From positions 1 through 38,086 of the forward strand of contig JABEVJ010000323.1 in NCBI GenBank assembly GCA_013043985.1: a stretch of 38,086 nucleotides of DNA. The letters are read 5' to 3'. This document shows positions 1 through 38,086 of the stretch, one piece after another (position 1 is the stretch's first letter; each line of letters starts with the position of its first letter). The notes under the pieces were generated by a model, which was not told where the DNA came from, did not search any database, and worked only from the letters and a program-made list of their open reading frames with translations. This DNA comes from Legionellales bacterium. Its GTDB lineage: Bacteria; Pseudomonadota; Gammaproteobacteria; UBA1113. A program made the position numbers and the translations under genes.

Positions 1-909
1 CGAGGGCACGCCGCAGGCGATACTTGTCGCCAATTTTTTGCTCCTTTTGGCGGACTCGGAGTCCCAAAAGGTTTAGCAAAAAATGGCGACACACTGGTAT
101 TATTAGCTGCTGAACGAGTAATTAGCGAGCAGGATACTGATAGTGATCTAAAACTGCTTTTAGCACCAGGATCATCTTTAGGCGGTGCCAGACCTAAAGC
201 TTCGGTTATTGATAAAGACGGTTCATTAGCCATTGCAAAATTTTCACATAAAGATGATGAAAATAATACGGTACTTTGGGAGGCGTTAGCCTTAACGTTA
301 GCAGAAAAAGCAAAGATAACTATACCTAGTTGGCGTATTGAAAATATTGCAGGCAAATCAGTACTGATTTTGCAACGTTTTGACAGAATTGAAAAAAAAC
401 GATTACCATACCTTTCTGCTATGAGTATGCTTGGTGCGCATGATAATGAACCACGCAGCTATTTAGAAATAGTAGATGCGATCAGACAATATGGTGCTGA
501 TGTTAAAAAAAACACTCACCAGTTATGGCGAAGAATAATATTTAATATTCTCATTTCTAATACGGATGACCATCTTCGAAATCATGCTTTTATTTATTCA
601 AATGCACAAGGTTGGGAGTTATCGCCAGCATATGATTTGAATCCAATATCCCCTGCCATTAAACCAAGGATATTGACTACAACTATCGATCTTGATGATG
701 GCACCGCGTCACTTGATTTGGCATTAAGTGTTATAGATTATTTTGATTTAAATTTATCTGAAGCAAAAAAAATTATACAAGAAGTTGCCATATCGGTAGC
801 GCAGTGGCGTAATGACGCCTTACGCATTGGACTGACTAAAATGGAAATTGATCAGATGGCCTCAGCTTTTGAACATGAAGATTTAGAAAAAGCGAGGAAT
901 ATAAAATAA
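1..909 (+). CDS. hipA: HipA-family Ser/Thr kinase toxin, 5' end cut by window edge
   Basis: Frame 1 is open from base 1 to the stop at 907-909. The translation contains GSSLGGARPKA (HipA P-loop-like motif) and NTDDHLRNHAF (HipA_C catalytic loop D-x-H-x-x-N). Confidence 0.8.
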   Translation, partial: RGHAAGDTCRQFFAPFGGLGVPKGLAKNGDTLVLLAAERVISEQDTDSDLKLLLAPGSSLGGARPKASVIDKDGSLAIAKFSHKDDENNTVLWEALALTLAEKAKITIPSWRIENIAGKSVLILQRFDRIEKKRLPYLSAMSMLGAHDNEPRSYLEIVDAIRQYGADVKKNTHQLWRRIIFNILISNTDDHLRNHAFIYSNAQGWELSPAYDLNPISPAIKPRILTTTIDLDDGTASLDLALSVIDYFDLNLSEAKKIIQEVAISVAQWRNDALRIGLTKMEIDQMASAFEHEDLEKARNIK

Positions 910-947
910 ACATGCAGGAAAAAATTAAAATATATATGCTCAACGTA

Positions 948-1028
948 ATTGCTTCGTCGTAAACTCCTCGCAATGACGAGGTTTTTTCGGCTTCTGTTAT
1001 GTACAGAGCCATAAGTTAGTGGCATTGG
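948..1028. repeat. Family-1 MITE-like repeat, partial copy (half core plus outer extension)
   Basis: attgcttcgtcgtaaactcctcgcaatgacgagg matches the cores at 6139-6270 and 19010-19145. Its reverse complement aligns over about 80 nt with 4960-5044. The hairpin cctcg-caatga-cgagg plus T6 (966-987) could act as the hipA terminator. Confidence 0.75.
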
Positions 1029-1041
1029 AGTATGGTTTACC

Positions 1042-1200
1042 TTATGAATAACGAAACTCATGTTTAGCTTGTGATTCAAGCAATGCAGCAATTGCTTCTG
1101 CGGATTTTCCCCATCCTTTTAAAGTGTCAATTAATAAGAGAATATTTTTATCCCGTATAATATGGGCAATTTGTAATCCAGATTTTGCAGAGAGAGTCAT
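1042..1200 (-). CDS. Small hypothetical protein (52 aa), below the ORF-track cutoff
   Basis: My own translation gives ATG (1198-1200 rc) ... TAA, MTLSAKSGLQIAHIIRDKNILLLIDTLKGWGKSAEAIAALLESQAKHEFRYS. It is preceded by AGGGAGAG about 8 nt upstream. I recognise no family. Confidence 0.3.
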   Translation of the reverse strand: MTLSAKSGLQIAHIIRDKNILLLIDTLKGWGKSAEAIAALLESQAKHEFRYS

Positions 1201-1347
1201 GTCTAGGCTCTCCCTGTTTTGTCCATTTTCTGTAATTAACAGTTCGTACTTGTTAATTTCCTTACAATTTGATTGCAGCAGTTAAAGGGTGAGATTTATA
1301 TAAGCACATAACAAGCAGTATTGTATCGAATAATTATTAATAAATGA

Positions 1348-2937
1348 TTAATTTTCCATAATCATTGAATAAACCGAAATAAGCGGTGTATTTTTGGTAT
1401 AACCCGTCACCGTTGCTCGAAGCACACCCTCAGTATTGGCAGGCAGGGCGTCAATAATTTTACCTTTAGGCGAAATAACTGCAGTGATGCCATTATTATT
1501 GACGACTATCATCGGTCGTCCAGTTTCAAGCGCTCGCACTTGACTGATTTGTAATTGTTGTTCGGCAGCAATTGAGCCAGCAAACCAGCTATCATCACTA
1601 ATATTAATTAAAATATTGGCCTTATCCACTTGATACCAAATCAGCGAGGGGTAAGCTACTTCGTAACAAATGCTTGGACTAAACCACAAGCCATCAATAT
1701 CAAGCAGCGTCGATTTTTGCGTACCTGGTGTTAAATCCGACATCGGAATATTAAAAAAATTAATCAAGCCACGAAGCCAGTGCTGGAAAGGAAAGTATTC
1801 GCCAAAAGGAACCAGATGTCGTTTTTCATAACTTCCTTCTGACTGGCCTAAGACAAGCATCCCATTATAAAGCTTTTCACTGCTATCACTTAAAATGGTT
1901 CCAAGCAAGAGAGTACTTTGATGTGATAGGGCATTTTCACTGACTTGAGCCAGAAAATTAGGCACGTAATAGGTGGGGGTCGGCACGGAGCCTTCCGGCC
2001 AGACAATCAGGTTACGTCCTAACTCGGATTTTGTTAATCGCTGATAGGTAGCGAGGATTTGACTAAAATGCTGTGGATCCCATTTGATATCTTGGGTGAT
2101 ATTGCCTTGTATCAAGCTGACAGTTAGAGGCGAGGGGAGGGGCGTTGTCCATTTGATTGAGTCAATCGACGCGCCAATACCAAACAGCAAACCAAGCAAA
2201 AGAAAGCAGCCAATTTTTATACTCTTCGCACTTGAATTTTTGGCGTTGTTGCAAGCTCGCTCGGCATCGGTCATGTATTCGGTATACACTCCCTCGTCTC
2301 CCTCGCTTGCGCCTAGCCAAAAATCCAATCGCTTTGAGTATATTTTAGAATGGCTTGTCTTCATGCAAATCAAATAAATAAGTACTGAGCATAAGGCAGT
2401 TATCGTGCTGACACCATAAACACCTACCAAAGGAAAAAATCCTTGTAAAGGTGTGTTGATTTGGCTGTATCCGAGTAATACCCAAGGAAATCCACTGCCT
2501 ACCCAGCTTCGCAGCCATTCACCGAACAACCAAGTCAAGGGGAAAAAAACCAGCAGACGCCAAGTGGCTGGGGTCGGGGTCAGTAATCGAAAGAGAAACA
2601 GGCTTACTGTTGGAAAAAGAGCGAGTGTCGCTATAAAGAGGCCAGTCAAGAGCACCGCCAGAGCTGGGTTAGTTCCACCAAAGGTATGAATACTGATATA
2701 GACCCATGAGGCTGATATGCCAAAAAAACCGATCCCAAATAGCCAGCCATAAAGTGCAGCAGTGTATTTGGAGCCAGATAAAGCAAGCCAGAGTAATATA
2801 GCGGGAGCAATAAATGAAAAAAACGCTAAATTAAATGGAGCAAACCCAAGGGCAAGACTTGCGCCTGCCAGAAGAGCAATAATTAGGCTGATTGCTTGAG
2901 AAAGTTTGTAAAATGCTGTTTTAGAGATAGCTTTCAT
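1348..2937 (-). CDS. lnt: Apolipoprotein N-acyltransferase carrying an in-frame repeat-derived insertion
   Basis: It has multiple N-terminal hydrophobic segments followed by a nitrilase-like domain. The Lnt catalytic triad contexts VWPEGS, YEKRHLVPFGEY and SICYE are present. The start overlaps the upstream gene stop (TAATG). Confidence 0.9.
   Translation of the reverse strand: MKAISKTAFYKLSQAISLIIALLAGASLALGFAPFNLAFFSFIAPAILLWLALSGSKYTAALYGWLFGIGFFGISASWVYISIHTFGGTNPALAVLLTGLFIATLALFPTVSLFLFRLLTPTPATWRLLVFFPLTWLFGEWLRSWVGSGFPWVLLGYSQINTPLQGFFPLVGVYGVSTITALCSVLIYLICMKTSHSKIYSKRLDFWLGASEGDEGVYTEYMTDAERACNNAKNSSAKSIKIGCFLLLGLLFGIGASIDSIKWTTPLPSPLTVSLIQGNITQDIKWDPQHFSQILATYQRLTKSELGRNLIVWPEGSVPTPTYYVPNFLAQVSENALSHQSTLLLGTILSDSSEKLYNGMLVLGQSEGSYEKRHLVPFGEYFPFQHWLRGLINFFNIPMSDLTPGTQKSTLLDIDGLWFSPSICYEVAYPSLIWYQVDKANILINISDDSWFAGSIAAEQQLQISQVRALETGRPMIVVNNNGITAVISPKGKIIDALPANTEGVLRATVTGYTKNTPLISVYSMIMEN
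2218..2342. mobile_element. Family-2 palindromic MITE-like element inserted in frame inside lnt
   Basis: The termini tatactcttcgcacttgaattt ... gctttgagtata and the interior align with the copies at 4108-4231, 9286-9412 and 25627-25753. Element plus one TA is 123 bp, which is 41 codons. Confidence 0.8.
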
Positions 2938-4103
2938 TAAGCATTTATCTTTCCGAGTGCATACGCGAGATCATCCTGTAAATCGTGTACATCCTCAATA
3001 CCCACGGAAAGACGCGCTAAGCCATCACTTATCCCAAGCAGAGCGCGTTGCTCAGGCGGAATAGAGGCATGGGTCATAATTGCAGGATGCTCTATCAGAC
3101 TTTCAACGCCGCCCAAGCTTTCTGCCAGGGCAAACAGATGGCAGTTTTCGAGAAAAATACGTGATGGCTCAAGACCACCTTTAATCACGATGCTGATCAT
3201 GCCACCAAAACCTTTCATTTGAGTAGTCGCTAACTCATGTTGCGGATGGCTTTTTAATCCGGGATAAATGACACGCTCAATAGCAGGATGAGACTCAAGC
3301 CAGGTAGCCAGTTTCATTGCTGACTCACAATGACGTTCCATCCGCAATGCCAGTGTTTTTACTCCCCGCAGTGCTAAAAAGCTATCAAATGGGCCTGCAA
3401 TTGCACCAATGGCATTTTGCAGAAAAGCCATTTTTTCAATTAATGCATCGTTGTCATTAACGATCACAATCCCGTTAACAACATCAGAGTGGCCATTAAT
3501 ATATTTTGTTGCGGAGTGTACGACAATATCGCAACCATAAGTCAATGGTTGTTGCAACAAGGGGGTGGCAAAGGTATTGTCAGCCACAACAAGCAGATTG
3601 TGTTTTTTGGCAATGGCAACAATAGCTTTGAGATCAGCCAGCTTTAACATGGGATTGGTTGGTGTTTCAACCCAGAGCATACGGGTTTTTGGGGTAATCG
3701 CTGCTTCAATTTGACCGATATCGGTCATGTCAATGAAGGAAAAATGGAGACCTGCTGAGCGTCTTCGTACTTTGTCAAATAACCGAAAAGTACCGCCATA
3801 GAGATCGTCCATCGCTATCACATGATCACCATGATCGAGTAATTCCAGGATCGTGGAAATAGCGGCCATACCCGATGCAAAAGCAAAACCAGCTTTACCT
3901 TGCTCAAGCTCAGCTATACAGCGTTCATAAGCAAAGCGGGTGGGGTTTTGAGTGCGGGAATATTCATAGCCTTTATGAACCCCGGGACTTGATTGTACGT
4001 AGGTTGAGGTTGCATAGATAGGTTGCATGACCGCGCCAGTTGTCGGATCAGGTGTTTGTCCTGCGTGGATAACTTGGGTTGCAATGTGATAGGGTTTTGT
4101 CAT
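2937..4103 (-). CDS. Cys/Met-metabolism PLP-dependent enzyme (cystathionine gamma-lyase / gamma-synthase / beta-lyase family)
   Basis: The PLP-lysine context HSATKYINGHSD and the family-typical N-terminus TQVIHAGQTPDPTTGAV are present. I chose the start at MTKPYH (4101-4103 rc) because the 20 upstream codons read into a MITE and GAGGAG lies 6 nt upstream of this ATG. Confidence 0.85.
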   Translation of the reverse strand: MTKPYHIATQVIHAGQTPDPTTGAVMQPIYATSTYVQSSPGVHKGYEYSRTQNPTRFAYERCIAELEQGKAGFAFASGMAAISTILELLDHGDHVIAMDDLYGGTFRLFDKVRRRSAGLHFSFIDMTDIGQIEAAITPKTRMLWVETPTNPMLKLADLKAIVAIAKKHNLLVVADNTFATPLLQQPLTYGCDIVVHSATKYINGHSDVVNGIVIVNDNDALIEKMAFLQNAIGAIAGPFDSFLALRGVKTLALRMERHCESAMKLATWLESHPAIERVIYPGLKSHPQHELATTQMKGFGGMISIVIKGGLEPSRIFLENCHLFALAESLGGVESLIEHPAIMTHASIPPEQRALLGISDGLARLSVGIEDVHDLQDDLAYALGKINA

Positions 4104-4107
4104 GTGA

Positions 4108-4231
4108 TACTCCTCGGAATTGAGTCTGCGGCGTTGTTGCTTTTGACGACTCGCCATCGTCATGTATTATGTATACACTCCTCGGTTCGTGTCAAAAGCG
4201 CCTAGCCGCAAACTCAATTCCAAGGAGTATA
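4108..4231. repeat. Family-2 palindromic MITE-like element (opposite orientation to 9286-9412)
   Basis: atactcctcggaattgagtctgcgg ... ccgcaaactcaattccaaggagtata. The reverse complement matches the left half of 9286-9412. An 18-bp fragment, gagtctgcggcgttgttg (4122-4139), is repeated at 4246-4263 next to the udk stop. Confidence 0.8.
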
Positions 4232-4267
4232 AACTCGATGTAGGTGAGTCTGCGGCGTTGTTGTTTT

Positions 4268-4897
4268 CTATTCAATGCCATTGAGCAGGTTATGCATTTT
4301 GGCCTTAATCATGTCAATCGCTATGCGATTTTCACCGCCGCGGGGTACAATAATATCAGCATAACGCTTAGATGGCTCGATAAACTGTAAAAACATGGGG
4401 CGCACATTCGCTTCATATTGTTCCAAAACTGATTCAATCGTTCTGCCGCGCTTGATGACATCACGCTGTAGCCGACGGAGCAGACAGATATCAAGTGGCG
4501 CATCCATAAAAATGCGGATATCGAGCAATTCACGAAGGGCAGGGTCAACCAGCAACATAATACCTTCTAAAACGATAATTTTGTGCGAGCCAATAGTTCT
4601 GGTTAGTTTGCTGCGGTTATGTACGGTGTAATCATAAAGAGGCAGCTCGACAGCAATGCCTTGTTGCAAGTTAGCAAGATGTTTACAAAGAAGATCGTGA
4701 TCGAATGCATTAGGGTGATCGTAATTGACGAAGGCTCTTTCTTCAAGAGTGAGCGAAGATTGTTCTTTGTAATAGGAATCTTCTGGAATGACAACAACCT
4801 GATCCGAGCCAAGCTCCGAAACGATCGTGTTTGCCAGGAGACTCTTACCGGAAGCCGAAGCACCCGCGATGCCAATGATAATAGTATTTTTTTTCAT
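4268..4897 (-). CDS. udk: Uridine kinase
   Basis: Walker [21 protein letters not shown], and the C-terminal [16 protein letters not shown] typical of Udk. I set the start at MKKNTIIIG because the longer ORF-track start reads into a repeat. Confidence 0.85.
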
Positions 4898-4959
4898 GGT
4901 GAATTTGCTAGTTATGTGTGCAAGTAATTGTAACAGATATTTGGTTTGGAGTATATAGC

Positions 4960-5044
4960 CCAATGCTACTAACTTAAGGCGTTGTAGATAACAGAAACCA
5001 GAAAACCCTCGTCATTGCGAGGAGTTTACGACGAAGCAATCCAG
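4960..5044. repeat. Family-1 MITE-like repeat, partial copy
   Basis: ccaatgctactaacttaaggcgttgtagataacagaaaccagaaaaccctcgtcattgcgaggagtttacgacgaagcaatccag aligns with the reverse complement of 948-1028 and with the left arm of 6139-6270. Confidence 0.75.
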
Positions 5045-5190
5045 TGATTCCATAACGTTCGCCGTACCTAATTCGGTCTACTTTATCACCTATGTACGCG
5101 GCTCTCGTACGGAACGTAGCCGTCGTTTTTCACCTTCGTATAAGCATTATGACAGCGATTAAGACATCACTTTGCGGATAACATATTTCC

Positions 5191-5988
5191 TCAAGGATGG
5201 TTTAAGAGGGGAACGTCAGCTGTCTCTTGATTATTGTTGTTATTCAATGTTGCATCATCTTTAGATTGAAAATGAGTAAATCCATTATTGGTATCTTTGT
5301 AATAAGATGGCGACACTTTAGGCGGTGAGCCAAGTATAATTTGAGACTCAGCAGCTTGATTTTGTTCCAAATGCCATTTTATTTTTGATTTGATCATGTC
5401 AATTGCAAGGCGATTCTCACCTCCATTTGGCACAATAATATCAGCGTATTTTTGTGATGGTTCAATATATTTTATAAATCCTGGACGCACTGTTTTTTCC
5501 CATTGCTCAAAAACATCCTCTACAGTTCTTCCGCGTTTTTTAATATCACGCAGCGTTCGACGTATCAGGCATATATCAAGATCAGTATTCACAAAAAGCT
5601 TAAGATCAAACAAGTCCCTAAGGTTGTCGTCTGCTAACAACATAATCCCTTCCCAAATCACAATCTGATGAGGTTCAATGGTAGTTGTTTCAGGACTGCG
5701 ATTATGCTCTACAAAGTCGTAAATGGGTACTTGAATCGCGTTGCCGTTTTTTAAATCGGTCATTTGTTGATACTGAAGTTTAAGATCAAAAGCATCAAGC
5801 CTGTCGTAATTGTTCTTAACTCTTTCTTCTGGGGTCTTATCTGTTTGGTCTTTGTAATAAGAGTCTCCTGAGATGACCACAATTTGTTTGGAACCATATT
5901 TCTCAGTAATTTCCTTAGCAATGTTTTCGGCTAAGGTACTTTTCCCGGATCCTGATCCGCCAGAGATGACAATATTGATTGTTTTCAT
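5191..5988 (-). CDS. Uridine-kinase paralog with a roughly 55-aa low-complexity C-terminal extension
   Basis: Walker A SGGSGSGKS and DIIVPNGGENRLAIDM, collinear with the neighbouring udk. The NYDHPNAFD motif is changed to NYDRLDAFD. The tail is EQNQAAESQ...SPSYYKDT...NNNNNQETADVPLLNHP. Confidence 0.8.
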   Translation of the reverse strand: MKTINIVISGGSGSGKSTLAENIAKEITEKYGSKQIVVISGDSYYKDQTDKTPEERVKNNYDRLDAFDLKLQYQQMTDLKNGNAIQVPIYDFVEHNRSPETTTIEPHQIVIWEGIMLLADDNLRDLFDLKLFVNTDLDICLIRRTLRDIKKRGRTVEDVFEQWEKTVRPGFIKYIEPSQKYADIIVPNGGENRLAIDMIKSKIKWHLEQNQAAESQIILGSPPKVSPSYYKDTNNGFTHFQSKDDATLNNNNNQETADVPLLNHP

Positions 5989-6067
5989 AATAATTTCTCT
6001 TAGTATATTTTATAGAATTGTACATTTTTTAGCGACAAAGGTACGTCCAAGTTTCTCAGGGCATACC

Positions 6068-6100
6068 TATACCCATCGCACTTCAAGTGCGATGGGTATA
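6068..6100. repeat. 33-bp perfect palindrome resembling two joined family-3 terminal inverted repeats
   Basis: tatacccatcgcact-tca-agtgcgatgggtata. Compare the family-3 termini tatacccaagatacttcaaaatgc (30558) and tatacccattgtacttcaagatgc (rc of 23621). Confidence 0.6.
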
Positions 6101-6316
6101 TAATCGCTGCTGCGTAATTAGGAATTACAGCAAACTTGGGAAAACGCTCGTCATTGCGAGGAGTTTACGACGAAGCAATCCAGAGTGATTGTAAGTGTCA
6201 AGTCCTTGATTTTACACTTTTTCTACTAGATTGCTTCGTCGCTGCGCTTCCTCGCAATGACGCCTTCGTTGTCCTGTATTTGTCGCTAGTCCACATTACG
6301 CGGCATCGACTATATA
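6097..6316. mobile_element. Family-1 MITE-like element, most complete copy (tail-core-tail, about 220 bp)
   Basis: The termini tatataatcgctgctgcgtaat and attacgcggcatcgactatata are inverted repeats. The inner palindromic core is gaaaacgctcgtcattgcgaggagtttacgacgaagcaatccag ... ctagattgcttcgtcgctgcgcttcctcgcaatgacg. Confidence 0.8.
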
Positions 6317-6347
6317 CGCCTAAATATAAAAGCACAAGACGGAAACT

Positions 6348-7745
6348 TTATTTAAAAGGACTCACTGTGTAAGGTTGTTGCGGTGAAGGTGCATTTGGAG
6401 CTAAAGGCGGATTATTTGGGCACTGTGCATAATAATCGGGTGTTTGAAAGTAAGAAGGACTTTGCCGAGGTGCATTAGGCTGACTGTAAGAAAAGGGCAG
6501 GTTGGAGACAAAATTCGAGCTGGGTAGCATTTGCGGCGGTTGTGCAACGGATAGAGGCGGGTTATTTTTGAGCGCTGCTTTGAATCCATGAAACTCGTAA
6601 ACTTGTTGATTATTTGCTGTTTTTATGGAGTTCACATTAAAATACTGACCTAATTGTTTAAGTGCATATTGAGTTGATAGGTGAACATTTGCCTTAGGGA
6701 CAAACAGAATCTTATTTCCTGATTGCTGAATCAAGAAGTGTTCTGCCAGAAAAGGATCTTGATGTTTTAGGTAAGCTGCAACTTCGTTTGGATGAGTTGG
6801 GTTTGCCAGAGAGCCAGCCTCCTGTTCTACGCTAGAGACTATCAGAGGAGATGTCATTGCAGATGCCTGTTGCTGAAGTGTGGACTGCCTTTGAAGTGGC
6901 TTGGAAGGTTGAAATACACGATCAATACGAGCGTAAAAGGGTCTCAGGGGAGCTGTAAAGAAACCAATAAGTCGCCATGCTAATGAAGGCCTAATTGATG
7001 ATCTGATTGAGTGAGGCAATAGCTCTGGATGGTTTAATCGAAAATTTCTAAAGGTTCCTGCCTGAGCTTTAATGTGGAGTGAACCTGTATATAAAGTGAT
7101 GGCCTCAGATTGTCCTTGACGTATCTTTTGTTGTTTTTTCCTGTTGTCAGCAGCTTGTTTAAGCTCTTTTTCAATAAAAGGGATTTGTCTTGCCAATGAT
7201 TGTTTTGAGTCAACTAAAGTAGCAGCCAAAGCAGAAATCATCGCAGAGTCCTGTGGGGCAACAAGCGGAATTTTAATCACTTTAGCTTTGGGCTCGAGGC
7301 GCGGGTAAGCTGCTTTCAGAGCTAATTTTGCGCCATTAATCGCCGCGTTAATATATTTATCAACGGAAGAATTGCTACAAGTATTAAAAACAACAATTTC
7401 TCCATTAGTATTACAAACCAGTGTGAGAAATTCGGTATTCAAAATCAGGCTTGGAAAGCAAAAAAAGGTATTATTGCTCTTGTTTATCAGATCGAGCGAT
7501 GCAGCCATATTGGTATAGATATTTGTGCTCAAGTGCTGAGGACGTGTACTGCCATGGCCTTGAGAGTCCTCTGTACTGGTGACGGTTTTGTAGATAAGAT
7601 TGGTTTTGGGAGTGATATCCGAATGGTTTACTGTTTGTGTGTTGAGATTACCAGGTATAAGCAGGGCAATATTATGCATTCCGATAGCTCGGGAAGAGGC
7701 AATAATGCCGTGAATATCAGAAGGCGTATAAAGATCATTTGCCAT
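6348..7745 (-). CDS. Orphan hypothetical protein (465 aa) with a Pro/Gln/Ser/Asn/Tyr-rich C-terminal tail
   Basis: A long uninterrupted ORF in a region without overlapping genes. I recognise no catalytic motif. The last ~75 aa are low complexity (NNPPLSVAQPPQMLPSS...SPSYFQTPDYYAQCPNNPPLAPNAPSPQQPYTVSPFK). Confidence 0.6.
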   Translation of the reverse strand: MANDLYTPSDIHGIIASSRAIGMHNIALLIPGNLNTQTVNHSDITPKTNLIYKTVTSTEDSQGHGSTRPQHLSTNIYTNMAASLDLINKSNNTFFCFPSLILNTEFLTLVCNTNGEIVVFNTCSNSSVDKYINAAINGAKLALKAAYPRLEPKAKVIKIPLVAPQDSAMISALAATLVDSKQSLARQIPFIEKELKQAADNRKKQQKIRQGQSEAITLYTGSLHIKAQAGTFRNFRLNHPELLPHSIRSSIRPSLAWRLIGFFTAPLRPFYARIDRVFQPSKPLQRQSTLQQQASAMTSPLIVSSVEQEAGSLANPTHPNEVAAYLKHQDPFLAEHFLIQQSGNKILFVPKANVHLSTQYALKQLGQYFNVNSIKTANNQQVYEFHGFKAALKNNPPLSVAQPPQMLPSSNFVSNLPFSYSQPNAPRQSPSYFQTPDYYAQCPNNPPLAPNAPSPQQPYTVSPFK

Positions 7746-7807
7746 GACACACTCCTTTGTTTAAAAAAATCAGGCAGCACAGTTATATCAAATATTTCAT
7801 ACTTATT

Positions 7808-8335
7808 TCAAGGAGAATATCTTTTCAGCAGCACCAAAACCACCCCTGTTCCACCCATCTTCGGCGGAGCGGAATGAAAAGCCAACACATCGGTCTGAGC
7901 TTGTAAAAAAGCCAGCGTTGCATTTTTAATGAGGGCATTATCCTGTTTCCCTTTCCCATGAATAATTCTGAGACATCGATATTGTCGTTCCCGTGATAAT
8001 ATAAAAAAATCCTCAAGTGCCAATATTCCTTGTTCCACCGTATAACCGTGCAAATCCAATTCGGCCTGAATCGAAATTTCACCCTTTTTCAAGCGGTTAT
8101 ATTGAGAGTCTGCCAGACCTGTTTGTGCATAGTGCATTACTTCATGTGCAGCTACTTTTTGCTTGATGGATAAACCGACTGTTAGCGTTGGGGTAATCGC
8201 CTGGGCTTGTTTTCTGCGATAGGCAAGATTATCTTCAGCCTGGTGAGATTTGAGATACGTTTTGTCAGTGCTTTTCAAGGGTTTAACATGCCGCATGGCC
8301 TGACGGAATAGGTCGATATCATCTTTTTCAATCAT
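7808..8335 (-). CDS. smrB: Smr-domain protein (SmrB-like)
   Basis: The N-terminus DDIDLFRQAMRHVKPL and the C-terminal Smr domain LDLHGYTVEQG ... LRIIHGKG are present. It lies divergent next to prmB-aroC, as in E. coli. Confidence 0.75.
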   Translation of the reverse strand: MIEKDDIDLFRQAMRHVKPLKSTDKTYLKSHQAEDNLAYRRKQAQAITPTLTVGLSIKQKVAAHEVMHYAQTGLADSQYNRLKKGEISIQAELDLHGYTVEQGILALEDFFILSRERQYRCLRIIHGKGKQDNALIKNATLAFLQAQTDVLAFHSAPPKMGGTGVVLVLLKRYSP

Positions 8336-8367
8336 TTTGTGATATACTCATTTTCTAATCTCAATAG

Positions 8368-9282
8368 ATGGGAAATAAAGTGAACGTTCAAGAAATAACG
8401 AATGAATTATACACGATTCGCGATATGGTGCGCTGTGCTGCAAGTCTTTTTGCAGCTAATCCGCTGTTTTATGGTCACGGTACTGACAATCCCTGGGATG
8501 AAGCAACCAGCCTGGTGATGCAAACACTGCAGCTTGATTACACATACTACCATGAAGTGCTGGATGCCAGGTTAACCCATACCGAGCGCCTAAACATTGC
8601 AAACCTGATTCAAAAAAGAGTAGAGCAACGTATTCCGGTTCCTTATTTGACACATCAAGCACAGTTTGCGGGCTTGACCTTTTATGTTGATGAACGCGTA
8701 CTGATTCCTCGCTCCCCGCTTGCTGAGTTGATTGAAGAGCAATTTTCACCCTGGATTGATCCCACTACAATAGAAAATGTTCTCGATCTTTGCACTGGCA
8801 GTGGCTGTATTGCTCTGGCAATTCATGCTTATCTTCCTAACCCCTATACTCAGATTGATGCCGTGGATATTTCGCCCGAAGCGTTGGCAGTTGCCAAAAT
8901 TAATGTTGAGAAACAGGGGGCAACCGAGCAGGTTCATTTGATACAGTCTAATTTGTTTGAACAGTTGCAGGGTCGGCGATATGATCTGATCGTGAGCAAT
9001 CCACCTTATGTTGATGCTGCTGAAATGCAGGCCTTACCTCAGGAATTCCGACATGAACCTGAGCTTGCTCTGGCAGCGGGATTAGATGGGCTTGCTATTG
9101 TCCATGAAATATTGCAAAAAGCGCCTGATCACTTGACAGAAAATGGATTGCTGATTGTCGAAGTGGGTGCGAGTGCGCCAGCTCTGATTCAGGCTTATCC
9201 ACACTTACCCTTTATCTGGCTTGAGTTTGAACGCGGTGGTGAGGGGGTGTTTGTATTACGGTATGAGGATTTTGTTAATTAG
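8368..9282 (+). CDS. prmB: Ribosomal protein L3 glutamine N5-methyltransferase
   Basis: SAM-binding DLCTGSGCIA, the NPPY motif (SNPPYV), and an N-terminus similar to E. coli PrmB (NELYTIRDMVR). It sits immediately upstream of aroC. Confidence 0.85.
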   Translation: MGNKVNVQEITNELYTIRDMVRCAASLFAANPLFYGHGTDNPWDEATSLVMQTLQLDYTYYHEVLDARLTHTERLNIANLIQKRVEQRIPVPYLTHQAQFAGLTFYVDERVLIPRSPLAELIEEQFSPWIDPTTIENVLDLCTGSGCIALAIHAYLPNPYTQIDAVDISPEALAVAKINVEKQGATEQVHLIQSNLFEQLQGRRYDLIVSNPPYVDAAEMQALPQEFRHEPELALAAGLDGLAIVHEILQKAPDHLTENGLLIVEVGASAPALIQAYPHLPFIWLEFERGGEGVFVLRYEDFVN

Positions 9283-9285
9283 GTA

Positions 9286-9412
9286 TATACTCCTTGCAAT
9301 TGAATTTGCGGCTAGGCGCGGTTGACACGAGTCGCCGGAGTGTACTGCCTGTACATGAGGACGGCGAGCGGTCAACCGCAACAACGCTGCAGATTTAATT
9401 GCGGGGAGTATA
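9286..9412. repeat. Family-2 palindromic MITE-like element filling the prmB-aroC spacer
   Basis: The imperfect TIRs are tatactccttgcaattgaatttgcgg and ctgcagatttaattgcggggagtata. The interior is itself palindromic (ggttgacacgagtcgccggagtgtac / gtacatgaggacggcgagcggtcaacc). The element ends 1 nt before the aroC ATG. Confidence 0.85.
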
Positions 9413-9413
9413 A

Positions 9414-10484
9414 ATGGCGGGAAATACGTTTGGGCAAGTTTTCCGTGTCACCACCTTTGGTGAAAGTCATGGCTCGGCATTGGGTGCAATTATTGATGGT
9501 TGTCCACCGGGTATGAAATTGACTGAAGCGGATATTATGGTGGAGCTTGAAAGGCGCAAAACGGGCACGTCTCCCTTCACCTCGCAACGTAAAGAGCCTG
9601 ATGCTGTACAAATTTTATCTGGCGTTTTCAATGGCGTGACAACGGGCACTCCAATTGGTTTAGTTATTCGAAATGAGGATAATAAATCAAAGGATTATGA
9701 AGCGATTAGCGCACAGTTTCGACCGGGTCACGCAGATTATACCTATTTACAAAAATATGGTGTAAGAGATTTTCGAGGCGGCGGCAGGGCATCGGCCAGA
9801 GAAACCGTTATGCGCGTTGCCGCGGGTGCCATCGCCAAAAAATACTTGCGGGAGGTCGTTGGCATAACGATACGAGGTTGTTTAATACAAATGGGGCACG
9901 TATCCGTGCCTATTCTTGATTGGCAAGAAACTGAGAAAAATCCGTTTTTTGTTGCTAATGCTGAAAAAGTTCCTGAGTTAGAATTACTGATTCAAGCAAC
10001 ACGCAAGGCTGGCGATTCCATTGGAGCATTGATTCAGATTGAAGCGCATCAGGTTCCCGTTGGTCTGGGCGAGCCAGTATTTGATAAACTCAATGCTAGT
10101 ATTGCTCATGCGATGATGAGTATTAATGCGGTTAAAGCAGTCGAAATAGGGGATGGTTTAAGTTGTGTGACACAACCTGGCTCTGCCTTTCGAGATGAAA
10201 TGACCCGTGAAGGATTTTTATCCAATCATGCAGGCGGGATATTGGGCGGCATTTCCAACGGAGAGCCAATTATTGTTAAAGTTGCGTTTAAACCTACTCC
10301 AAGTATTATCCAACCAGGGCGCTCACTCAATACAAGTGGTGACGAAGTGACGGTGGTTACAAAAGGACGTCACGATCCGTGCGTGGGAATTCGTGGTGTG
10401 CCAATTGCTGAGGCAATGCTGGCACTGGTGTTGATGGATCACTATTTAAGAAATTTACCTAATCTCAGGAGAACAAATGAATAA
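9414..10484 (+). CDS. aroC: Chorismate synthase
   Basis: The N-terminus [20 protein letters not shown] and the [10 protein letters not shown] and RHDPCV motifs are typical of AroC. Confidence 0.92.
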
Positions 10485-11505
10485 ATTAATTAGTGTGGCT
10501 ATTCTAGGGGCTTCAGGCGTTGTCGGTGAAGCCGCAATTGAAATTCTTCAACAACGTAACTTTCCAGTGGATAAATTATATTTACTTGCCAGTGAACGCT
10601 CCAGTGGTTCAACAGCGATGTTTAAAGGCCGCCCTATCCTAATTGAAAACGTAGCTGATTTTGATTTTAGCAAAGTGAAAATCGCTATTTTTTCTGCGGG
10701 CGCAGAAACTTCTGCGCAGTACGCTCCTAAAGCTGTCAAGGCAGGTTGTATTGTTATTGATAATACTTCGCAATTTCGCTATGACGAAGATGTTCCTCTT
10801 GTTGTTTCAGAGGTTAATCCTGAGATGATTCCCCAGGGTATTAAACGTGGCATTATTGCCAACCCAAATTGCAGTACGATGCAGATGGTCGTGGCACTCA
10901 AGCCAATTTATGATGCTGTTGGAATTACGCGTATTAATTTTGCCAGCTATCAATCGGTTTCGGGAGCAGGGCGCGAAGCACTGGAAGAATTAGCCCAGCA
11001 GACCAGTGGTATGTTAACGGGTAATAAACATAAAGCAAAAGTTTTCCCTGTGCAAATTGCCTTTAATGTGATTCCCCATATTGATGTATTTGAAGAGAAT
11101 GGTTATACACGGGAAGAAATGAAGGTAGTGTGGGAAACCCGAAAAATTTTCAATGATAATGAAATTATGGTTAATCCGACGGCGGTACGAGTGCCTGTTT
11201 TTTTTGGGCATTCTGAAGCGGTGCATATTGAAACACGTGAAAAAATTACGGTTGAACAAGCTCGGCAGCTATTAAAAAACGCACCCGGTGTGGTGCTGGT
11301 TGATGAAAGAGCAGCCAAGGGTTATCCAACACCTGTGACTCATGCCGCCATGCAAGATGGGGTATTTGTCGGGCGTTTGCGCGAGGATATTTCTCATCCA
11401 CGCGGTCTGGATATGTGGATTGTCTCTGACAATGTGCGCAAAGGGGCGGCACTGAATGCTGTGCAGATTGCAGAACAGTGTGTGAAGTTACTTTTGGCTG
11501 AGTAA
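10477..11505 (+). CDS. asd: Aspartate-semialdehyde dehydrogenase (short, about 340-aa type)
   Basis: Rossmann N-terminus ILGASGVVG, active-site Cys context IANPNCST, and His context [11 protein letters not shown]. It overlaps the aroC stop by 8 nt. Confidence 0.8.
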
Positions 11506-11552
11506 TCTTTACACTCATGTATGTTGAGTATACCTAAATTTGGTTAACACTT

Positions 11553-12896
11553 ATGCAAGAACAAAATTCAATTCTTATGCAGCTTGATGGAATGAAGTTG
11601 CAACGGTTTCATTGGCGGATTATTTTTACCGCGGGCATGGGTTTTTTTACTGATGCCTATGATCTTTTTGTGATTGGTATTGTTACCGCCATATTGAGAC
11701 CTCTTTGGGGTTTATCCATTGAAGAGTTAGCTATATTAAACGGTGCTGCGTTGGCAGCAGCAGCCTGTGGCTCGGTTTTTTTTGGTATTCTTGCCGATAA
11801 ATTTGGCCGTAAAAAAATGTACGGGGTTGAAATTGCTATCTTATTTATTGGTGCAATCCTATCTGCCATCGCACCCTCATTTGGGTATTTACTTTTTTCG
11901 CGCATACTTGTCGGTTTAGGAATTGGGGGTGATTATCCGACCAGTGCTCTTATTGCAAGCGAAAATGCCGGAAAAGCACACAGAGGATTTTTAGTCCTGC
12001 TGGTTTTTGCTATGCAGGCTTTGGGATTAACGATAGGGCCATTGATCGCCTCTTTTTTTCTGTATATTAATATTCCCACTGACATGGTATGGCGCATTTT
12101 ATTAGGTATTGGTGCCATCCCTGCGGCATCGGTTTTCTATTTGCGACGCCGGATTCAAGAGTCTCCCCGTTTTCTGATGACTAAAAATGCCCCAGTTGAA
12201 GTGAGTCGGGTTATTGCGGATATCACGGGAATGAACCCAAATAATATTAAAAGGCTTCCTTTGCATTCTTTAATGAAAAAAAAATGGCTTATTTGTCTCT
12301 TCGGAACTGCAGGTGCTTGGTTTTTGCTGGATATTGCTTTTTATGGTAACAGTGTGTCTTCCTTTTTAATTTTAAAAACCTTAAATCCAGCCGCAAATAT
12401 GTTAAAAAATACCTTATTATCTTCTTTGATTTTTTTGATATGTGCCGTTCCAGGTTATCTTGCAGCTGCTTTTTTTGTTGACAAAATAGGACGTAGATTC
12501 TTGCAGTTTCTTGGTTTTGCCATGATGGGCTTAATGTATCTCATTCTTGCTGGCATTCCTTCGATTACTCAACACGTCAATTGGTTTTTAATCGTGTTTG
12601 GGGTGAGCTATTTCTTTACTAATTTTGGCCCTAACACCACTACCTTTCTTATTCCCTCAGAAGTTTATCCAACCAGTATTCGCGGCAAGGCACATGGTTT
12701 TTCTGCAGCTGTGGGCAAGGTTGGGGCATTCATTGGAGCATTCTTTCTGCCCTTTGTTTTGGAAAAATTTGGTCTGCAGTTTACGATGGGCTTGATGGCT
12801 ATTGTCTGTGTATTAGGTGTATCGATTACTTTTCTTGTGCCTGAGATGAAGGGGCAGTCATTGGAGGTGACAGAGGAAATGGCGGAGGAGGGGTAA
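11553..12896 (+). CDS. MFS transporter, phosphate:H+ symporter (PHS/Pho84-like) type
   Basis: A protein with about 12 hydrophobic segments. The N-terminal GMGFFTDAYDLFVIG and ADKFGRKK motifs are characteristic of PHS-family MFS proteins. Confidence 0.7.
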   Translation: MQEQNSILMQLDGMKLQRFHWRIIFTAGMGFFTDAYDLFVIGIVTAILRPLWGLSIEELAILNGAALAAAACGSVFFGILADKFGRKKMYGVEIAILFIGAILSAIAPSFGYLLFSRILVGLGIGGDYPTSALIASENAGKAHRGFLVLLVFAMQALGLTIGPLIASFFLYINIPTDMVWRILLGIGAIPAASVFYLRRRIQESPRFLMTKNAPVEVSRVIADITGMNPNNIKRLPLHSLMKKKWLICLFGTAGAWFLLDIAFYGNSVSSFLILKTLNPAANMLKNTLLSSLIFLICAVPGYLAAAFFVDKIGRRFLQFLGFAMMGLMYLILAGIPSITQHVNWFLIVFGVSYFFTNFGPNTTTFLIPSEVYPTSIRGKAHGFSAAVGKVGAFIGAFFLPFVLEKFGLQFTMGLMAIVCVLGVSITFLVPEMKGQSLEVTEEMAEEG

Positions 12897-12917
12897 AAAG
12901 GGAGTTATTGGCAATAT

Positions 12918-13439
12918 CTACTCCATTTGAGACAACAATTTAACGATTGTTTTCATCGGCAAAAATAATTTATTCTTACGCTCAGGAAACTCAATAAATC
13001 CATATTTCTTATAAAATTTAACAGCCATGTCATTCTCAGCATCAACAGTGACGGCAACAGCAGATATTGTCTGACTAGATTCAAAGCTTTTTTGTAATGC
13101 ATTAATTAAAAGAATTTCACCATACTTTTTTTTCTGATGCTCAGTATTAACCGCCAAGCGACCTAATAAAATGGCAGGAACATGAGGATGGCGAGGCAAT
13201 TTTTTACTTATATCTCCAGGAAGTGCGTCTAAACTGATGCTTGTTGATGACAAAGCATAATAGCCAATTACAACATCTGAATGTTCAACTGTTAAAACAT
13301 AGGTTATAGCAATATCTCTTTTTCTGTATTGTGTTGCCTCTGTAATTAAATATCTATCAAGCGCATCTATTCCACAGGAAAAAAAACGCCTGTCATGATG
13401 CTCATCTAAACATTCTATGCATAATTTTTCATTACTCAT
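12918..13439 (-). CDS. GNAT acetyltransferase toxin (TacT/KacT-like)
   Basis: 173 aa, with FSCGIDALDRYL near the N-terminus and a GNAT core (GRLAVNTEHQKKKYGEILL ... FYKKYGF). It overlaps a DUF1778-type gene by 4 nt. Confidence 0.8.
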   Translation of the reverse strand: MSNEKLCIECLDEHHDRRFFSCGIDALDRYLITEATQYRKRDIAITYVLTVEHSDVVIGYYALSSTSISLDALPGDISKKLPRHPHVPAILLGRLAVNTEHQKKKYGEILLINALQKSFESSQTISAVAVTVDAENDMAVKFYKKYGFIEFPERKNKLFLPMKTIVKLLSQME

Positions 13440-13726
13440 TTGGCTGTAACCACTTTTTTGTAACGATTTCTTGCTTGAATTAAAGCCTTATTAGGCTCTG
13501 GTGGGTTCAATAGCGCATTAACAAAAGTTTTTTGATCTTCTAGTGAAAGAGTTAAAATCTTCTGTTGTTTGATTACATCAGCAGCCTTTTCTAATACACT
13601 ATTAACAGTAAAATCAGTTACAGAAAGACCGCTTAAAAAAGCGGCTTGCAGCACTATATCTTTTTGCTGTATGGTGCATCGGCTCTCAAGACGAGCTGAT
13701 TTTCGTAAAGTTTGACTCGTAGACAT
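13436..13726 (-). CDS. DUF1778 (TacA-like) RHH antitoxin
   Basis: RLESRCTIQQKDIVLQAAFLSGLSVTDF matches the DUF1778 pattern. I set the start at MSTSQ. The gene overlaps the GNAT gene start (ATGA-type overlap). Confidence 0.75.
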   Translation of the reverse strand: MSTSQTLRKSARLESRCTIQQKDIVLQAAFLSGLSVTDFTVNSVLEKAADVIKQQKILTLSLEDQKTFVNALLNPPEPNKALIQARNRYKKVVTAK

Positions 13727-13883
13727 TTTAAGACCTCTATAGTTTGAAGCAATCACTCATTACATAAGCGTACGTCATAATGACGTACAAATCAAGAATC
13801 ATTTGAGCAGGATTTAAAACATTGCCGAATTATATCCTAATTGTATAAGAGGCGAACTTGTCAAAAAATGATAGGTAGTAGGT

Positions 13884-13957
13884 GTCGCTGCGCTCCTCGC
13901 AATGACAAGCGTTTTTATATATTTGTTGTTATTTTCAGATGACACGACAGTCACTAT
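13884..13957. repeat. Family-1 MITE-like repeat, partial (right half-core plus tail)
   Basis: gtcgctgcgctcctcgcaatgacaagcgtttttatatatttgttgttattttcagatgacacgacagtcactat aligns with 19110-19188. Confidence 0.7.
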
Positions 13958-14002
13958 TTCCCCCTCAAAACCCGACTTTAACTATTTTTTTTGCGTTTTA
14001 CC

Positions 14003-14032
14003 TTGACAAAATAGCCATTTTATAACTATAGT
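14003..14032 (+). promoter_or_regulatory. Putative sigma70 promoter of the dcw cluster (Pmra-like)
   Basis: TTGACA (14003-14008), an 18-nt spacer, then TATAGT (14027-14032), 45 nt upstream of the mraZ ATG. Confidence 0.5.
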
Positions 14033-14040
14033 GTTGAAAA

Positions 14041-14065
14041 GTGGGAAAAAGTGGTTTTTTGTGGT
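14041..14065 (+). promoter_or_regulatory. Putative MraZ operator: three direct GTGG(G/T) boxes at 10-bp spacing
   Basis: GTGGGaaaaaGTGGTtttttGTGGT lies between the predicted -10 and the mraZ start. This matches the TGGGN-N5 triple-repeat arrangement described for E. coli MraZ. Confidence 0.6.
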
Positions 14066-14076
14066 AGGGATGCAGG

Positions 14077-14532
14077 ATGTTTCGTGGAATCAATGCTATT
14101 GCTCTCGACGCCAAAGGTCGGTTATCGATCCCGACCCGCTATCGTGATGCACTTCAAACTCAAACTGCACAAGTTATTATCACTATTGACACCGATGCGC
14201 CGTGTTTATTGCTTTATCCTTTCAGTGAATGGGAAATTATTGAGCGTAAAATTGCTGAGTTGCCAAGTTTTAATCCGGTTGCTCGCCGCATTCAACGCTT
14301 GTTGATTGGACATGCAACTGAGGTTGAGCTTGATGCAAGTGGGCGTCTTTTAGTTCCCGGGGTATTACGTGAATACGCGGGTTTGCAAAAAGAGGCCATG
14401 TTGGTGGGGCAGGGGCGCAAATTTGAAATCTGGGCTGCCGAGCGTTGGCAAAGTGCACGAAATGAATGGTTGACGTCCGATTTAGTCGGTACCGAAGAAA
14501 TGCCAAATGAACTGAAAAATTTATCGTTGTAA
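14077..14532 (+). CDS. mraZ: Transcriptional regulator MraZ
   Basis: [19 protein letters not shown]... and a second GRLLVP repeat, which is the duplicated SpoVT/AbrB-like motif. It is the first gene of the dcw cluster. Confidence 0.92.
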
Positions 14533-14535
14533 GGA

Positions 14536-15477
14536 ATGCTAGTGACGGATCAGACAAGATCACATCAACCTGTGTTATTCAGTGAGTCGTTAACTCAGCT
14601 TGCTATTAAACCAGCTGGTCTATATGTAGATGCCACTTTTGGACGGGGTGGTCATACTCAGGGCATTTTAAATGCATTGAATGCAGAAGGTCGTTTAATT
14701 AGTTTTGATAAAGATCCAACCGCGATTCAATACGCTTATGACACCATTCAAGATGCAAGGCTGACGATGGTTCACGCGAGTTTTACTGAAATTAGCCAGG
14801 TATTAACGGTCAGTGGCTTGTTAGGCAAAGTGGATGGAATGCTGTTTGATTTGGGCGTTTCATCACCACAACTGGATGAAGCTGAACGCGGTTTCAGTTT
14901 TATGAATGATGGTCCTTTGGATATGCGGATGAACACTCGAGCAGGTTATACCGCAGCAGAATGGTTGAGCAAAGTGAATGAAACCATCTTGGCAGACGTC
15001 ATTTTTGAATTTGGAGAGGAACGTTTTAGTCGTCGAATTGCAAGAGCCATTGTTGAGGCTCGTAAAATATCGGTTATTTCGACCACCAAACAACTTGCAG
15101 AAATCGTCGCGACAGCGGTTCCAAAACGTGAGCCATTTAAACATCCAGCAACACGCACTTTTCAGGCGATACGTATTTTTATCAACAGTGAACTAGAGGA
15201 TTTAAAAATCGCCTTAGCTCAAAGTTTAGATGTATTGGCTGTAGGTGGACGTTTAGTGGTTATCAGTTTTCACTCACTTGAAGACAGATTGGTGAAGCAA
15301 TTTATGAAAAGAGAGTCTTCTCCCCCTGAGATTCCACGTCATATTCCCATTAAGCACACTGAGTTTAATCCAAGATTAAAAATAGTGCACAAACCCATTT
15401 TTCCTTCTGATGAAGAAGTCAGTAAAAACATAAGGGCGCGTAGCGCCGTATTAAGGACAGCGGAGAAAGAACGATGA
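14536..15477 (+). CDS. rsmH: 16S rRNA (cytosine1402-N4)-methyltransferase
   Basis: HQPVL ... YVDATFGRGGH ... DLGVSSPQLD ... SFHSLEDR motifs. A GTG at 14542 is an alternative start. Confidence 0.92.
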   Translation: MLVTDQTRSHQPVLFSESLTQLAIKPAGLYVDATFGRGGHTQGILNALNAEGRLISFDKDPTAIQYAYDTIQDARLTMVHASFTEISQVLTVSGLLGKVDGMLFDLGVSSPQLDEAERGFSFMNDGPLDMRMNTRAGYTAAEWLSKVNETILADVIFEFGEERFSRRIARAIVEARKISVISTTKQLAEIVATAVPKREPFKHPATRTFQAIRIFINSELEDLKIALAQSLDVLAVGGRLVVISFHSLEDRLVKQFMKRESSPPEIPRHIPIKHTEFNPRLKIVHKPIFPSDEEVSKNIRARSAVLRTAEKER

Positions 15478-15806
15478 ATGCAACAACAAGAGCTTATTCT
15501 CAATCAACTTATGCCCTGCAACAAACGCGGCAACAATTTTGGACACTTTCTTCTTTTGTGAGTGTTTTACTAGCGGTACTGGTTTTTTTATCGGCTTTTT
15601 CCATCGTCTATGTCAGAGATTATGAACGTCAGATGATCACTGAGTTGCAAGGTATGCAAATAACCTATGATGCGATGTTGACACAGCGAAGCCAGTTATT
15701 ACTGGAGCAAGCTGCTTTCAGCACTCAAACCCGGATTCAGGATGTTGCCGTGCAGAAATTGGGTATGGCGTTTCCAGAGCAGGAGGCGGTTATTACATTA
15801 GGTTAA
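15474..15806 (+). CDS. ftsL: Cell division protein FtsL
   Basis: A 110-aa protein with a single TM segment (LSSFVSVLLAVLVFLSAFSIVYV) followed by a coiled region. Its position between rsmH and ftsI supports the call. Confidence 0.8.
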   Translation: MNATTRAYSQSTYALQQTRQQFWTLSSFVSVLLAVLVFLSAFSIVYVRDYERQMITELQGMQITYDAMLTQRSQLLLEQAAFSTQTRIQDVAVQKLGMAFPEQEAVITLG

Positions 15807-15810
15807 ACGC

Positions 15811-17544
15811 GTGAAAAAACACTCTTTTCGTCCTTTTTTAGCATACGATGATAAATGGCGGGTTCGGTTCCTGCTTGCGTTGTTGTTTCTTACTATGCTG
15901 GTGCTGTTGGCCAGGATCGTATATCTGACAGTGTATGAACGGACTTTTTTACTGAAACAAGGGAATGCTCGTACCGTGAGAGTGATTGATATTCCTGCTC
16001 ATCGAGGTATGATTCTTGATAGAAACCATCAGCCTTTAGCGATAAGTACACCCGTTTATTCTGTGTGGATTGACCCGCATCAGTTCAGTTTACAAGATAC
16101 TCAGATTCCAGCTCTTGCTAATTTACTTCAAGAGTCTATTAAACAAATACAAGCCACGATCAATGACAAATCCAAGAGTGACTTTGTTTACCTTAAACGT
16201 CAACTTTCTCCTGATATCGCGGATCAAATAAAAGCCTTGCATATACCCGGTATTTATTTCCAGCAAAACTACAAACGTTATTACCCGGAGGCAGATGCCG
16301 TGGCGCCTTTATTGGGAATGACCAATATCGATGATCAAGGGCAAGAAGGTTTAGAGTTGGCATACAACAATTTATTACAGGGTGTACCAGGTAAAGAACG
16401 CGTACTGGTTGATTTATATGGGCATGTTGTAGCTGTACAGGGTATTGTGCAACCCGCCAGACCGGGTCATAACCTGATCTTGAGTATTGATCACCGAATT
16501 CAATATCTTGCTTACTCCGTGCTATCGAAAGCGGTTGCCGATAATAAAGCGGAATCGGGTTCAATCGTCATCATGGATATTAAAACGGGTGAAATACTGG
16601 CGATGGTGAACGCGCCTTCATATAATCCCAATACTCGTCCAAAATATCGCAATAATAATTATCGAAATCTAGCCGTAACGGATCAATTCGAACCGGGTTC
16701 CACCATGAAAACCTTCGCAGTTGCTAATGCGTTAGACAACGGCAAATACAACGCCAACACCATGGTAGATACCAATCCTGGTTGGATGATTTTAAATGGG
16801 CATCGTGTTCAGGACGAGGAAAACCTGGGAAATATCAATGTCACTACTATTTTGCAACGTTCAAGTAATATGGGGATTACCAAATTAACCTTGTCTATGC
16901 CGCCCAATAGCTTGTGGAATTTATTGCACAAAGAGGGATTTGGCCAGTCAACTCACAGTGGGTTTCCTGGCGAGGCTTTAGGCAGTTTAGTTAAACCAAG
17001 AAAATGGTCTGATATTGCGCTAGCGACGCTATCTTTTGGTTATGGCGTTTCAGCAACGATGTTGCAATTGACCCAAGCTTACGCGATGATTGGTAATGAA
17101 GGTGTTAAACACCCAGTCTCATTATTAAAGATTGATAAACCGAGTGCATCTGAGCCTGTGCTAAAAAAGAAAGTTGCCATTGAGCTTATCAACATCATGC
17201 AAAGTGTGACTGCAAAAGGCGGGTCGGGATTTCCCGCACGCATTCCCGGATATAACGTGGCGGGTAAAACGGGAACTGCGTGGATAATGGGGGCACATGG
17301 TTATGAGCGAAAGCACTTTAATGCTTTGTTTATCGGAATTGTGCCTGCAAGTAAGCCAAGAATTGTTGCTGCTATTGTAATAAAAGATCCACAAGCAGGT
17401 CATCATCAGGGCGGACAAGTTGCGGCACCTGTTTTTTCTGAAGTGATGACAGCGGTATTACGTGATCTGAATATTCCTCCTGATGATTTAACCCAAAAAG
17501 GTAAACCTGATGAAATTAAGCCAGTTGTGCCAAAACCTCATTGA
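15811..17544 (+). CDS. ftsI: Peptidoglycan D,D-transpeptidase FtsI (PBP3)
   Basis: Penicillin-binding motifs STMK (GSTMKTF), SSN (RSSNMG) and KTGTA. GTG start. Confidence 0.92.
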   Translation: MKKHSFRPFLAYDDKWRVRFLLALLFLTMLVLLARIVYLTVYERTFLLKQGNARTVRVIDIPAHRGMILDRNHQPLAISTPVYSVWIDPHQFSLQDTQIPALANLLQESIKQIQATINDKSKSDFVYLKRQLSPDIADQIKALHIPGIYFQQNYKRYYPEADAVAPLLGMTNIDDQGQEGLELAYNNLLQGVPGKERVLVDLYGHVVAVQGIVQPARPGHNLILSIDHRIQYLAYSVLSKAVADNKAESGSIVIMDIKTGEILAMVNAPSYNPNTRPKYRNNNYRNLAVTDQFEPGSTMKTFAVANALDNGKYNANTMVDTNPGWMILNGHRVQDEENLGNINVTTILQRSSNMGITKLTLSMPPNSLWNLLHKEGFGQSTHSGFPGEALGSLVKPRKWSDIALATLSFGYGVSATMLQLTQAYAMIGNEGVKHPVSLLKIDKPSASEPVLKKKVAIELINIMQSVTAKGGSGFPARIPGYNVAGKTGTAWIMGAHGYERKHFNALFIGIVPASKPRIVAAIVIKDPQAGHHQGGQVAAPVFSEVMTAVLRDLNIPPDDLTQKGKPDEIKPVVPKPH

Positions 17545-19000
17545 CCCGTCAACTTCCTATGATATCGATATCAAGGGGTTAGCATTAGATAGTCGTGATA
17601 TAAAGCCAGGCTATCTTTTTCTTGCTTGTCCTGGAACACATACCACTGGACATGATTTTATTGATAAAGCCATTGAGGCTGGTGCGGTTGCTGTTTTGTG
17701 TGATGCAAGCCCTCACATTTTCAATGATGTTATGATTACGCTCGAAGACGGACGTCAAATTCCTGTTTTGGCTGTTCCCTATCTGCTGACCTCAGTGGGT
17801 CAACTTGCCTCTCAATTTTACGGAGAACCGAGCACTCACTTTCCTGTCTATGGTGTAACTGGAACAAACGGGAAAACCTCAATTACCCACTACATCGCAC
17901 AATGTTTCAATCAAATCAATCAGCCATGTGCGGTTTTGGGAACAGTAGGGAATGGTTTTTTAGACAAACTGGAAGAAAGCTCGCATACCACAGCTGATCC
18001 TATTTCCTTACAGCAATTATTGGCTCGTTATCAAGAGCAGGGTGCAAAAGCCATTGCGATGGAAGTTTCCTCTCATGGTCTGGATCAAGGACGAGTAAAT
18101 GGGGTCTGTTTTGATTCAGCAATTTTTACTAATTTAACGCATGACCATCTTGATTATCACCAAACAATGGAAAATTATGCAGCAGCAAAACGAAAGCTAT
18201 TTTGTATGCCCGACTTGAAAAGAGGAATCTTTAATCTTGATGATGCCTATGGCAGAGCATTATTAAATGAATTTAAAGACAAAATAGACTGTTATGGCTA
18301 TTCAGTCGACCCACAGACTGGTTCTGAGTTTCCCTTAATCAAAGCTCTGGAGGTACAGTATTCTACGCAAGGCATCAACGCACAGATAGATACTCCCTGG
18401 GGGAGCGCAGAGTTGAGTTTAAGTTTATTTGGACACTTTAATCTCAGTAATGTGCTTGCAGTAATAGCATTGTTAGGCAGCAAAGGGATTTCATTTCAAG
18501 AAATTTTAGGTTTAGTCTCAAAAATCAAACCCGTAACAGGTCGAATGGAGATGCTAAAAAAAGCAGGAAAAATAACGGTTGTTGTCGATTACTCTCATAC
18601 TCCCGATTCATTAAATAAAGCATTGATAGCTATTCGTGCACACACAGGTGCAAAAATCTGGTGCGTATTTGGCTGCGGTGGAGACAGAGACAAGGGCAAA
18701 CGTCCTGAAATGGGCAAAATTGCTGAACAACTGGCTGATCACGTTATTGTTACGAATGATAATCCACGTCATGAATCTGCTGAGCAAATTGCACAAGATA
18801 TTTTGGATGGCATGAGTTATCCAGAGAAAGTGACTGTTTTATTGGATAGAGAACAAGCGATTCATTACGCCATTTCGCAAGCGCATGAAAAAGATGTTAT
18901 TCTAGTTGCCGGAAAAGGTCACGAGAATTATCAACAGGTTGGAGATGAAAAGCGTCCTTTTTCGGATCAGGCAGTGGTTAAGCAGATTCTTGGGATTTAG
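17510..19000 (+). CDS. murE: UDP-N-acetylmuramoyl-L-alanyl-D-glutamate--2,6-diaminopimelate ligase
   Basis: ATP-binding GVTGTNGKTS, a Mur ligase middle domain, and DNPR (NDNPRHE), the DAP-specificity motif. It overlaps the ftsI end. Confidence 0.92.
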   Translation: MKLSQLCQNLIDPSTSYDIDIKGLALDSRDIKPGYLFLACPGTHTTGHDFIDKAIEAGAVAVLCDASPHIFNDVMITLEDGRQIPVLAVPYLLTSVGQLASQFYGEPSTHFPVYGVTGTNGKTSITHYIAQCFNQINQPCAVLGTVGNGFLDKLEESSHTTADPISLQQLLARYQEQGAKAIAMEVSSHGLDQGRVNGVCFDSAIFTNLTHDHLDYHQTMENYAAAKRKLFCMPDLKRGIFNLDDAYGRALLNEFKDKIDCYGYSVDPQTGSEFPLIKALEVQYSTQGINAQIDTPWGSAELSLSLFGHFNLSNVLAVIALLGSKGISFQEILGLVSKIKPVTGRMEMLKKAGKITVVVDYSHTPDSLNKALIAIRAHTGAKIWCVFGCGGDRDKGKRPEMGKIAEQLADHVIVTNDNPRHESAEQIAQDILDGMSYPEKVTVLLDREQAIHYAISQAHEKDVILVAGKGHENYQQVGDEKRPFSDQAVVKQILGI

Positions 19001-19009
19001 GTCAAAAGT

Positions 19010-19188
19010 TGGAAAATGCTCGTCATTGCGAGGAAGCGCAGCGACGAAGCAATCCAGAGTAGTCATTAAGTGTCAAGATCGTGATTTTACGCTCTTTCTA
19101 CTGGATTGCTTCGTCGTAAACTCCTCGCAATGACGAGCGTTTTTAGATATTTGTTGTTGTTCCCTCATTGCGCGACAGCGACTATATA
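19010..19188. mobile_element. Family-1 MITE-like element (full palindromic core plus right tail) between murE and murF
   Basis: ggaaaatgctcgtcattgcgaggaagcgcagcgacgaagcaatccagag ... ctggattgcttcgtcgtaaactcctcgcaatgacgagcgttttt, followed by the tail atatttgttgttgttccctcattgcgcgacagcgactatata. Confidence 0.85.
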
Positions 19189-19206
19189 AAAGATAAGGAA
19201 AAAAAT

Positions 19207-20562
19207 ATGCAATTATCAGAAATTACACGAATGCTGGAAGGGCGTCTTATTGGCGCAGATGCAAGTTTTCAAGGTGTGAGTTTAAACTCCCGCACCATTC
19301 AGCCCGACCAGCTTTTTATTGCATATAAAGGAAAAAACGCGGATGGACATGATTTTCTGGATGAAGCAAAAGAGCGGGGAGCGATAGGAGCACTGGTTTT
19401 ACATCCCGTTGAGAGCACATTACCCCAGGTTGTTGTCCATGATATACGCATGTCACTGGGTGAAATCGCCAGTTATTATCGCCAACAGCTTACCATGCCT
19501 ATCATCGCATTAACGGGGAGTTGTGGTAAAACGACGACAAAAACCCTCATTGCAAAAATATTATCGAAAGTAGGGAAAGTTCATTCTACGGAAGGCACAT
19601 TAAATAATGATTATGGAATGCCATTGACGCTTCTGAATGCGAGTAAAAAAGATAAATTTGTCGTGTTGGAAATGGGTGCCAATCATCCGCAGGAAATTGC
19701 TTATCTCACTTATATTGCTCGCCCCACCATTGCATTAATCACCAACGCAGGTCCGGTACATCTTGAGGGCTTTAAAGATATTCAAGGTGTGGCACGTGCA
19801 AAGGGTGAAATATTTCAGGGATTGGCGCAAAATGGTGTCGCTATAATCAATATTGATGATGTTTTCGGGCAATATTGGCAAGAAATTGCTGCTGGAAATC
19901 CTTATATTACATTTGGTTTAAATACGCGGGCAGATGTTTATGCAGACCAAATTCAAGTGCATTCGGATGGCAGCACCACTTTTCATTTACACACACTCAG
20001 TGGTTCAGGACAGGTAAATCTCGCGTTGATCGGTAAACATAATATTATGAATGCATTGGCTGCAACGGCTGTTGGAATTGCTGCTGGAGCATCAACAGAA
20101 CAAATTTGTGCAGGTTTAAGTGAGGTCATATCAGTAGACAAACGACTGATGCCACGCGTCGGATTAAACGGGATGACGATTATTGATGACACGTATAATG
20201 CGAACCCCCGCGCCATGGAAATTGCTGTTGATGTGCTGATGGAGCTGGCTGGAGAGAAAGTATTTGTTACGGGTGACATGGGTGAGCTTGGGGCCGAGGC
20301 GGTAAAATTTCACCGCCAACTTGGTGAAATGGCACGTCTTGCAGGTGTAAACCGACTTTATGCAGTCGGCGAGTTATCGTTACATACCGCAGAGGCGTTT
20401 GGAGAAAAGGGCTATCATTTTCATGACCAGGCAGCGTTGATTGAGGCATTACAAGTCGAATTAAAACCAAATATTTGTATGTTGGTGAAAGGTTCTCGTA
20501 GCGCAAAAATGGAAAATGTGGTACAAGCTTTGCTCCCAAAAACGGAGACTCATTTATGCTAG
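19207..20562 (+). CDS. murF: UDP-N-acetylmuramoyl-tripeptide--D-alanyl-D-alanine ligase
   Basis: [10 protein letters not shown]-loop and Mur ligase domains. I chose the start at ATG 19207 (AAGGA about 9 nt upstream). The ORF-track TTG start at 19168 lies inside the repeat. Confidence 0.9.
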
Positions 20563-21638
20563 TTTGGTTAAGTGGTTTATTACAACATTATTTTCATTCA
20601 CTTGACGTTTTTCACTATATTACCTTGCGCGCTATTCTTGCTGCACTGACAGGCTTTGTCGTGAGTTTAGTCTCAGCGCCGCCTATTATTGCACGATTGC
20701 GTCGTTATAAAGTGGGTCAGCAAGTACGCAATGACGGTCCGCAAACCCATTTAGCAAAATCAGGTACACCCACAATGGGTGGGATACTGATATTGATTGC
20801 GATGACCATCAGTGTACTGACATGGGGTGATTTGGACAATCACTATCTCTGGTTGGTTTTATTAATGACGTTAGGATTTGGCTGCATTGGCGGGGTAGAT
20901 GATTACCGTAAGCTGGTTCTTAAAAACAGTAAAGGATTATCCGCTAGATGGAAGTATTTTTGGCAATCTGTTTTAGCACTGATTGCGGCATTTTATTTGT
21001 TTTATACTTCCACTACCCCTGCCGAAACACAATTAATTATTCCTTTTTTTAAACATCTTGACATTGAAATGGGCTGGTTTTTTATTCCTTTTGTTTATTT
21101 TGTCATTGTGGGCACCAGCAATGCAGTCAATTTAACCGATGGATTAGATGGTTTGGCTATTTTACCGACGGTATTAGTAGCAGCAGCACTTGGTGTTTTT
21201 GCCTATTTAACGGGGAATATGATGTTTGCGAAGTATTTAATTATTCCTTACATCCCTGGCGTTGGCGAAGTCACTATTGTCTGCTCGGCTTTGGTAGGTT
21301 CAGGTTTGGGCTTTTTATGGTTTAACACCTATCCGGCAGAAGTATTTATGGGCGATGTTGGCTCGCTGGCATTGGGCGCAGCACTTGGTGTTATCGCAGT
21401 GGTTGTCAGAGAGGAGTTGGTGCTTTTTTTGATGGGCGGCATTTTCGTTGCGGAAACCTTATCGGTTATTTTGCAGGTTGGCTCTTATAAATTGACTCAT
21501 CGGCGAATATTTCGTATGGCACCATTACATCATCATTTCGAATTGAAGGGTTGGTCTGAACCTAAAGTCATTGTGCGCTTTTGGATTGTCACTTTGGTTT
21601 TGGTTTTATTGGGTTTGGCAACGTTAAAGTTAAGATAA
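20556..21638 (+). CDS. mraY: Phospho-N-acetylmuramoyl-pentapeptide transferase
   Basis: Polytopic membrane protein with [18 protein letters not shown] and HHHFE motifs. It overlaps the murF stop. Confidence 0.93.
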
Positions 21639-21685
21639 TCAGTCTGTTTGGGTATAGCGTTAGTTTAAGGCATGAAAGGTGTCTG

Positions 21686-22462
21686 ATGAAAATTGATGGA
21701 ATATTAAAATATTGGCACCCAAGACCGCATGTTTTTGCAAAATTTATCCTCTTTATGACGGTATTTGCTATTTCAACTGCTTTTGCAAGTCCACCTTTTC
21801 TGACTGATGGCGCGGATGTGACTGATTATCAGAAATATGATGCTTATTTATACTCCATGACCGATGCTCGTCCGGGTACGATTTATCTACAAACTCCAGC
21901 AGTTGAGCTTGATTGGGGATTTGCGCCCAATTTTGAAGTTGAGCTTATAGCTCCGCTGGTGAGTATCATAAAAACCGGGATCCCCAATGCCACTGGCGTG
22001 GGTGATACAGACATAGCACTAGGTTATCGTTTCCATCAAGAAACAGCAAATACGCCTGCCATGGCGTTTATTCCGCTCATATCCATTCCAACGGGTGATG
22101 TGAATAGATATTTGGGTAATGGCCAGATGACCACCCAACTACCAGTTTGGTTCCAAAAATCATTTAAAAATTGGACAATAGATACCGGAGGCGGATACAA
22201 CATTAACCATGCGCCCAATACATTTAATAATTATTTTGGTGGATTTTTGCTACAAAATCAGATTAATCAAAAATGGAGTTTAGGAGGTGAGATTTTTTCT
22301 CAAGGGGCACAAACGACCACTCAGGCTGCTTATACGGTGCTAAATTTAGGAGGATCGTATAATTTCACTCCAACTTTGAGCTTACTTTTTAGTGCGGGTA
22401 ATAGCATAGCTGGACAGCAAAACTTTATTTCCTATCTTGGTTTATACTGGGTTTCGAGTTAG
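21686..22462 (+). CDS. Outer-membrane beta-barrel protein, MetA-pathway/phenol-degradation-like (PF13557-like), paralog 1
   Basis: Signal peptide ...FAISTAFA|SPPFLTDG, alternating beta-strand pattern, aromatic C-terminus YLGLYWVSS. Start at MKIDG, because the longer ORF overlaps mraY. The family assignment is from memory of the PFxTDDA N-terminal signature. Confidence 0.6.
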   Translation: MKIDGILKYWHPRPHVFAKFILFMTVFAISTAFASPPFLTDGADVTDYQKYDAYLYSMTDARPGTIYLQTPAVELDWGFAPNFEVELIAPLVSIIKTGIPNATGVGDTDIALGYRFHQETANTPAMAFIPLISIPTGDVNRYLGNGQMTTQLPVWFQKSFKNWTIDTGGGYNINHAPNTFNNYFGGFLLQNQINQKWSLGGEIFSQGAQTTTQAAYTVLNLGGSYNFTPTLSLLFSAGNSIAGQQNFISYLGLYWVSS

Positions 22463-22464
22463 CT

Positions 22465-23217
22465 ATGAAAATGCATCGAATATTAAAACACGTTATTGCG
22501 CAACTTATCAGTTTATTTATTATTACTGCCGCGTTTGCAGGGCCGCCGTTTCTAACCGATGACACCGATGTGACTGATTACCAGCAGCGCCAATTATATT
22601 TCTACTCGATGACGGACGCTTATCCGGGTACGGTGAATCTACAAACTCCGGCTGCTGAACTGGATTGGGGTTTTGCTCCCAATCTTGAAGTCGAAATTGC
22701 TGTTCCACTTGTTAGTAACATTGAAATTGGTATGCCCAATGCAACAGGTTTGGGTGATACTAGCGTATCACTTGGTTATCGGTTTCATCAAGAAACTGCG
22801 AAAACGCCTGCCATTGCTTTTATTCCAGAAATAACCATTCCAACAGGCAATGCGAATAAGGATTTGGGTAATGGAAAGATCATTACACAACTGCCATTTT
22901 GGTTTCAAAAATCAATTGGAAACTGGACTATCGACACGGGAGGCGGATATAACATTAACCATGCTCCGCAGATGTTTAATAATTACTTTGGCGGTTTCTT
23001 GTTACAAAATCAGATTAATCAAAAATTGAGTTTGGGTGGAGAAATTTTTTATCAGGGCGCACAGGCCACTAACCAAGAAGCTTATACAGCCCTGAATTTA
23101 GGGGGAACGTATAATTTTACACCAACCTTTAGTTTGCTCTTTAGTGCTGGCAACAGTATAGCCGGACAACAAAATTTTATTTCCTACCTTGGTTTATACT
23201 GGGCTTCATCGAGTTAG
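22465..23217 (+). CDS. Outer-membrane beta-barrel protein, paralog 2 (tandem duplicate)
   Basis: Collinear and highly similar to 21686-22462, for example WTIDTGGGYNINHAP, NNYFGGFLLQNQINQK and LLFSAGNSIAGQQNFISYLGLYW. Signal peptide ...ITAAFA|GPPFLTDD. Confidence 0.6.
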   Translation: MKMHRILKHVIAQLISLFIITAAFAGPPFLTDDTDVTDYQQRQLYFYSMTDAYPGTVNLQTPAAELDWGFAPNLEVEIAVPLVSNIEIGMPNATGLGDTSVSLGYRFHQETAKTPAIAFIPEITIPTGNANKDLGNGKIITQLPFWFQKSIGNWTIDTGGGYNINHAPQMFNNYFGGFLLQNQINQKLSLGGEIFYQGAQATNQEAYTALNLGGTYNFTPTFSLLFSAGNSIAGQQNFISYLGLYWASSS

Positions 23218-23259
23218 ACAATATTTTTTAGCAATAAAAGAGTGTTAGCAATAAAAGAG

Positions 23260-23288
23260 TTGCATTGTCTGCCAAGTTGTAATATACT
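23260..23288 (+). promoter_or_regulatory. Putative sigma70 promoter for the initiator tRNA / rimP-nusA-infB operon
   Basis: TTGCAT (23260-23265), a 17-nt spacer, then TATACT (23283-23288), 14 nt upstream of the tRNA 5' end. It is preceded by a tandem duplication, tagcaataaaagagt x2. Confidence 0.55.
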
Positions 23289-23302
23289 CCTGCTCATGTT
23301 GA

Positions 23303-23379
<77 letters not shown>

Positions 23380-23425
23380 TTTCCTTCTATACCTAAATTC
23401 AGTTTTTTGGGTATATATATAACTT

Positions 23426-23452
23426 AAAACCCCTGTTCCAAGGGGTTTTTTG
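23426..23452 (+). terminator. Rho-independent terminator/attenuator after the tRNA
   Basis: aaaacccct-gttcca-aggggtttt (9-bp stem) running into a T tract. Confidence 0.7.
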
Positions 23453-23460
23453 TTGGTGCA

Positions 23461-23621
23461 TATATAGTTGCTGTCGCGAAATTGAAAATGACAGCAAATA
23501 TGGAAAAACGCTCGCAATAGTTATTCATATTGTGCAGTTTTAATCGTTTCATAGGGCGGAAAAGAGCAAGACAAAAACCCGAAATATGAAATGCTTCGCA
23601 TCTTGAAGTACAATGGGTATA
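23461..23621. mobile_element. Chimeric MITE-like element: family-1 tail at one end, family-3 half at the other
   Basis: The left end tatatagttgctgtcgcgaaattgaaaatgacagcaaatatggaaaaacgctcgc is the reverse complement of the family-1 tail. The remainder, read in reverse complement (tatacccattgtacttcaagatgc...aaacgattaaaactgcacaatatgaataactattgc), matches 30558-30660 and 37988-38086. Confidence 0.7.
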
Positions 23622-23664
23622 TTGAGGGACACTGATATTAATGACGAATATTTGAGGATAATGC

Positions 23665-24159
23665 ATGACAAGCAAACAAGCAAAGCTAGAACAATTACTG
23701 GAAACTGAAATCAGTAGTCTTGGCTATGAGTTTGTTGGTTGTGCTTTTGCACAAGAAGGACGTAAATCGTTGCTGCGTGTTTACGTTGACAAACCAGGCG
23801 GAATTTTTATTGAGGATTGTGCAAAAATAACCCGTCATGTTAGTTCCATGTTAGATGTAGAGGATCCGATCGCAGGACGGTATACATTAGAAGTTTCATC
23901 CCCTGGTGTGGAGCGTTTTTTGTTTAAACCACTGCATTATCAGCGCGTTATTGGTGCAAAAATCAGACTTAAATTACATGTGCCACGAGATGGACGGCGC
24001 AATTTTTCCGGCATATTGGAAAGCGCAAATGATGAATCATTTAATTTAATGACAGATAATGGCATCATTTCACTGTCTTATCCTGAAATAGATAAAGCGA
24101 ATGTGGAAGTTGAGTTTACAGAATTGAAAAAGAAGGGCGGCAAACATGAGCATGAGTAG
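23665..24159 (+). CDS. rimP: Ribosome maturation factor RimP
   Basis: LGYEFVGCAF ... LLRVYVDKPGG ... YTLEVSSPG motifs. It sits directly upstream of nusA. Confidence 0.9.
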   Translation: MTSKQAKLEQLLETEISSLGYEFVGCAFAQEGRKSLLRVYVDKPGGIFIEDCAKITRHVSSMLDVEDPIAGRYTLEVSSPGVERFLFKPLHYQRVIGAKIRLKLHVPRDGRRNFSGILESANDESFNLMTDNGIISLSYPEIDKANVEVEFTELKKKGGKHEHE

Positions 24160-25618
24160 TAAAGATATTTTACCCTTAATCGAATCACTGGCTAATGCCA
24201 AACGCATATCACAGCAAAATGTATTTGAGGCACTGGAAAGTGCGCTGGCTGCAACTACAAAAAAACGCTTTGAAGAAGAGAGTGTCGTCCGTGTTGAAAT
24301 TAATCGAACAACAGGTAAAATAGTGAGTTTCCACTGTTTTACGGTTATTGAAGATGATTTGCAGCCAGATGCTGCTCAAATGCGGTTATCTGATGCCAGA
24401 CAAATGGACGCTGCAGCCGAAGTTGGGGCTCACATAGAAGAGGCGCTGGGTCCGATTGAGTTTGGGCGTATTGACGCACAAACTGCAAAAGGTATTATTA
24501 TTCAGGCAATGCGTGATGCGGAAAGACGGCAGGTTGTTAACCAATTTAAGTCAAAACTTTACACTATTATGACAGGTATTGTCAAAAAAGTGACACGCGA
24601 AATGGTGCTGCTAGATTTAGGTGATAACGTTGACGCAGTTCTTTATCGTGAAGATATGCTGCCTTCTGATATTCTACGTGTGAATGACAGAGTTCGCGTT
24701 TTTGTTTATGACGTCCATTATGAGCCTCGGGGGGCTCAAGTATTTGTTAGCCGCACGCATAACGATATGCTTGTTGAACTGTTCCGGCTTGAAGTGCCTG
24801 AAATTGGTGAAGAGGTTATTCAAATTAAAGCGGCTGCTCGCGATCCGGGAATACGTGCAAAAATTGCTGTTAAAACGAATGATGGCCGTATAGATCCCAT
24901 TGGTGCCTGTGTCGGCATGAGGGGTTCGCGTGTTCAAGCTGTTTCTGGTGAGTTGGGTGGTGAGCGGATTGATATTGTGTTATGGGATGAAAGTCCGGCA
25001 CAATTGGTTATCAATGCAATGGCTCCAGCCGAAGTAGAATCAATTGTTGTGGACGAAGAGTCCCATTCAATCGATGTGGCTGTCAAACAAGAGCATCTCT
25101 CTCAAGCAATTGGACGCAACGGACAAAATGTGAAATTGGCCAGTGAGTTAACGGGTTGGAACCTGAATGTGATGTCACTTGAAGATGCGCAAGCAAAATC
25201 GGTGCAGGAAACAGAGGTTTTATCCCAATTATTTGTTGATGAGTTAGGTGTGGATGAAGATTTTGCATCTATTTTGATTGAAGAAGGTTTTTCATCAATT
25301 GAAGAAATTGCTTATGTTCCTGTTTCTGAATTACTCTCGATTGAAGGATTTGATGAGGACTTAGCACATGAATTGCGTGATCGTGCTCAGGAAGTTTTGA
25401 AAGAGAGGCAAGCAGAAACACAGCAACAACCAGGTCATGAGCTCCTGAATATTGAAGGCATGACACCGGAGCTTGCTGCTAAATTAGTAGAACATGGTAT
25501 TATGACCATGGAAGATTTAGCAGAACAGGCTGTTGATGATTTATTGGAAATTGAAGGTTTGGATGAGGAAACCGCCGCGAAGCTTATTATGACAGCGCGT
25601 GAGCCATGGTTTAATTAA
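24146..25618 (+). CDS. nusA: Transcription termination/antitermination factor NusA
   Basis: N-terminal NusA domain, S1 and KH domains (RDPGIRAKIAV, GACVGMRGSRVQAV, IGRNGQNVKLAS) and C-terminal acidic repeats. Confidence 0.95.
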   Translation: MSMSSKDILPLIESLANAKRISQQNVFEALESALAATTKKRFEEESVVRVEINRTTGKIVSFHCFTVIEDDLQPDAAQMRLSDARQMDAAAEVGAHIEEALGPIEFGRIDAQTAKGIIIQAMRDAERRQVVNQFKSKLYTIMTGIVKKVTREMVLLDLGDNVDAVLYREDMLPSDILRVNDRVRVFVYDVHYEPRGAQVFVSRTHNDMLVELFRLEVPEIGEEVIQIKAAARDPGIRAKIAVKTNDGRIDPIGACVGMRGSRVQAVSGELGGERIDIVLWDESPAQLVINAMAPAEVESIVVDEESHSIDVAVKQEHLSQAIGRNGQNVKLASELTGWNLNVMSLEDAQAKSVQETEVLSQLFVDELGVDEDFASILIEEGFSSIEEIAYVPVSELLSIEGFDEDLAHELRDRAQEVLKERQAETQQQPGHELLNIEGMTPELAAKLVEHGIMTMEDLAEQAVDDLLEIEGLDEETAAKLIMTAREPWFN

Positions 25619-25626
25619 CTCTGGTA

Positions 25627-25753
25627 TATACCCTCAAGATTGCATTTGCGGCTAGATGCGGTTGACTCGGGCCACCGGAATGTACACACAAGTACATGAG
25701 GATGACGAGACGTCAATCGCAACCACACAGCAGATTCAATATCGAGGGGTATA
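25627..25753. repeat. Family-2 palindromic MITE-like element in the nusA-infB spacer
   Basis: tataccctcaagattgcatttgcggctagatgcggttgactcgggccaccggaatgtac ... gtacatgaggatgacgagacgtcaatcgcaaccacacagcagattcaatatcgaggggtata. It is collinear with 9286-9412 and, at 127 bp, the same length. Confidence 0.85.
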
Positions 25754-25787
25754 TCTAAAACAACTTGAAAAAGGGGCCGTCAATCTT

Positions 25788-28283
25788 ATGACCGACCAAA
25801 AAAACAGCGAACAAGATAAGACGCAATTGCACTTAAAAAGCTCGCCTGATGTAAAACCCAGCGCAGTTGCAGCCGCCCCAAAGAAATTGATGTTGAAGCG
25901 TAAAAGCGAATTTGAGCTTAAAATCGAAGGCCGTAAGACCGCTGTTAAAGTGGTGGTTAAGAAAAATCGTAGTTATGTTCAACCTACGACTGAAAAAGAA
26001 GAAACGGTATCGCCAGCGCTAGATGAGCAGCTTCTTGCAGAGGCTACTTATGAAGGAATGCCGGAACCTCCCGAAACAATGGTTACTGCTGCAGAGTCAG
26101 ATGAACTCTTGCCAATCCACATTGAGACAGACACACCTATTCCAGAAGCTCTTATTCAGCATGAGGTTGTGCTTGAGATCGTAGGTGAGCCTATTGTTGC
26201 TAAAGAAAATCAGGAACTGGAAGTAGAGCAAGTAAAAACCGAGATTAAATCGGCCAAACCCAAAGTTATTCCGGCAAAAGATAAATCCATTCGGGCTACT
26301 GAGCGCGAAAAAGAAGAGCAGCGAAAAGCGGAACTTCGTAAGCCTAAAAAAGACGTTAAGCATGTAATTCTCTTGACAGAAGATGAGACAGATGAGAAGC
26401 CTGCTCGCTTTGTTCCCGATCGCCATGCCAGAGGAGGTCGCGAAGAACGTGGAGGAGTCCGTCACAAATCAGGCAGAAGTAAACAAACAACAGCATTGAA
26501 ACAAGAGTTTGCAAAACCGACCTCACGTGTTGTGCACGATGTTCAAATTCCTGAAACAATCACAGTTGCTGAGCTAGCCTCACGAATGACAGTCAAGGCA
26601 GCCGAAGTGATACGCGCATTGATGAAATTAGGTGCTATGGCAACCATCAATCAGGTTATTGATCAGGAAACCGCTGCTATTATTGTTGAGGAGATGGGGC
26701 ATAAAGCAACATTACTCAAAGAAAATCAGATTGAAGTCGATATTATTGAAGGCTCAGCCTCAACTGTCGAAGAAACGACACGCGCTCCTGTTGTGACTAT
26801 TATGGGTCACGTTGATCATGGTAAGACTTCGTTGCTCGACTATATTCGTCGAACTCGTGTAACGAGTACTGAGGCTGGAGGAATTACTCAGCATATTGGT
26901 GCATACCATGTCGATACAGATCGCGGCATGATTACCTTTTTAGACACCCCTGGTCATGAAGCTTTTACGGCAATGCGTGCGCGTGGTGCAAAATGCACGG
27001 ATATCGTGGTTCTTGTTGTTGCTGCAGACGATGGTGTGATGCCGCAAACACTGGAGGCCATTCAACATGCACGTGCAGCTGAAGTACCTATTGTGGTGGC
27101 AGTGAATAAAATTGATAAACCTGAAGCCGATCCGGAGCGCGTAAAAACTGAATTATCCAACCATAATGTCATATCCGAAGAGTGGGGTGGGGATGTCATG
27201 TTTGTCAGTATTTCTGCCAAAACAGGAGAGGGAATTGACGCATTGCTTGAGACAATTTTATTACAGGCAGAGGTTTTAGAATTAAAGGCACCTGCAACAG
27301 GTCCTGCACATGGTATTGTCATTGAGTCGCGTCTAGATAAAGGAAGAGGCCCCGTTGCCACTTTGTTGATACAGAGAGGAACATTGAACAAAGGCGATAT
27401 TATCCTGACTGGCATACAGTTTGGCCGCGTTCGGGCTATGCTGAACGAAACTGGTAAATCTGTCGATTCTGCTGGACCTTCTATGCCTGTGGAGGTATTA
27501 GGCTTATCCGGTGCGCCGCTGGCAGGAGATGATATTATTGTTGTTCCTGATGAGCGAAAAGCACGCGAAGTGGCTTTATTTCGTCAAGGAAAATTTAGAG
27601 ATGTTAAGCTGGCAAAACAGCAGGCAACTAAACTTGAGGATATCTTTACGCGCATGAGCGATGGGCAGGTGAATGCCCTCAATATCGTGTTAAAAGCGGA
27701 TGTTCAGGGGTCTGCGGAAGCTTTACAAGATGCATTGCAACGACTTTCAACTTCTGAAGTTCAAGTTAAACTGATTGCAACAGGTGTTGGCGGTATTACT
27801 GAGTCGGATGTCAATCTGGCGATTGCTTCAAAGGCAATCATCATTGGATTTAACGTCAGAGCAGATGCATCGGCAAGACGCTTAGTTGAGTCGGAAAATA
27901 TTGATCTACATTATTACAGTGTCATTTATGATGTCATTGATGAAGTCAAAAAAGCCTTGCAGGGTATGTTATCACCGGAAATGCGCGAACAGATTACTGG
28001 TTTGGCACAAGTTCGAGATGTGTTCCGTTCACCCAAGTTTGGTGCGGTAGCAGGTTGTATGGTGATTGAAGGTATTATCAAGCGACATAAACGTATTCGT
28101 GTATTACGTGATAATATTGTTATTTTTGAAGGTGAACTTGAATCACTACGTCGTTTTAAAGAAGATGTTAATGAGGTTCGTCAAGGCTTTGAGTGCGGAA
28201 TTGCTGTCAAAAACTATAATGATGTCAAGGTTGGCGATCAGATTGAAGTTTTTGAGATCATTGCTGTTGCCAAGACATTGTAA
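25788..28283 (+). CDS. infB: Translation initiation factor IF-2
   Basis: G domain [25 protein letters not shown] chose the start at MTDQKNS (ATG 25788, AAGGGG upstream). The ORF-track start at 25656 lies inside the MITE. Confidence 0.93.
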
Positions 28284-28295
28284 AGAGAGAGCAGC

Positions 28296-28655
28296 GTGGT
28301 AAGAAATTTTTCAAGACTAGATCGCATAGGCGATGCAATGAAGCGTGAGCTCGCTGAACTCATTCAGCATCACGTTAATGACCCACGGGTTGGCATGGTT
28401 TCAGTGACTGACGTCAAAGTCAGCCGTGATTTAGCCCATGCTAAAGTTTTTGTGACTTTTATGCTGCCGGAAGATAAAATTCCTGCAGCAATTGAAGCAC
28501 TCAATCATGCTGCAGGATATCTACGGTATCAATTGGCTCAACGTATTGAGCTGCGGGTAATGCCTGCTTTACGCTTTTACTATGATGATTCATCTGTGCG
28601 AGGCAGTCGTATTGCAACGTTGATTGATGAGGCTTTGCGCGATAAACCCTCATGA
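28296..28655 (+). CDS. rbfA: Ribosome-binding factor A
   Basis: RLDRIGDAMKRELAELI ... DPRVGMVSVTDVKVSRDLAHAKVF is typical of RbfA. GTG start. Its position after infB supports the call. Confidence 0.9.
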   Translation: MVRNFSRLDRIGDAMKRELAELIQHHVNDPRVGMVSVTDVKVSRDLAHAKVFVTFMLPEDKIPAAIEALNHAAGYLRYQLAQRIELRVMPALRFYYDDSSVRGSRIATLIDEALRDKPS

Positions 28656-29572
28656 GCCAGGAATCAATTTATGGGATTGTTTTACTGAATAAATCCTCTG
28701 GAGCTAGCTCCAATCGGGCTTTACAACAAGTTAAGCGTCTTTTTCAAGCTAAAAAAGCAGGGCATACGGGAACGCTTGATCCCTTGGCTTGCGGTATGTT
28801 GCCAATTTGCTTAGGCGAAGCAACGAAGTTTTCGCATTTTTGGCTTGATGCCGATAAACGTTATGAAGCGGTGCTTCAACTGGGGCAGACTTCATCAACT
28901 GGCGATGCTGAAGGGACACTTAGCGAAAAGAAAACCATTCCGGTGCTGGATGCCAGTGCCATTGAAAAGCTCTTATCCTCATTTCGAGGCACGATTTCTC
29001 AAATTCCTCCTATGTATTCTGCCCTGAAGCACCAAGGCCGTCCTTTATATGAATGGGTGCGCAATGGTCATGTCATCGAGCGTGCTGCACGCACGATTAC
29101 CATTCATCGCCTGACTCTGCTTGATTTTACGGAAGACACGATCAGATTGGATGTTCACTGTAGCAAAGGAACCTATATTCGCACCTTGGCCGAAGATATC
29201 GGCGAGCTGCTCGGTTGTGGTGCTTATTTGTCATCGCTTTATCGAATTAGTGTGTCACCCTTTGAATCCTCTCCTATGTATACTCTGACAGAGTTAATTG
29301 ATTTACCACAAGATAAACTCCTTGAATTAGTGCTGCCTGTATCTGCTGCGCTCGCGCACGTACCTGTGAAAAATGTAGTCATATCAGAAGCTCAAGCTTT
29401 GTTGCAGGGGAAAAAGTTGTCATGTGAGGCAGGAGTTGAGCAAAAAGGGATTTATCAATTGCAGACAGACACAGGACAATTTATTGGTATTGGTGAAATC
29501 AATGATGATGGGGTGTTGTCGGCAAAGCGGATGTTAAGTTCTGAGTTGGTGGGGTTAGGCAGAATAGCATAG
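28652..29572 (+). CDS. truB: tRNA pseudouridine(55) synthase
   Basis: GHTGTLDPLACG (catalytic Asp) and IPPMYSALK motifs. Its position after rbfA supports the call. Confidence 0.92.
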   Translation: MSQESIYGIVLLNKSSGASSNRALQQVKRLFQAKKAGHTGTLDPLACGMLPICLGEATKFSHFWLDADKRYEAVLQLGQTSSTGDAEGTLSEKKTIPVLDASAIEKLLSSFRGTISQIPPMYSALKHQGRPLYEWVRNGHVIERAARTITIHRLTLLDFTEDTIRLDVHCSKGTYIRTLAEDIGELLGCGAYLSSLYRISVSPFESSPMYTLTELIDLPQDKLLELVLPVSAALAHVPVKNVVISEAQALLQGKKLSCEAGVEQKGIYQLQTDTGQFIGIGEINDDGVLSAKRMLSSELVGLGRIA

Positions 29573-29584
29573 GATTTTTGAAAG

Positions 29585-29812
29585 ATGGATAAAATTCGGA
29601 TATCAATCACTGATCAATTAGCTAGCAGAATGAGATCAGTTATTTCTTCCAGGCAAAGCAATAAAATAATTATGCGTTTAATTGAAAAGGAGATTGAGAG
29701 ACGCGAACGTCTTCTGTATGATTGTGCTGTGTCTGTAGAAAGAGATGAGGCATTGCGCACAGAGATGGAAGATTGGGATACAGACTTTGCGCGGCCGCAA
29801 GAGGTTGAATAA
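29585..29812 (+). CDS. Ribbon-helix-helix antitoxin-like protein with no recognisable partner toxin
   Basis: The N-terminal pattern IRISITDQLASRMRSV ... IIMRLIEKEIERRE fits a CopG/RHH fold. The acidic tail EMEDWDTD resembles antitoxins paired with MazF/PemK-type toxins. The ORF that follows is only 36 aa (29812-29922). Confidence 0.5.
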   Translation: MDKIRISITDQLASRMRSVISSRQSNKIIMRLIEKEIERRERLLYDCAVSVERDEALRTEMEDWDTDFARPQEVE

Positions 29813-29922
29813 TGAAGGAAATGATAAATACGATCAATAGGGATTTTGCTGGTTTTAATGCACTTGGTGCATTAGCTGAAAAAATAGGGCAAATTGATGT
29901 TGATTGTCTGGAGGCTGAGTAA

Positions 29923-30471
29923 TTACAATTTTCGTAACTTCGCCAGAAGACTTTCTCTTAACTCTTTAGCAGGAGCGGATCTTTCTTCTAACACCAAATT
30001 TAAGCTTTCTATCAAAATCGCCTCATCTAGCATAGCGGGATCATTCACAATCTGATTTTTTAGTGACCAAGCAACGACCTCATGCCACCGCCATAAAGGA
30101 GAGGTATCGGAAAGCTTCATCACAGGATGAGGGAAGCGCGGACGGTTTCGGCGCAACCCTTTACTCCACAGCGAGACAGCTTGTTTTTTTAATTTTAAGC
30201 GTTTAGCTATTTCTGATTCTGATACCAAATTTTCAGGAGCAACACTGGTTACCTTTGCAGCAAGTGGCATGGTTTCAATTTGTTTGATAGCAGATAAAAT
30301 GGCTAACTCCAAGGATTTTTCCTCGCGTATAAAATCAAGGTAAACCGTTCCATTTCGAAAGTTGATTAAAGCATCATCACAGCCAGCTTCAAACAAGCAA
30401 TCCTCCAAGTCATCGGTGTTTTCATCGACACCACTTAACACTAATGTAAATTCATACTTTTTCATTTGCAA
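29923..30471 (-). CDS. Putative DNA-binding (HTH) protein, second gene of a two-gene module
   Basis: The N-terminal domain is YEFTLVLSG...LEDCLFEAGCDDALINF...VYLDFIRE. The C-terminal half has an HTH-like segment, SESEIAKRLKLKKQAVSLWSKG ... PLWRWHEVVAWS. It starts 13 nt after the stop of the disrupted upstream gene. Confidence 0.6.
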   Translation of the reverse strand: MQMKKYEFTLVLSGVDENTDDLEDCLFEAGCDDALINFRNGTVYLDFIREEKSLELAILSAIKQIETMPLAAKVTSVAPENLVSESEIAKRLKLKKQAVSLWSKGLRRNRPRFPHPVMKLSDTSPLWRWHEVVAWSLKNQIVNDPAMLDEAILIESLNLVLEERSAPAKELRESLLAKLRKL

Positions 30472-30483
30472 ATACCTCTCTTT

Positions 30484-30882
30484 CTAATGAAGACAACCGA
30501 CAACATGTCGCCTTATTTGTTTAGCATGTGTGGCATTATCACGCGGTGTTGACCAAATATACCCAAGATACTTCAAAATGCTAATTTCTGACTTGTTCTT
30601 TTACGCCAGAGTAATATTATAAAAACTTCACAATATGAATAACTATTGCTCGTTTTTATAATATTACCTGACATAAAATAACGGCGTCATAAACTTAGCA
30701 TTTTGAAGTATCTTGGGTATAGACATACCGCAACCTTCACGCTCTTGATGAGGGCAAAGTAGGCGACCCCATGCATGAGCCGAGTTGCCAGTTTTTTTAT
30801 ACCGCCATCCTCTCTCTTCCGCGTACTGAATTGCGGCTTCTATTTCTTTACTAGGATGCCTTGGTCTATGTGCAGCCTGCAT
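30484..30882 (-). pseudogene. Small Cys/His-rich gene (78 aa when restored) split by a MITE
   Basis: The upstream part is MQAAHRPRHPSKEIEAAIQYAEERGWRYKKTGNSAHAWGRLLCPHQEREGCGMS. After the repeat, the same frame continues IWSTPRDNATHAKQIRRHVVGCLH*. The current ORF stops inside the element at 30664. Confidence 0.75.
30558..30721. mobile_element. Family-3 MITE with perfect 27-bp terminal inverted repeats and TA target duplication
   Basis: tatacccaagatacttcaaaatgctaa (30558-30584) is the exact reverse complement of ttagcattttgaagtatcttgggtata (30695-30721). The interior shares cacaatatgaataactattgc with 23461-23621 and 37988-38086. Confidence 0.9.
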
Positions 30883-30900
30883 ATTTTCCTCTCTTTAGTA

Positions 30901-30933
30901 ATGATAATTGCTTTGTTGACGTTTGTCAACAAA
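30901..30933 (-). promoter_or_regulatory. Putative promoter with overlapping palindromic operator for the disrupted module
   Basis: The minus strand reads TTGACA, a 17-nt spacer, TATCAT, then GAGG 5 nt before the ATG. The inverted repeat tttgttgac-gttt-gtcaacaaa (30912-30933) overlaps the -35 and the spacer. Confidence 0.6.
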
Positions 30934-31084
30934 ATGTTATTGCCCGATATAAGCAAATCCAGGACTATCAATAATAACATAATTTATTTATACTTATGCT
31001 TGTAAAGTTTTTAAAGTATGAATTTTTTCTTTCTTAAAGTGTGTGTTACCATACGAGTGTTATTTTCAGTAAGAAGGTTTAGCT

Positions 31085-32380
31085 ATGAATGACAAAGTCG
31101 CGACAACAACGAGTGCCCGCACCAAGTTCGAAATTTACTTCCCTTGGATTGTCTGCGGTGTAGGCGCTCTTTTTTATTGCTATGAGTATTTTCTGCGTGT
31201 AACACCGAGCGTCATGCAAACCCAACTCATGAGCAGCTTCAATATCGACAATGCACTCTTTGGTTCATTGGCCGCTTTTTATTATTACGCTTATACTCCC
31301 ATGCAATTGCCCGTTGGGGTATTAATGGATAGATACGGCCCTCGCAAACTTTTGACTTTAGCCTGTTTACTCTGCGTCATTGGAACTTGTTTTTTTGGCA
31401 CAAACAGTTACAGTGTCGCCGCATTTGGACGTTTTTTAGTTGGTATGGGTTCTGCTTTTGCCTTTGTAGGTGTGCTCAAACTTGCCACCATTTGGTTACC
31501 GCCACACCGATTTGCTATGGTGGCAGGGATGGTGACGGCGATGGGCATGTTTGGCCCCATGCTGGGTGATATTTCTCTGACGCCTCTGGTGGCAAAAATC
31601 GGTTGGCATCAAACCGTATTCATTACTGCTATCTTGGGAGTCATTCTGACCGTTATTTTGTGGGTTTTTATTCGAGATAAAAATACCTTGCCTAATCATC
31701 CTGAGATGAAAACATCCCATCGGGTAGAAAATTTTAAAGATTTATGGACGGGGCTTGCGCACATGTTACGCATCCGTCAAGTCTGGTTTTCTGGACTCAT
31801 CGCAGGTTGTCTGTTTTTACCCATCTCCATTTTTGCCGAATTGTGGGGAATTCCTTATCTGGAGCAAGCGCAACATTTTCCTGACATGTACGCTGGTTTT
31901 GTTAACCCCCTGTTATTTTTGGGCTTTGCTATAGGCGGAACACTTTTTGGTTGGGTTTCAGACAGTATCGGAAGACGACGTGAGCCTATTATGGTTGGTG
32001 GAATATTAGCCTTTATTTCCGCGTGTTTGCTTTTTTATGTGCCACGATTGTCGTTCACGGAAATTTGTATTCTGTTATTTTTATTAGGTCTTTTTGCGGG
32101 CGTTGAGGTTATTACTTTTGCGCTGAGCCGTGAGTCAGTGGCTCATCGTTTTGCGGGTACCGCAGTTGCCATGACCAACTTTCTGACGATGTTAGGTGGA
32201 ATGATTTTTCAGCCCGTTATTGGTACCTTATTGGATTTTCATGCGACAAATATCATGAAACATAGTGTAACGGCTTTGACCAATAGTGATTACCGTTTTG
32301 CTTTGACCGTTGTGCCAATTTGTCTTGCGGCTTCAGCTGTTTTAGCTTTCTTTGTGCACGAGCCAAGGCGTCATCAATGA
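31085..32380 (+). CDS. MFS transporter (substrate unknown)
   Basis: About 12 hydrophobic segments and the MFS loop 2-3 motif GVLMDRYGPRK. The stop overlaps the ribF start (ATGA). Confidence 0.75.
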   Translation: MNDKVATTTSARTKFEIYFPWIVCGVGALFYCYEYFLRVTPSVMQTQLMSSFNIDNALFGSLAAFYYYAYTPMQLPVGVLMDRYGPRKLLTLACLLCVIGTCFFGTNSYSVAAFGRFLVGMGSAFAFVGVLKLATIWLPPHRFAMVAGMVTAMGMFGPMLGDISLTPLVAKIGWHQTVFITAILGVILTVILWVFIRDKNTLPNHPEMKTSHRVENFKDLWTGLAHMLRIRQVWFSGLIAGCLFLPISIFAELWGIPYLEQAQHFPDMYAGFVNPLLFLGFAIGGTLFGWVSDSIGRRREPIMVGGILAFISACLLFYVPRLSFTEICILLFLLGLFAGVEVITFALSRESVAHRFAGTAVAMTNFLTMLGGMIFQPVIGTLLDFHATNIMKHSVTALTNSDYRFALTVVPICLAASAVLAFFVHEPRRHQ

Positions 32381-33321
32381 AAATTATCAGAGGACTGCAC
32401 AATTTACCCGTTTTTACACAGAAAACCGCGGTAAGTATTGGTAATTTTGATGGGTTGCATCTTGGGCATCAGCGCATTATTGAAATGATTACTCAAGTTG
32501 CCAAACAACAAAACCTGTTGACTGTGGTTATTTTATTTGAACCCCAGCCGCTTGAATTTTTCAACGCTGAATCTGCCCCAGCCCGCTTGACACCACTGCA
32601 TGAAAAATTTAAATTACTGGCCGAGGCAGGGATAGATTACTTAGTTTGCCTCTATTTCAATCAAAAATTGTCACAGATGCCAGCATCAGTCTTTATTCAA
32701 CAAATTCTTCTTGATCATTTAAAGGTGGCCTATTTGTTGGTTGGGCATGATTTTCGTTTCGGTTATCGTCGAGAAGGGGATTTTGATTTACTGAAAAACA
32801 AGGCTCAGAATGAGGGTTTTCAATTAGCCAATTGTCCCGCTGTTCAGTTTGACAATGTTCGAATTAGCAGTACGCGTGTACGTGACGCACTGCAACGAAG
32901 TGATTTTGCTGAGGCTGCGAGACTCTTGGGACGCTCTTACTCACTAGAGGGACACGTTAAATTTGGTGAACAACGGGGTCGCTTATTGGGTTTTCCTACC
33001 GCCAATCTTTTATTGAAACATGATAAGCTTATTTTGTCGGGTGTATTTGCGGTAGAAGTTGAAGCGGAGTCTTTCGGTTTTTACCGAGGGGTTGCGAATC
33101 TTGGAGTGAGACCCACTATAAATAGTGGACTAAGTTGCAGATTAGAGGTTTATTTATTTGATTTTAATGGTAATCTTTATGGTAAACGATTAAAAGTTAT
33201 TTTTCGGGCTAAAATAAGAGACGAGCAACGATTTAGTAACGTTGAAGCATTAAAAAAACAAATTCAACAAGATGTTTTGGCGACTGAAACCTTTTTTCAA
33301 ATGGGAAAATATGATGACTGA
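32377..33321 (+). CDS. ribF: Bifunctional riboflavin kinase / FMN adenylyltransferase
   Basis: IGNFDGLHLGHQ (FAD synthetase) and PTANL ... GVANLGVRPT ... EVYLFDF (riboflavin kinase). Start at MKIIRG, because the longer ORF overlaps the MFS gene. Confidence 0.92.
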   Translation: MKIIRGLHNLPVFTQKTAVSIGNFDGLHLGHQRIIEMITQVAKQQNLLTVVILFEPQPLEFFNAESAPARLTPLHEKFKLLAEAGIDYLVCLYFNQKLSQMPASVFIQQILLDHLKVAYLLVGHDFRFGYRREGDFDLLKNKAQNEGFQLANCPAVQFDNVRISSTRVRDALQRSDFAEAARLLGRSYSLEGHVKFGEQRGRLLGFPTANLLLKHDKLILSGVFAVEVEAESFGFYRGVANLGVRPTINSGLSCRLEVYLFDFNGNLYGKRLKVIFRAKIRDEQRFSNVEALKKQIQQDVLATETFFQMGKYDD

Positions 33322-36142
33322 CTATAAGAATACACTGAATTTACCAAACACTGACTTTCCAATGAAAGCGAGTCTTGCCGAGCGCGAACCCGCGCTTTTG
33401 GCACATTGGAAAACACTGGGCTTATATCAGCGCTTGCAAGAGCTGGGCAAAAATAGGCCGAAATTTGTATTGCATGATGGCCCTCCCTATGCGAATGGTG
33501 ATTTGCACTTAGGTCACGTAGTCAACAAAGTGCTTAAAGATGTGATTACCAAATCCAAAACACTCAGTGGATTTTATGCGCCTTTTGTACCCGGTTGGGA
33601 TTGCCATGGTTTGCCCATTGAATTAAATGTTGAAAAAAAGCTGGGGAAAGCTGGTCTGTATATCACCCCTAAAGCTTTTCGGGCTGCCTGTCGTGAATAT
33701 GCAAAAGAGCAAGTTACAATACAATCAGCTTCATTCCAGCGTTTGGGAGTGATGGGCGATTGGGAAAATCCTTATTTAACAATGAATCCCTCATATGAAG
33801 CTAATGTCATTCGTGTTCTGGGCGAGCTTTTAAAGCAAAATCATCTTGAGAGACGCTATAAACCTGTTCATTGGTGTACCGCTTGTGAATCCGCCCTGGC
33901 TGAAGCTGAGGTAGAATATATTGATAAAGAGTCGCCAGCTATTGATGTTAAATTCAAGGTTATTGATCCTTCTGCCTTGCTGGCACGTTGTGACCATCTG
34001 GTTGAGGCGCATGTGGCGCATGAAATCGATGTTGTTATCTGGACAACTACCCCCTGGACATTACCTGCCAACCAAGCGGTTGCGGTGAATCGGGATTTAA
34101 ATTATGTTTTGTTTTCCTGTCAGGTTACAGGTGAGTTTTGTACCTTGCTGATAGCAGAGGATTTGTTAATCAACTTTACTCAGAGGGTAGATGCAACCGA
34201 TATTGTTGAAATTGCTCATGTAAAAGGATACAAGCTTGAGTTTTTAGAGTTACAGCATCCTTTTTGTCATCGTCATGTTCCGATTGTCATGGGTGATCAT
34301 GTCACTATCGAAACTGGTACGGGTTGTGTGCATATTGCACCCGCTCATGGTCAGGAGGATTATGAGGTTGGACTCAAATATGACTTACCCGTTGACCATG
34401 AAGTGATGGCTGATGGACACTTTCAGCCAGAGGCATCCATCGTGGGCGGTATGTATGTTTTTGATGCCAATAAAGCTATCATGGAAATTCTCACAATCCA
34501 AAATACGCTGTTGCATACTGGATACGTTAAACACAGTTATCCTCATTGTTGGCGACATAAAAAGCCCCTCATTTTCCGAGGTACGCCCCAATGGTTTGTG
34601 AGTATGGATAAGAATCATCTGCGTGAGATGACACTGAGTGAAATTAAAAAGGTGAAGTGGATGCCTGAGTGGGGTGAGGCGCGAATTCGGGATATGGTGG
34701 CAAAGCGCCCAGATTGGTGTATTTCAAGACAGCGGAACTGGGGCGTGCCGATTCCATTTTTTATTCATAAAGATACCAATGAGTTGCATCCTGACAGTGC
34801 AGATATCCTTGAAAAAGTGGCTAAATTAGTTGAAATAAATGGTGTGGATGTCTGGTTTGAGCTAGAACCAAAAACATTGTTAGGCAGCAGTGCAGTGGAT
34901 TATTTGAAGTTGACAGATACGCTTGATGTTTGGTTTGATTCGGGTTCAAGCTTTGCTTGTGTATTGAAGCAACGACCGGAGCTAGCTTTTCCGGCTGATA
35001 TGTATGCTGAAGGTTCGGATCAATATCGAGGTTGGTTTCATACTTCATTGCTTGCGTCTGTCGCCACAACGGGACGCGCTCCGTATAAGCAAGTGCTGAC
35101 CCATGGCTTTACAGTTGATGCCCAAGGCCGCAAAATGTCTAAGTCACTTGGCAATGTCATCTCTCCTGACAAAATTATCAAGACATTGGGGGCGGATATT
35201 TTGCGATTGTGGGTTGCTTCCACAGATTATCGAGGTGAAATCAGCGTTTCTGATGATCTTTTCAATCGCACAGCGGATATTTACCGCCGTATTCGTAATA
35301 CTGCGCGCTTTTTATTGGCGAATTTGGTGGGATTTGATCCGACAAAAGATGTAGTCTCATCTGATAAATTGTTAAGTCTTGATGCCTGGGCAGTGACCCG
35401 TGCCTTTCATGTGCAAAAAGAAGTGATTCAGGCTTATGATGATTATCAATTTCATCATGTTTGCCAGAAGATTCATCACTTTTGCAGTGTTGATATGGGG
35501 AGTTTTTATCTCGATATTATCAAAGACAGACAATACACAACGCAGCCAGATAGCCTGGCCAGACGTTCTGCGCAGACAGCGATGTATCATATTGTTCAAG
35601 GGTTGGTACGTTGGCTGGCACCGATTTTAAGTTTTACGGCCGAAGAAATTTGGCGTCATATTCCTCAGCAACAAGGTGACAGTGTCTTTTTTGATGCTTG
35701 GTATTTGGGATTAGATGGTACAAGCGATAGTACAGAGATGGGTCAAGCTTATTGGCATGAAGTTACCCGAATTCGAGATACCGTCAATAAGCAGCTTGAA
35801 ATTGCCCGTAATGACCGCACCATTGGTTCTGGGTTGGAAGCTGATGTCACACTCTATTGCAATCAAGGTATTTTTGATTTGCTGTCTAAACTGGGCGATG
35901 AATTAAGATTTGTATTGATTACTTCAACCGCAGAATTGCAGCGAAGTGATACAACGCCTACTGATGCGATTGCTACTGAGATTCCAGGACTTTGTGTGAA
36001 GGTTAAAGCGTCGCTCTATACTAAATGTGGGCGTTGTTGGCATCGAAAGGAGTCGGTAGGGCAATCTGCCAGTCATCCAGAGCTTTGTTCGCGATGTATT
36101 GAGAATGTGGAGGGACAGGGCGAGAAAAGGTGCTTTGCATAA
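33311..36142 (+). CDS. ileS: Isoleucine--tRNA ligase
   Basis: (M)MTDYKNTLNLPNTDFPMKA N-terminus, a HIGH-type motif (GDLHLGH), KMSKS, and a C-terminal Cys cluster (CGRCWH ... CSRC). The start could be 33311 or 33314. Confidence 0.95.
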   Translation: MMTDYKNTLNLPNTDFPMKASLAEREPALLAHWKTLGLYQRLQELGKNRPKFVLHDGPPYANGDLHLGHVVNKVLKDVITKSKTLSGFYAPFVPGWDCHGLPIELNVEKKLGKAGLYITPKAFRAACREYAKEQVTIQSASFQRLGVMGDWENPYLTMNPSYEANVIRVLGELLKQNHLERRYKPVHWCTACESALAEAEVEYIDKESPAIDVKFKVIDPSALLARCDHLVEAHVAHEIDVVIWTTTPWTLPANQAVAVNRDLNYVLFSCQVTGEFCTLLIAEDLLINFTQRVDATDIVEIAHVKGYKLEFLELQHPFCHRHVPIVMGDHVTIETGTGCVHIAPAHGQEDYEVGLKYDLPVDHEVMADGHFQPEASIVGGMYVFDANKAIMEILTIQNTLLHTGYVKHSYPHCWRHKKPLIFRGTPQWFVSMDKNHLREMTLSEIKKVKWMPEWGEARIRDMVAKRPDWCISRQRNWGVPIPFFIHKDTNELHPDSADILEKVAKLVEINGVDVWFELEPKTLLGSSAVDYLKLTDTLDVWFDSGSSFACVLKQRPELAFPADMYAEGSDQYRGWFHTSLLASVATTGRAPYKQVLTHGFTVDAQGRKMSKSLGNVISPDKIIKTLGADILRLWVASTDYRGEISVSDDLFNRTADIYRRIRNTARFLLANLVGFDPTKDVVSSDKLLSLDAWAVTRAFHVQKEVIQAYDDYQFHHVCQKIHHFCSVDMGSFYLDIIKDRQYTTQPDSLARRSAQTAMYHIVQGLVRWLAPILSFTAEEIWRHIPQQQGDSVFFDAWYLGLDGTSDSTEMGQAYWHEVTRIRDTVNKQLEIARNDRTIGSGLEADVTLYCNQGIFDLLSKLGDELRFVLITSTAELQRSDTTPTDAIATEIPGLCVKVKASLYTKCGRCWHRKESVGQSASHPELCSRCIENVEGQGEKRCFA

Positions 36143-36637
36143 ATGGATAATGACATAAAAGAATGGCACACTCAAAACACTAAATGGTTGCTGGTATCTG
36201 CACTGGTCATTTTTTTGGATCAAAGTGTTAAGTGGATTGTCCGAAAAACGCTTTTTTCCTTCGCACCACTTAAGATTTTACCTTGGTTAAATTTTAAATT
36301 GGCATTTAATACCGGTATGGCATATGGTTTTTTAAGTGATAATGGTAATGCAGGAAAATGGTTGTTAATTGGAATAGCTGTTTTGATTTCCGGTTATTTG
36401 TGGATTTGGATTTTTCAATCCGAACCTTATAAAAAACTATTATTATTTGCACTGAGTTTAATTTTAGGTGGGGCACTCAGTAATATGTTTGATCGGATTT
36501 GGATGGGGTATGTAACAGATTTTATTGATTTTCATATTAATACCTGGCATTTTGCTACCTTTAATCTAGCTGATTCAGCGATTTCTATCGGTGCAGTAAT
36601 ACTGATTTTTTTATTAGTTTTTAAACGGGAAATTTAA
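36143..36637 (+). CDS. lspA: Lipoprotein signal peptidase (signal peptidase II)
   Basis: Four hydrophobic segments, NTGMAYGF and the FNLADSAISIG Asp motif. It immediately follows ileS. Confidence 0.92.
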   Translation: MDNDIKEWHTQNTKWLLVSALVIFLDQSVKWIVRKTLFSFAPLKILPWLNFKLAFNTGMAYGFLSDNGNAGKWLLIGIAVLISGYLWIWIFQSEPYKKLLLFALSLILGGALSNMFDRIWMGYVTDFIDFHINTWHFATFNLADSAISIGAVILIFLLVFKREI

Positions 36638-37074
36638 TGACCTCTCTACTAATTCTTCCTAACTCAATTGTTATTTTACACATTAATATGAAGCTGGCAG
36701 ATGATTCTGTCGCTGATAGTACCCGCACGGGGCACCAACCTGCAAAAATTGTACTCGGCAGTGGAGATGTTACCCCTGCTTTTGAATATGAGTTAATTGG
36801 TATGCATGTAGGGGATAAAAAAAAGTTTACCCTGCCACCACAAGATGCATTTGGTTTTCCTAATCCTGCAAATTTTCACACTATGCCTCTCAGTCGCTTT
36901 GACAAAAATATCAAAATGGAAATAGGCAGTATTATTGAGTTTGATCAATTAAGCGGGCAGCCTTTGCTCGGTATTGTTCGTGAGATTAAAGATGATGGGG
37001 TTTTACTCGATTTTAATCATCCGCTTTGCGGACAGAGCGTCACATTTGAAGTTGAAATTATTCAGGTGATTTAG
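36637..37074 (+). CDS. fkpB: FKBP-type peptidyl-prolyl cis-trans isomerase (FkpB/SlpA-like)
   Basis: Collinear with E. coli FkpB (VILHINMKLADDSVADSTR ... GIVREIKDDGVLLDFNHPLCGQSVTFEVEII). It follows lspA, as in E. coli. Confidence 0.88.
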   Translation: MTSLLILPNSIVILHINMKLADDSVADSTRTGHQPAKIVLGSGDVTPAFEYELIGMHVGDKKKFTLPPQDAFGFPNPANFHTMPLSRFDKNIKMEIGSIIEFDQLSGQPLLGIVREIKDDGVLLDFNHPLCGQSVTFEVEIIQVI

Positions 37075-37080
37075 CGTCCA

Positions 37081-37109
37081 TTGATAAAGTGATGTAAAAG
37101 TGTTACACT
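37081..37109 (+). promoter_or_regulatory. Putative promoter/operator of the RHH-RelE/ParE pair
   Basis: TTGATA, a 17-nt spacer, then TACACT. The palindrome agtgt-t-acact overlaps the -10. Confidence 0.4.
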
Positions 37110-37143
37110 GTTCAAAGAGTAAATGTTAATGGAGGCAGGTATC

Positions 37144-37374
37144 ATGATAACAAAGAACCCAAGAATCAATGTGACTTTTGAAGAGGCGACCGCAAACGTG
37201 CTGTCTCAGTTAGCTCATCAAGAGCATCAGTCTGTAGCAAGTTTAGTCCGTGAACTAACACTGGAAGCTTTAGAAATGCGAGAGGATTTTTATTTATCCC
37301 AAGTCGCTGAAAAACTCGATAAAGAAGGAGTAAAAACCTATACGCATGATGAGGCATGGAATGATGAAGCATGA
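37144..37374 (+). CDS. Ribbon-helix-helix antitoxin (RelB/ParD-like)
   Basis: PRINVTFEEATANVLSQLAHQEHQSVASLVRELTLEAL fits an RHH fold. GGAGG lies 8 nt upstream of ATG 37144. The gene overlaps the toxin start (ATGA). Confidence 0.7.
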   Translation: MITKNPRINVTFEEATANVLSQLAHQEHQSVASLVRELTLEALEMREDFYLSQVAEKLDKEGVKTYTHDEAWNDEA

Positions 37375-37643
37375 GCGTTAATTACCAAGTTAGGTACCAG
37401 GAAGAAGTTACTCGCAATCACATTCCTGCACTACCTTCAAGCGCAAAAGCTCTTATCAAACGCGCTATTGAGGAGCGTTTGATGATTGATCCCATTGGCT
37501 TTGGTAAACCTTTACGTTATAGCTTAAAGGGACATAGACGCTTAAGGGTCAGCGATTACCGTATTGTTTATCGAGTTGAACCAGAAATTAAAACAGTTAT
37601 TATCATTGCCATTAAGCATCGGAAGGATGTATATACGCCCTAA
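37371..37643 (+). CDS. RelE/ParE-family toxin
   Basis: 90 aa, with the C-terminal pattern LRVSDYRIVYRVEPEIKTVIIIAIKHRKDVY typical of RelE/ParE toxins. Confidence 0.75.
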   Translation: MSVNYQVRYQEEVTRNHIPALPSSAKALIKRAIEERLMIDPIGFGKPLRYSLKGHRRLRVSDYRIVYRVEPEIKTVIIIAIKHRKDVYTP

Positions 37644-37960
37644 TACTTCGGCATTGTCTTATCAATCTCATTTATCCAGCCCATGATACCGCCTTGTAAA
37701 TTAGCGACATGAGTAAAGCCCGCTGCAGCCATCATTTCAGCGGCGCGTTGACTACGTCCGCCCAGTTTACAATGAACTACATAGTGTTTGTTTTTATCAA
37801 GTTCGTTGAGTTTTTGAGGTAAAGTGCCAAGAGGGATAAGTGCGCCGCCTAAGTTACAGATTGCAAACTCATCCGGTTCACGGACATCAAGTAAAACAAA
37901 ATCAGCTTTTTCATCGCGCAGTTTTTTTAATTCCTGAGGGGTGACGATTTCAACGTTCAT
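37640..37960 (-). CDS. Single-domain rhodanese (sulfurtransferase)
   Basis: LLDVREPDEF and the active-site loop HCKLGGRS. Start at MNVEIV (AGGA upstream). The longer ORF-track start reads into a family-3 repeat. Confidence 0.8.
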   Translation of the reverse strand: MNVEIVTPQELKKLRDEKADFVLLDVREPDEFAICNLGGALIPLGTLPQKLNELDKNKHYVVHCKLGGRSQRAAEMMAAAGFTHVANLQGGIMGWINEIDKTMPKY

Positions 37961-37987
37961 CGTGTATGATTCCTTATGATTAATAAC

Positions 37988-38086
37988 TATACTCAACACA
38001 CATGAGTTTTCGGTTTTCTAACTTGCTATTTTACGCCAGAAGAAACGATTAAAACTGCACAATATGAATAACTATTGCTGGTTTTA
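37988..38086. repeat. Family-3 MITE-like element, diverged left end, cut by window edge
   Basis: tatactcaacacacatgagttttcggttttctaacttgctattttacgccagaagaaacgattaaaactgcacaatatgaataactattgc aligns with 30558-30655. Confidence 0.7.

Follow-up and report, generated by a model that had tools for sequence, protein, structure and literature searches.

A copy of a palindromic MITE lies in frame within lnt, the gene for apolipoprotein N-acyltransferase (Lnt), in a Legionellales contig of 38,086 nucleotides (JABEVJ010000323.1; the whole stretch analyzed is referred to below as the window). The site is empty in the closest ortholog, the element belongs to a repeat family with other copies in the window and in related genomes, the Lnt signature is intact, and the same reading frame of the element recurs inside other proteins. 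We consider it probable, with good confidence, that a non-autonomous ERIC-like MITE inserted at a TA in lnt codon 199 and is carried there as a tolerated, translated cytoplasmic passenger. The phenomenon is of a known kind, that of a protein-coding MITE similar to the Rickettsia palindromic elements (RPEs); what is new is the relationship to ERIC, the frame-preserving lengths, and the recurrence in other proteins.

The filled and empty site in lnt

The lnt gene (1348..2937, minus strand) is an intact ORF encoding 529 amino acids with the Pfam domains LNT_N and CN_hydrolase. The element within it occupies 2218..2342 (125 nt; TATACTC...GAGTATA) and was delimited by its sequence, nhmmer search, hairpin, and alignment to family and ERIC copies. 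Its letters run TATACTCTTCGC...TTTGAGTATA as an imperfect palindrome. Oriented as in the published E. coli ERIC/RU-1 consensus, the element lies on the plus strand, and lnt transcription is antisense to that orientation. The empty site was found in the closest ortholog (P0001, locus L033; 68 to 71% identity), which shares the udk-metC-lnt synteny and reads AAG CTA AAA at the junction, versus AAA A[TA]{TAC...GTA}[TA] AAA in the window. The net gain over the ortholog is the 121-nt element plus one TA, that is 123 nt or 41 codons, and the lnt frame is therefore kept. A preliminary description of this DNA had proposed the same arithmetic for a palindromic MITE with TA ends, as well as the absence of a stop in the lnt frame; the ortholog junctions agree with the first claim, and the ORF is indeed open across the element. 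The TA at 2218..2219 (from comparison of the filled site with the empty site of L033) and the TA at 2341..2342 (within lnt codon ATA, I199) are read as the two copies of a target-site duplication, which fits TA, with the TATA junction also compatible with a 3-nt or 0-nt duplication. Such a structure would arise if a TA-duplicating transposase, acting in trans, moved the element into the TA of codon 199, leaving 121 nt of element and a duplicated TA. An autonomous transposase with matching ends was looked for in the loci examined and not found.

The 41 extra codons (residues 199 to 239; 2221..2343, minus strand) are read through as ...SHSK-IYSKRLDFWLGASEGDEGVYTEYMTDAERACNNAKNSSAKS-IKIG..., a peptide that includes GASEGDEGVYTEYMTDAER. 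It is hydrophilic (GRAVY −0.84, pI 4.7), and on translation it would add a slightly acidic segment of 41 residues to the short turn that joins membrane helices H6 and H7 on the cytoplasmic side. Of this copy's six frames, the one used by lnt ranks among the most hydrophilic. Because four of the six (lnt frame included) are stop-free and the length is itself frame-preserving, the open frame says little about selection. None of the 120 Lnt homologs compared, the syntenic ortholog included, has the segment, which bears out the earlier expectation that it is lineage-specific. Alignments to Lnt structures break at the insert (query 19-188 and 239-519 against chain 33-203 and 214-497), and the H6-H7 loop has 54 residues versus 8 to 17 (mode 12) in the 120 homologs. 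This turn is variable in length in other Lnt lineages too. An extra loop in one homolog (P0067) has a peptide resembling the insert (DSQQSG...ERVCGND) and was set aside: nhmmer detected no DNA relation, and the loop holds a different GCGGGAATGACGA repeat. The proposed search for empty sites succeeded in the syntenic ortholog but not in near-identical sister strains, none of which, empty or filled, was found when metagenome contigs were searched with a degenerate junction pattern.

Both junctions are precise at TA, and with 123 nt removed the gene and its ortholog match codon for codon. These observations make it very improbable that a repeat copy was misplaced into lnt during assembly, an artefact that the preliminary description had raised against itself. 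Support for a genuine insertion also comes from a separate assembly, in which Logan contig L034 has 100% identity to 2312-4150 and spans the lnt-element junction, reaching from lnt 31 nt into the element. Short-read assemblies do break at repeats, and L034 ends inside both flanking copies, covering one of the two lnt junctions. The lnt copy differs by 35 to 43% from the other window copies and so was not copied from them.

Lnt outside the insert

Against the NCBIfam equivalog model TIGR00546 Lnt scores 289.7 bits (cut-off, 132.9), and it matches Lnt in the PDB with E = 2.9e-78. The catalytic residues E315 (1993..1995), K372 (1822..1824), and C424 (1666..1668; all minus strand) fall in columns that are invariant in 121 Lnt sequences, and the earlier observation that the E/K/C contexts are intact holds. 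Of the 84 columns conserved at ≥90%, 80 are kept in the insert-bearing protein versus 79 in the insert-free ortholog. The AF2 model (pLDDT 92.4) is low in confidence only at residues ~190 to 230, with half of the insert modelled as disordered, and resembles E. coli Lnt 8b0p with TM scores of 0.85/0.88 (Foldseek).

AF2 secondary structure places membrane helix H6 (residues 163 to 191; 2365..2451, minus strand) upstream of the insert. Helix H7 (residues 240 to 259; 2161..2220, minus strand) follows downstream according to AF2 and the published topology, although the modelled helix begins at residue 224, within the insert. In its published topology, Lnt has eight helices with both termini cytoplasmic and a periplasmic domain bridging H7 and H8 (PMC5500888). 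On the basis of that topology the insert is predicted to lie on the cytoplasmic side, between H6 and H7 and ahead of the last membrane helix before the periplasmic nitrilase domain, in agreement with its initial placement between two hydrophobic segments in front of the nitrilase-like domain. The active site is periplasmic and the H6-H7 turn faces the other side of the membrane, so Lnt would be expected to remain functional. An H8-length tail is missing, as this Lnt and 20 of the 120 homologs end ≤14 residues past the conserved TP motif; in lacking H8 the lineage already differs from the E. coli model.

No further lesions occur over the 529 codons, the catalytic triad is intact, conserved positions are retained as often as in the insert-free ortholog, the TIGR00546 score lies far over its cut-off, and the model is confident outside the insert. 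All of this argues against the alternative that lnt is inactivated and decaying in an organism without N-acylation, its ORF open merely from a frame-preserving and mostly stop-free element. We regard this alternative as unlikely, though it can draw on several observations: with four stop-free frames of six and a gain of 123 nt, about half of insertions would leave an open ORF by chance; the insert is low in model confidence; H8 was already missing in the lineage; and Lnt, taken as essential in the preliminary description, can be dispensed with in some Gram-negative bacteria, among them Francisella and Neisseria. Nonetheless, the insertion lies in the one loop of Lnt that is also length-variable elsewhere, and similar in-frame copies are present in HemC, TilS, and FeoB (see below), proteins that are unlikely all to be dispensable.

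The element family and its relation to ERIC

Three further copies, all intergenic, lie in the window. The first (4105..4232, plus strand) separates udk from a metC-like gene (both on the minus strand), with a terminal GAGGAG 7 nt ahead of the metC-like ATG; the second (9285..9413, minus strand) takes up the interval from a prmB-like methyltransferase gene to aroC; the third (25626..25754, minus strand) lies between nusA and infB. In L033 the first two of these spacers are 15 and 2 nt long, respectively, and hold no copy. A family motif drawn from the four window copies (TCATGTA N5-10 TACAYTCC N17-24 CTAGCCRMAAA) has exactly four matches in the window (at 2271, 4160, 9305, and 25645; shuffles, 0.00), and the lnt copy matches the family model with E = 4.8e-31 (nhmmer). 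By its sequence the lnt copy is a member of the same family as the intergenic copies but of a different subfamily, because its identity is 57 to 65% to these three versus 79 to 83% to copies in Legionellaceae bacterium C5_metabat.bin.53. The initial reading of the lnt segment as a copy of the repeat at the three intergenic sites thus stands for the family and not for the subfamily. Each of the four copies in the window runs antisense to the transcription around it; antisense orientation as a rule was rejected after 17 intergenic copies between co-directional genes split 11 versus 6.

The family has the properties of a MITE: a size of 125 to 128 nt, no transposase gene (the only ORFs are the 41- to 42-codon read-through frames), terminal inverted repeats, and a stable hairpin. 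The lnt sense strand of the element folds into one long hairpin (−48.9 kcal/mol; z = −5.85 versus 200 shuffles), and compensatory changes occur in 18 of 23 consensus pairs among 26 family copies. Within the mRNA this hairpin (−48 kcal/mol) could lower lnt expression. Inside the lnt copy no terminator-like site was found, and promoter-like matches were at background level only. The element matches no Rfam family at gathering thresholds; the sole match at relaxed thresholds, a plant miRNA precursor, was at chance level (E = 0.58). A phage origin was likewise dropped, as the element had no match in viral contigs.

Sequence comparison points to the family being a distant relative of ERIC/IRU rather than a strict member. 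Both are imperfect palindromes of similar length (125 to 128 bp here versus 127 bp for ERIC) with the same termini, TATAC[TC]C...G[GA]GTATA, and the same order of blocks (GCGTTG, CTC.CC, GTCA-stem-loop-stem-CTCC, CGCCT.GC). Over the first 20 nt the lnt copy and Salmonella ERIC are identical at 15 positions. The family model matches E. coli ERIC end to end with 23.9 bits (E = 6e-5 for a 5-Mb search space), whereas 500 shuffles reached ≤5.6 bits; the reciprocal search with a narrow ERIC model of three sequences was not significant (6.1 bits, E = 0.26), its top two matches being MITE copies. Identity between the family and ERIC is ~50%, and the apical stem differs through compensatory changes. 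Copy L021 from Berkiella is intermediate and has CTCACCCCAGTCA...CTCCTGGGGATTC.CTCAC in common with ERIC. ERIC is found in Enterobacteriaceae and also in Vibrionaceae, whereas the hosts of the family are Legionellales-like MAGs. As with ERIC, copies are frequent between co-transcribed genes. TA ends and duplication of TA have been reported for ERIC as well (PMC2759123). Among the cases reported there, ERIC sequences in ORFs are mostly terminal fusions (PMC2759123), unlike the family copies found inside conserved enzymes.

The family has an internal core, GCGTTGTTG...TCATGTAC-loop-GTACACTCC...GCCTAGCC, in common with enterobacterial ERIC and with 3' hairpins of gut Firmicutes. This sharing points tentatively to an ancient structured module, of DNA or RNA, that would do more than bind a transposase.

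Two other groups of small repeats were compared. Correia elements are known chiefly for effects on expression and for gene disruption, not for in-frame peptide insertion. Like the family described here, these Correia/NEMIS elements of Neisseria, which are TA-duplicating MITEs, are small, have terminal inverted repeats that start with TATA, and often lie inside transcription units; this likeness is one of description (reviews, PMC10969869, PMC3184786). QMITE1 and QMITE2 of Coxiella burnetii are likewise MITEs of a Legionellales bacterium. QMITE1 (300 to 400 bp, with variable repeats of 2 to 3 nt) overlaps annotated ORFs, encodes small basic peptides, and forms C-terminal overlaps, and QMITE2 (150 to 190 bp) has 7- to 11-nt repeats and a GTAG REP (PMC5896051). 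Identity with either was rejected on the published description, since the family measures 125 to 128 nt with TA and differs in size, ends, and duplication (PMC5896051).

In-frame copies in other proteins

Searches recovered 36 full-length copies spread over 32 genome loci, with further copies in 32 metagenome loci, from records titled Legionellaceae, Coxiellaceae, Candidatus Berkiella, and Gammaproteobacteria bacterium MAGs. Frame-preserving lengths account for 21 of the 36 copies and 17 of the 27 that are non-identical. The main length classes, 128 and 125, give net gains of 126 and 123 nt and keep the frame, whereas the 127 bp of ERIC would give a net 125 nt and shift it. A founder effect among subfamilies, rather than selection, could explain why such lengths are in excess. 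A word-indexed protein search with the insert peptide returned only small ORFs on intergenic copies, and an exhaustive profile search was needed to reach host proteins. Of 112 new matches, 48 are proteins of at least 150 amino acids. The same hydrophilic frame is present in FeoB between the G domain and the helical domain, in HemC (confirmed at the DNA level), and in TilS, DprA, an EPSP-synthase-family protein, and an APH-family kinase from related genomes. RsmB-like P0271 was rejected as a case of internal insertion, as its matches to the element fall in a long extension at the N terminus, which gene calling may have created artificially. No conserved host-side context was common to the insertion sites.

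These inserts of one family, read in one frame in FeoB, HemC, TilS, DprA, the EPSP-synthase-family protein, and others, uphold and strengthen the parallel with RPEs that was drawn in the preliminary description; its characterization of a different element needs the refinement that this element is a distant ERIC/IRU relative. In both systems, palindromic repeats of ~100 to 150 bp have entered many unrelated housekeeping genes without disturbing the frame, and the bacteria concerned are intracellular or host-associated; such copies occur here in Lnt, FeoB, HemC, TilS, DprA, and others. RPEs are found in Alphaproteobacteria, whereas the family is found in Gammaproteobacteria related to Legionellales and, unlike RPEs, has clear TA-flanked terminal repeats and a relationship to ERIC. 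For RPEs, transcription of the insert has been demonstrated. RPE domain models are included in NCBIfam, and at the peptide level membership of the family in RPEs was rejected, as the insert peptides match no NCBIfam model (E up to 10). Both kinds of element encode a conserved peptide that is considered compatible with the fold of the host protein (PMC10969869).

The insert in Lnt is most likely a tolerated passenger rather than an adaptation. A copy would survive if it arrives in a permissive loop, is read in the hydrophilic frame, and has a length that keeps the frame; others would be purged. That the 41-residue segment has instead been co-opted (for regulation, partner binding, or stabilization), or that the RNA hairpin regulates lnt, seems to us highly doubtful. 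The segment is missing from each of the 120 other Lnt sequences, even the closest ortholog, half of it is modelled as disordered, and the insertion sites share no conserved host-side context; the recurrence of one peptide frame in many unrelated proteins, which might be taken as a sign of function, is more simply accounted for by a filter for hydrophilic, stop-free frames. Other points in favor of co-option are that the core is conserved past the needs of the terminal repeats, in ERIC and in the elements of gut Firmicutes, with compensatory changes in the stem, and that ERIC RNA has been reported to act on mRNA stability (PMC3184786).

We tentatively advance, at somewhat under an even chance, the broader proposal that evolution or filtering has turned a MITE of the ERIC superfamily into a "protein-coding palindrome" that preserves the frame and has colonized the coding regions of many housekeeping genes, a second, Rickettsia-like instance of independent origin with the core as an ancient module. 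If so, its hosts would be amoeba-associated, Legionellales-like Gammaproteobacteria, and the frame would always be the same hydrophilic one. In-frame palindromic elements have so far mostly been treated as a peculiarity of Rickettsia; here they occur in an unrelated host-associated lineage, with an element related to ERIC, which is among the longest-known bacterial repeats. The host range of the ERIC superfamily is widened, and the insertion of MITE-derived peptides is probably a more widespread way for proteins to change in bacteria under relaxed selection. The copies in Lnt (itself a proposed antibiotic target), FeoB, HemC, TilS, and DprA also provide natural loop-insertion experiments that mark permissive sites. 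Annotation is affected too, as family copies in MAGs give rise to spurious small ORFs by the dozen and to lengthened genes; in one MAG, at least 50 small ORFs were called on them.

An in-frame palindromic element in lnt

The repeat within lnt (2218-2342; 125 nt, reading TATACTCTTCGC...TTTGAGTATA) lies in a minus-strand ORF of 529 codons (1348-2937) and, folded as the lnt sense strand, forms a single long hairpin (-48.9 kcal/mol, z = -5.85). Further copies were located in the window at 4105-4232, 9285-9413 and 25626-25754 by repeat finding and alignment. A motif derived from the four copies matched exactly these four in the window (shuffled sequences: 0 matches), and the lnt copy matched the family model at E = 4.8e-31 (nhmmer). 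Motif, nhmmer and alignment agree that the repeat inside lnt belongs to the family of the three intergenic sites, as the preliminary description had proposed. Because its identity was 57-65% to these intergenic copies and 79-83% to copies from the MAG Legionellaceae bacterium C5_metabat.bin.53, the lnt copy represents a separate subfamily of the common family.

The closest Lnt homolog, P0001 (68-71% identity), is encoded on a contig with identical gene order (udk, metC-like, lnt). Its DNA at the site reads ...AGC TCG CCG AAG CTA AAA GTC..., compared with ...AGC CAT TCT AAA A[TA] TAC TCA ... AAG AG[TA] TA AAA ATT... in the window, and removal of 123 nt from the window lnt gave a codon-for-codon match to P0001, bearing out the proposed in-frame gain to the nucleotide. 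lnt has gained 41 codons from a TA-flanked MITE whose frame is open and encodes a hydrophilic (GRAVY -0.84), slightly acidic peptide; a search for a terminator-like site in the lnt copy found none created. A 121-nt element plus a duplicated TA would be the simplest reading of the gain, presumably following transposition in trans by a TA-duplicating enzyme, though duplications of other lengths may also fit, since the junction reads TATA. The P0001 locus was also without both neighboring intergenic copies (its spacers measure 15 nt and 2 nt; those of the window, 164 nt and 131 nt). The alternative that the lnt insertion is an assembly artefact is unlikely because the independently assembled Logan contig L034 (SRR9677582), 100% identical to window 2312-4150, runs out of lnt and 31 nt into the element.

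State of the insert-bearing Lnt

Alignments to solved Lnt structures broke at the element, leaving ~40 query residues without a match, and the anchor-to-anchor length was 8-17 residues (mode 12) in 120 Lnt homologs versus 54 in the window protein; the long segment is missing from all 120, the syntenic P0001 among them. The main rival explanation, that the element disrupted lnt and that the gene is dispensable, is weakened by conservation data. Catalytic residues E315, K372 and C424 occupied invariant columns in an alignment of 121 sequences, in keeping with the earlier claim that the E/K/C contexts were kept, and the window Lnt retained 80 of 84 columns conserved at ≥90% (79 of 84 in the insert-free ortholog). 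Both Pfam domains were recognized (LNT_N, residues 24-186; CN_hydrolase, 272-512), the NCBIfam TIGR00546 score was 289.7 bits (cut-off 132.9), and Lnt structures were matched from Pseudomonas aeruginosa (E = 2.9e-78) and Escherichia coli (E = 2.5e-64). We infer that the insert is translated as part of an Lnt that would retain its activity.

An AlphaFold2 model built from the 121-sequence alignment was confident overall (mean pLDDT 92.4, pTM 0.92; Foldseek TM 0.85/0.88 against E. coli Lnt), with low confidence only at residues ~190-230 (pLDDT 54-74), at the H6-H7 connection. Following H6 (163-191), the insert was modeled as a short helix (196-207), coil (208-223) and a helical extension running into H7 (merged helix 224-259). 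Published Lnt structure comprises eight helices with both termini cytoplasmic and a periplasmic domain joining H7 and H8 (PMC5500888). The insert is predicted to be cytoplasmic and distant from the active site because the N-terminal end of H7 is cytoplasmic in this topology, which agrees with its proposed placement in a cytoplasmic loop before the nitrilase-like domain. The insertion site, a short turn on the cytoplasmic side, varies in length in other lineages, and Lnt keeps its signature.

The H6-H7 turn is also lengthened, by 25-54 residues of unrelated sequence, in the homologs P0012 (locus L035, 83-1702), P0038, P0067 (locus L070, 1501-3045) and P0074 from other lineages, and seems to tolerate insertions repeatedly. 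The P0012 segment folds as a hairpin (-36.9 kcal/mol); that of P0067 is built of GCGGGAATGACGA repeats and was rejected as a family member. At the C terminus (window 1348-1380; alignment A5), the window Lnt and 20 of the 120 homologs end ≤14 residues past the conserved TP motif, a tail too short for the eighth helix of E. coli and P. aeruginosa Lnt.

Distribution of the family and its reading frame

With one genome scanned per species, 32 loci carried the motif, almost all of them from MAGs with titles such as Gammaproteobacteria bacterium 39-13, MFD04540, Candidatus Berkiella sp., Legionellaceae bacterium and Coxiellaceae bacterium; a metagenome scan added 32 loci. Among 36 full-length copies that aligned well, the TATA-to-TATA span was 128 nt in 17 and 125 nt in 4, and net length minus one TA was a multiple of three in 21 (17 of 27 non-identical copies with clean ends), an excess that may reflect a founder effect, as the copies are non-independent. 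The core GGCGTTGTTG..TCATGTAC..GTACACTCC..GCCTAGCC also occurred in contigs of MAGs titled Firmicutes, Clostridia and Bacteroidaceae (GC 27-52%; loci L037 3049-3175, L011 286-412, L010 90-320, L043, L051, L058 and L017), where comparison with Rfam gave no family match; in L037 it forms a long hairpin that immediately follows the stop codon of a gene for a large surface protein.

The frame used in lnt recurs in other enzymes. The element was read through in frame in an HTH protein and in FeoB, where it separates the G domain (19-176) from the cytosolic helical domain (230-310); the same FeoB insertion was seen again in two metagenome contigs. An exhaustive search of 1.84 billion representative proteins with an element-peptide profile returned 138 matches at E ≤ 0.001, many of them small ORFs on intergenic copies; 48 of 112 new matches were at least 150 aa long. 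Conserved Pfam domains flanked the insert on both sides in HemC, TilS, DprA (all three from the C5_metabat.bin.53 MAG), an EPSP-synthase-family protein and an APH-family kinase, and inserts were also present in ankyrin-repeat and RHS proteins. In hemC (locus L036, 3770-3947), DNA confirmed adjoining full and partial copies, both in frame. Host proteins shared the frame of lnt (Y[SP]QQLDFRLGA...GVY..YMTD.E...NNAENSSAKSI), the only frame that the profile could detect; among loci examined, seven in-ORF copies were antisense and two sense to the family orientation. A survival filter would explain the recurrent frame, an insertion persisting only if it lies in a permissive loop, preserves the frame, lacks stops and encodes a hydrophilic segment. 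Separately, some predicted proteins (P0231, P0211, P0245, P0247 and P0271) carried 4-7 element-peptide matches and joined unrelated domains, such as a polyprenyl synthetase and a UvrD C-terminal domain; they are probably annotation artefacts in which ORF calls run together over tandem intergenic copies.

In-frame insertion of MITEs is already known as a phenomenon, and the interest here lies in the scale of in-frame colonization and the link to ERIC. The parallel drawn earlier with Rickettsia palindromic elements held in function, the element being read through in frame in several unrelated enzymes as with RPEs (PMC10969869). Its description as a different element can be refined: by descent it appears closest to ERIC.

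Relation to ERIC and other repeats of the window

The family model aligned end to end with E. coli ERIC (23.9 bits, E = 6e-5 in a 5-Mb search space; maximum of 500 shuffles, 5.6 bits). ERIC (127 bp) has TA at its ends and duplicates TA (PMC2759123). The termini agree (TATACTCTTCGCACTTGAAT in the family, TATACTCGTCATACTTCAAG in Salmonella ERIC), conserved blocks are collinear and a Berkiella copy is visibly intermediate. The apical stem of the family differs from that of ERIC by compensatory changes, and 18 of 23 consensus pairs covary. Because the reverse search, made with a narrow model of ERIC, was non-significant (although its two best matches were MITE copies), sequence comparison points to a distant relative rather than ERIC proper. 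The element matched no Rfam family, and Coxiella QMITEs were rejected on size and duplication. Within the literature searched, we found no published description of the family or of its in-frame behavior in Legionellales-like bacteria, and no paper combining "miniature inverted-repeat" with "Legionellales".

In two intergenic copies the terminal-repeat GGAG lies 5-8 nt upstream of a start codon, that of the metC-like gene (4101-4120, GAGGAGTATCACATG) or aroC (9400-9416, GGGGAGTATAAATG), and the element may supply the ribosome-binding site. Within 25626-25800, the nusA-infB copy has an open frame continuous with that of infB; the mechanically called ORF starts at 25656, inside the element, and translation probably begins at the Met codon at 25788. 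A 22-nt extra piece of element arm (AACAACAACGCCGCAGACTCA) lies at 4250-4270, beside the full copy at 4105-4232. A third repeat family (6068-6090, 23514-23623, 30555-30721 and 37985-38086) has termini (TATACCCATCGCACTTCAAG) closer to ERIC ends than those of the lnt element, and may use the same transposase. Another abundant family, around CTCGTCATTGCGAGGAGTTTACGACGAAGCAAT, occupies many intergenic spacers in both orientations (948-1033, 4955-5045, 6121-6262, 13893-13957, 18990-19185 and 23482-23526). The window also holds an ORF with a HipA C-terminal domain that runs off its start (370-909), a tRNA gene (23303-23376) and, judging by ORF order, probably a dcw cell-division cluster (~14077-23217).

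Follow-up and report, generated by a model that had tools for sequence, protein, structure and literature searches.

A MITE end of the ERIC superfamily as the probable Shine-Dalgarno sequence of aroC and of further genes in a Legionellales bacterium

In a 38,086-nt contig of a Legionellales bacterium (assembly GCA_013043985.1, contig JABEVJ010000323.1; hereafter the window), the spacer between prmB and aroC is filled by a palindromic MITE whose right end probably provides aroC with its Shine-Dalgarno (SD) sequence. The explanation that we favour, with a probability of about 0.7, is that the end of a MITE of the ERIC superfamily replaced the native SD of aroC, and that the same happened at no fewer than 20 genes of this genome. 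The anatomy of the spacer, the enrichment of element ends at start codons, the orientation rule, the native-like spacing of the donated SDs, the empty sites in a congener and the retention of right arms are direct observations; from them we infer that ribosomes use the GGAG at 9405-9408.

The prmB-aroC spacer and its repeat family

The gene order prmB-aroC is kept in 16 relatives, and prmB scores 411.6 bits against the NCBIfam profile TIGR03533 for the L3 Gln methyltransferase (cut-off 229.7). As asd overlaps aroC by 8 nt, the three genes form a tight prmB-aroC-asd operon. The element between the first two (Table 1) has TATACTCC as its left terminus and GGGGAGTATA as its right terminus, and a single A at 9413 separates it from the aroC ATG (9414-9416). 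A first-pass annotation, made from the sequence letters alone, had placed a 127-bp element 3 nt past the prmB stop and 1 nt ahead of the aroC ATG, which is correct to the base, and had pointed to the GGAG that the terminus sets 5 nt upstream of the start codon, which is seen at 9405-9408. This distance falls inside the range of native GGAG-to-ATG spacings, 5-10 nt. The GGAG/GAGGAG core is complementary to the 3' end of 16S rRNA, which we take to be the anti-SD of this organism as in established knowledge. As for the possibility that aroC translation starts elsewhere, the N-terminus MAGNTFGQ matches the first residues of AroC from 16 relatives and the chorismate synthase profiles start at AroC residue 10-11; on these alignments, the start at 9414 is secure. 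The leftover GTA of the original spacer forms with the prmB stop codon the sequence TAGGTA, which by its letters is the displaced, weakly SD-like native signal.

Table 1. Features of the prmB-aroC region and other copies of the repeat family in the window
Feature	Positions	Strand	Remarks	Basis
prmB (50S protein L3 N5-glutamine methyltransferase)	8368-9282	+	stop codon TAG at 9280-9282	ORF list
leftover of the original spacer	9283-9285	+	GTA	sequence
full-length forward MITE	9286-9412	+	127 bp; GAGGAGTATA-terminus subfamily; TA at each end	
left arm of the palindrome	9286-9312	+	CTCC at 9290-9293, predicted to pair with the SD	fold, alignment of 29 copies
right arm of the palindrome	9386-9412	+	arm kept at gene starts elsewhere in the genome	
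GGAG, inferred SD of aroC	9405-9408	+	followed by TATAA (5 nt) before the ATG	
aroC (chorismate synthase)	9414-10484	+		ORF list, alignment with relatives, profiles
asd	10477-11505	+	3' of aroC, 8-nt overlap	
second forward copy	4106-4231	-	right end GAGGAGTATC, 2 nt ahead of an ATG	
cystathionine gamma-synthase-like gene	2937-4103	-	downstream of the copy at 4106-4231	
copy with GGAG-less termini	2218-2342	-	other subfamily; read through in frame inside a gene	
GGGGTATA-subfamily copy	25627-25753	+	34 nt to the next long ORF; no SD donated	

The genome is a draft of 2.7 Mb in 337 contigs with 40% G+C, and copies at contig ends are missed because of this fragmentation. The element at 9286-9412 has 26 BLAST matches in it, and iterated nhmmer searches bring the family to about 61 loci on many contigs, 29 of them full length. 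Full copies measure 125-128 bp and in 25 of the 29 have TATA...TATA ends, that is TATAC...GTATA termini with TA on both sides. Their termini define the subfamilies GAGGAGTATA, GAGGGGTATA and GAAGAGTATA/TTTGAGTATA, which differ in stem sequence and share the hairpin; compensatory changes are found at 18 of the 36 pairs of the consensus structure. The length of 127 bp, the non-coding sequence and the terminal inverted repeats with arms of about 27 nt are features of MITEs. The TA at both ends of the element is indistinguishable from its termini, and the empty sites of the nearest sequenced congener are too diverged for a base-exact comparison.

Several copies are arranged in unusual ways. Between the copy at 4106-4231 and the upstream stop codon lies a degenerate second right arm (ACAACAACGCCGCAGACTCA...CGAG; 4232-4267, minus strand); judging from the sequence, this SD-to-ATG spacer apparently took two insertions, unless the arm was duplicated. 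GGAG-less copies lie in frame inside long ORFs in the window (2218-2342, minus strand) and on contigs C255, C146, C239 and C106, always in forward orientation and in one frame; four are of the GAAGAGTATA type and that on C146 is of the GGGGTATA type. Head-to-tail tandem arrays joined at the terminal TA comprise two units in this genome (C265:2513-2763) and three in a Berkiella MAG (L099:2749-3133).

The element, labelled 'family 2' in the first-pass annotation, is not an orphan: profile evidence and intermediates place it within the ERIC superfamily, as a distant member. A genuine ERIC copy of E. coli, retrieved via the two classical ERIC primer sequences, is 127 bp long with TATACTC...GAGTATA termini and aligns end to end with the family profile, but weakly (6.1 bits). 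As a single nhmmer query against the Legionellales genome it returned family copies as four of its five top hits, only at E values of 0.8-4.7. The same query hits copies in Berkiella-type MAGs at an E value of about 1e-7, and these copies match the family profile at about 1e-11. Since a blastn search of the element against 5,426 E. coli genomes found no match, the link to ERIC required the profile and the intermediate sequences, and the element is classed as ERIC-like, not as ERIC proper. An Rfam scan of positions 9200-9500 at E <= 1 gave no match.

As for its distribution, the best public matches of the element are in MAGs of Legionellaceae, Berkiella and Coxiellaceae. When one genome per species was scanned with a 21-base core pattern, the core turned up in records of Berkiella, Coxiellaceae, Legionellaceae, Legionellales, Francisella, Pseudomonas and beta-proteobacteria. 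Weaker, core-only matches occur in Clostridia and Melainabacteria MAGs (L053, L055, L056, L058, L065 and L087; profile positions 13-114 or 26-109), and such matches in records labelled as distant phyla could mean that an ERIC-like element has spread horizontally or that contigs were mis-binned. The SD-bearing right arm was not found in metagenome contigs with a strict pattern, and none of the six hits of a looser pattern matched the family profile.

Right ends at start codons

For the genome-wide survey, genes were called with a purpose-written simple caller that combines dicodon scores with an iterated start model (2,335 genes, 88.7% of the genome). The null set consisted of 27,232 intergenic TA dinucleotides outside elements, of which 4.15% lie 0-6 nt and 2.5% lie 1-4 nt before a predicted start, the starts of this null model coming from a crude caller that rewards SD motifs. 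By the terms of the first-pass annotation, its claim would fail without an excess of element ends within SD distance of start codons, and the excess is large: of the 41 intact right ends, 20 are followed after 0-6 nt by the ATG of a long ORF, versus the 4.15% expected from the TA sites (binomial p = 3e-17). At left ends the count is one in 33, the one being that of an 89-bp copy whose orientation is ambiguous (Fisher p = 6.5e-6 against right ends). Adjacency to a start further depends on the terminus, as 17 of the 20 right ends with GGAG adjoin one, versus 3 of the 21 without it. The element-derived GGAG lies 4-9 nt from the ATG, most often 6-7 nt, as it does in 449 native genes with an upstream GGAG; an SD match of at least 4 nt precedes 51% of the genes in this genome.

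Judging from NCBIfam equivalog profiles, the start codons that adjoin element ends are the real ones. The profiles start between residues 1 and 10 for HPr, AroC, UppS, mevalonate kinase, GltX, TrkH and RecN, and likewise for YchF, Adk, Lgt, YfcH, a cystathionine gamma-synthase-like (MetB-like) protein, a GadC-like antiporter and biotin carboxylase. The donation of SDs by element ends is thus well supported across the genome at the level of sequence, the genes concerned including adk, gltX, recN, ychF, uppS, trkH, lgt and ptsH. We estimate that at least 20 genes, probably 25-30, have an element-derived ribosome-binding site.

Part of the family has been reduced to the right arm. Loci with a right arm only number 12, compared with four with a left arm only, and 11 of the 12 adjoin a start codon. 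These fragments are cut at varied internal points, and all keep ...GCAGATTCAATTNCGAGGAGTATA followed by 0-5 nt and the ATG. Still shorter remnants of 16-28 nt (AATTNCGAGGAGTATA) precede more genes, for example on contigs C129, C159, C219, C237 and C313. Such a decay series, from the full hairpin to a bare SD, is what one would predict for genes that have come to depend on the donated site. On contig C75 (829-2624), both ychF and adk have a ribosome site that derives from the element, and the 37-nt right-arm remnant ahead of adk starts directly after the ychF stop codon.

Related genomes provide empty sites and natural controls. In the nearest sequenced congener (G001), the prmB-aroC site is empty, with a 10-nt spacer (TAA-GGTACTCAAC-ATG) that reads TAAGGTACTCAAC-ATG at the aroC start, and the window minus the element and one TA would read TAG-GTATAA-ATG. 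The element thus fills the spacer exactly because the original spacer had only 6-10 nt. The adk, gltX and uppS sites are also without the element in G001 and other relatives. The comparison with relatives lacking the insertion, which the first-pass annotation had suggested as a way of seeing which SD they use, returned a weak native SD for prmB-aroC and, at the empty adk, gltX and uppS sites, mostly ordinary SDs (e.g. AGGAGA) at a normal distance; gltX of G001 has none upstream. BLAST searches of the element in 40 relatives found matches only in G001, whose three copies have no GGAG and no right end at a start. Among about 60 full-length GGAG-less relatives in other genomes (mostly from one MAG, with GGGTATA termini), two lie within 6 nt of a possible start.

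In G011, a genome of another genus of the family, the prmB-aroC spacer contains a different palindromic repeat (L003:1353-1500). It is present there in 32 copies, its hairpin is calculated at -69 kcal/mol, and it has no SD and ends ~25 nt before the ATG, thereby leaving the native GAAGAGGG in place. It is an independent landing in this spacer.

The claim that the two termini read GGAGTATA outward held, but the proposal built on it, that either orientation would serve a downstream gene, did not, with 20 right ends at starts against a single, ambiguous left end. As both termini carry GGAG, the supply of an SD cannot by itself explain this bias in orientation. The asymmetry suggests that the RNA has a strand-specific role, that a standby or enhancer site is present, or that the insertion target is asymmetric. 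A candidate for the second of these is CAACAAC, a conserved unpaired motif of the right arm (9378-9384 in the window), ~30 nt from the end and opposite CUAGG in an internal loop, which is kept by most right-arm fragments at gene starts; on the modelled structure, it may act as a standby site or bind a protein.

As for the third, the transposase might target TA dinucleotides beside sequences that resemble the element's own end, the purine-rich GAGG-TA being a natural ribosome-binding site, and insert in a fixed orientation, which would make the adjacency to starts functionally uninformative. Some insertions indeed lie at the terminal TA of an older copy or a right-arm remnant (C265, 4232-4267 in the window, and C146), which hints at a preference for such sequences; seven of the ten best-preserved, hence youngest, copies are already at starts, and an asymmetric target would account for the orientation rule as well. 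Left unexplained by such targeting are the excess of right-arm-only over left-arm-only remnants, with 11 of the 12 at starts, and the survival of the last 16-28 nt in copies that have otherwise decayed; moreover, an SD-like triplet is present in the left flank in just five of nine cases read by eye. Insertion-site preference is therefore likely to contribute, but it is unlikely as the sole cause, and we regard it as quite improbable in that form. The enrichment at starts is probably a mixture of targeting and selection.

The hairpin and access to the ribosome site

The first-pass annotation had further proposed that the whole element folds into a long hairpin that sequesters the SD, and structure prediction agrees. 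The RNA of the prmB-aroC spacer is predicted to form one long hairpin of -79.7 kcal/mol (z = -9.2 versus shuffled sequences), with the GGAG paired to CUCC at the base of the stem, where ~27 base pairs are nearly perfect. Its accessibility was expressed as the cost of forcing the ribosome-docking window (-13 to +12) open, with 300 random genes as background. This cost is 25.2 kcal/mol for aroC, versus a genome median of 7.3 kcal/mol and a 95th percentile of 13.1 kcal/mol. Full-length copies adjoining a start (n = 9) cost 15-25 kcal/mol, with a median of 18.1, and shortened copies (n = 11) have a median of 6.7 kcal/mol. Full copies are thus predicted to mask the ribosome site and shortened ones to leave it free. 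The possibility of an RNA thermometer was rejected, the stem, at about -75 kcal/mol, being far too stable for physiological melting.

How the site of a full copy might be freed was modelled with a ribosome terminating on prmB that keeps the RNA single-stranded up to k nt past the stop codon. The opening cost for aroC then falls from 30.2 kcal/mol (k = 0) to 20.9 (k = 9), 15.7 (k = 12) and 9.9 kcal/mol (k = 15). The footprint of a ribosome extends roughly 9-12 nt past the A-site codon, so that coupling to prmB could lift the masking in part, not in full. The left end of the element lies 3-7 nt past the upstream stop in five of the seven resolved full-length forward copies. By analogy with related repeats, cleavage of the stem by RNase III or RNase E could be the other obvious route to a free SD.

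The same features would also suit a tolerated passenger, in which the hairpin merely keeps the prmB stop and the aroC start spatially adjacent, aroC is translated by reinitiation or from the native TAGGTA, and the GGAG is incidental, belonging to transposase recognition. The short ancestral spacer with its weak SD, the burial of the new SD in the predicted fold and the closeness of left ends to upstream stops are all in line with such an arrangement, and hairpins that bridge a split ribosome site in phage T4 genes 38 and 25 offer a precedent. Given so short an original spacer, aroC may indeed be translated by termination-reinitiation without any SD. A mere passenger, however, does not explain why adjacency to starts is specific to the GGAG subfamily and rare or absent in the GGAG-less controls, why right arms without a hairpin are kept at 11 starts, or why the spacing matches the native SD optimum, and several of the donated sites are at genes without a close upstream stop codon. 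We consider this reading improbable.

Another alternative places the main role at the level of the RNA, as a processing or stability element that uncouples or tunes the prmB and aroC mRNA, with SD donation secondary. Orientation-dependent RNase E effects of ERIC and cleavage of Correia elements by RNase III have been reported (PMC2229807, PMC10969869). In the present family, forward-strand RNA is more stable than reverse-strand RNA in 27 of 28 copies (mean -64 versus -53 kcal/mol) and has twice as many G-U pairs, at conserved positions; the compensatory changes in half of the stem pairs and the nearly perfect stem base also fit. Compensatory changes are, nevertheless, to be expected anyway since a palindromic transposon end needs matching arms, and a role in RNA processing, although compatible with SD donation, does not predict the adjacency to start codons. 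We consider it rather unlikely as the foremost role.

As for transcription, Correia elements and many IS ends create promoters (PMC3184786), and the element might similarly have brought aroC a promoter or a terminator. A consensus scan of 9286-9412 found no promoter-like or terminator-like site on either strand and there is no T-run after the hairpin, on which grounds this role was rejected; its likelihood is very small.

The course of events that we propose for SD replacement is as follows. After the split from the nearest sequenced congener, a non-autonomous MITE would have entered a TA of the 6-10-nt, translationally coupled prmB-aroC spacer. Its right terminus would have set a canonical SD core 5 nt before the aroC ATG in place of the displaced native signal. 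In full-length copies, this SD would be held at the base of the hairpin by pairing with the CUCC of the left terminus, and translation of aroC would require the ribosome that ends at the prmB stop 3 nt upstream to melt the stem base, or an RNase to cut the stem. Loss of the left arm over time would free the SD. The concentration of the family at starts would probably result from a preference for TA beside sequences resembling ribosome-binding sites, together with selection for insertions that kept downstream translation intact.

Relation to known repeats and significance

The closest likeness is to ERIC (IRU, RU-1): both are imperfect palindromes of 127 bp with TATACTC...GAGTATA-type termini flanked by TA, and both are co-transcribed with neighbouring genes and biased in orientation relative to them. 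The present host, however, lies outside the Enterobacteriaceae and Vibrionaceae, the range given for ERIC in a 2024 review (PMC10969869), and here the termini are a canonical SD (GAGGAG), with nearly all such ends at starts, for which the reviews report no counterpart in ERIC. The Correia (NEMIS, CREE) elements of Neisseria are likewise TA-flanked palindromic MITEs close to genes; they alter the expression of neighbouring genes, and their long RNA stems are substrates of RNase III (PMC10969869). Unlike the present family, with which they share no sequence similarity, they donate promoters and IHF sites, not ribosome-binding sites.

The nearest precedents for SD supply are the REP2 repeats of Neisseria and the IR repeats of Borrelia, which are dispersed immediately upstream of genes and carry a ribosome-binding site together with a promoter and an ATG, and which are not MITEs (PMC3184786). 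REP2 lacks terminal inverted repeats and brings a promoter and an ATG in addition, whereas here the ATG is that of the gene itself and only the SD comes from a transposon terminus. The palindromic elements of Rickettsia are also a palindromic MITE family co-opted into host gene expression, and the GGAG-less subfamily described here is read through in frame inside genes, as they are; what they add is coding sequence and not signals for translation initiation. From RNA phages and operons, translational coupling is known in which a hairpin masks the downstream ribosome site. The prmB stop, 3 nt from the SD-pairing arm, and the fall in modelled exposure cost when this arm is opened recall these systems, the difference being that the masking hairpin came ready-made on a mobile element and that the coupling is predicted.

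The effects of MITEs listed in the literature are promoters, IHF sites, RNase sites, ORF fusions and insertional inactivation (PMC10969869, PMC2229807, PMC3184786). The words 'Shine', 'ribosome' and 'RBS' are absent from the 2024 MITE review (PMC10969869), and a full-text literature search found no paper on a MITE family that systematically supplies SDs. Bacterial MITEs are thus known to contribute promoters, RNase sites, IHF sites and coding segments, and a systematic supply of ribosome-binding sites apparently has not been reported. The kinship established here also extends the ERIC superfamily well beyond enteric bacteria.

It is tempting to speculate further that the GGAG subfamily is a mobile translation-initiation module that homes, in one orientation, between ribosome-binding sites and ATG codons and replaces the native site, its hairpin making translation conditional on an upstream ribosome or an RNase until loss of the left arm fixes the new site. 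We offer this extension tentatively, as a possibility that is doubtful in its full form; if true, translational control would have been rewired in over 1% of the genes, including many essential ones. The proposed replacement of native SDs by element ends already offers a model that can be tested, in which a mobile element delivers hairpin-mediated translational coupling. Essential genes such as adk, gltX, uppS, lgt, aroC and recN apparently rely on the end of a transposon to initiate translation, and the decay series, together with the natural controls in related genomes, makes the family a clear case of the domestication of selfish DNA.

Follow-up and report, generated by a model that had tools for sequence, protein, structure and literature searches.

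Among the described systems closest to the locus reported here are the HicAB toxin-antitoxin operons (PF07927; structures 6HPB from Escherichia coli and 4C26 from Burkholderia pseudomallei and the Yersinia pestis HicA3/HicB3 pair, 4P78), in which a small basic protein is encoded first and a palindromic operator overlaps the promoter, a layout that is also predicted for our gene pair. HicA has an alpha-beta-beta-beta-alpha topology and carries a catalytic-histidine motif. HicB combines an N-terminal alpha/beta domain, which adopts a partial RNase-H-like fold, with a C-terminal DNA-binding domain.

Closer still in sequence is PDC-M06 of PADLOC-DB v2, one of 145 untested phage defense candidates (PDCs), defined as cassette CAS_00046 (FAM_01986>>FAM_01364) with 497 RefSeq instances and listed because a BREX, DISARM, or type I RM system was found to enclose at least one member (Payne et al. 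2024, 10.1101/2024.01.29.577857). Homologues of the pair are also found on SSU5-like phage-plasmids, Y. pestis pMT1 included. Those of the E. coli phage-plasmid Cyrano were named "HicA toxin protein" and "putative antitoxin HicB" by its depositors and form a moron with expression in the lysogen (PMC9928086).

The window analyzed here is a stretch of 38,086 nt from a Legionellales bacterium (contig JABEVJ010000323.1 of assembly GCA_013043985.1). It contains two small genes, here called A and B, with a MITE inside gene A (Table 1). We lean, without great confidence, toward reading the locus as a two-gene PDC-M06 operon, a horizontally spread cassette of the toxin-antitoxin type, the first gene of which was recently knocked out by a TA-targeting MITE. 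Gene B, the promoter, and the operator are intact in the window.

TABLE 1 Positions of the genes, signals, and repeats discussed in the text (numbered from the first nucleotide of the window)
Feature	Position	Strand	Remarks
Promoter and predicted operator
Palindromic operator TTTGTTGAC-aaac-GTCAACAAA	30912..30933	none	Core GTTGAC-N4-GTCAAC at 30915-30930
Sigma-70-type promoter of the A-B operon	30901..30929	-	-35 TTGACA, 17-nt spacer, -10 TATCAT
Gene A, 5' part, codons 1-54 (...EREGCGMS)	30720..30882	-	PDC-M06A family; ends in the upstream TA copy (30720-30721)
MITE	30560-30719	none	160 bp; perfect 25-bp terminal inverted repeats TACCCAAGATACTTCAAAATGCTAA; inner 16-bp inverted repeat
TA target-site duplication of the MITE	30558-30559 and 30720-30721		Flanks the element
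Weak promoter-like site TTAGCA-17-TATATT	30556..30584	-	MITE terminal repeat, TA, and flank; faces gene B; 9/12 matches
Gene A, 3' part, codons 55-78 IWSTPRDNATHAKQIRRHVVGCLH and stop	30484..30559	-	Includes the downstream TA copy; stop TAG at 30484-30486
Gene B (PDC-M06B family), 180 aa	29923..30465	-	Intact; GAGAGG Shine-Dalgarno sequence 9 nt upstream

Profile matches place the locus in PDC-M06

Gene A matched the PADLOC model PDLC04383 of PDC-M06A (E = 5.4e-26, residues 5 to 77 of A against positions 2 to 77 of 87) and five more PDC-M06A models, and gene B matched PDLC04388 of PDC-M06B (E = 4.3e-31, residues 3 to 170 against positions 1 to 165 of 174). Given these near end-to-end matches and the common gene order, A then B, the locus is by sequence a member of PDC-M06, catalogued but uncharacterized; it differs from the family in that gene A is split by a MITE and in that it lies outside any BREX, DISARM, or RM system. 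Membership carries no information on mechanism, since no function has been demonstrated for PDC-M06. The families of the pair in PHROGs are phrog_5923 and phrog_2620 (B against phrog_2620, E = 6e-38), and that of B is labeled "excisionase and transcriptional regulator." The original prediction had presented the pair as possibly undescribed, which is not supported, given the PADLOC and PHROG families and the labels of the Cyrano genes. Scans against Pfam and NCBIfam gave no model at threshold for A or B, and "PDC-M06" was absent from the main texts in a literature search.

The family is large (849 clusters at 50% identity), and the order of gene A followed by gene B is strictly syntenic across hundreds of loci. 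Of the 84 loci collected with B as the seed, 69 have A directly upstream in the same orientation, mostly with a spacing of -14 to +13 nt, and in the contexts collected with A as the seed, B comes next in 5 of 5. The two families thus co-occur, as a real module would require on the original prediction, and no well-characterized system other than toxin-antitoxin ones was matched. In the window, the pair is a chromosomal cassette with truB on one side and an MFS transporter gene on the other; in other genomes, it occurs as an isolated cassette amid housekeeping genes or beside a resolvase and a transposase. Such contexts are typical of toxin-antitoxin modules.

The pairs of Salmonella phage SSU5 (SSU5_055/SSU5_054) and Y. 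pestis pMT1 (Y_RS21685/Y_RS21680) share with the window both the gene order and the GTTGAC-N4-GTCAAC operator, and their B proteins are 40 to 47% identical to the window B. In contrast to the chromosomal copy in the window, they have a fixed place in the backbone, between a DnaE-like polymerase gene and recombination genes, and this position is kept in SSU5-like phage-plasmids across genera. Their annotations and those in PHROGs read only hypothetical protein, DNA-binding protein, or excisionase and transcriptional regulator. The fixed position could just as well reflect regulation of the life cycle of the element by the pair.

A TA-flanked MITE interrupts gene A

The interruption had been described as a 164-bp element with perfect 27-bp terminal inverted repeats (TIRs). 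The repeat itself was recovered: the arms at 30558-30584 and 30695-30721 pair without mismatch for 27 nt, with complementarity lost at nucleotide 28, and a repeat search returned a longer inverted repeat of 30 nt at 97%, together with the inner perfect repeat of 16 nt. The size was refined. Related copies are flanked by a variable dinucleotide and then TA, so the outer TA of each 27-nt arm was assigned to the target-site duplication, which leaves an element proper of 160 bp (30560-30719) with 25-bp perfect TIRs. A search of the window for the 25-nt TIR gave these two sites and no others, against an expectation of 0 from 100 shuffles. The RNA of the element is predicted to fold into a single long hairpin (-84.5 kcal/mol), and the sole ORF inside it, of 33 amino acids, has no family support. 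A search of the whole window against Rfam at the gathering threshold returned one tRNA only, with no match at the MITE.

As it stands, gene A reads into the MITE and encodes a 72-amino-acid product (NCBI HKM04_11330). When 162 bp are deleted (the element and one TA copy), the result is the very 78-codon ORF given in the original prediction, and deletions of 160 or 164 bp fail to produce it. The restored C terminus (IWSTPR..HAKQIRR..C.H) agrees with the family: all of 30 homologues have W56, S57, T58, P59, and C76, and among 269 family members, counting residues present, T58, P59, and C76 are kept in >96%, S57 in 88%, and W56 in 75%, with mostly Tyr in its stead. Homologues thus do end in the IWSTP type of sequence on which the original prediction depended, and from this conservation, we conclude that the restored 78-codon ORF is the ancestral gene.

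One end of the MITE forms, with its flank, a weak promoter-like site directed at gene B. Sites of this quality were no more frequent than by chance (8 found versus 5.0 ± 2.2 in shuffles, no enrichment), and we regard a hybrid promoter here as a possible lead and not as a finding.

Gene A encodes a small basic protein of HicA-like predicted topology

The AF2 model of A (pLDDT 85.5) has the alpha-beta-beta-beta-alpha order of HicA, with helices at residues 12 to 23 and 62 to 75 and strands at 27 to 30, 37 to 42, and 52 to 56, and the protein is basic (pI 9.8, +6). An alignment of A with HicA by hhalign paired the GW of A and its G32-x-S34-x-H36 with the GSH motif of HicA, which holds the catalytic histidine, at a borderline probability of 49.5% (P = 1.7e-4 over 60 columns; reversed-sequence control, P = 0.031). 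H36 is kept in 98% of the 269 members of the gene A family. In structure comparisons with Foldseek, the model of A matched a "HicA-like toxin" in BFVD (E = 0.13, TM = 0.49); against the PDB, the best E value was 0.6, with weak dsRBD matches only and no HicA among the 50 best listed. The Pfam model HicA_toxin (PF07927) did not match the window A and matched 1 of 30 family members (E = 0.14). Profile searches of PDB sequences with both family alignments gave nothing significant; the Cas5a match (E = 0.0034), which spans a linker of 44 residues, was considered spurious. In the loci fetched, essentially no HicA genes were found with which to enlarge the comparison set, and B. pseudomallei HicA was therefore taken as the seed of a homologue search.

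A also differs from HicA: it is ~20 residues longer, and its set of three cysteines and one histidine, as well as the WSTP motif, is absent from the five HicA sequences aligned. This set is well conserved (C43 in 99.6%; C51 in 90%, with His in a further 8%; C76 in 100% and H78 in 86% of non-gap residues, with an occasional Cys for the latter) and probably represents a CCCH zinc-site signature that stabilizes the protein. Homology of A to HicA is, on the sequence comparison, borderline.

Gene B is predicted to combine a ferredoxin-like domain with a winged helix-turn-helix

Gene B had been read as a 182-codon gene from TTG 30471, 13 nt behind the stop codon of A. Alignment of the homologues favors ATG 30465, which NCBI also calls and which is most likely the start codon; B then has 180 amino acids and begins 18 nt behind A. 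Scans gave no assignment for the 75- and 36-amino-acid ORFs adjoining the gene.

Three domains are predicted by AF2, namely, an N-terminal domain (residues ~1 to 76) of ferredoxin-like fold (beta-alpha-beta-beta-alpha-beta), a winged helix-turn-helix (HTH; ~83 to 136), and a C-terminal helical hairpin (144 to 179). The N-terminal domain is acidic (pI 4.25, -9.5) and thus opposite in charge to A. With Foldseek, the model of B matched generic ferredoxin-like folds only (PII, ACT, and acylphosphatase, E = 0.01 to 0.05), and no HicB was among the matches listed. The Pfam families HTH_23, HTH_3, HTH_17, and AlpA gave weak yet recurrent matches, in up to 22 of 30 members of the B family.

Like HicB, B is predicted to join an N-terminal alpha/beta domain to a C-terminal DNA-binding domain. 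It differs in that the former is ferredoxin-like instead of partial RNase-H-like and the latter an AlpA/MerR-like winged HTH with a helical hairpin behind it. Judged by the model, B is not HicB. The likeness to hicAB operons noted in the original prediction is weakly supported: the topology of A and the alignment of its GW...G-S-x-H residues speak for it, and the fold of the N-terminal domain of B, the hhalign probability, and the lack of a Pfam HicA match at threshold or a HicA structure among the PDB matches speak against it. What does agree with a generic type II toxin-antitoxin system is the layout, with two small codirectional genes in one operon and a palindromic operator at the promoter.

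The N-terminal domain of B is as conserved as A, with E21, D22, C29, and D31 invariant and D30, N35, and R47 nearly invariant. Such conservation is unusual for a mere antitoxin, and the domain could have a ligand-binding or enzymatic role. The invariant charged residues would also be compatible with a sensor, and the pair might then be a strict abortive-infection or phage defense system in which the ferredoxin-like domain recognizes a signal from the phage and then frees or activates the effector A. This proposal overlaps with our preferred one; the main differences are the biological role and the action of B as a sensor. It is in keeping with the listing of PDC-M06 in PADLOC as a defense candidate, with the location of at least one member (of 497 RefSeq instances) inside a BREX, DISARM, or type I RM locus, and with its carriage by phage-plasmids and expression as a moron in a lysogen. 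We nevertheless consider it doubtful: none of the seven neighborhoods inspected, the window included, is a defense island (0/7), plain toxin-antitoxin modules too are commonly embedded in RM or BREX loci, and Payne et al. class all 145 PDCs as untested.

A conserved palindrome overlaps the promoter

The TTGACA-17-TATCAT promoter upstream of gene A, already proposed as intact, has 11 of 12 matches to the consensus and is the top site between 29500 and 31300. In the homologous loci, the -35 box TTGACA is present at 62 of 79 sites, and a -10 box with at least 4 of 6 matches lies at a distance of 16 to 18 nt in 48 of 58 unique loci. The palindrome that overlaps the promoter had been taken for an operator, and its conservation argues for this: of 75 homologous loci, 69 have its 16-bp core ahead of B when one mismatch is allowed, and the core is conserved in genomes of 38% to 59% GC and on the phage-plasmids Cyrano and SSU5. 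The core has no match elsewhere in 473,793 nt and no second match in the window. On the coding (minus) strand, the promoter-side half-site contains the -35 box. A predicted 16-bp operator, GTTGAC-N4-GTCAAC, that includes the -35 box is new in this analysis.

Gene A is lost repeatedly while gene B and the operator persist

Also new in this analysis is that A is repeatedly lost or hit by nonsense mutations, with B and the operator intact. Nonsense codons were found in A in four independent loci (at W38, TGG to TGA; at R27; at C43; and near G25), and remnants of A are present in two others (L071 and L107). At least seven loci have no A at all, with B 37 to 97 nt behind the operator. In nearly all loci with a missing or broken A, B is covered in full by its HMM. 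The loci came from a search seeded with B, so the excess of A losses over B losses is partly due to ascertainment, and the check seeded with A comprises 5 loci. A genetic code with TGA for tryptophan was considered for the W38 codon (locus L095) and rejected, as the other TGA codons replace Arg and Cys and the neighboring B genes have no in-frame TGA.

The persistence of B and the operator alone in many loci would also be expected if B were the core function, that is, if the pair were a nontoxic regulatory module of mobile elements in which B is an autoregulator of the AlpA/excisionase type and A a small zinc-binding co-regulator or anti-repressor that modulates it. B would then perhaps control other promoters too, and the MITE would merely have taken away the modulator A. 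The PHROGs label and the AlpA and HTH_17 matches among the members fit this proposal, as do the fixed backbone place that the pair has on SSU5, Cyrano, and pMT1, with polymerase genes on one side and recombination genes on the other, and the likely zinc site of A, which has no significant similarity to any nuclease structure. Each locus, however, has the operator motif a single time, and the 474 kb of flanking DNA contain no further copy, so that no regulon is visible. Many chromosomal copies of the pair stand isolated amid housekeeping genes, where any mobile element to be regulated is absent. The four independent nonsense mutations in A also speak against it, as does the order of a small basic protein and a DNA-binding protein with an acidic domain, joined by a tight or overlapping junction, which is that of HicAB-type toxin-antitoxin systems. 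We think a nontoxic regulatory module unlikely.

Proposed function of the pair

We infer that the pair is most likely a toxin-antitoxin module, with A as the toxin and B as both antitoxin and autorepressor. A would be a growth-inhibiting effector that most plausibly acts on RNA, with its HicA-like (dsRBD-like) topology and with H36 at the position of the catalytic histidine of HicA. B would neutralize A via its strongly acidic ferredoxin-like domain, and a dimer of B would bind GTTGAC-N4-GTCAAC (half-sites 10 bp apart) through the winged HTH and repress the promoter of its own operon. The MITE would strip A of the third strand, the second helix, and two of the four zinc ligands, leaving only B able to function, and the window would thereby have reached the B-only state of other genomes. 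The role of such a module may be the maintenance of plasmids or prophages, abortive-infection defense, or both.

More tentatively, PDC-M06 as a whole might be a distinct toxin-antitoxin or abortive-infection family, in which a zinc-stabilized, HicA-like, RNA-targeting toxin is paired with an antitoxin made of an acidic ferredoxin-like domain, for neutralization or sensing, and an AlpA-type winged HTH, under one near-universal 16-bp operator common to Legionellales, high-GC genomes, Y. pestis pMT1, and SSU5-like phage-plasmids. If so, the MITE, the nonsense mutations, and the B-only loci would record repeated selection against the toxin.

The value of the locus lies in what it reveals about PDC-M06, a family whose carriers include Y. 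pestis pMT1 and enterobacterial phage-plasmids involved in the spread of resistance genes. The family can now be tested through a defined operator, a candidate catalytic residue (H36), candidate zinc ligands (C43, C51, C76, and H78), a three-domain model of B, and natural knockouts of A that predict which of the two is harmful. If the proposal is true, it would add a new HicA-like branch to toxin-antitoxin and defense biology, with an unusual antitoxin architecture, and provide a ready repressor-operator pair that is apparently portable across very different genomes.

The MITE belongs to a family found across the Legionellales

In its size of ~160 bp, its 25-bp TIRs, and its TA duplication, the element resembles bacterial MITEs that duplicate TA (IS630/Tc1-mariner-type, for example, Correia-like), with which it also shares the lack of supported coding capacity, the long RNA hairpin, and the presence of many copies per genome in relatives. 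It differs from this class in that no named family was matched and no cognate transposase was identified, and we presume it to be of the IS630 type from the TA duplication alone. Open reading frames between distant TIR pairs in two loci (L041 and L045), examined as a possible autonomous parent, are ordinary genes and not transposases. The Coxiella elements QMITE1 (~400 bp) and QMITE2 (~190 bp, with 7- to 9-bp direct repeats) were ruled out as relatives by their size and type of direct repeat (PMC5896051).

The window is a MAG contig with a single MITE copy, and no cognate transposase was found in it or in the fetched loci; the interruption might accordingly be a misassembly of repeats or a REP-like hairpin native to the locus. 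Such an origin is very improbable. The TA duplication is exact, and excision returns 24 in-frame codons that match family-invariant residues, a result that a chimeric join would not give, and the same TIRs bound ~160-bp TA-flanked elements across many Legionellales genomes. The assignment of the element to the MITEs in the original prediction is thus borne out by a real family. The TIR core was found in 50 stretches of Legionellales genomes, >20 contigs of one MAG among them, and these 50 loci hold 40 copies with paired TIRs, with TA at the left end in 34, at the right end in 35, and on both sides in 30. Insertion of such a MITE is by itself an ordinary event. The carriers include isolate genomes of six named Legionella species, and the window copy is 66 to 77% identical to the other full-length copies.

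Excision of a MITE restores gene A

Gene A, the upstream member of a minus-strand two-gene cassette, is split by a mobile element (MITE) whose arms are perfectly complementary over 27 nt (30558-30584 and 30695-30721, plus strand coordinates). A repeat search extended this terminal inverted repeat (TIR) to 30 nt at 97%, and a further inner inverted repeat of 16 nt is perfect. The 25-nt TIR core occurs at just these two sites in the 38-kb window (0 expected from 100 shuffles). The original prediction of a 164-bp element was right about the perfect inverted repeat but not about the size, since the outer TA on each side most likely represents the target-site duplication, leaving an element proper of 160 bp. 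As predicted, removing 162 bp (the element plus one TA) joins two minus-strand frames into a single 78-amino-acid open reading frame (ORF), whereas deletions of 160 or 164 bp leave the frame broken. It is extremely improbable that the interruption is an assembly artefact. The window spans one contig of a Legionellales metagenome-assembled genome (MAG) from end to end, and NCBI annotates the interrupted gene there as a truncated 72-amino-acid product (HKM04_11330).

Restored protein A has 332 homologues of 75 to 85 amino acids, with 60 to 75% identity over 94 to 100% of its length, and 849 clusters were retrieved when 1.84 billion cluster representatives were searched with a profile. Homologues sharing the restored C terminus, which the prediction had anticipated, were thus found: W56, S57, T58, P59, and C76, all present only in the restored C terminus, are invariant in an alignment of 30 homologues, and H65, Q68, I69, and H78 are nearly so. 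Judged from these comparisons, the ORF restoration is real. The insertion itself is routine and is recent relative to the decay in other copies of the element, because all invariant residues and perfect TIRs are kept.

The TIR, the TA, and flanking sequence also form a weak promoter-like site (TTAGCA-17-TATATT, 9/12 matches) facing gene B. Comparably good sites show no enrichment relative to shuffled sequence; this one, if active, would make gene B expression independent of the operator.

Coordinates of the features in the window
Feature	Position	Strand	Description
MITE	30560-30719		160 bp; perfect TIRs, TA duplication outside
Restored gene A	start 30882, stop TAG 30484-30486	minus	78 aa; MQAAHRPRHPSKEIEAAIQYAEERGWRYKKTGNSAHAWGRLLCPHQEREGCGMSIWSTPRDNATHAKQIRRHVVGCLH
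Gene B	29923-30465	minus	180 aa; 18 nt downstream of gene A
Palindrome	30912-30933		TTTGTTGAC-aaac-GTCAACAAA; overlaps promoter
Weak promoter-like site	30556-30584	minus	
TacA-like antitoxin gene	13436-13756	minus	Pfam TacA1, E 3e-22
GNAT acetyltransferase gene	12918-13439	minus	overlaps TacA-like antitoxin gene; TacT-type layout
HipA C-terminal ORF	370-909	plus	HipA_C profile 68-211 of 213, E 8.5e-32
Overlapping small ORFs	29585-29922	plus	75 and 36 aa

The element belongs to a MITE family of Legionellales

Species-representative genomes contain the 20-nt TIR core in 50 stretches, which are nearly all from Legionellales; two metagenome-assembled genomes had a dozen or more matching contigs each, and isolate matches came from L. 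yabuuchiae, L. brunensis, L. steelei, L. steigerwaltii, L. maceachernii, and L. resiliens. Pairing of TIRs gave 40 elements (19 of 159 to 162 bp, 3 of ∼150 bp, and 11 of 44 to 46 bp), 30 of them with TA on both flanks. The window element is a member of this family, with 66 to 77% identity to other full-length copies, compared with ∼84% among those copies themselves. Its RNA is predicted to fold into one long hairpin (−84.5 kcal/mol), and it is unlike the Coxiella QMITEs. Neither the window nor the stretches between distant TIR pairs yielded a transposase gene; the TA duplication presumably points to an IS630/Tc1-mariner-type partner.

The 44- to 46-bp "mini" forms (n = 11; loci L004, L009, L014, L018, L020, L021, L031, L040, and L047, from Legionellales MAGs SW_27 and nzgw544) consist of two TIRs back to back, most still TA flanked, and may be internal-deletion derivatives or products of excision and repair.

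The pair is a catalogued, uncharacterised cassette

Neither protein matched Pfam or NCBIfam, but both gave clear end-to-end matches in PADLOC-DB, to PDC-M06A (protein A, E 5e-26) and PDC-M06B (protein B, E 4e-31). Payne et al. list PDC-M06 as cassette CAS_00046, with 497 RefSeq instances, among 145 "phage defence candidates" that they call untested, selected because a member was found within a BREX, DISARM, or type I RM locus (bioRxiv 10.1101/2024.01.29.577857). In PHROGs, phrog_5923 ("unknown function") and phrog_2620 ("excisionase and transcriptional regulator") hold the two families; elsewhere the proteins are named "hypothetical protein," "DNA-binding protein" (NCBI's label for gene B here), or "helix-turn-helix transcriptional regulator." The suggestion of an undescribed module is therefore not supported: the pair is catalogued and uncharacterised and, by profile matching, the locus is a member of PDC-M06 that is disrupted here.

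A conserved operator-like palindrome precedes the cassette

Gene B has its own ribosome-binding site (GAGAGG), and homologues and the NCBI call favor its ATG start over the upstream TTG from which a 182-amino-acid product had been proposed. Upstream of gene A, TTGACA-17-TATCAT is the region's best promoter-like site (11/12 matches), in agreement with the intact promoter predicted there. Among the 75 loci with enough upstream sequence, 69 carry GTTGAC-N4-GTCAAC (≤1 mismatch) 20 to 450 nt upstream of gene B, bearing out the palindrome as an operator-like element, and no other match occurs in the 473,793 nt of the loci; the window, Cyrano, and SSU5 loci have one each. The consensus is (T)GTTGACA-NN-TGTCAAC(A). 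TTGACA forms the −35 hexamer at 62 of 79 sites, a −10 element with at least 4/6 matches follows 16 to 18 nt on in 48 of 58 unique loci, and the operator is kept in genomes of 38% to 59% GC. The centres of its half-sites are separated by 10 bp, which would place both on one helix face, as expected for a dimeric helix-turn-helix (HTH) protein.

The predicted topology of protein A resembles that of HicA

The AF2 model of protein A (pLDDT 85.5) has the order alpha1-beta1-beta2-beta3-alpha2, the topology of dsRBD and HicA. Foldseek found no significant PDB neighbour (best E 0.6, weak dsRBD matches), with no HicA structure among the 50 best matches listed; BFVD gave family members and a "HicA-like toxin" (E 0.13, TM 0.49). 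Against a HicA profile (five PDB sequences and 120 homologues), profile-profile comparison gave a probability of 49.5% and P of 1.7e-4 over 60 columns, versus P of 0.031 for a reversed-sequence control; it aligns the GW of both proteins and the HicA GSH motif, with the catalytic His, with G32-x-S34-x-H36. The relationship is suggestive but short of proof, and protein A cannot be placed firmly in HicA (PF07927).

Across 269 members, H9 (96%), W26 (98.5%), H36 (98%), C43 (99.6%), and C51 (90%, plus 8% His) are conserved, as are, counting residues present, C76 (100%) and H78 (86%, occasionally Cys). Within the set C43, C51, C76, and H78, Cys and His replace each other at two positions, a pattern typical of structural zinc sites and suggesting one here; no such set occurs in the five aligned HicA sequences.

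The AF2 model of protein B (pLDDT 90.3) comprises a ferredoxin-like N-domain (beta-alpha-beta-beta-alpha-beta), a winged HTH, and a helical hairpin at the C terminus. Foldseek gave only generic ferredoxin-like neighbours (PII, ACT, and acylphosphatase), with no HicB among the matches listed, and members match HTH_23, HTH_3, HTH_17, and AlpA weakly. Protein B is not HicB. The hicAB resemblance proposed earlier is tentative: the modelled topology and the GW/GSH alignment of protein A point to it, and the listed PDB matches and the fold of protein B do not; by analogy, the pair would at most work like HicAB.

Protein A is basic (pI 9.8, net +6), and the N-domain of protein B is very acidic (pI 4.25, net −9.5). 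We lean slightly towards a HicAB-like, type II-style module, with A as effector and B as neutraliser and operon repressor. Protein A would probably act on RNA, with H36 as candidate catalytic residue and the putative zinc site fixing its C-terminal helix to the sheet; protein B would neutralise it via the acidic N-domain and repress the operon at the palindrome.

Neighbourhoods on chromosomes, plasmids, and phage-plasmids

The expected co-occurrence of the two families was observed: an A-family ORF lies immediately upstream of gene B on the same strand in 69 of 84 B-seeded loci (80 metagenomic, 2 viral, and 2 other; several of the remaining 15 have no upstream sequence), mostly with junctions of −14 to +13 nt, and gene B adjoins in 5/5 A-seeded loci. 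The A-seeded neighbourhoods are housekeeping (suf operon; csrA-alaS-recX-recA) or lie beside a resolvase and a transposase, and none of the five is a defence island. A strict abortive-infection role with protein B as sensor, which overlaps the HicAB-like reading, is a tentative possibility.

By tblastn, the pair is on about 300 to 350 plasmids of 95 to 120 kb, mostly non-mobilisable, in Escherichia, Enterobacter, Yersinia, Citrobacter, and Klebsiella; all 63 Yersinia records match both proteins, and those listed are pMT1-type plasmids of Y. pestis. It also occurs in Salmonella phage SSU5 and E. coli phage-plasmid Cyrano, whose depositors annotated "HicA toxin protein" and "putative antitoxin HicB." The Cyrano genes are among those expressed in the lysogen (30-fold and 14-fold over local background; Misson et al., PMC9928086).

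In the SSU5-like phage-plasmids (Cyrano, SSU5, and pMT1), the pair always has a DnaE-like DNA polymerase gene on one side and, on the other, a UvsY/SSB/exonuclease recombination block from which it is divergently oriented, in an order kept across genera. This fixed backbone position and the highly conserved N-domain of protein B would suit a non-toxic regulator pair of mobile elements, which we consider unlikely.

Gene A is repeatedly lost

Besides the MITE in the window, in-frame nonsense codons interrupt gene A in four independent loci from metagenomes: invariant W38 has gone from TGG to TGA (L095), TGA stands at R27 in L087/L088 and at C43 in L125, and L096 has a TAG and a frameshift. A TGA=Trp code was rejected as an explanation. 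Only fragments of gene A remain in L071 and L107, and it is absent from at least seven loci (L062, L081, L084, L085/86, L094, and L129/130). Plasmids with B and no detectable A include 12 from Vibrio, 5 from Mycobacterium, 3 from Acinetobacter, and ∼34 E. coli records, counts in which the short protein A query may have missed divergent copies. The asymmetry across loci is partly built in, since loci were found through B, and the A-seeded sample is small (5 loci); nevertheless, A-biased loss is the pattern expected of a decaying toxin-antitoxin module. At B-only loci the operator lies 37 to 97 nt ahead of an intact gene B with no trace of gene A, showing that B and its operator are viable alone; B and operator without functional A is the state produced by the MITE in the window. 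The conserved operator, zinc-site signature, A-biased loss, and pMT1/SSU5 phage-plasmid link make PDC-M06, a widespread defence-candidate family, directly testable.

Other small cassettes

The TacA-like and GNAT genes form a second toxin-antitoxin pair in the window, just upstream of the mraZ/dcw cluster, and the HipA C-terminal part alone, near the contig end, probably belongs to a HipA kinase toxin gene that is truncated or frameshifted. Locus L052, on a contig of 866 kb, has two copies (6437-7753 and 12545-13691) of a block of three genes encoding DUF2975, an HTH_26 protein, and a 109-amino-acid ORF product; PhdYeFM and PIN toxin-antitoxin genes are also close to the A-B pair there, making the region a local cluster of small mobile cassettes. 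The two overlapping small ORFs of the window, neither matching a Pfam or NCBIfam family, take up the interval from truB to the gene B 3′ end, the shorter ending one base before the gene B stop codon. Since these ORFs and the A-B cassette, not rpsO-pnp, come after truB here, this spot may accumulate small cassettes.
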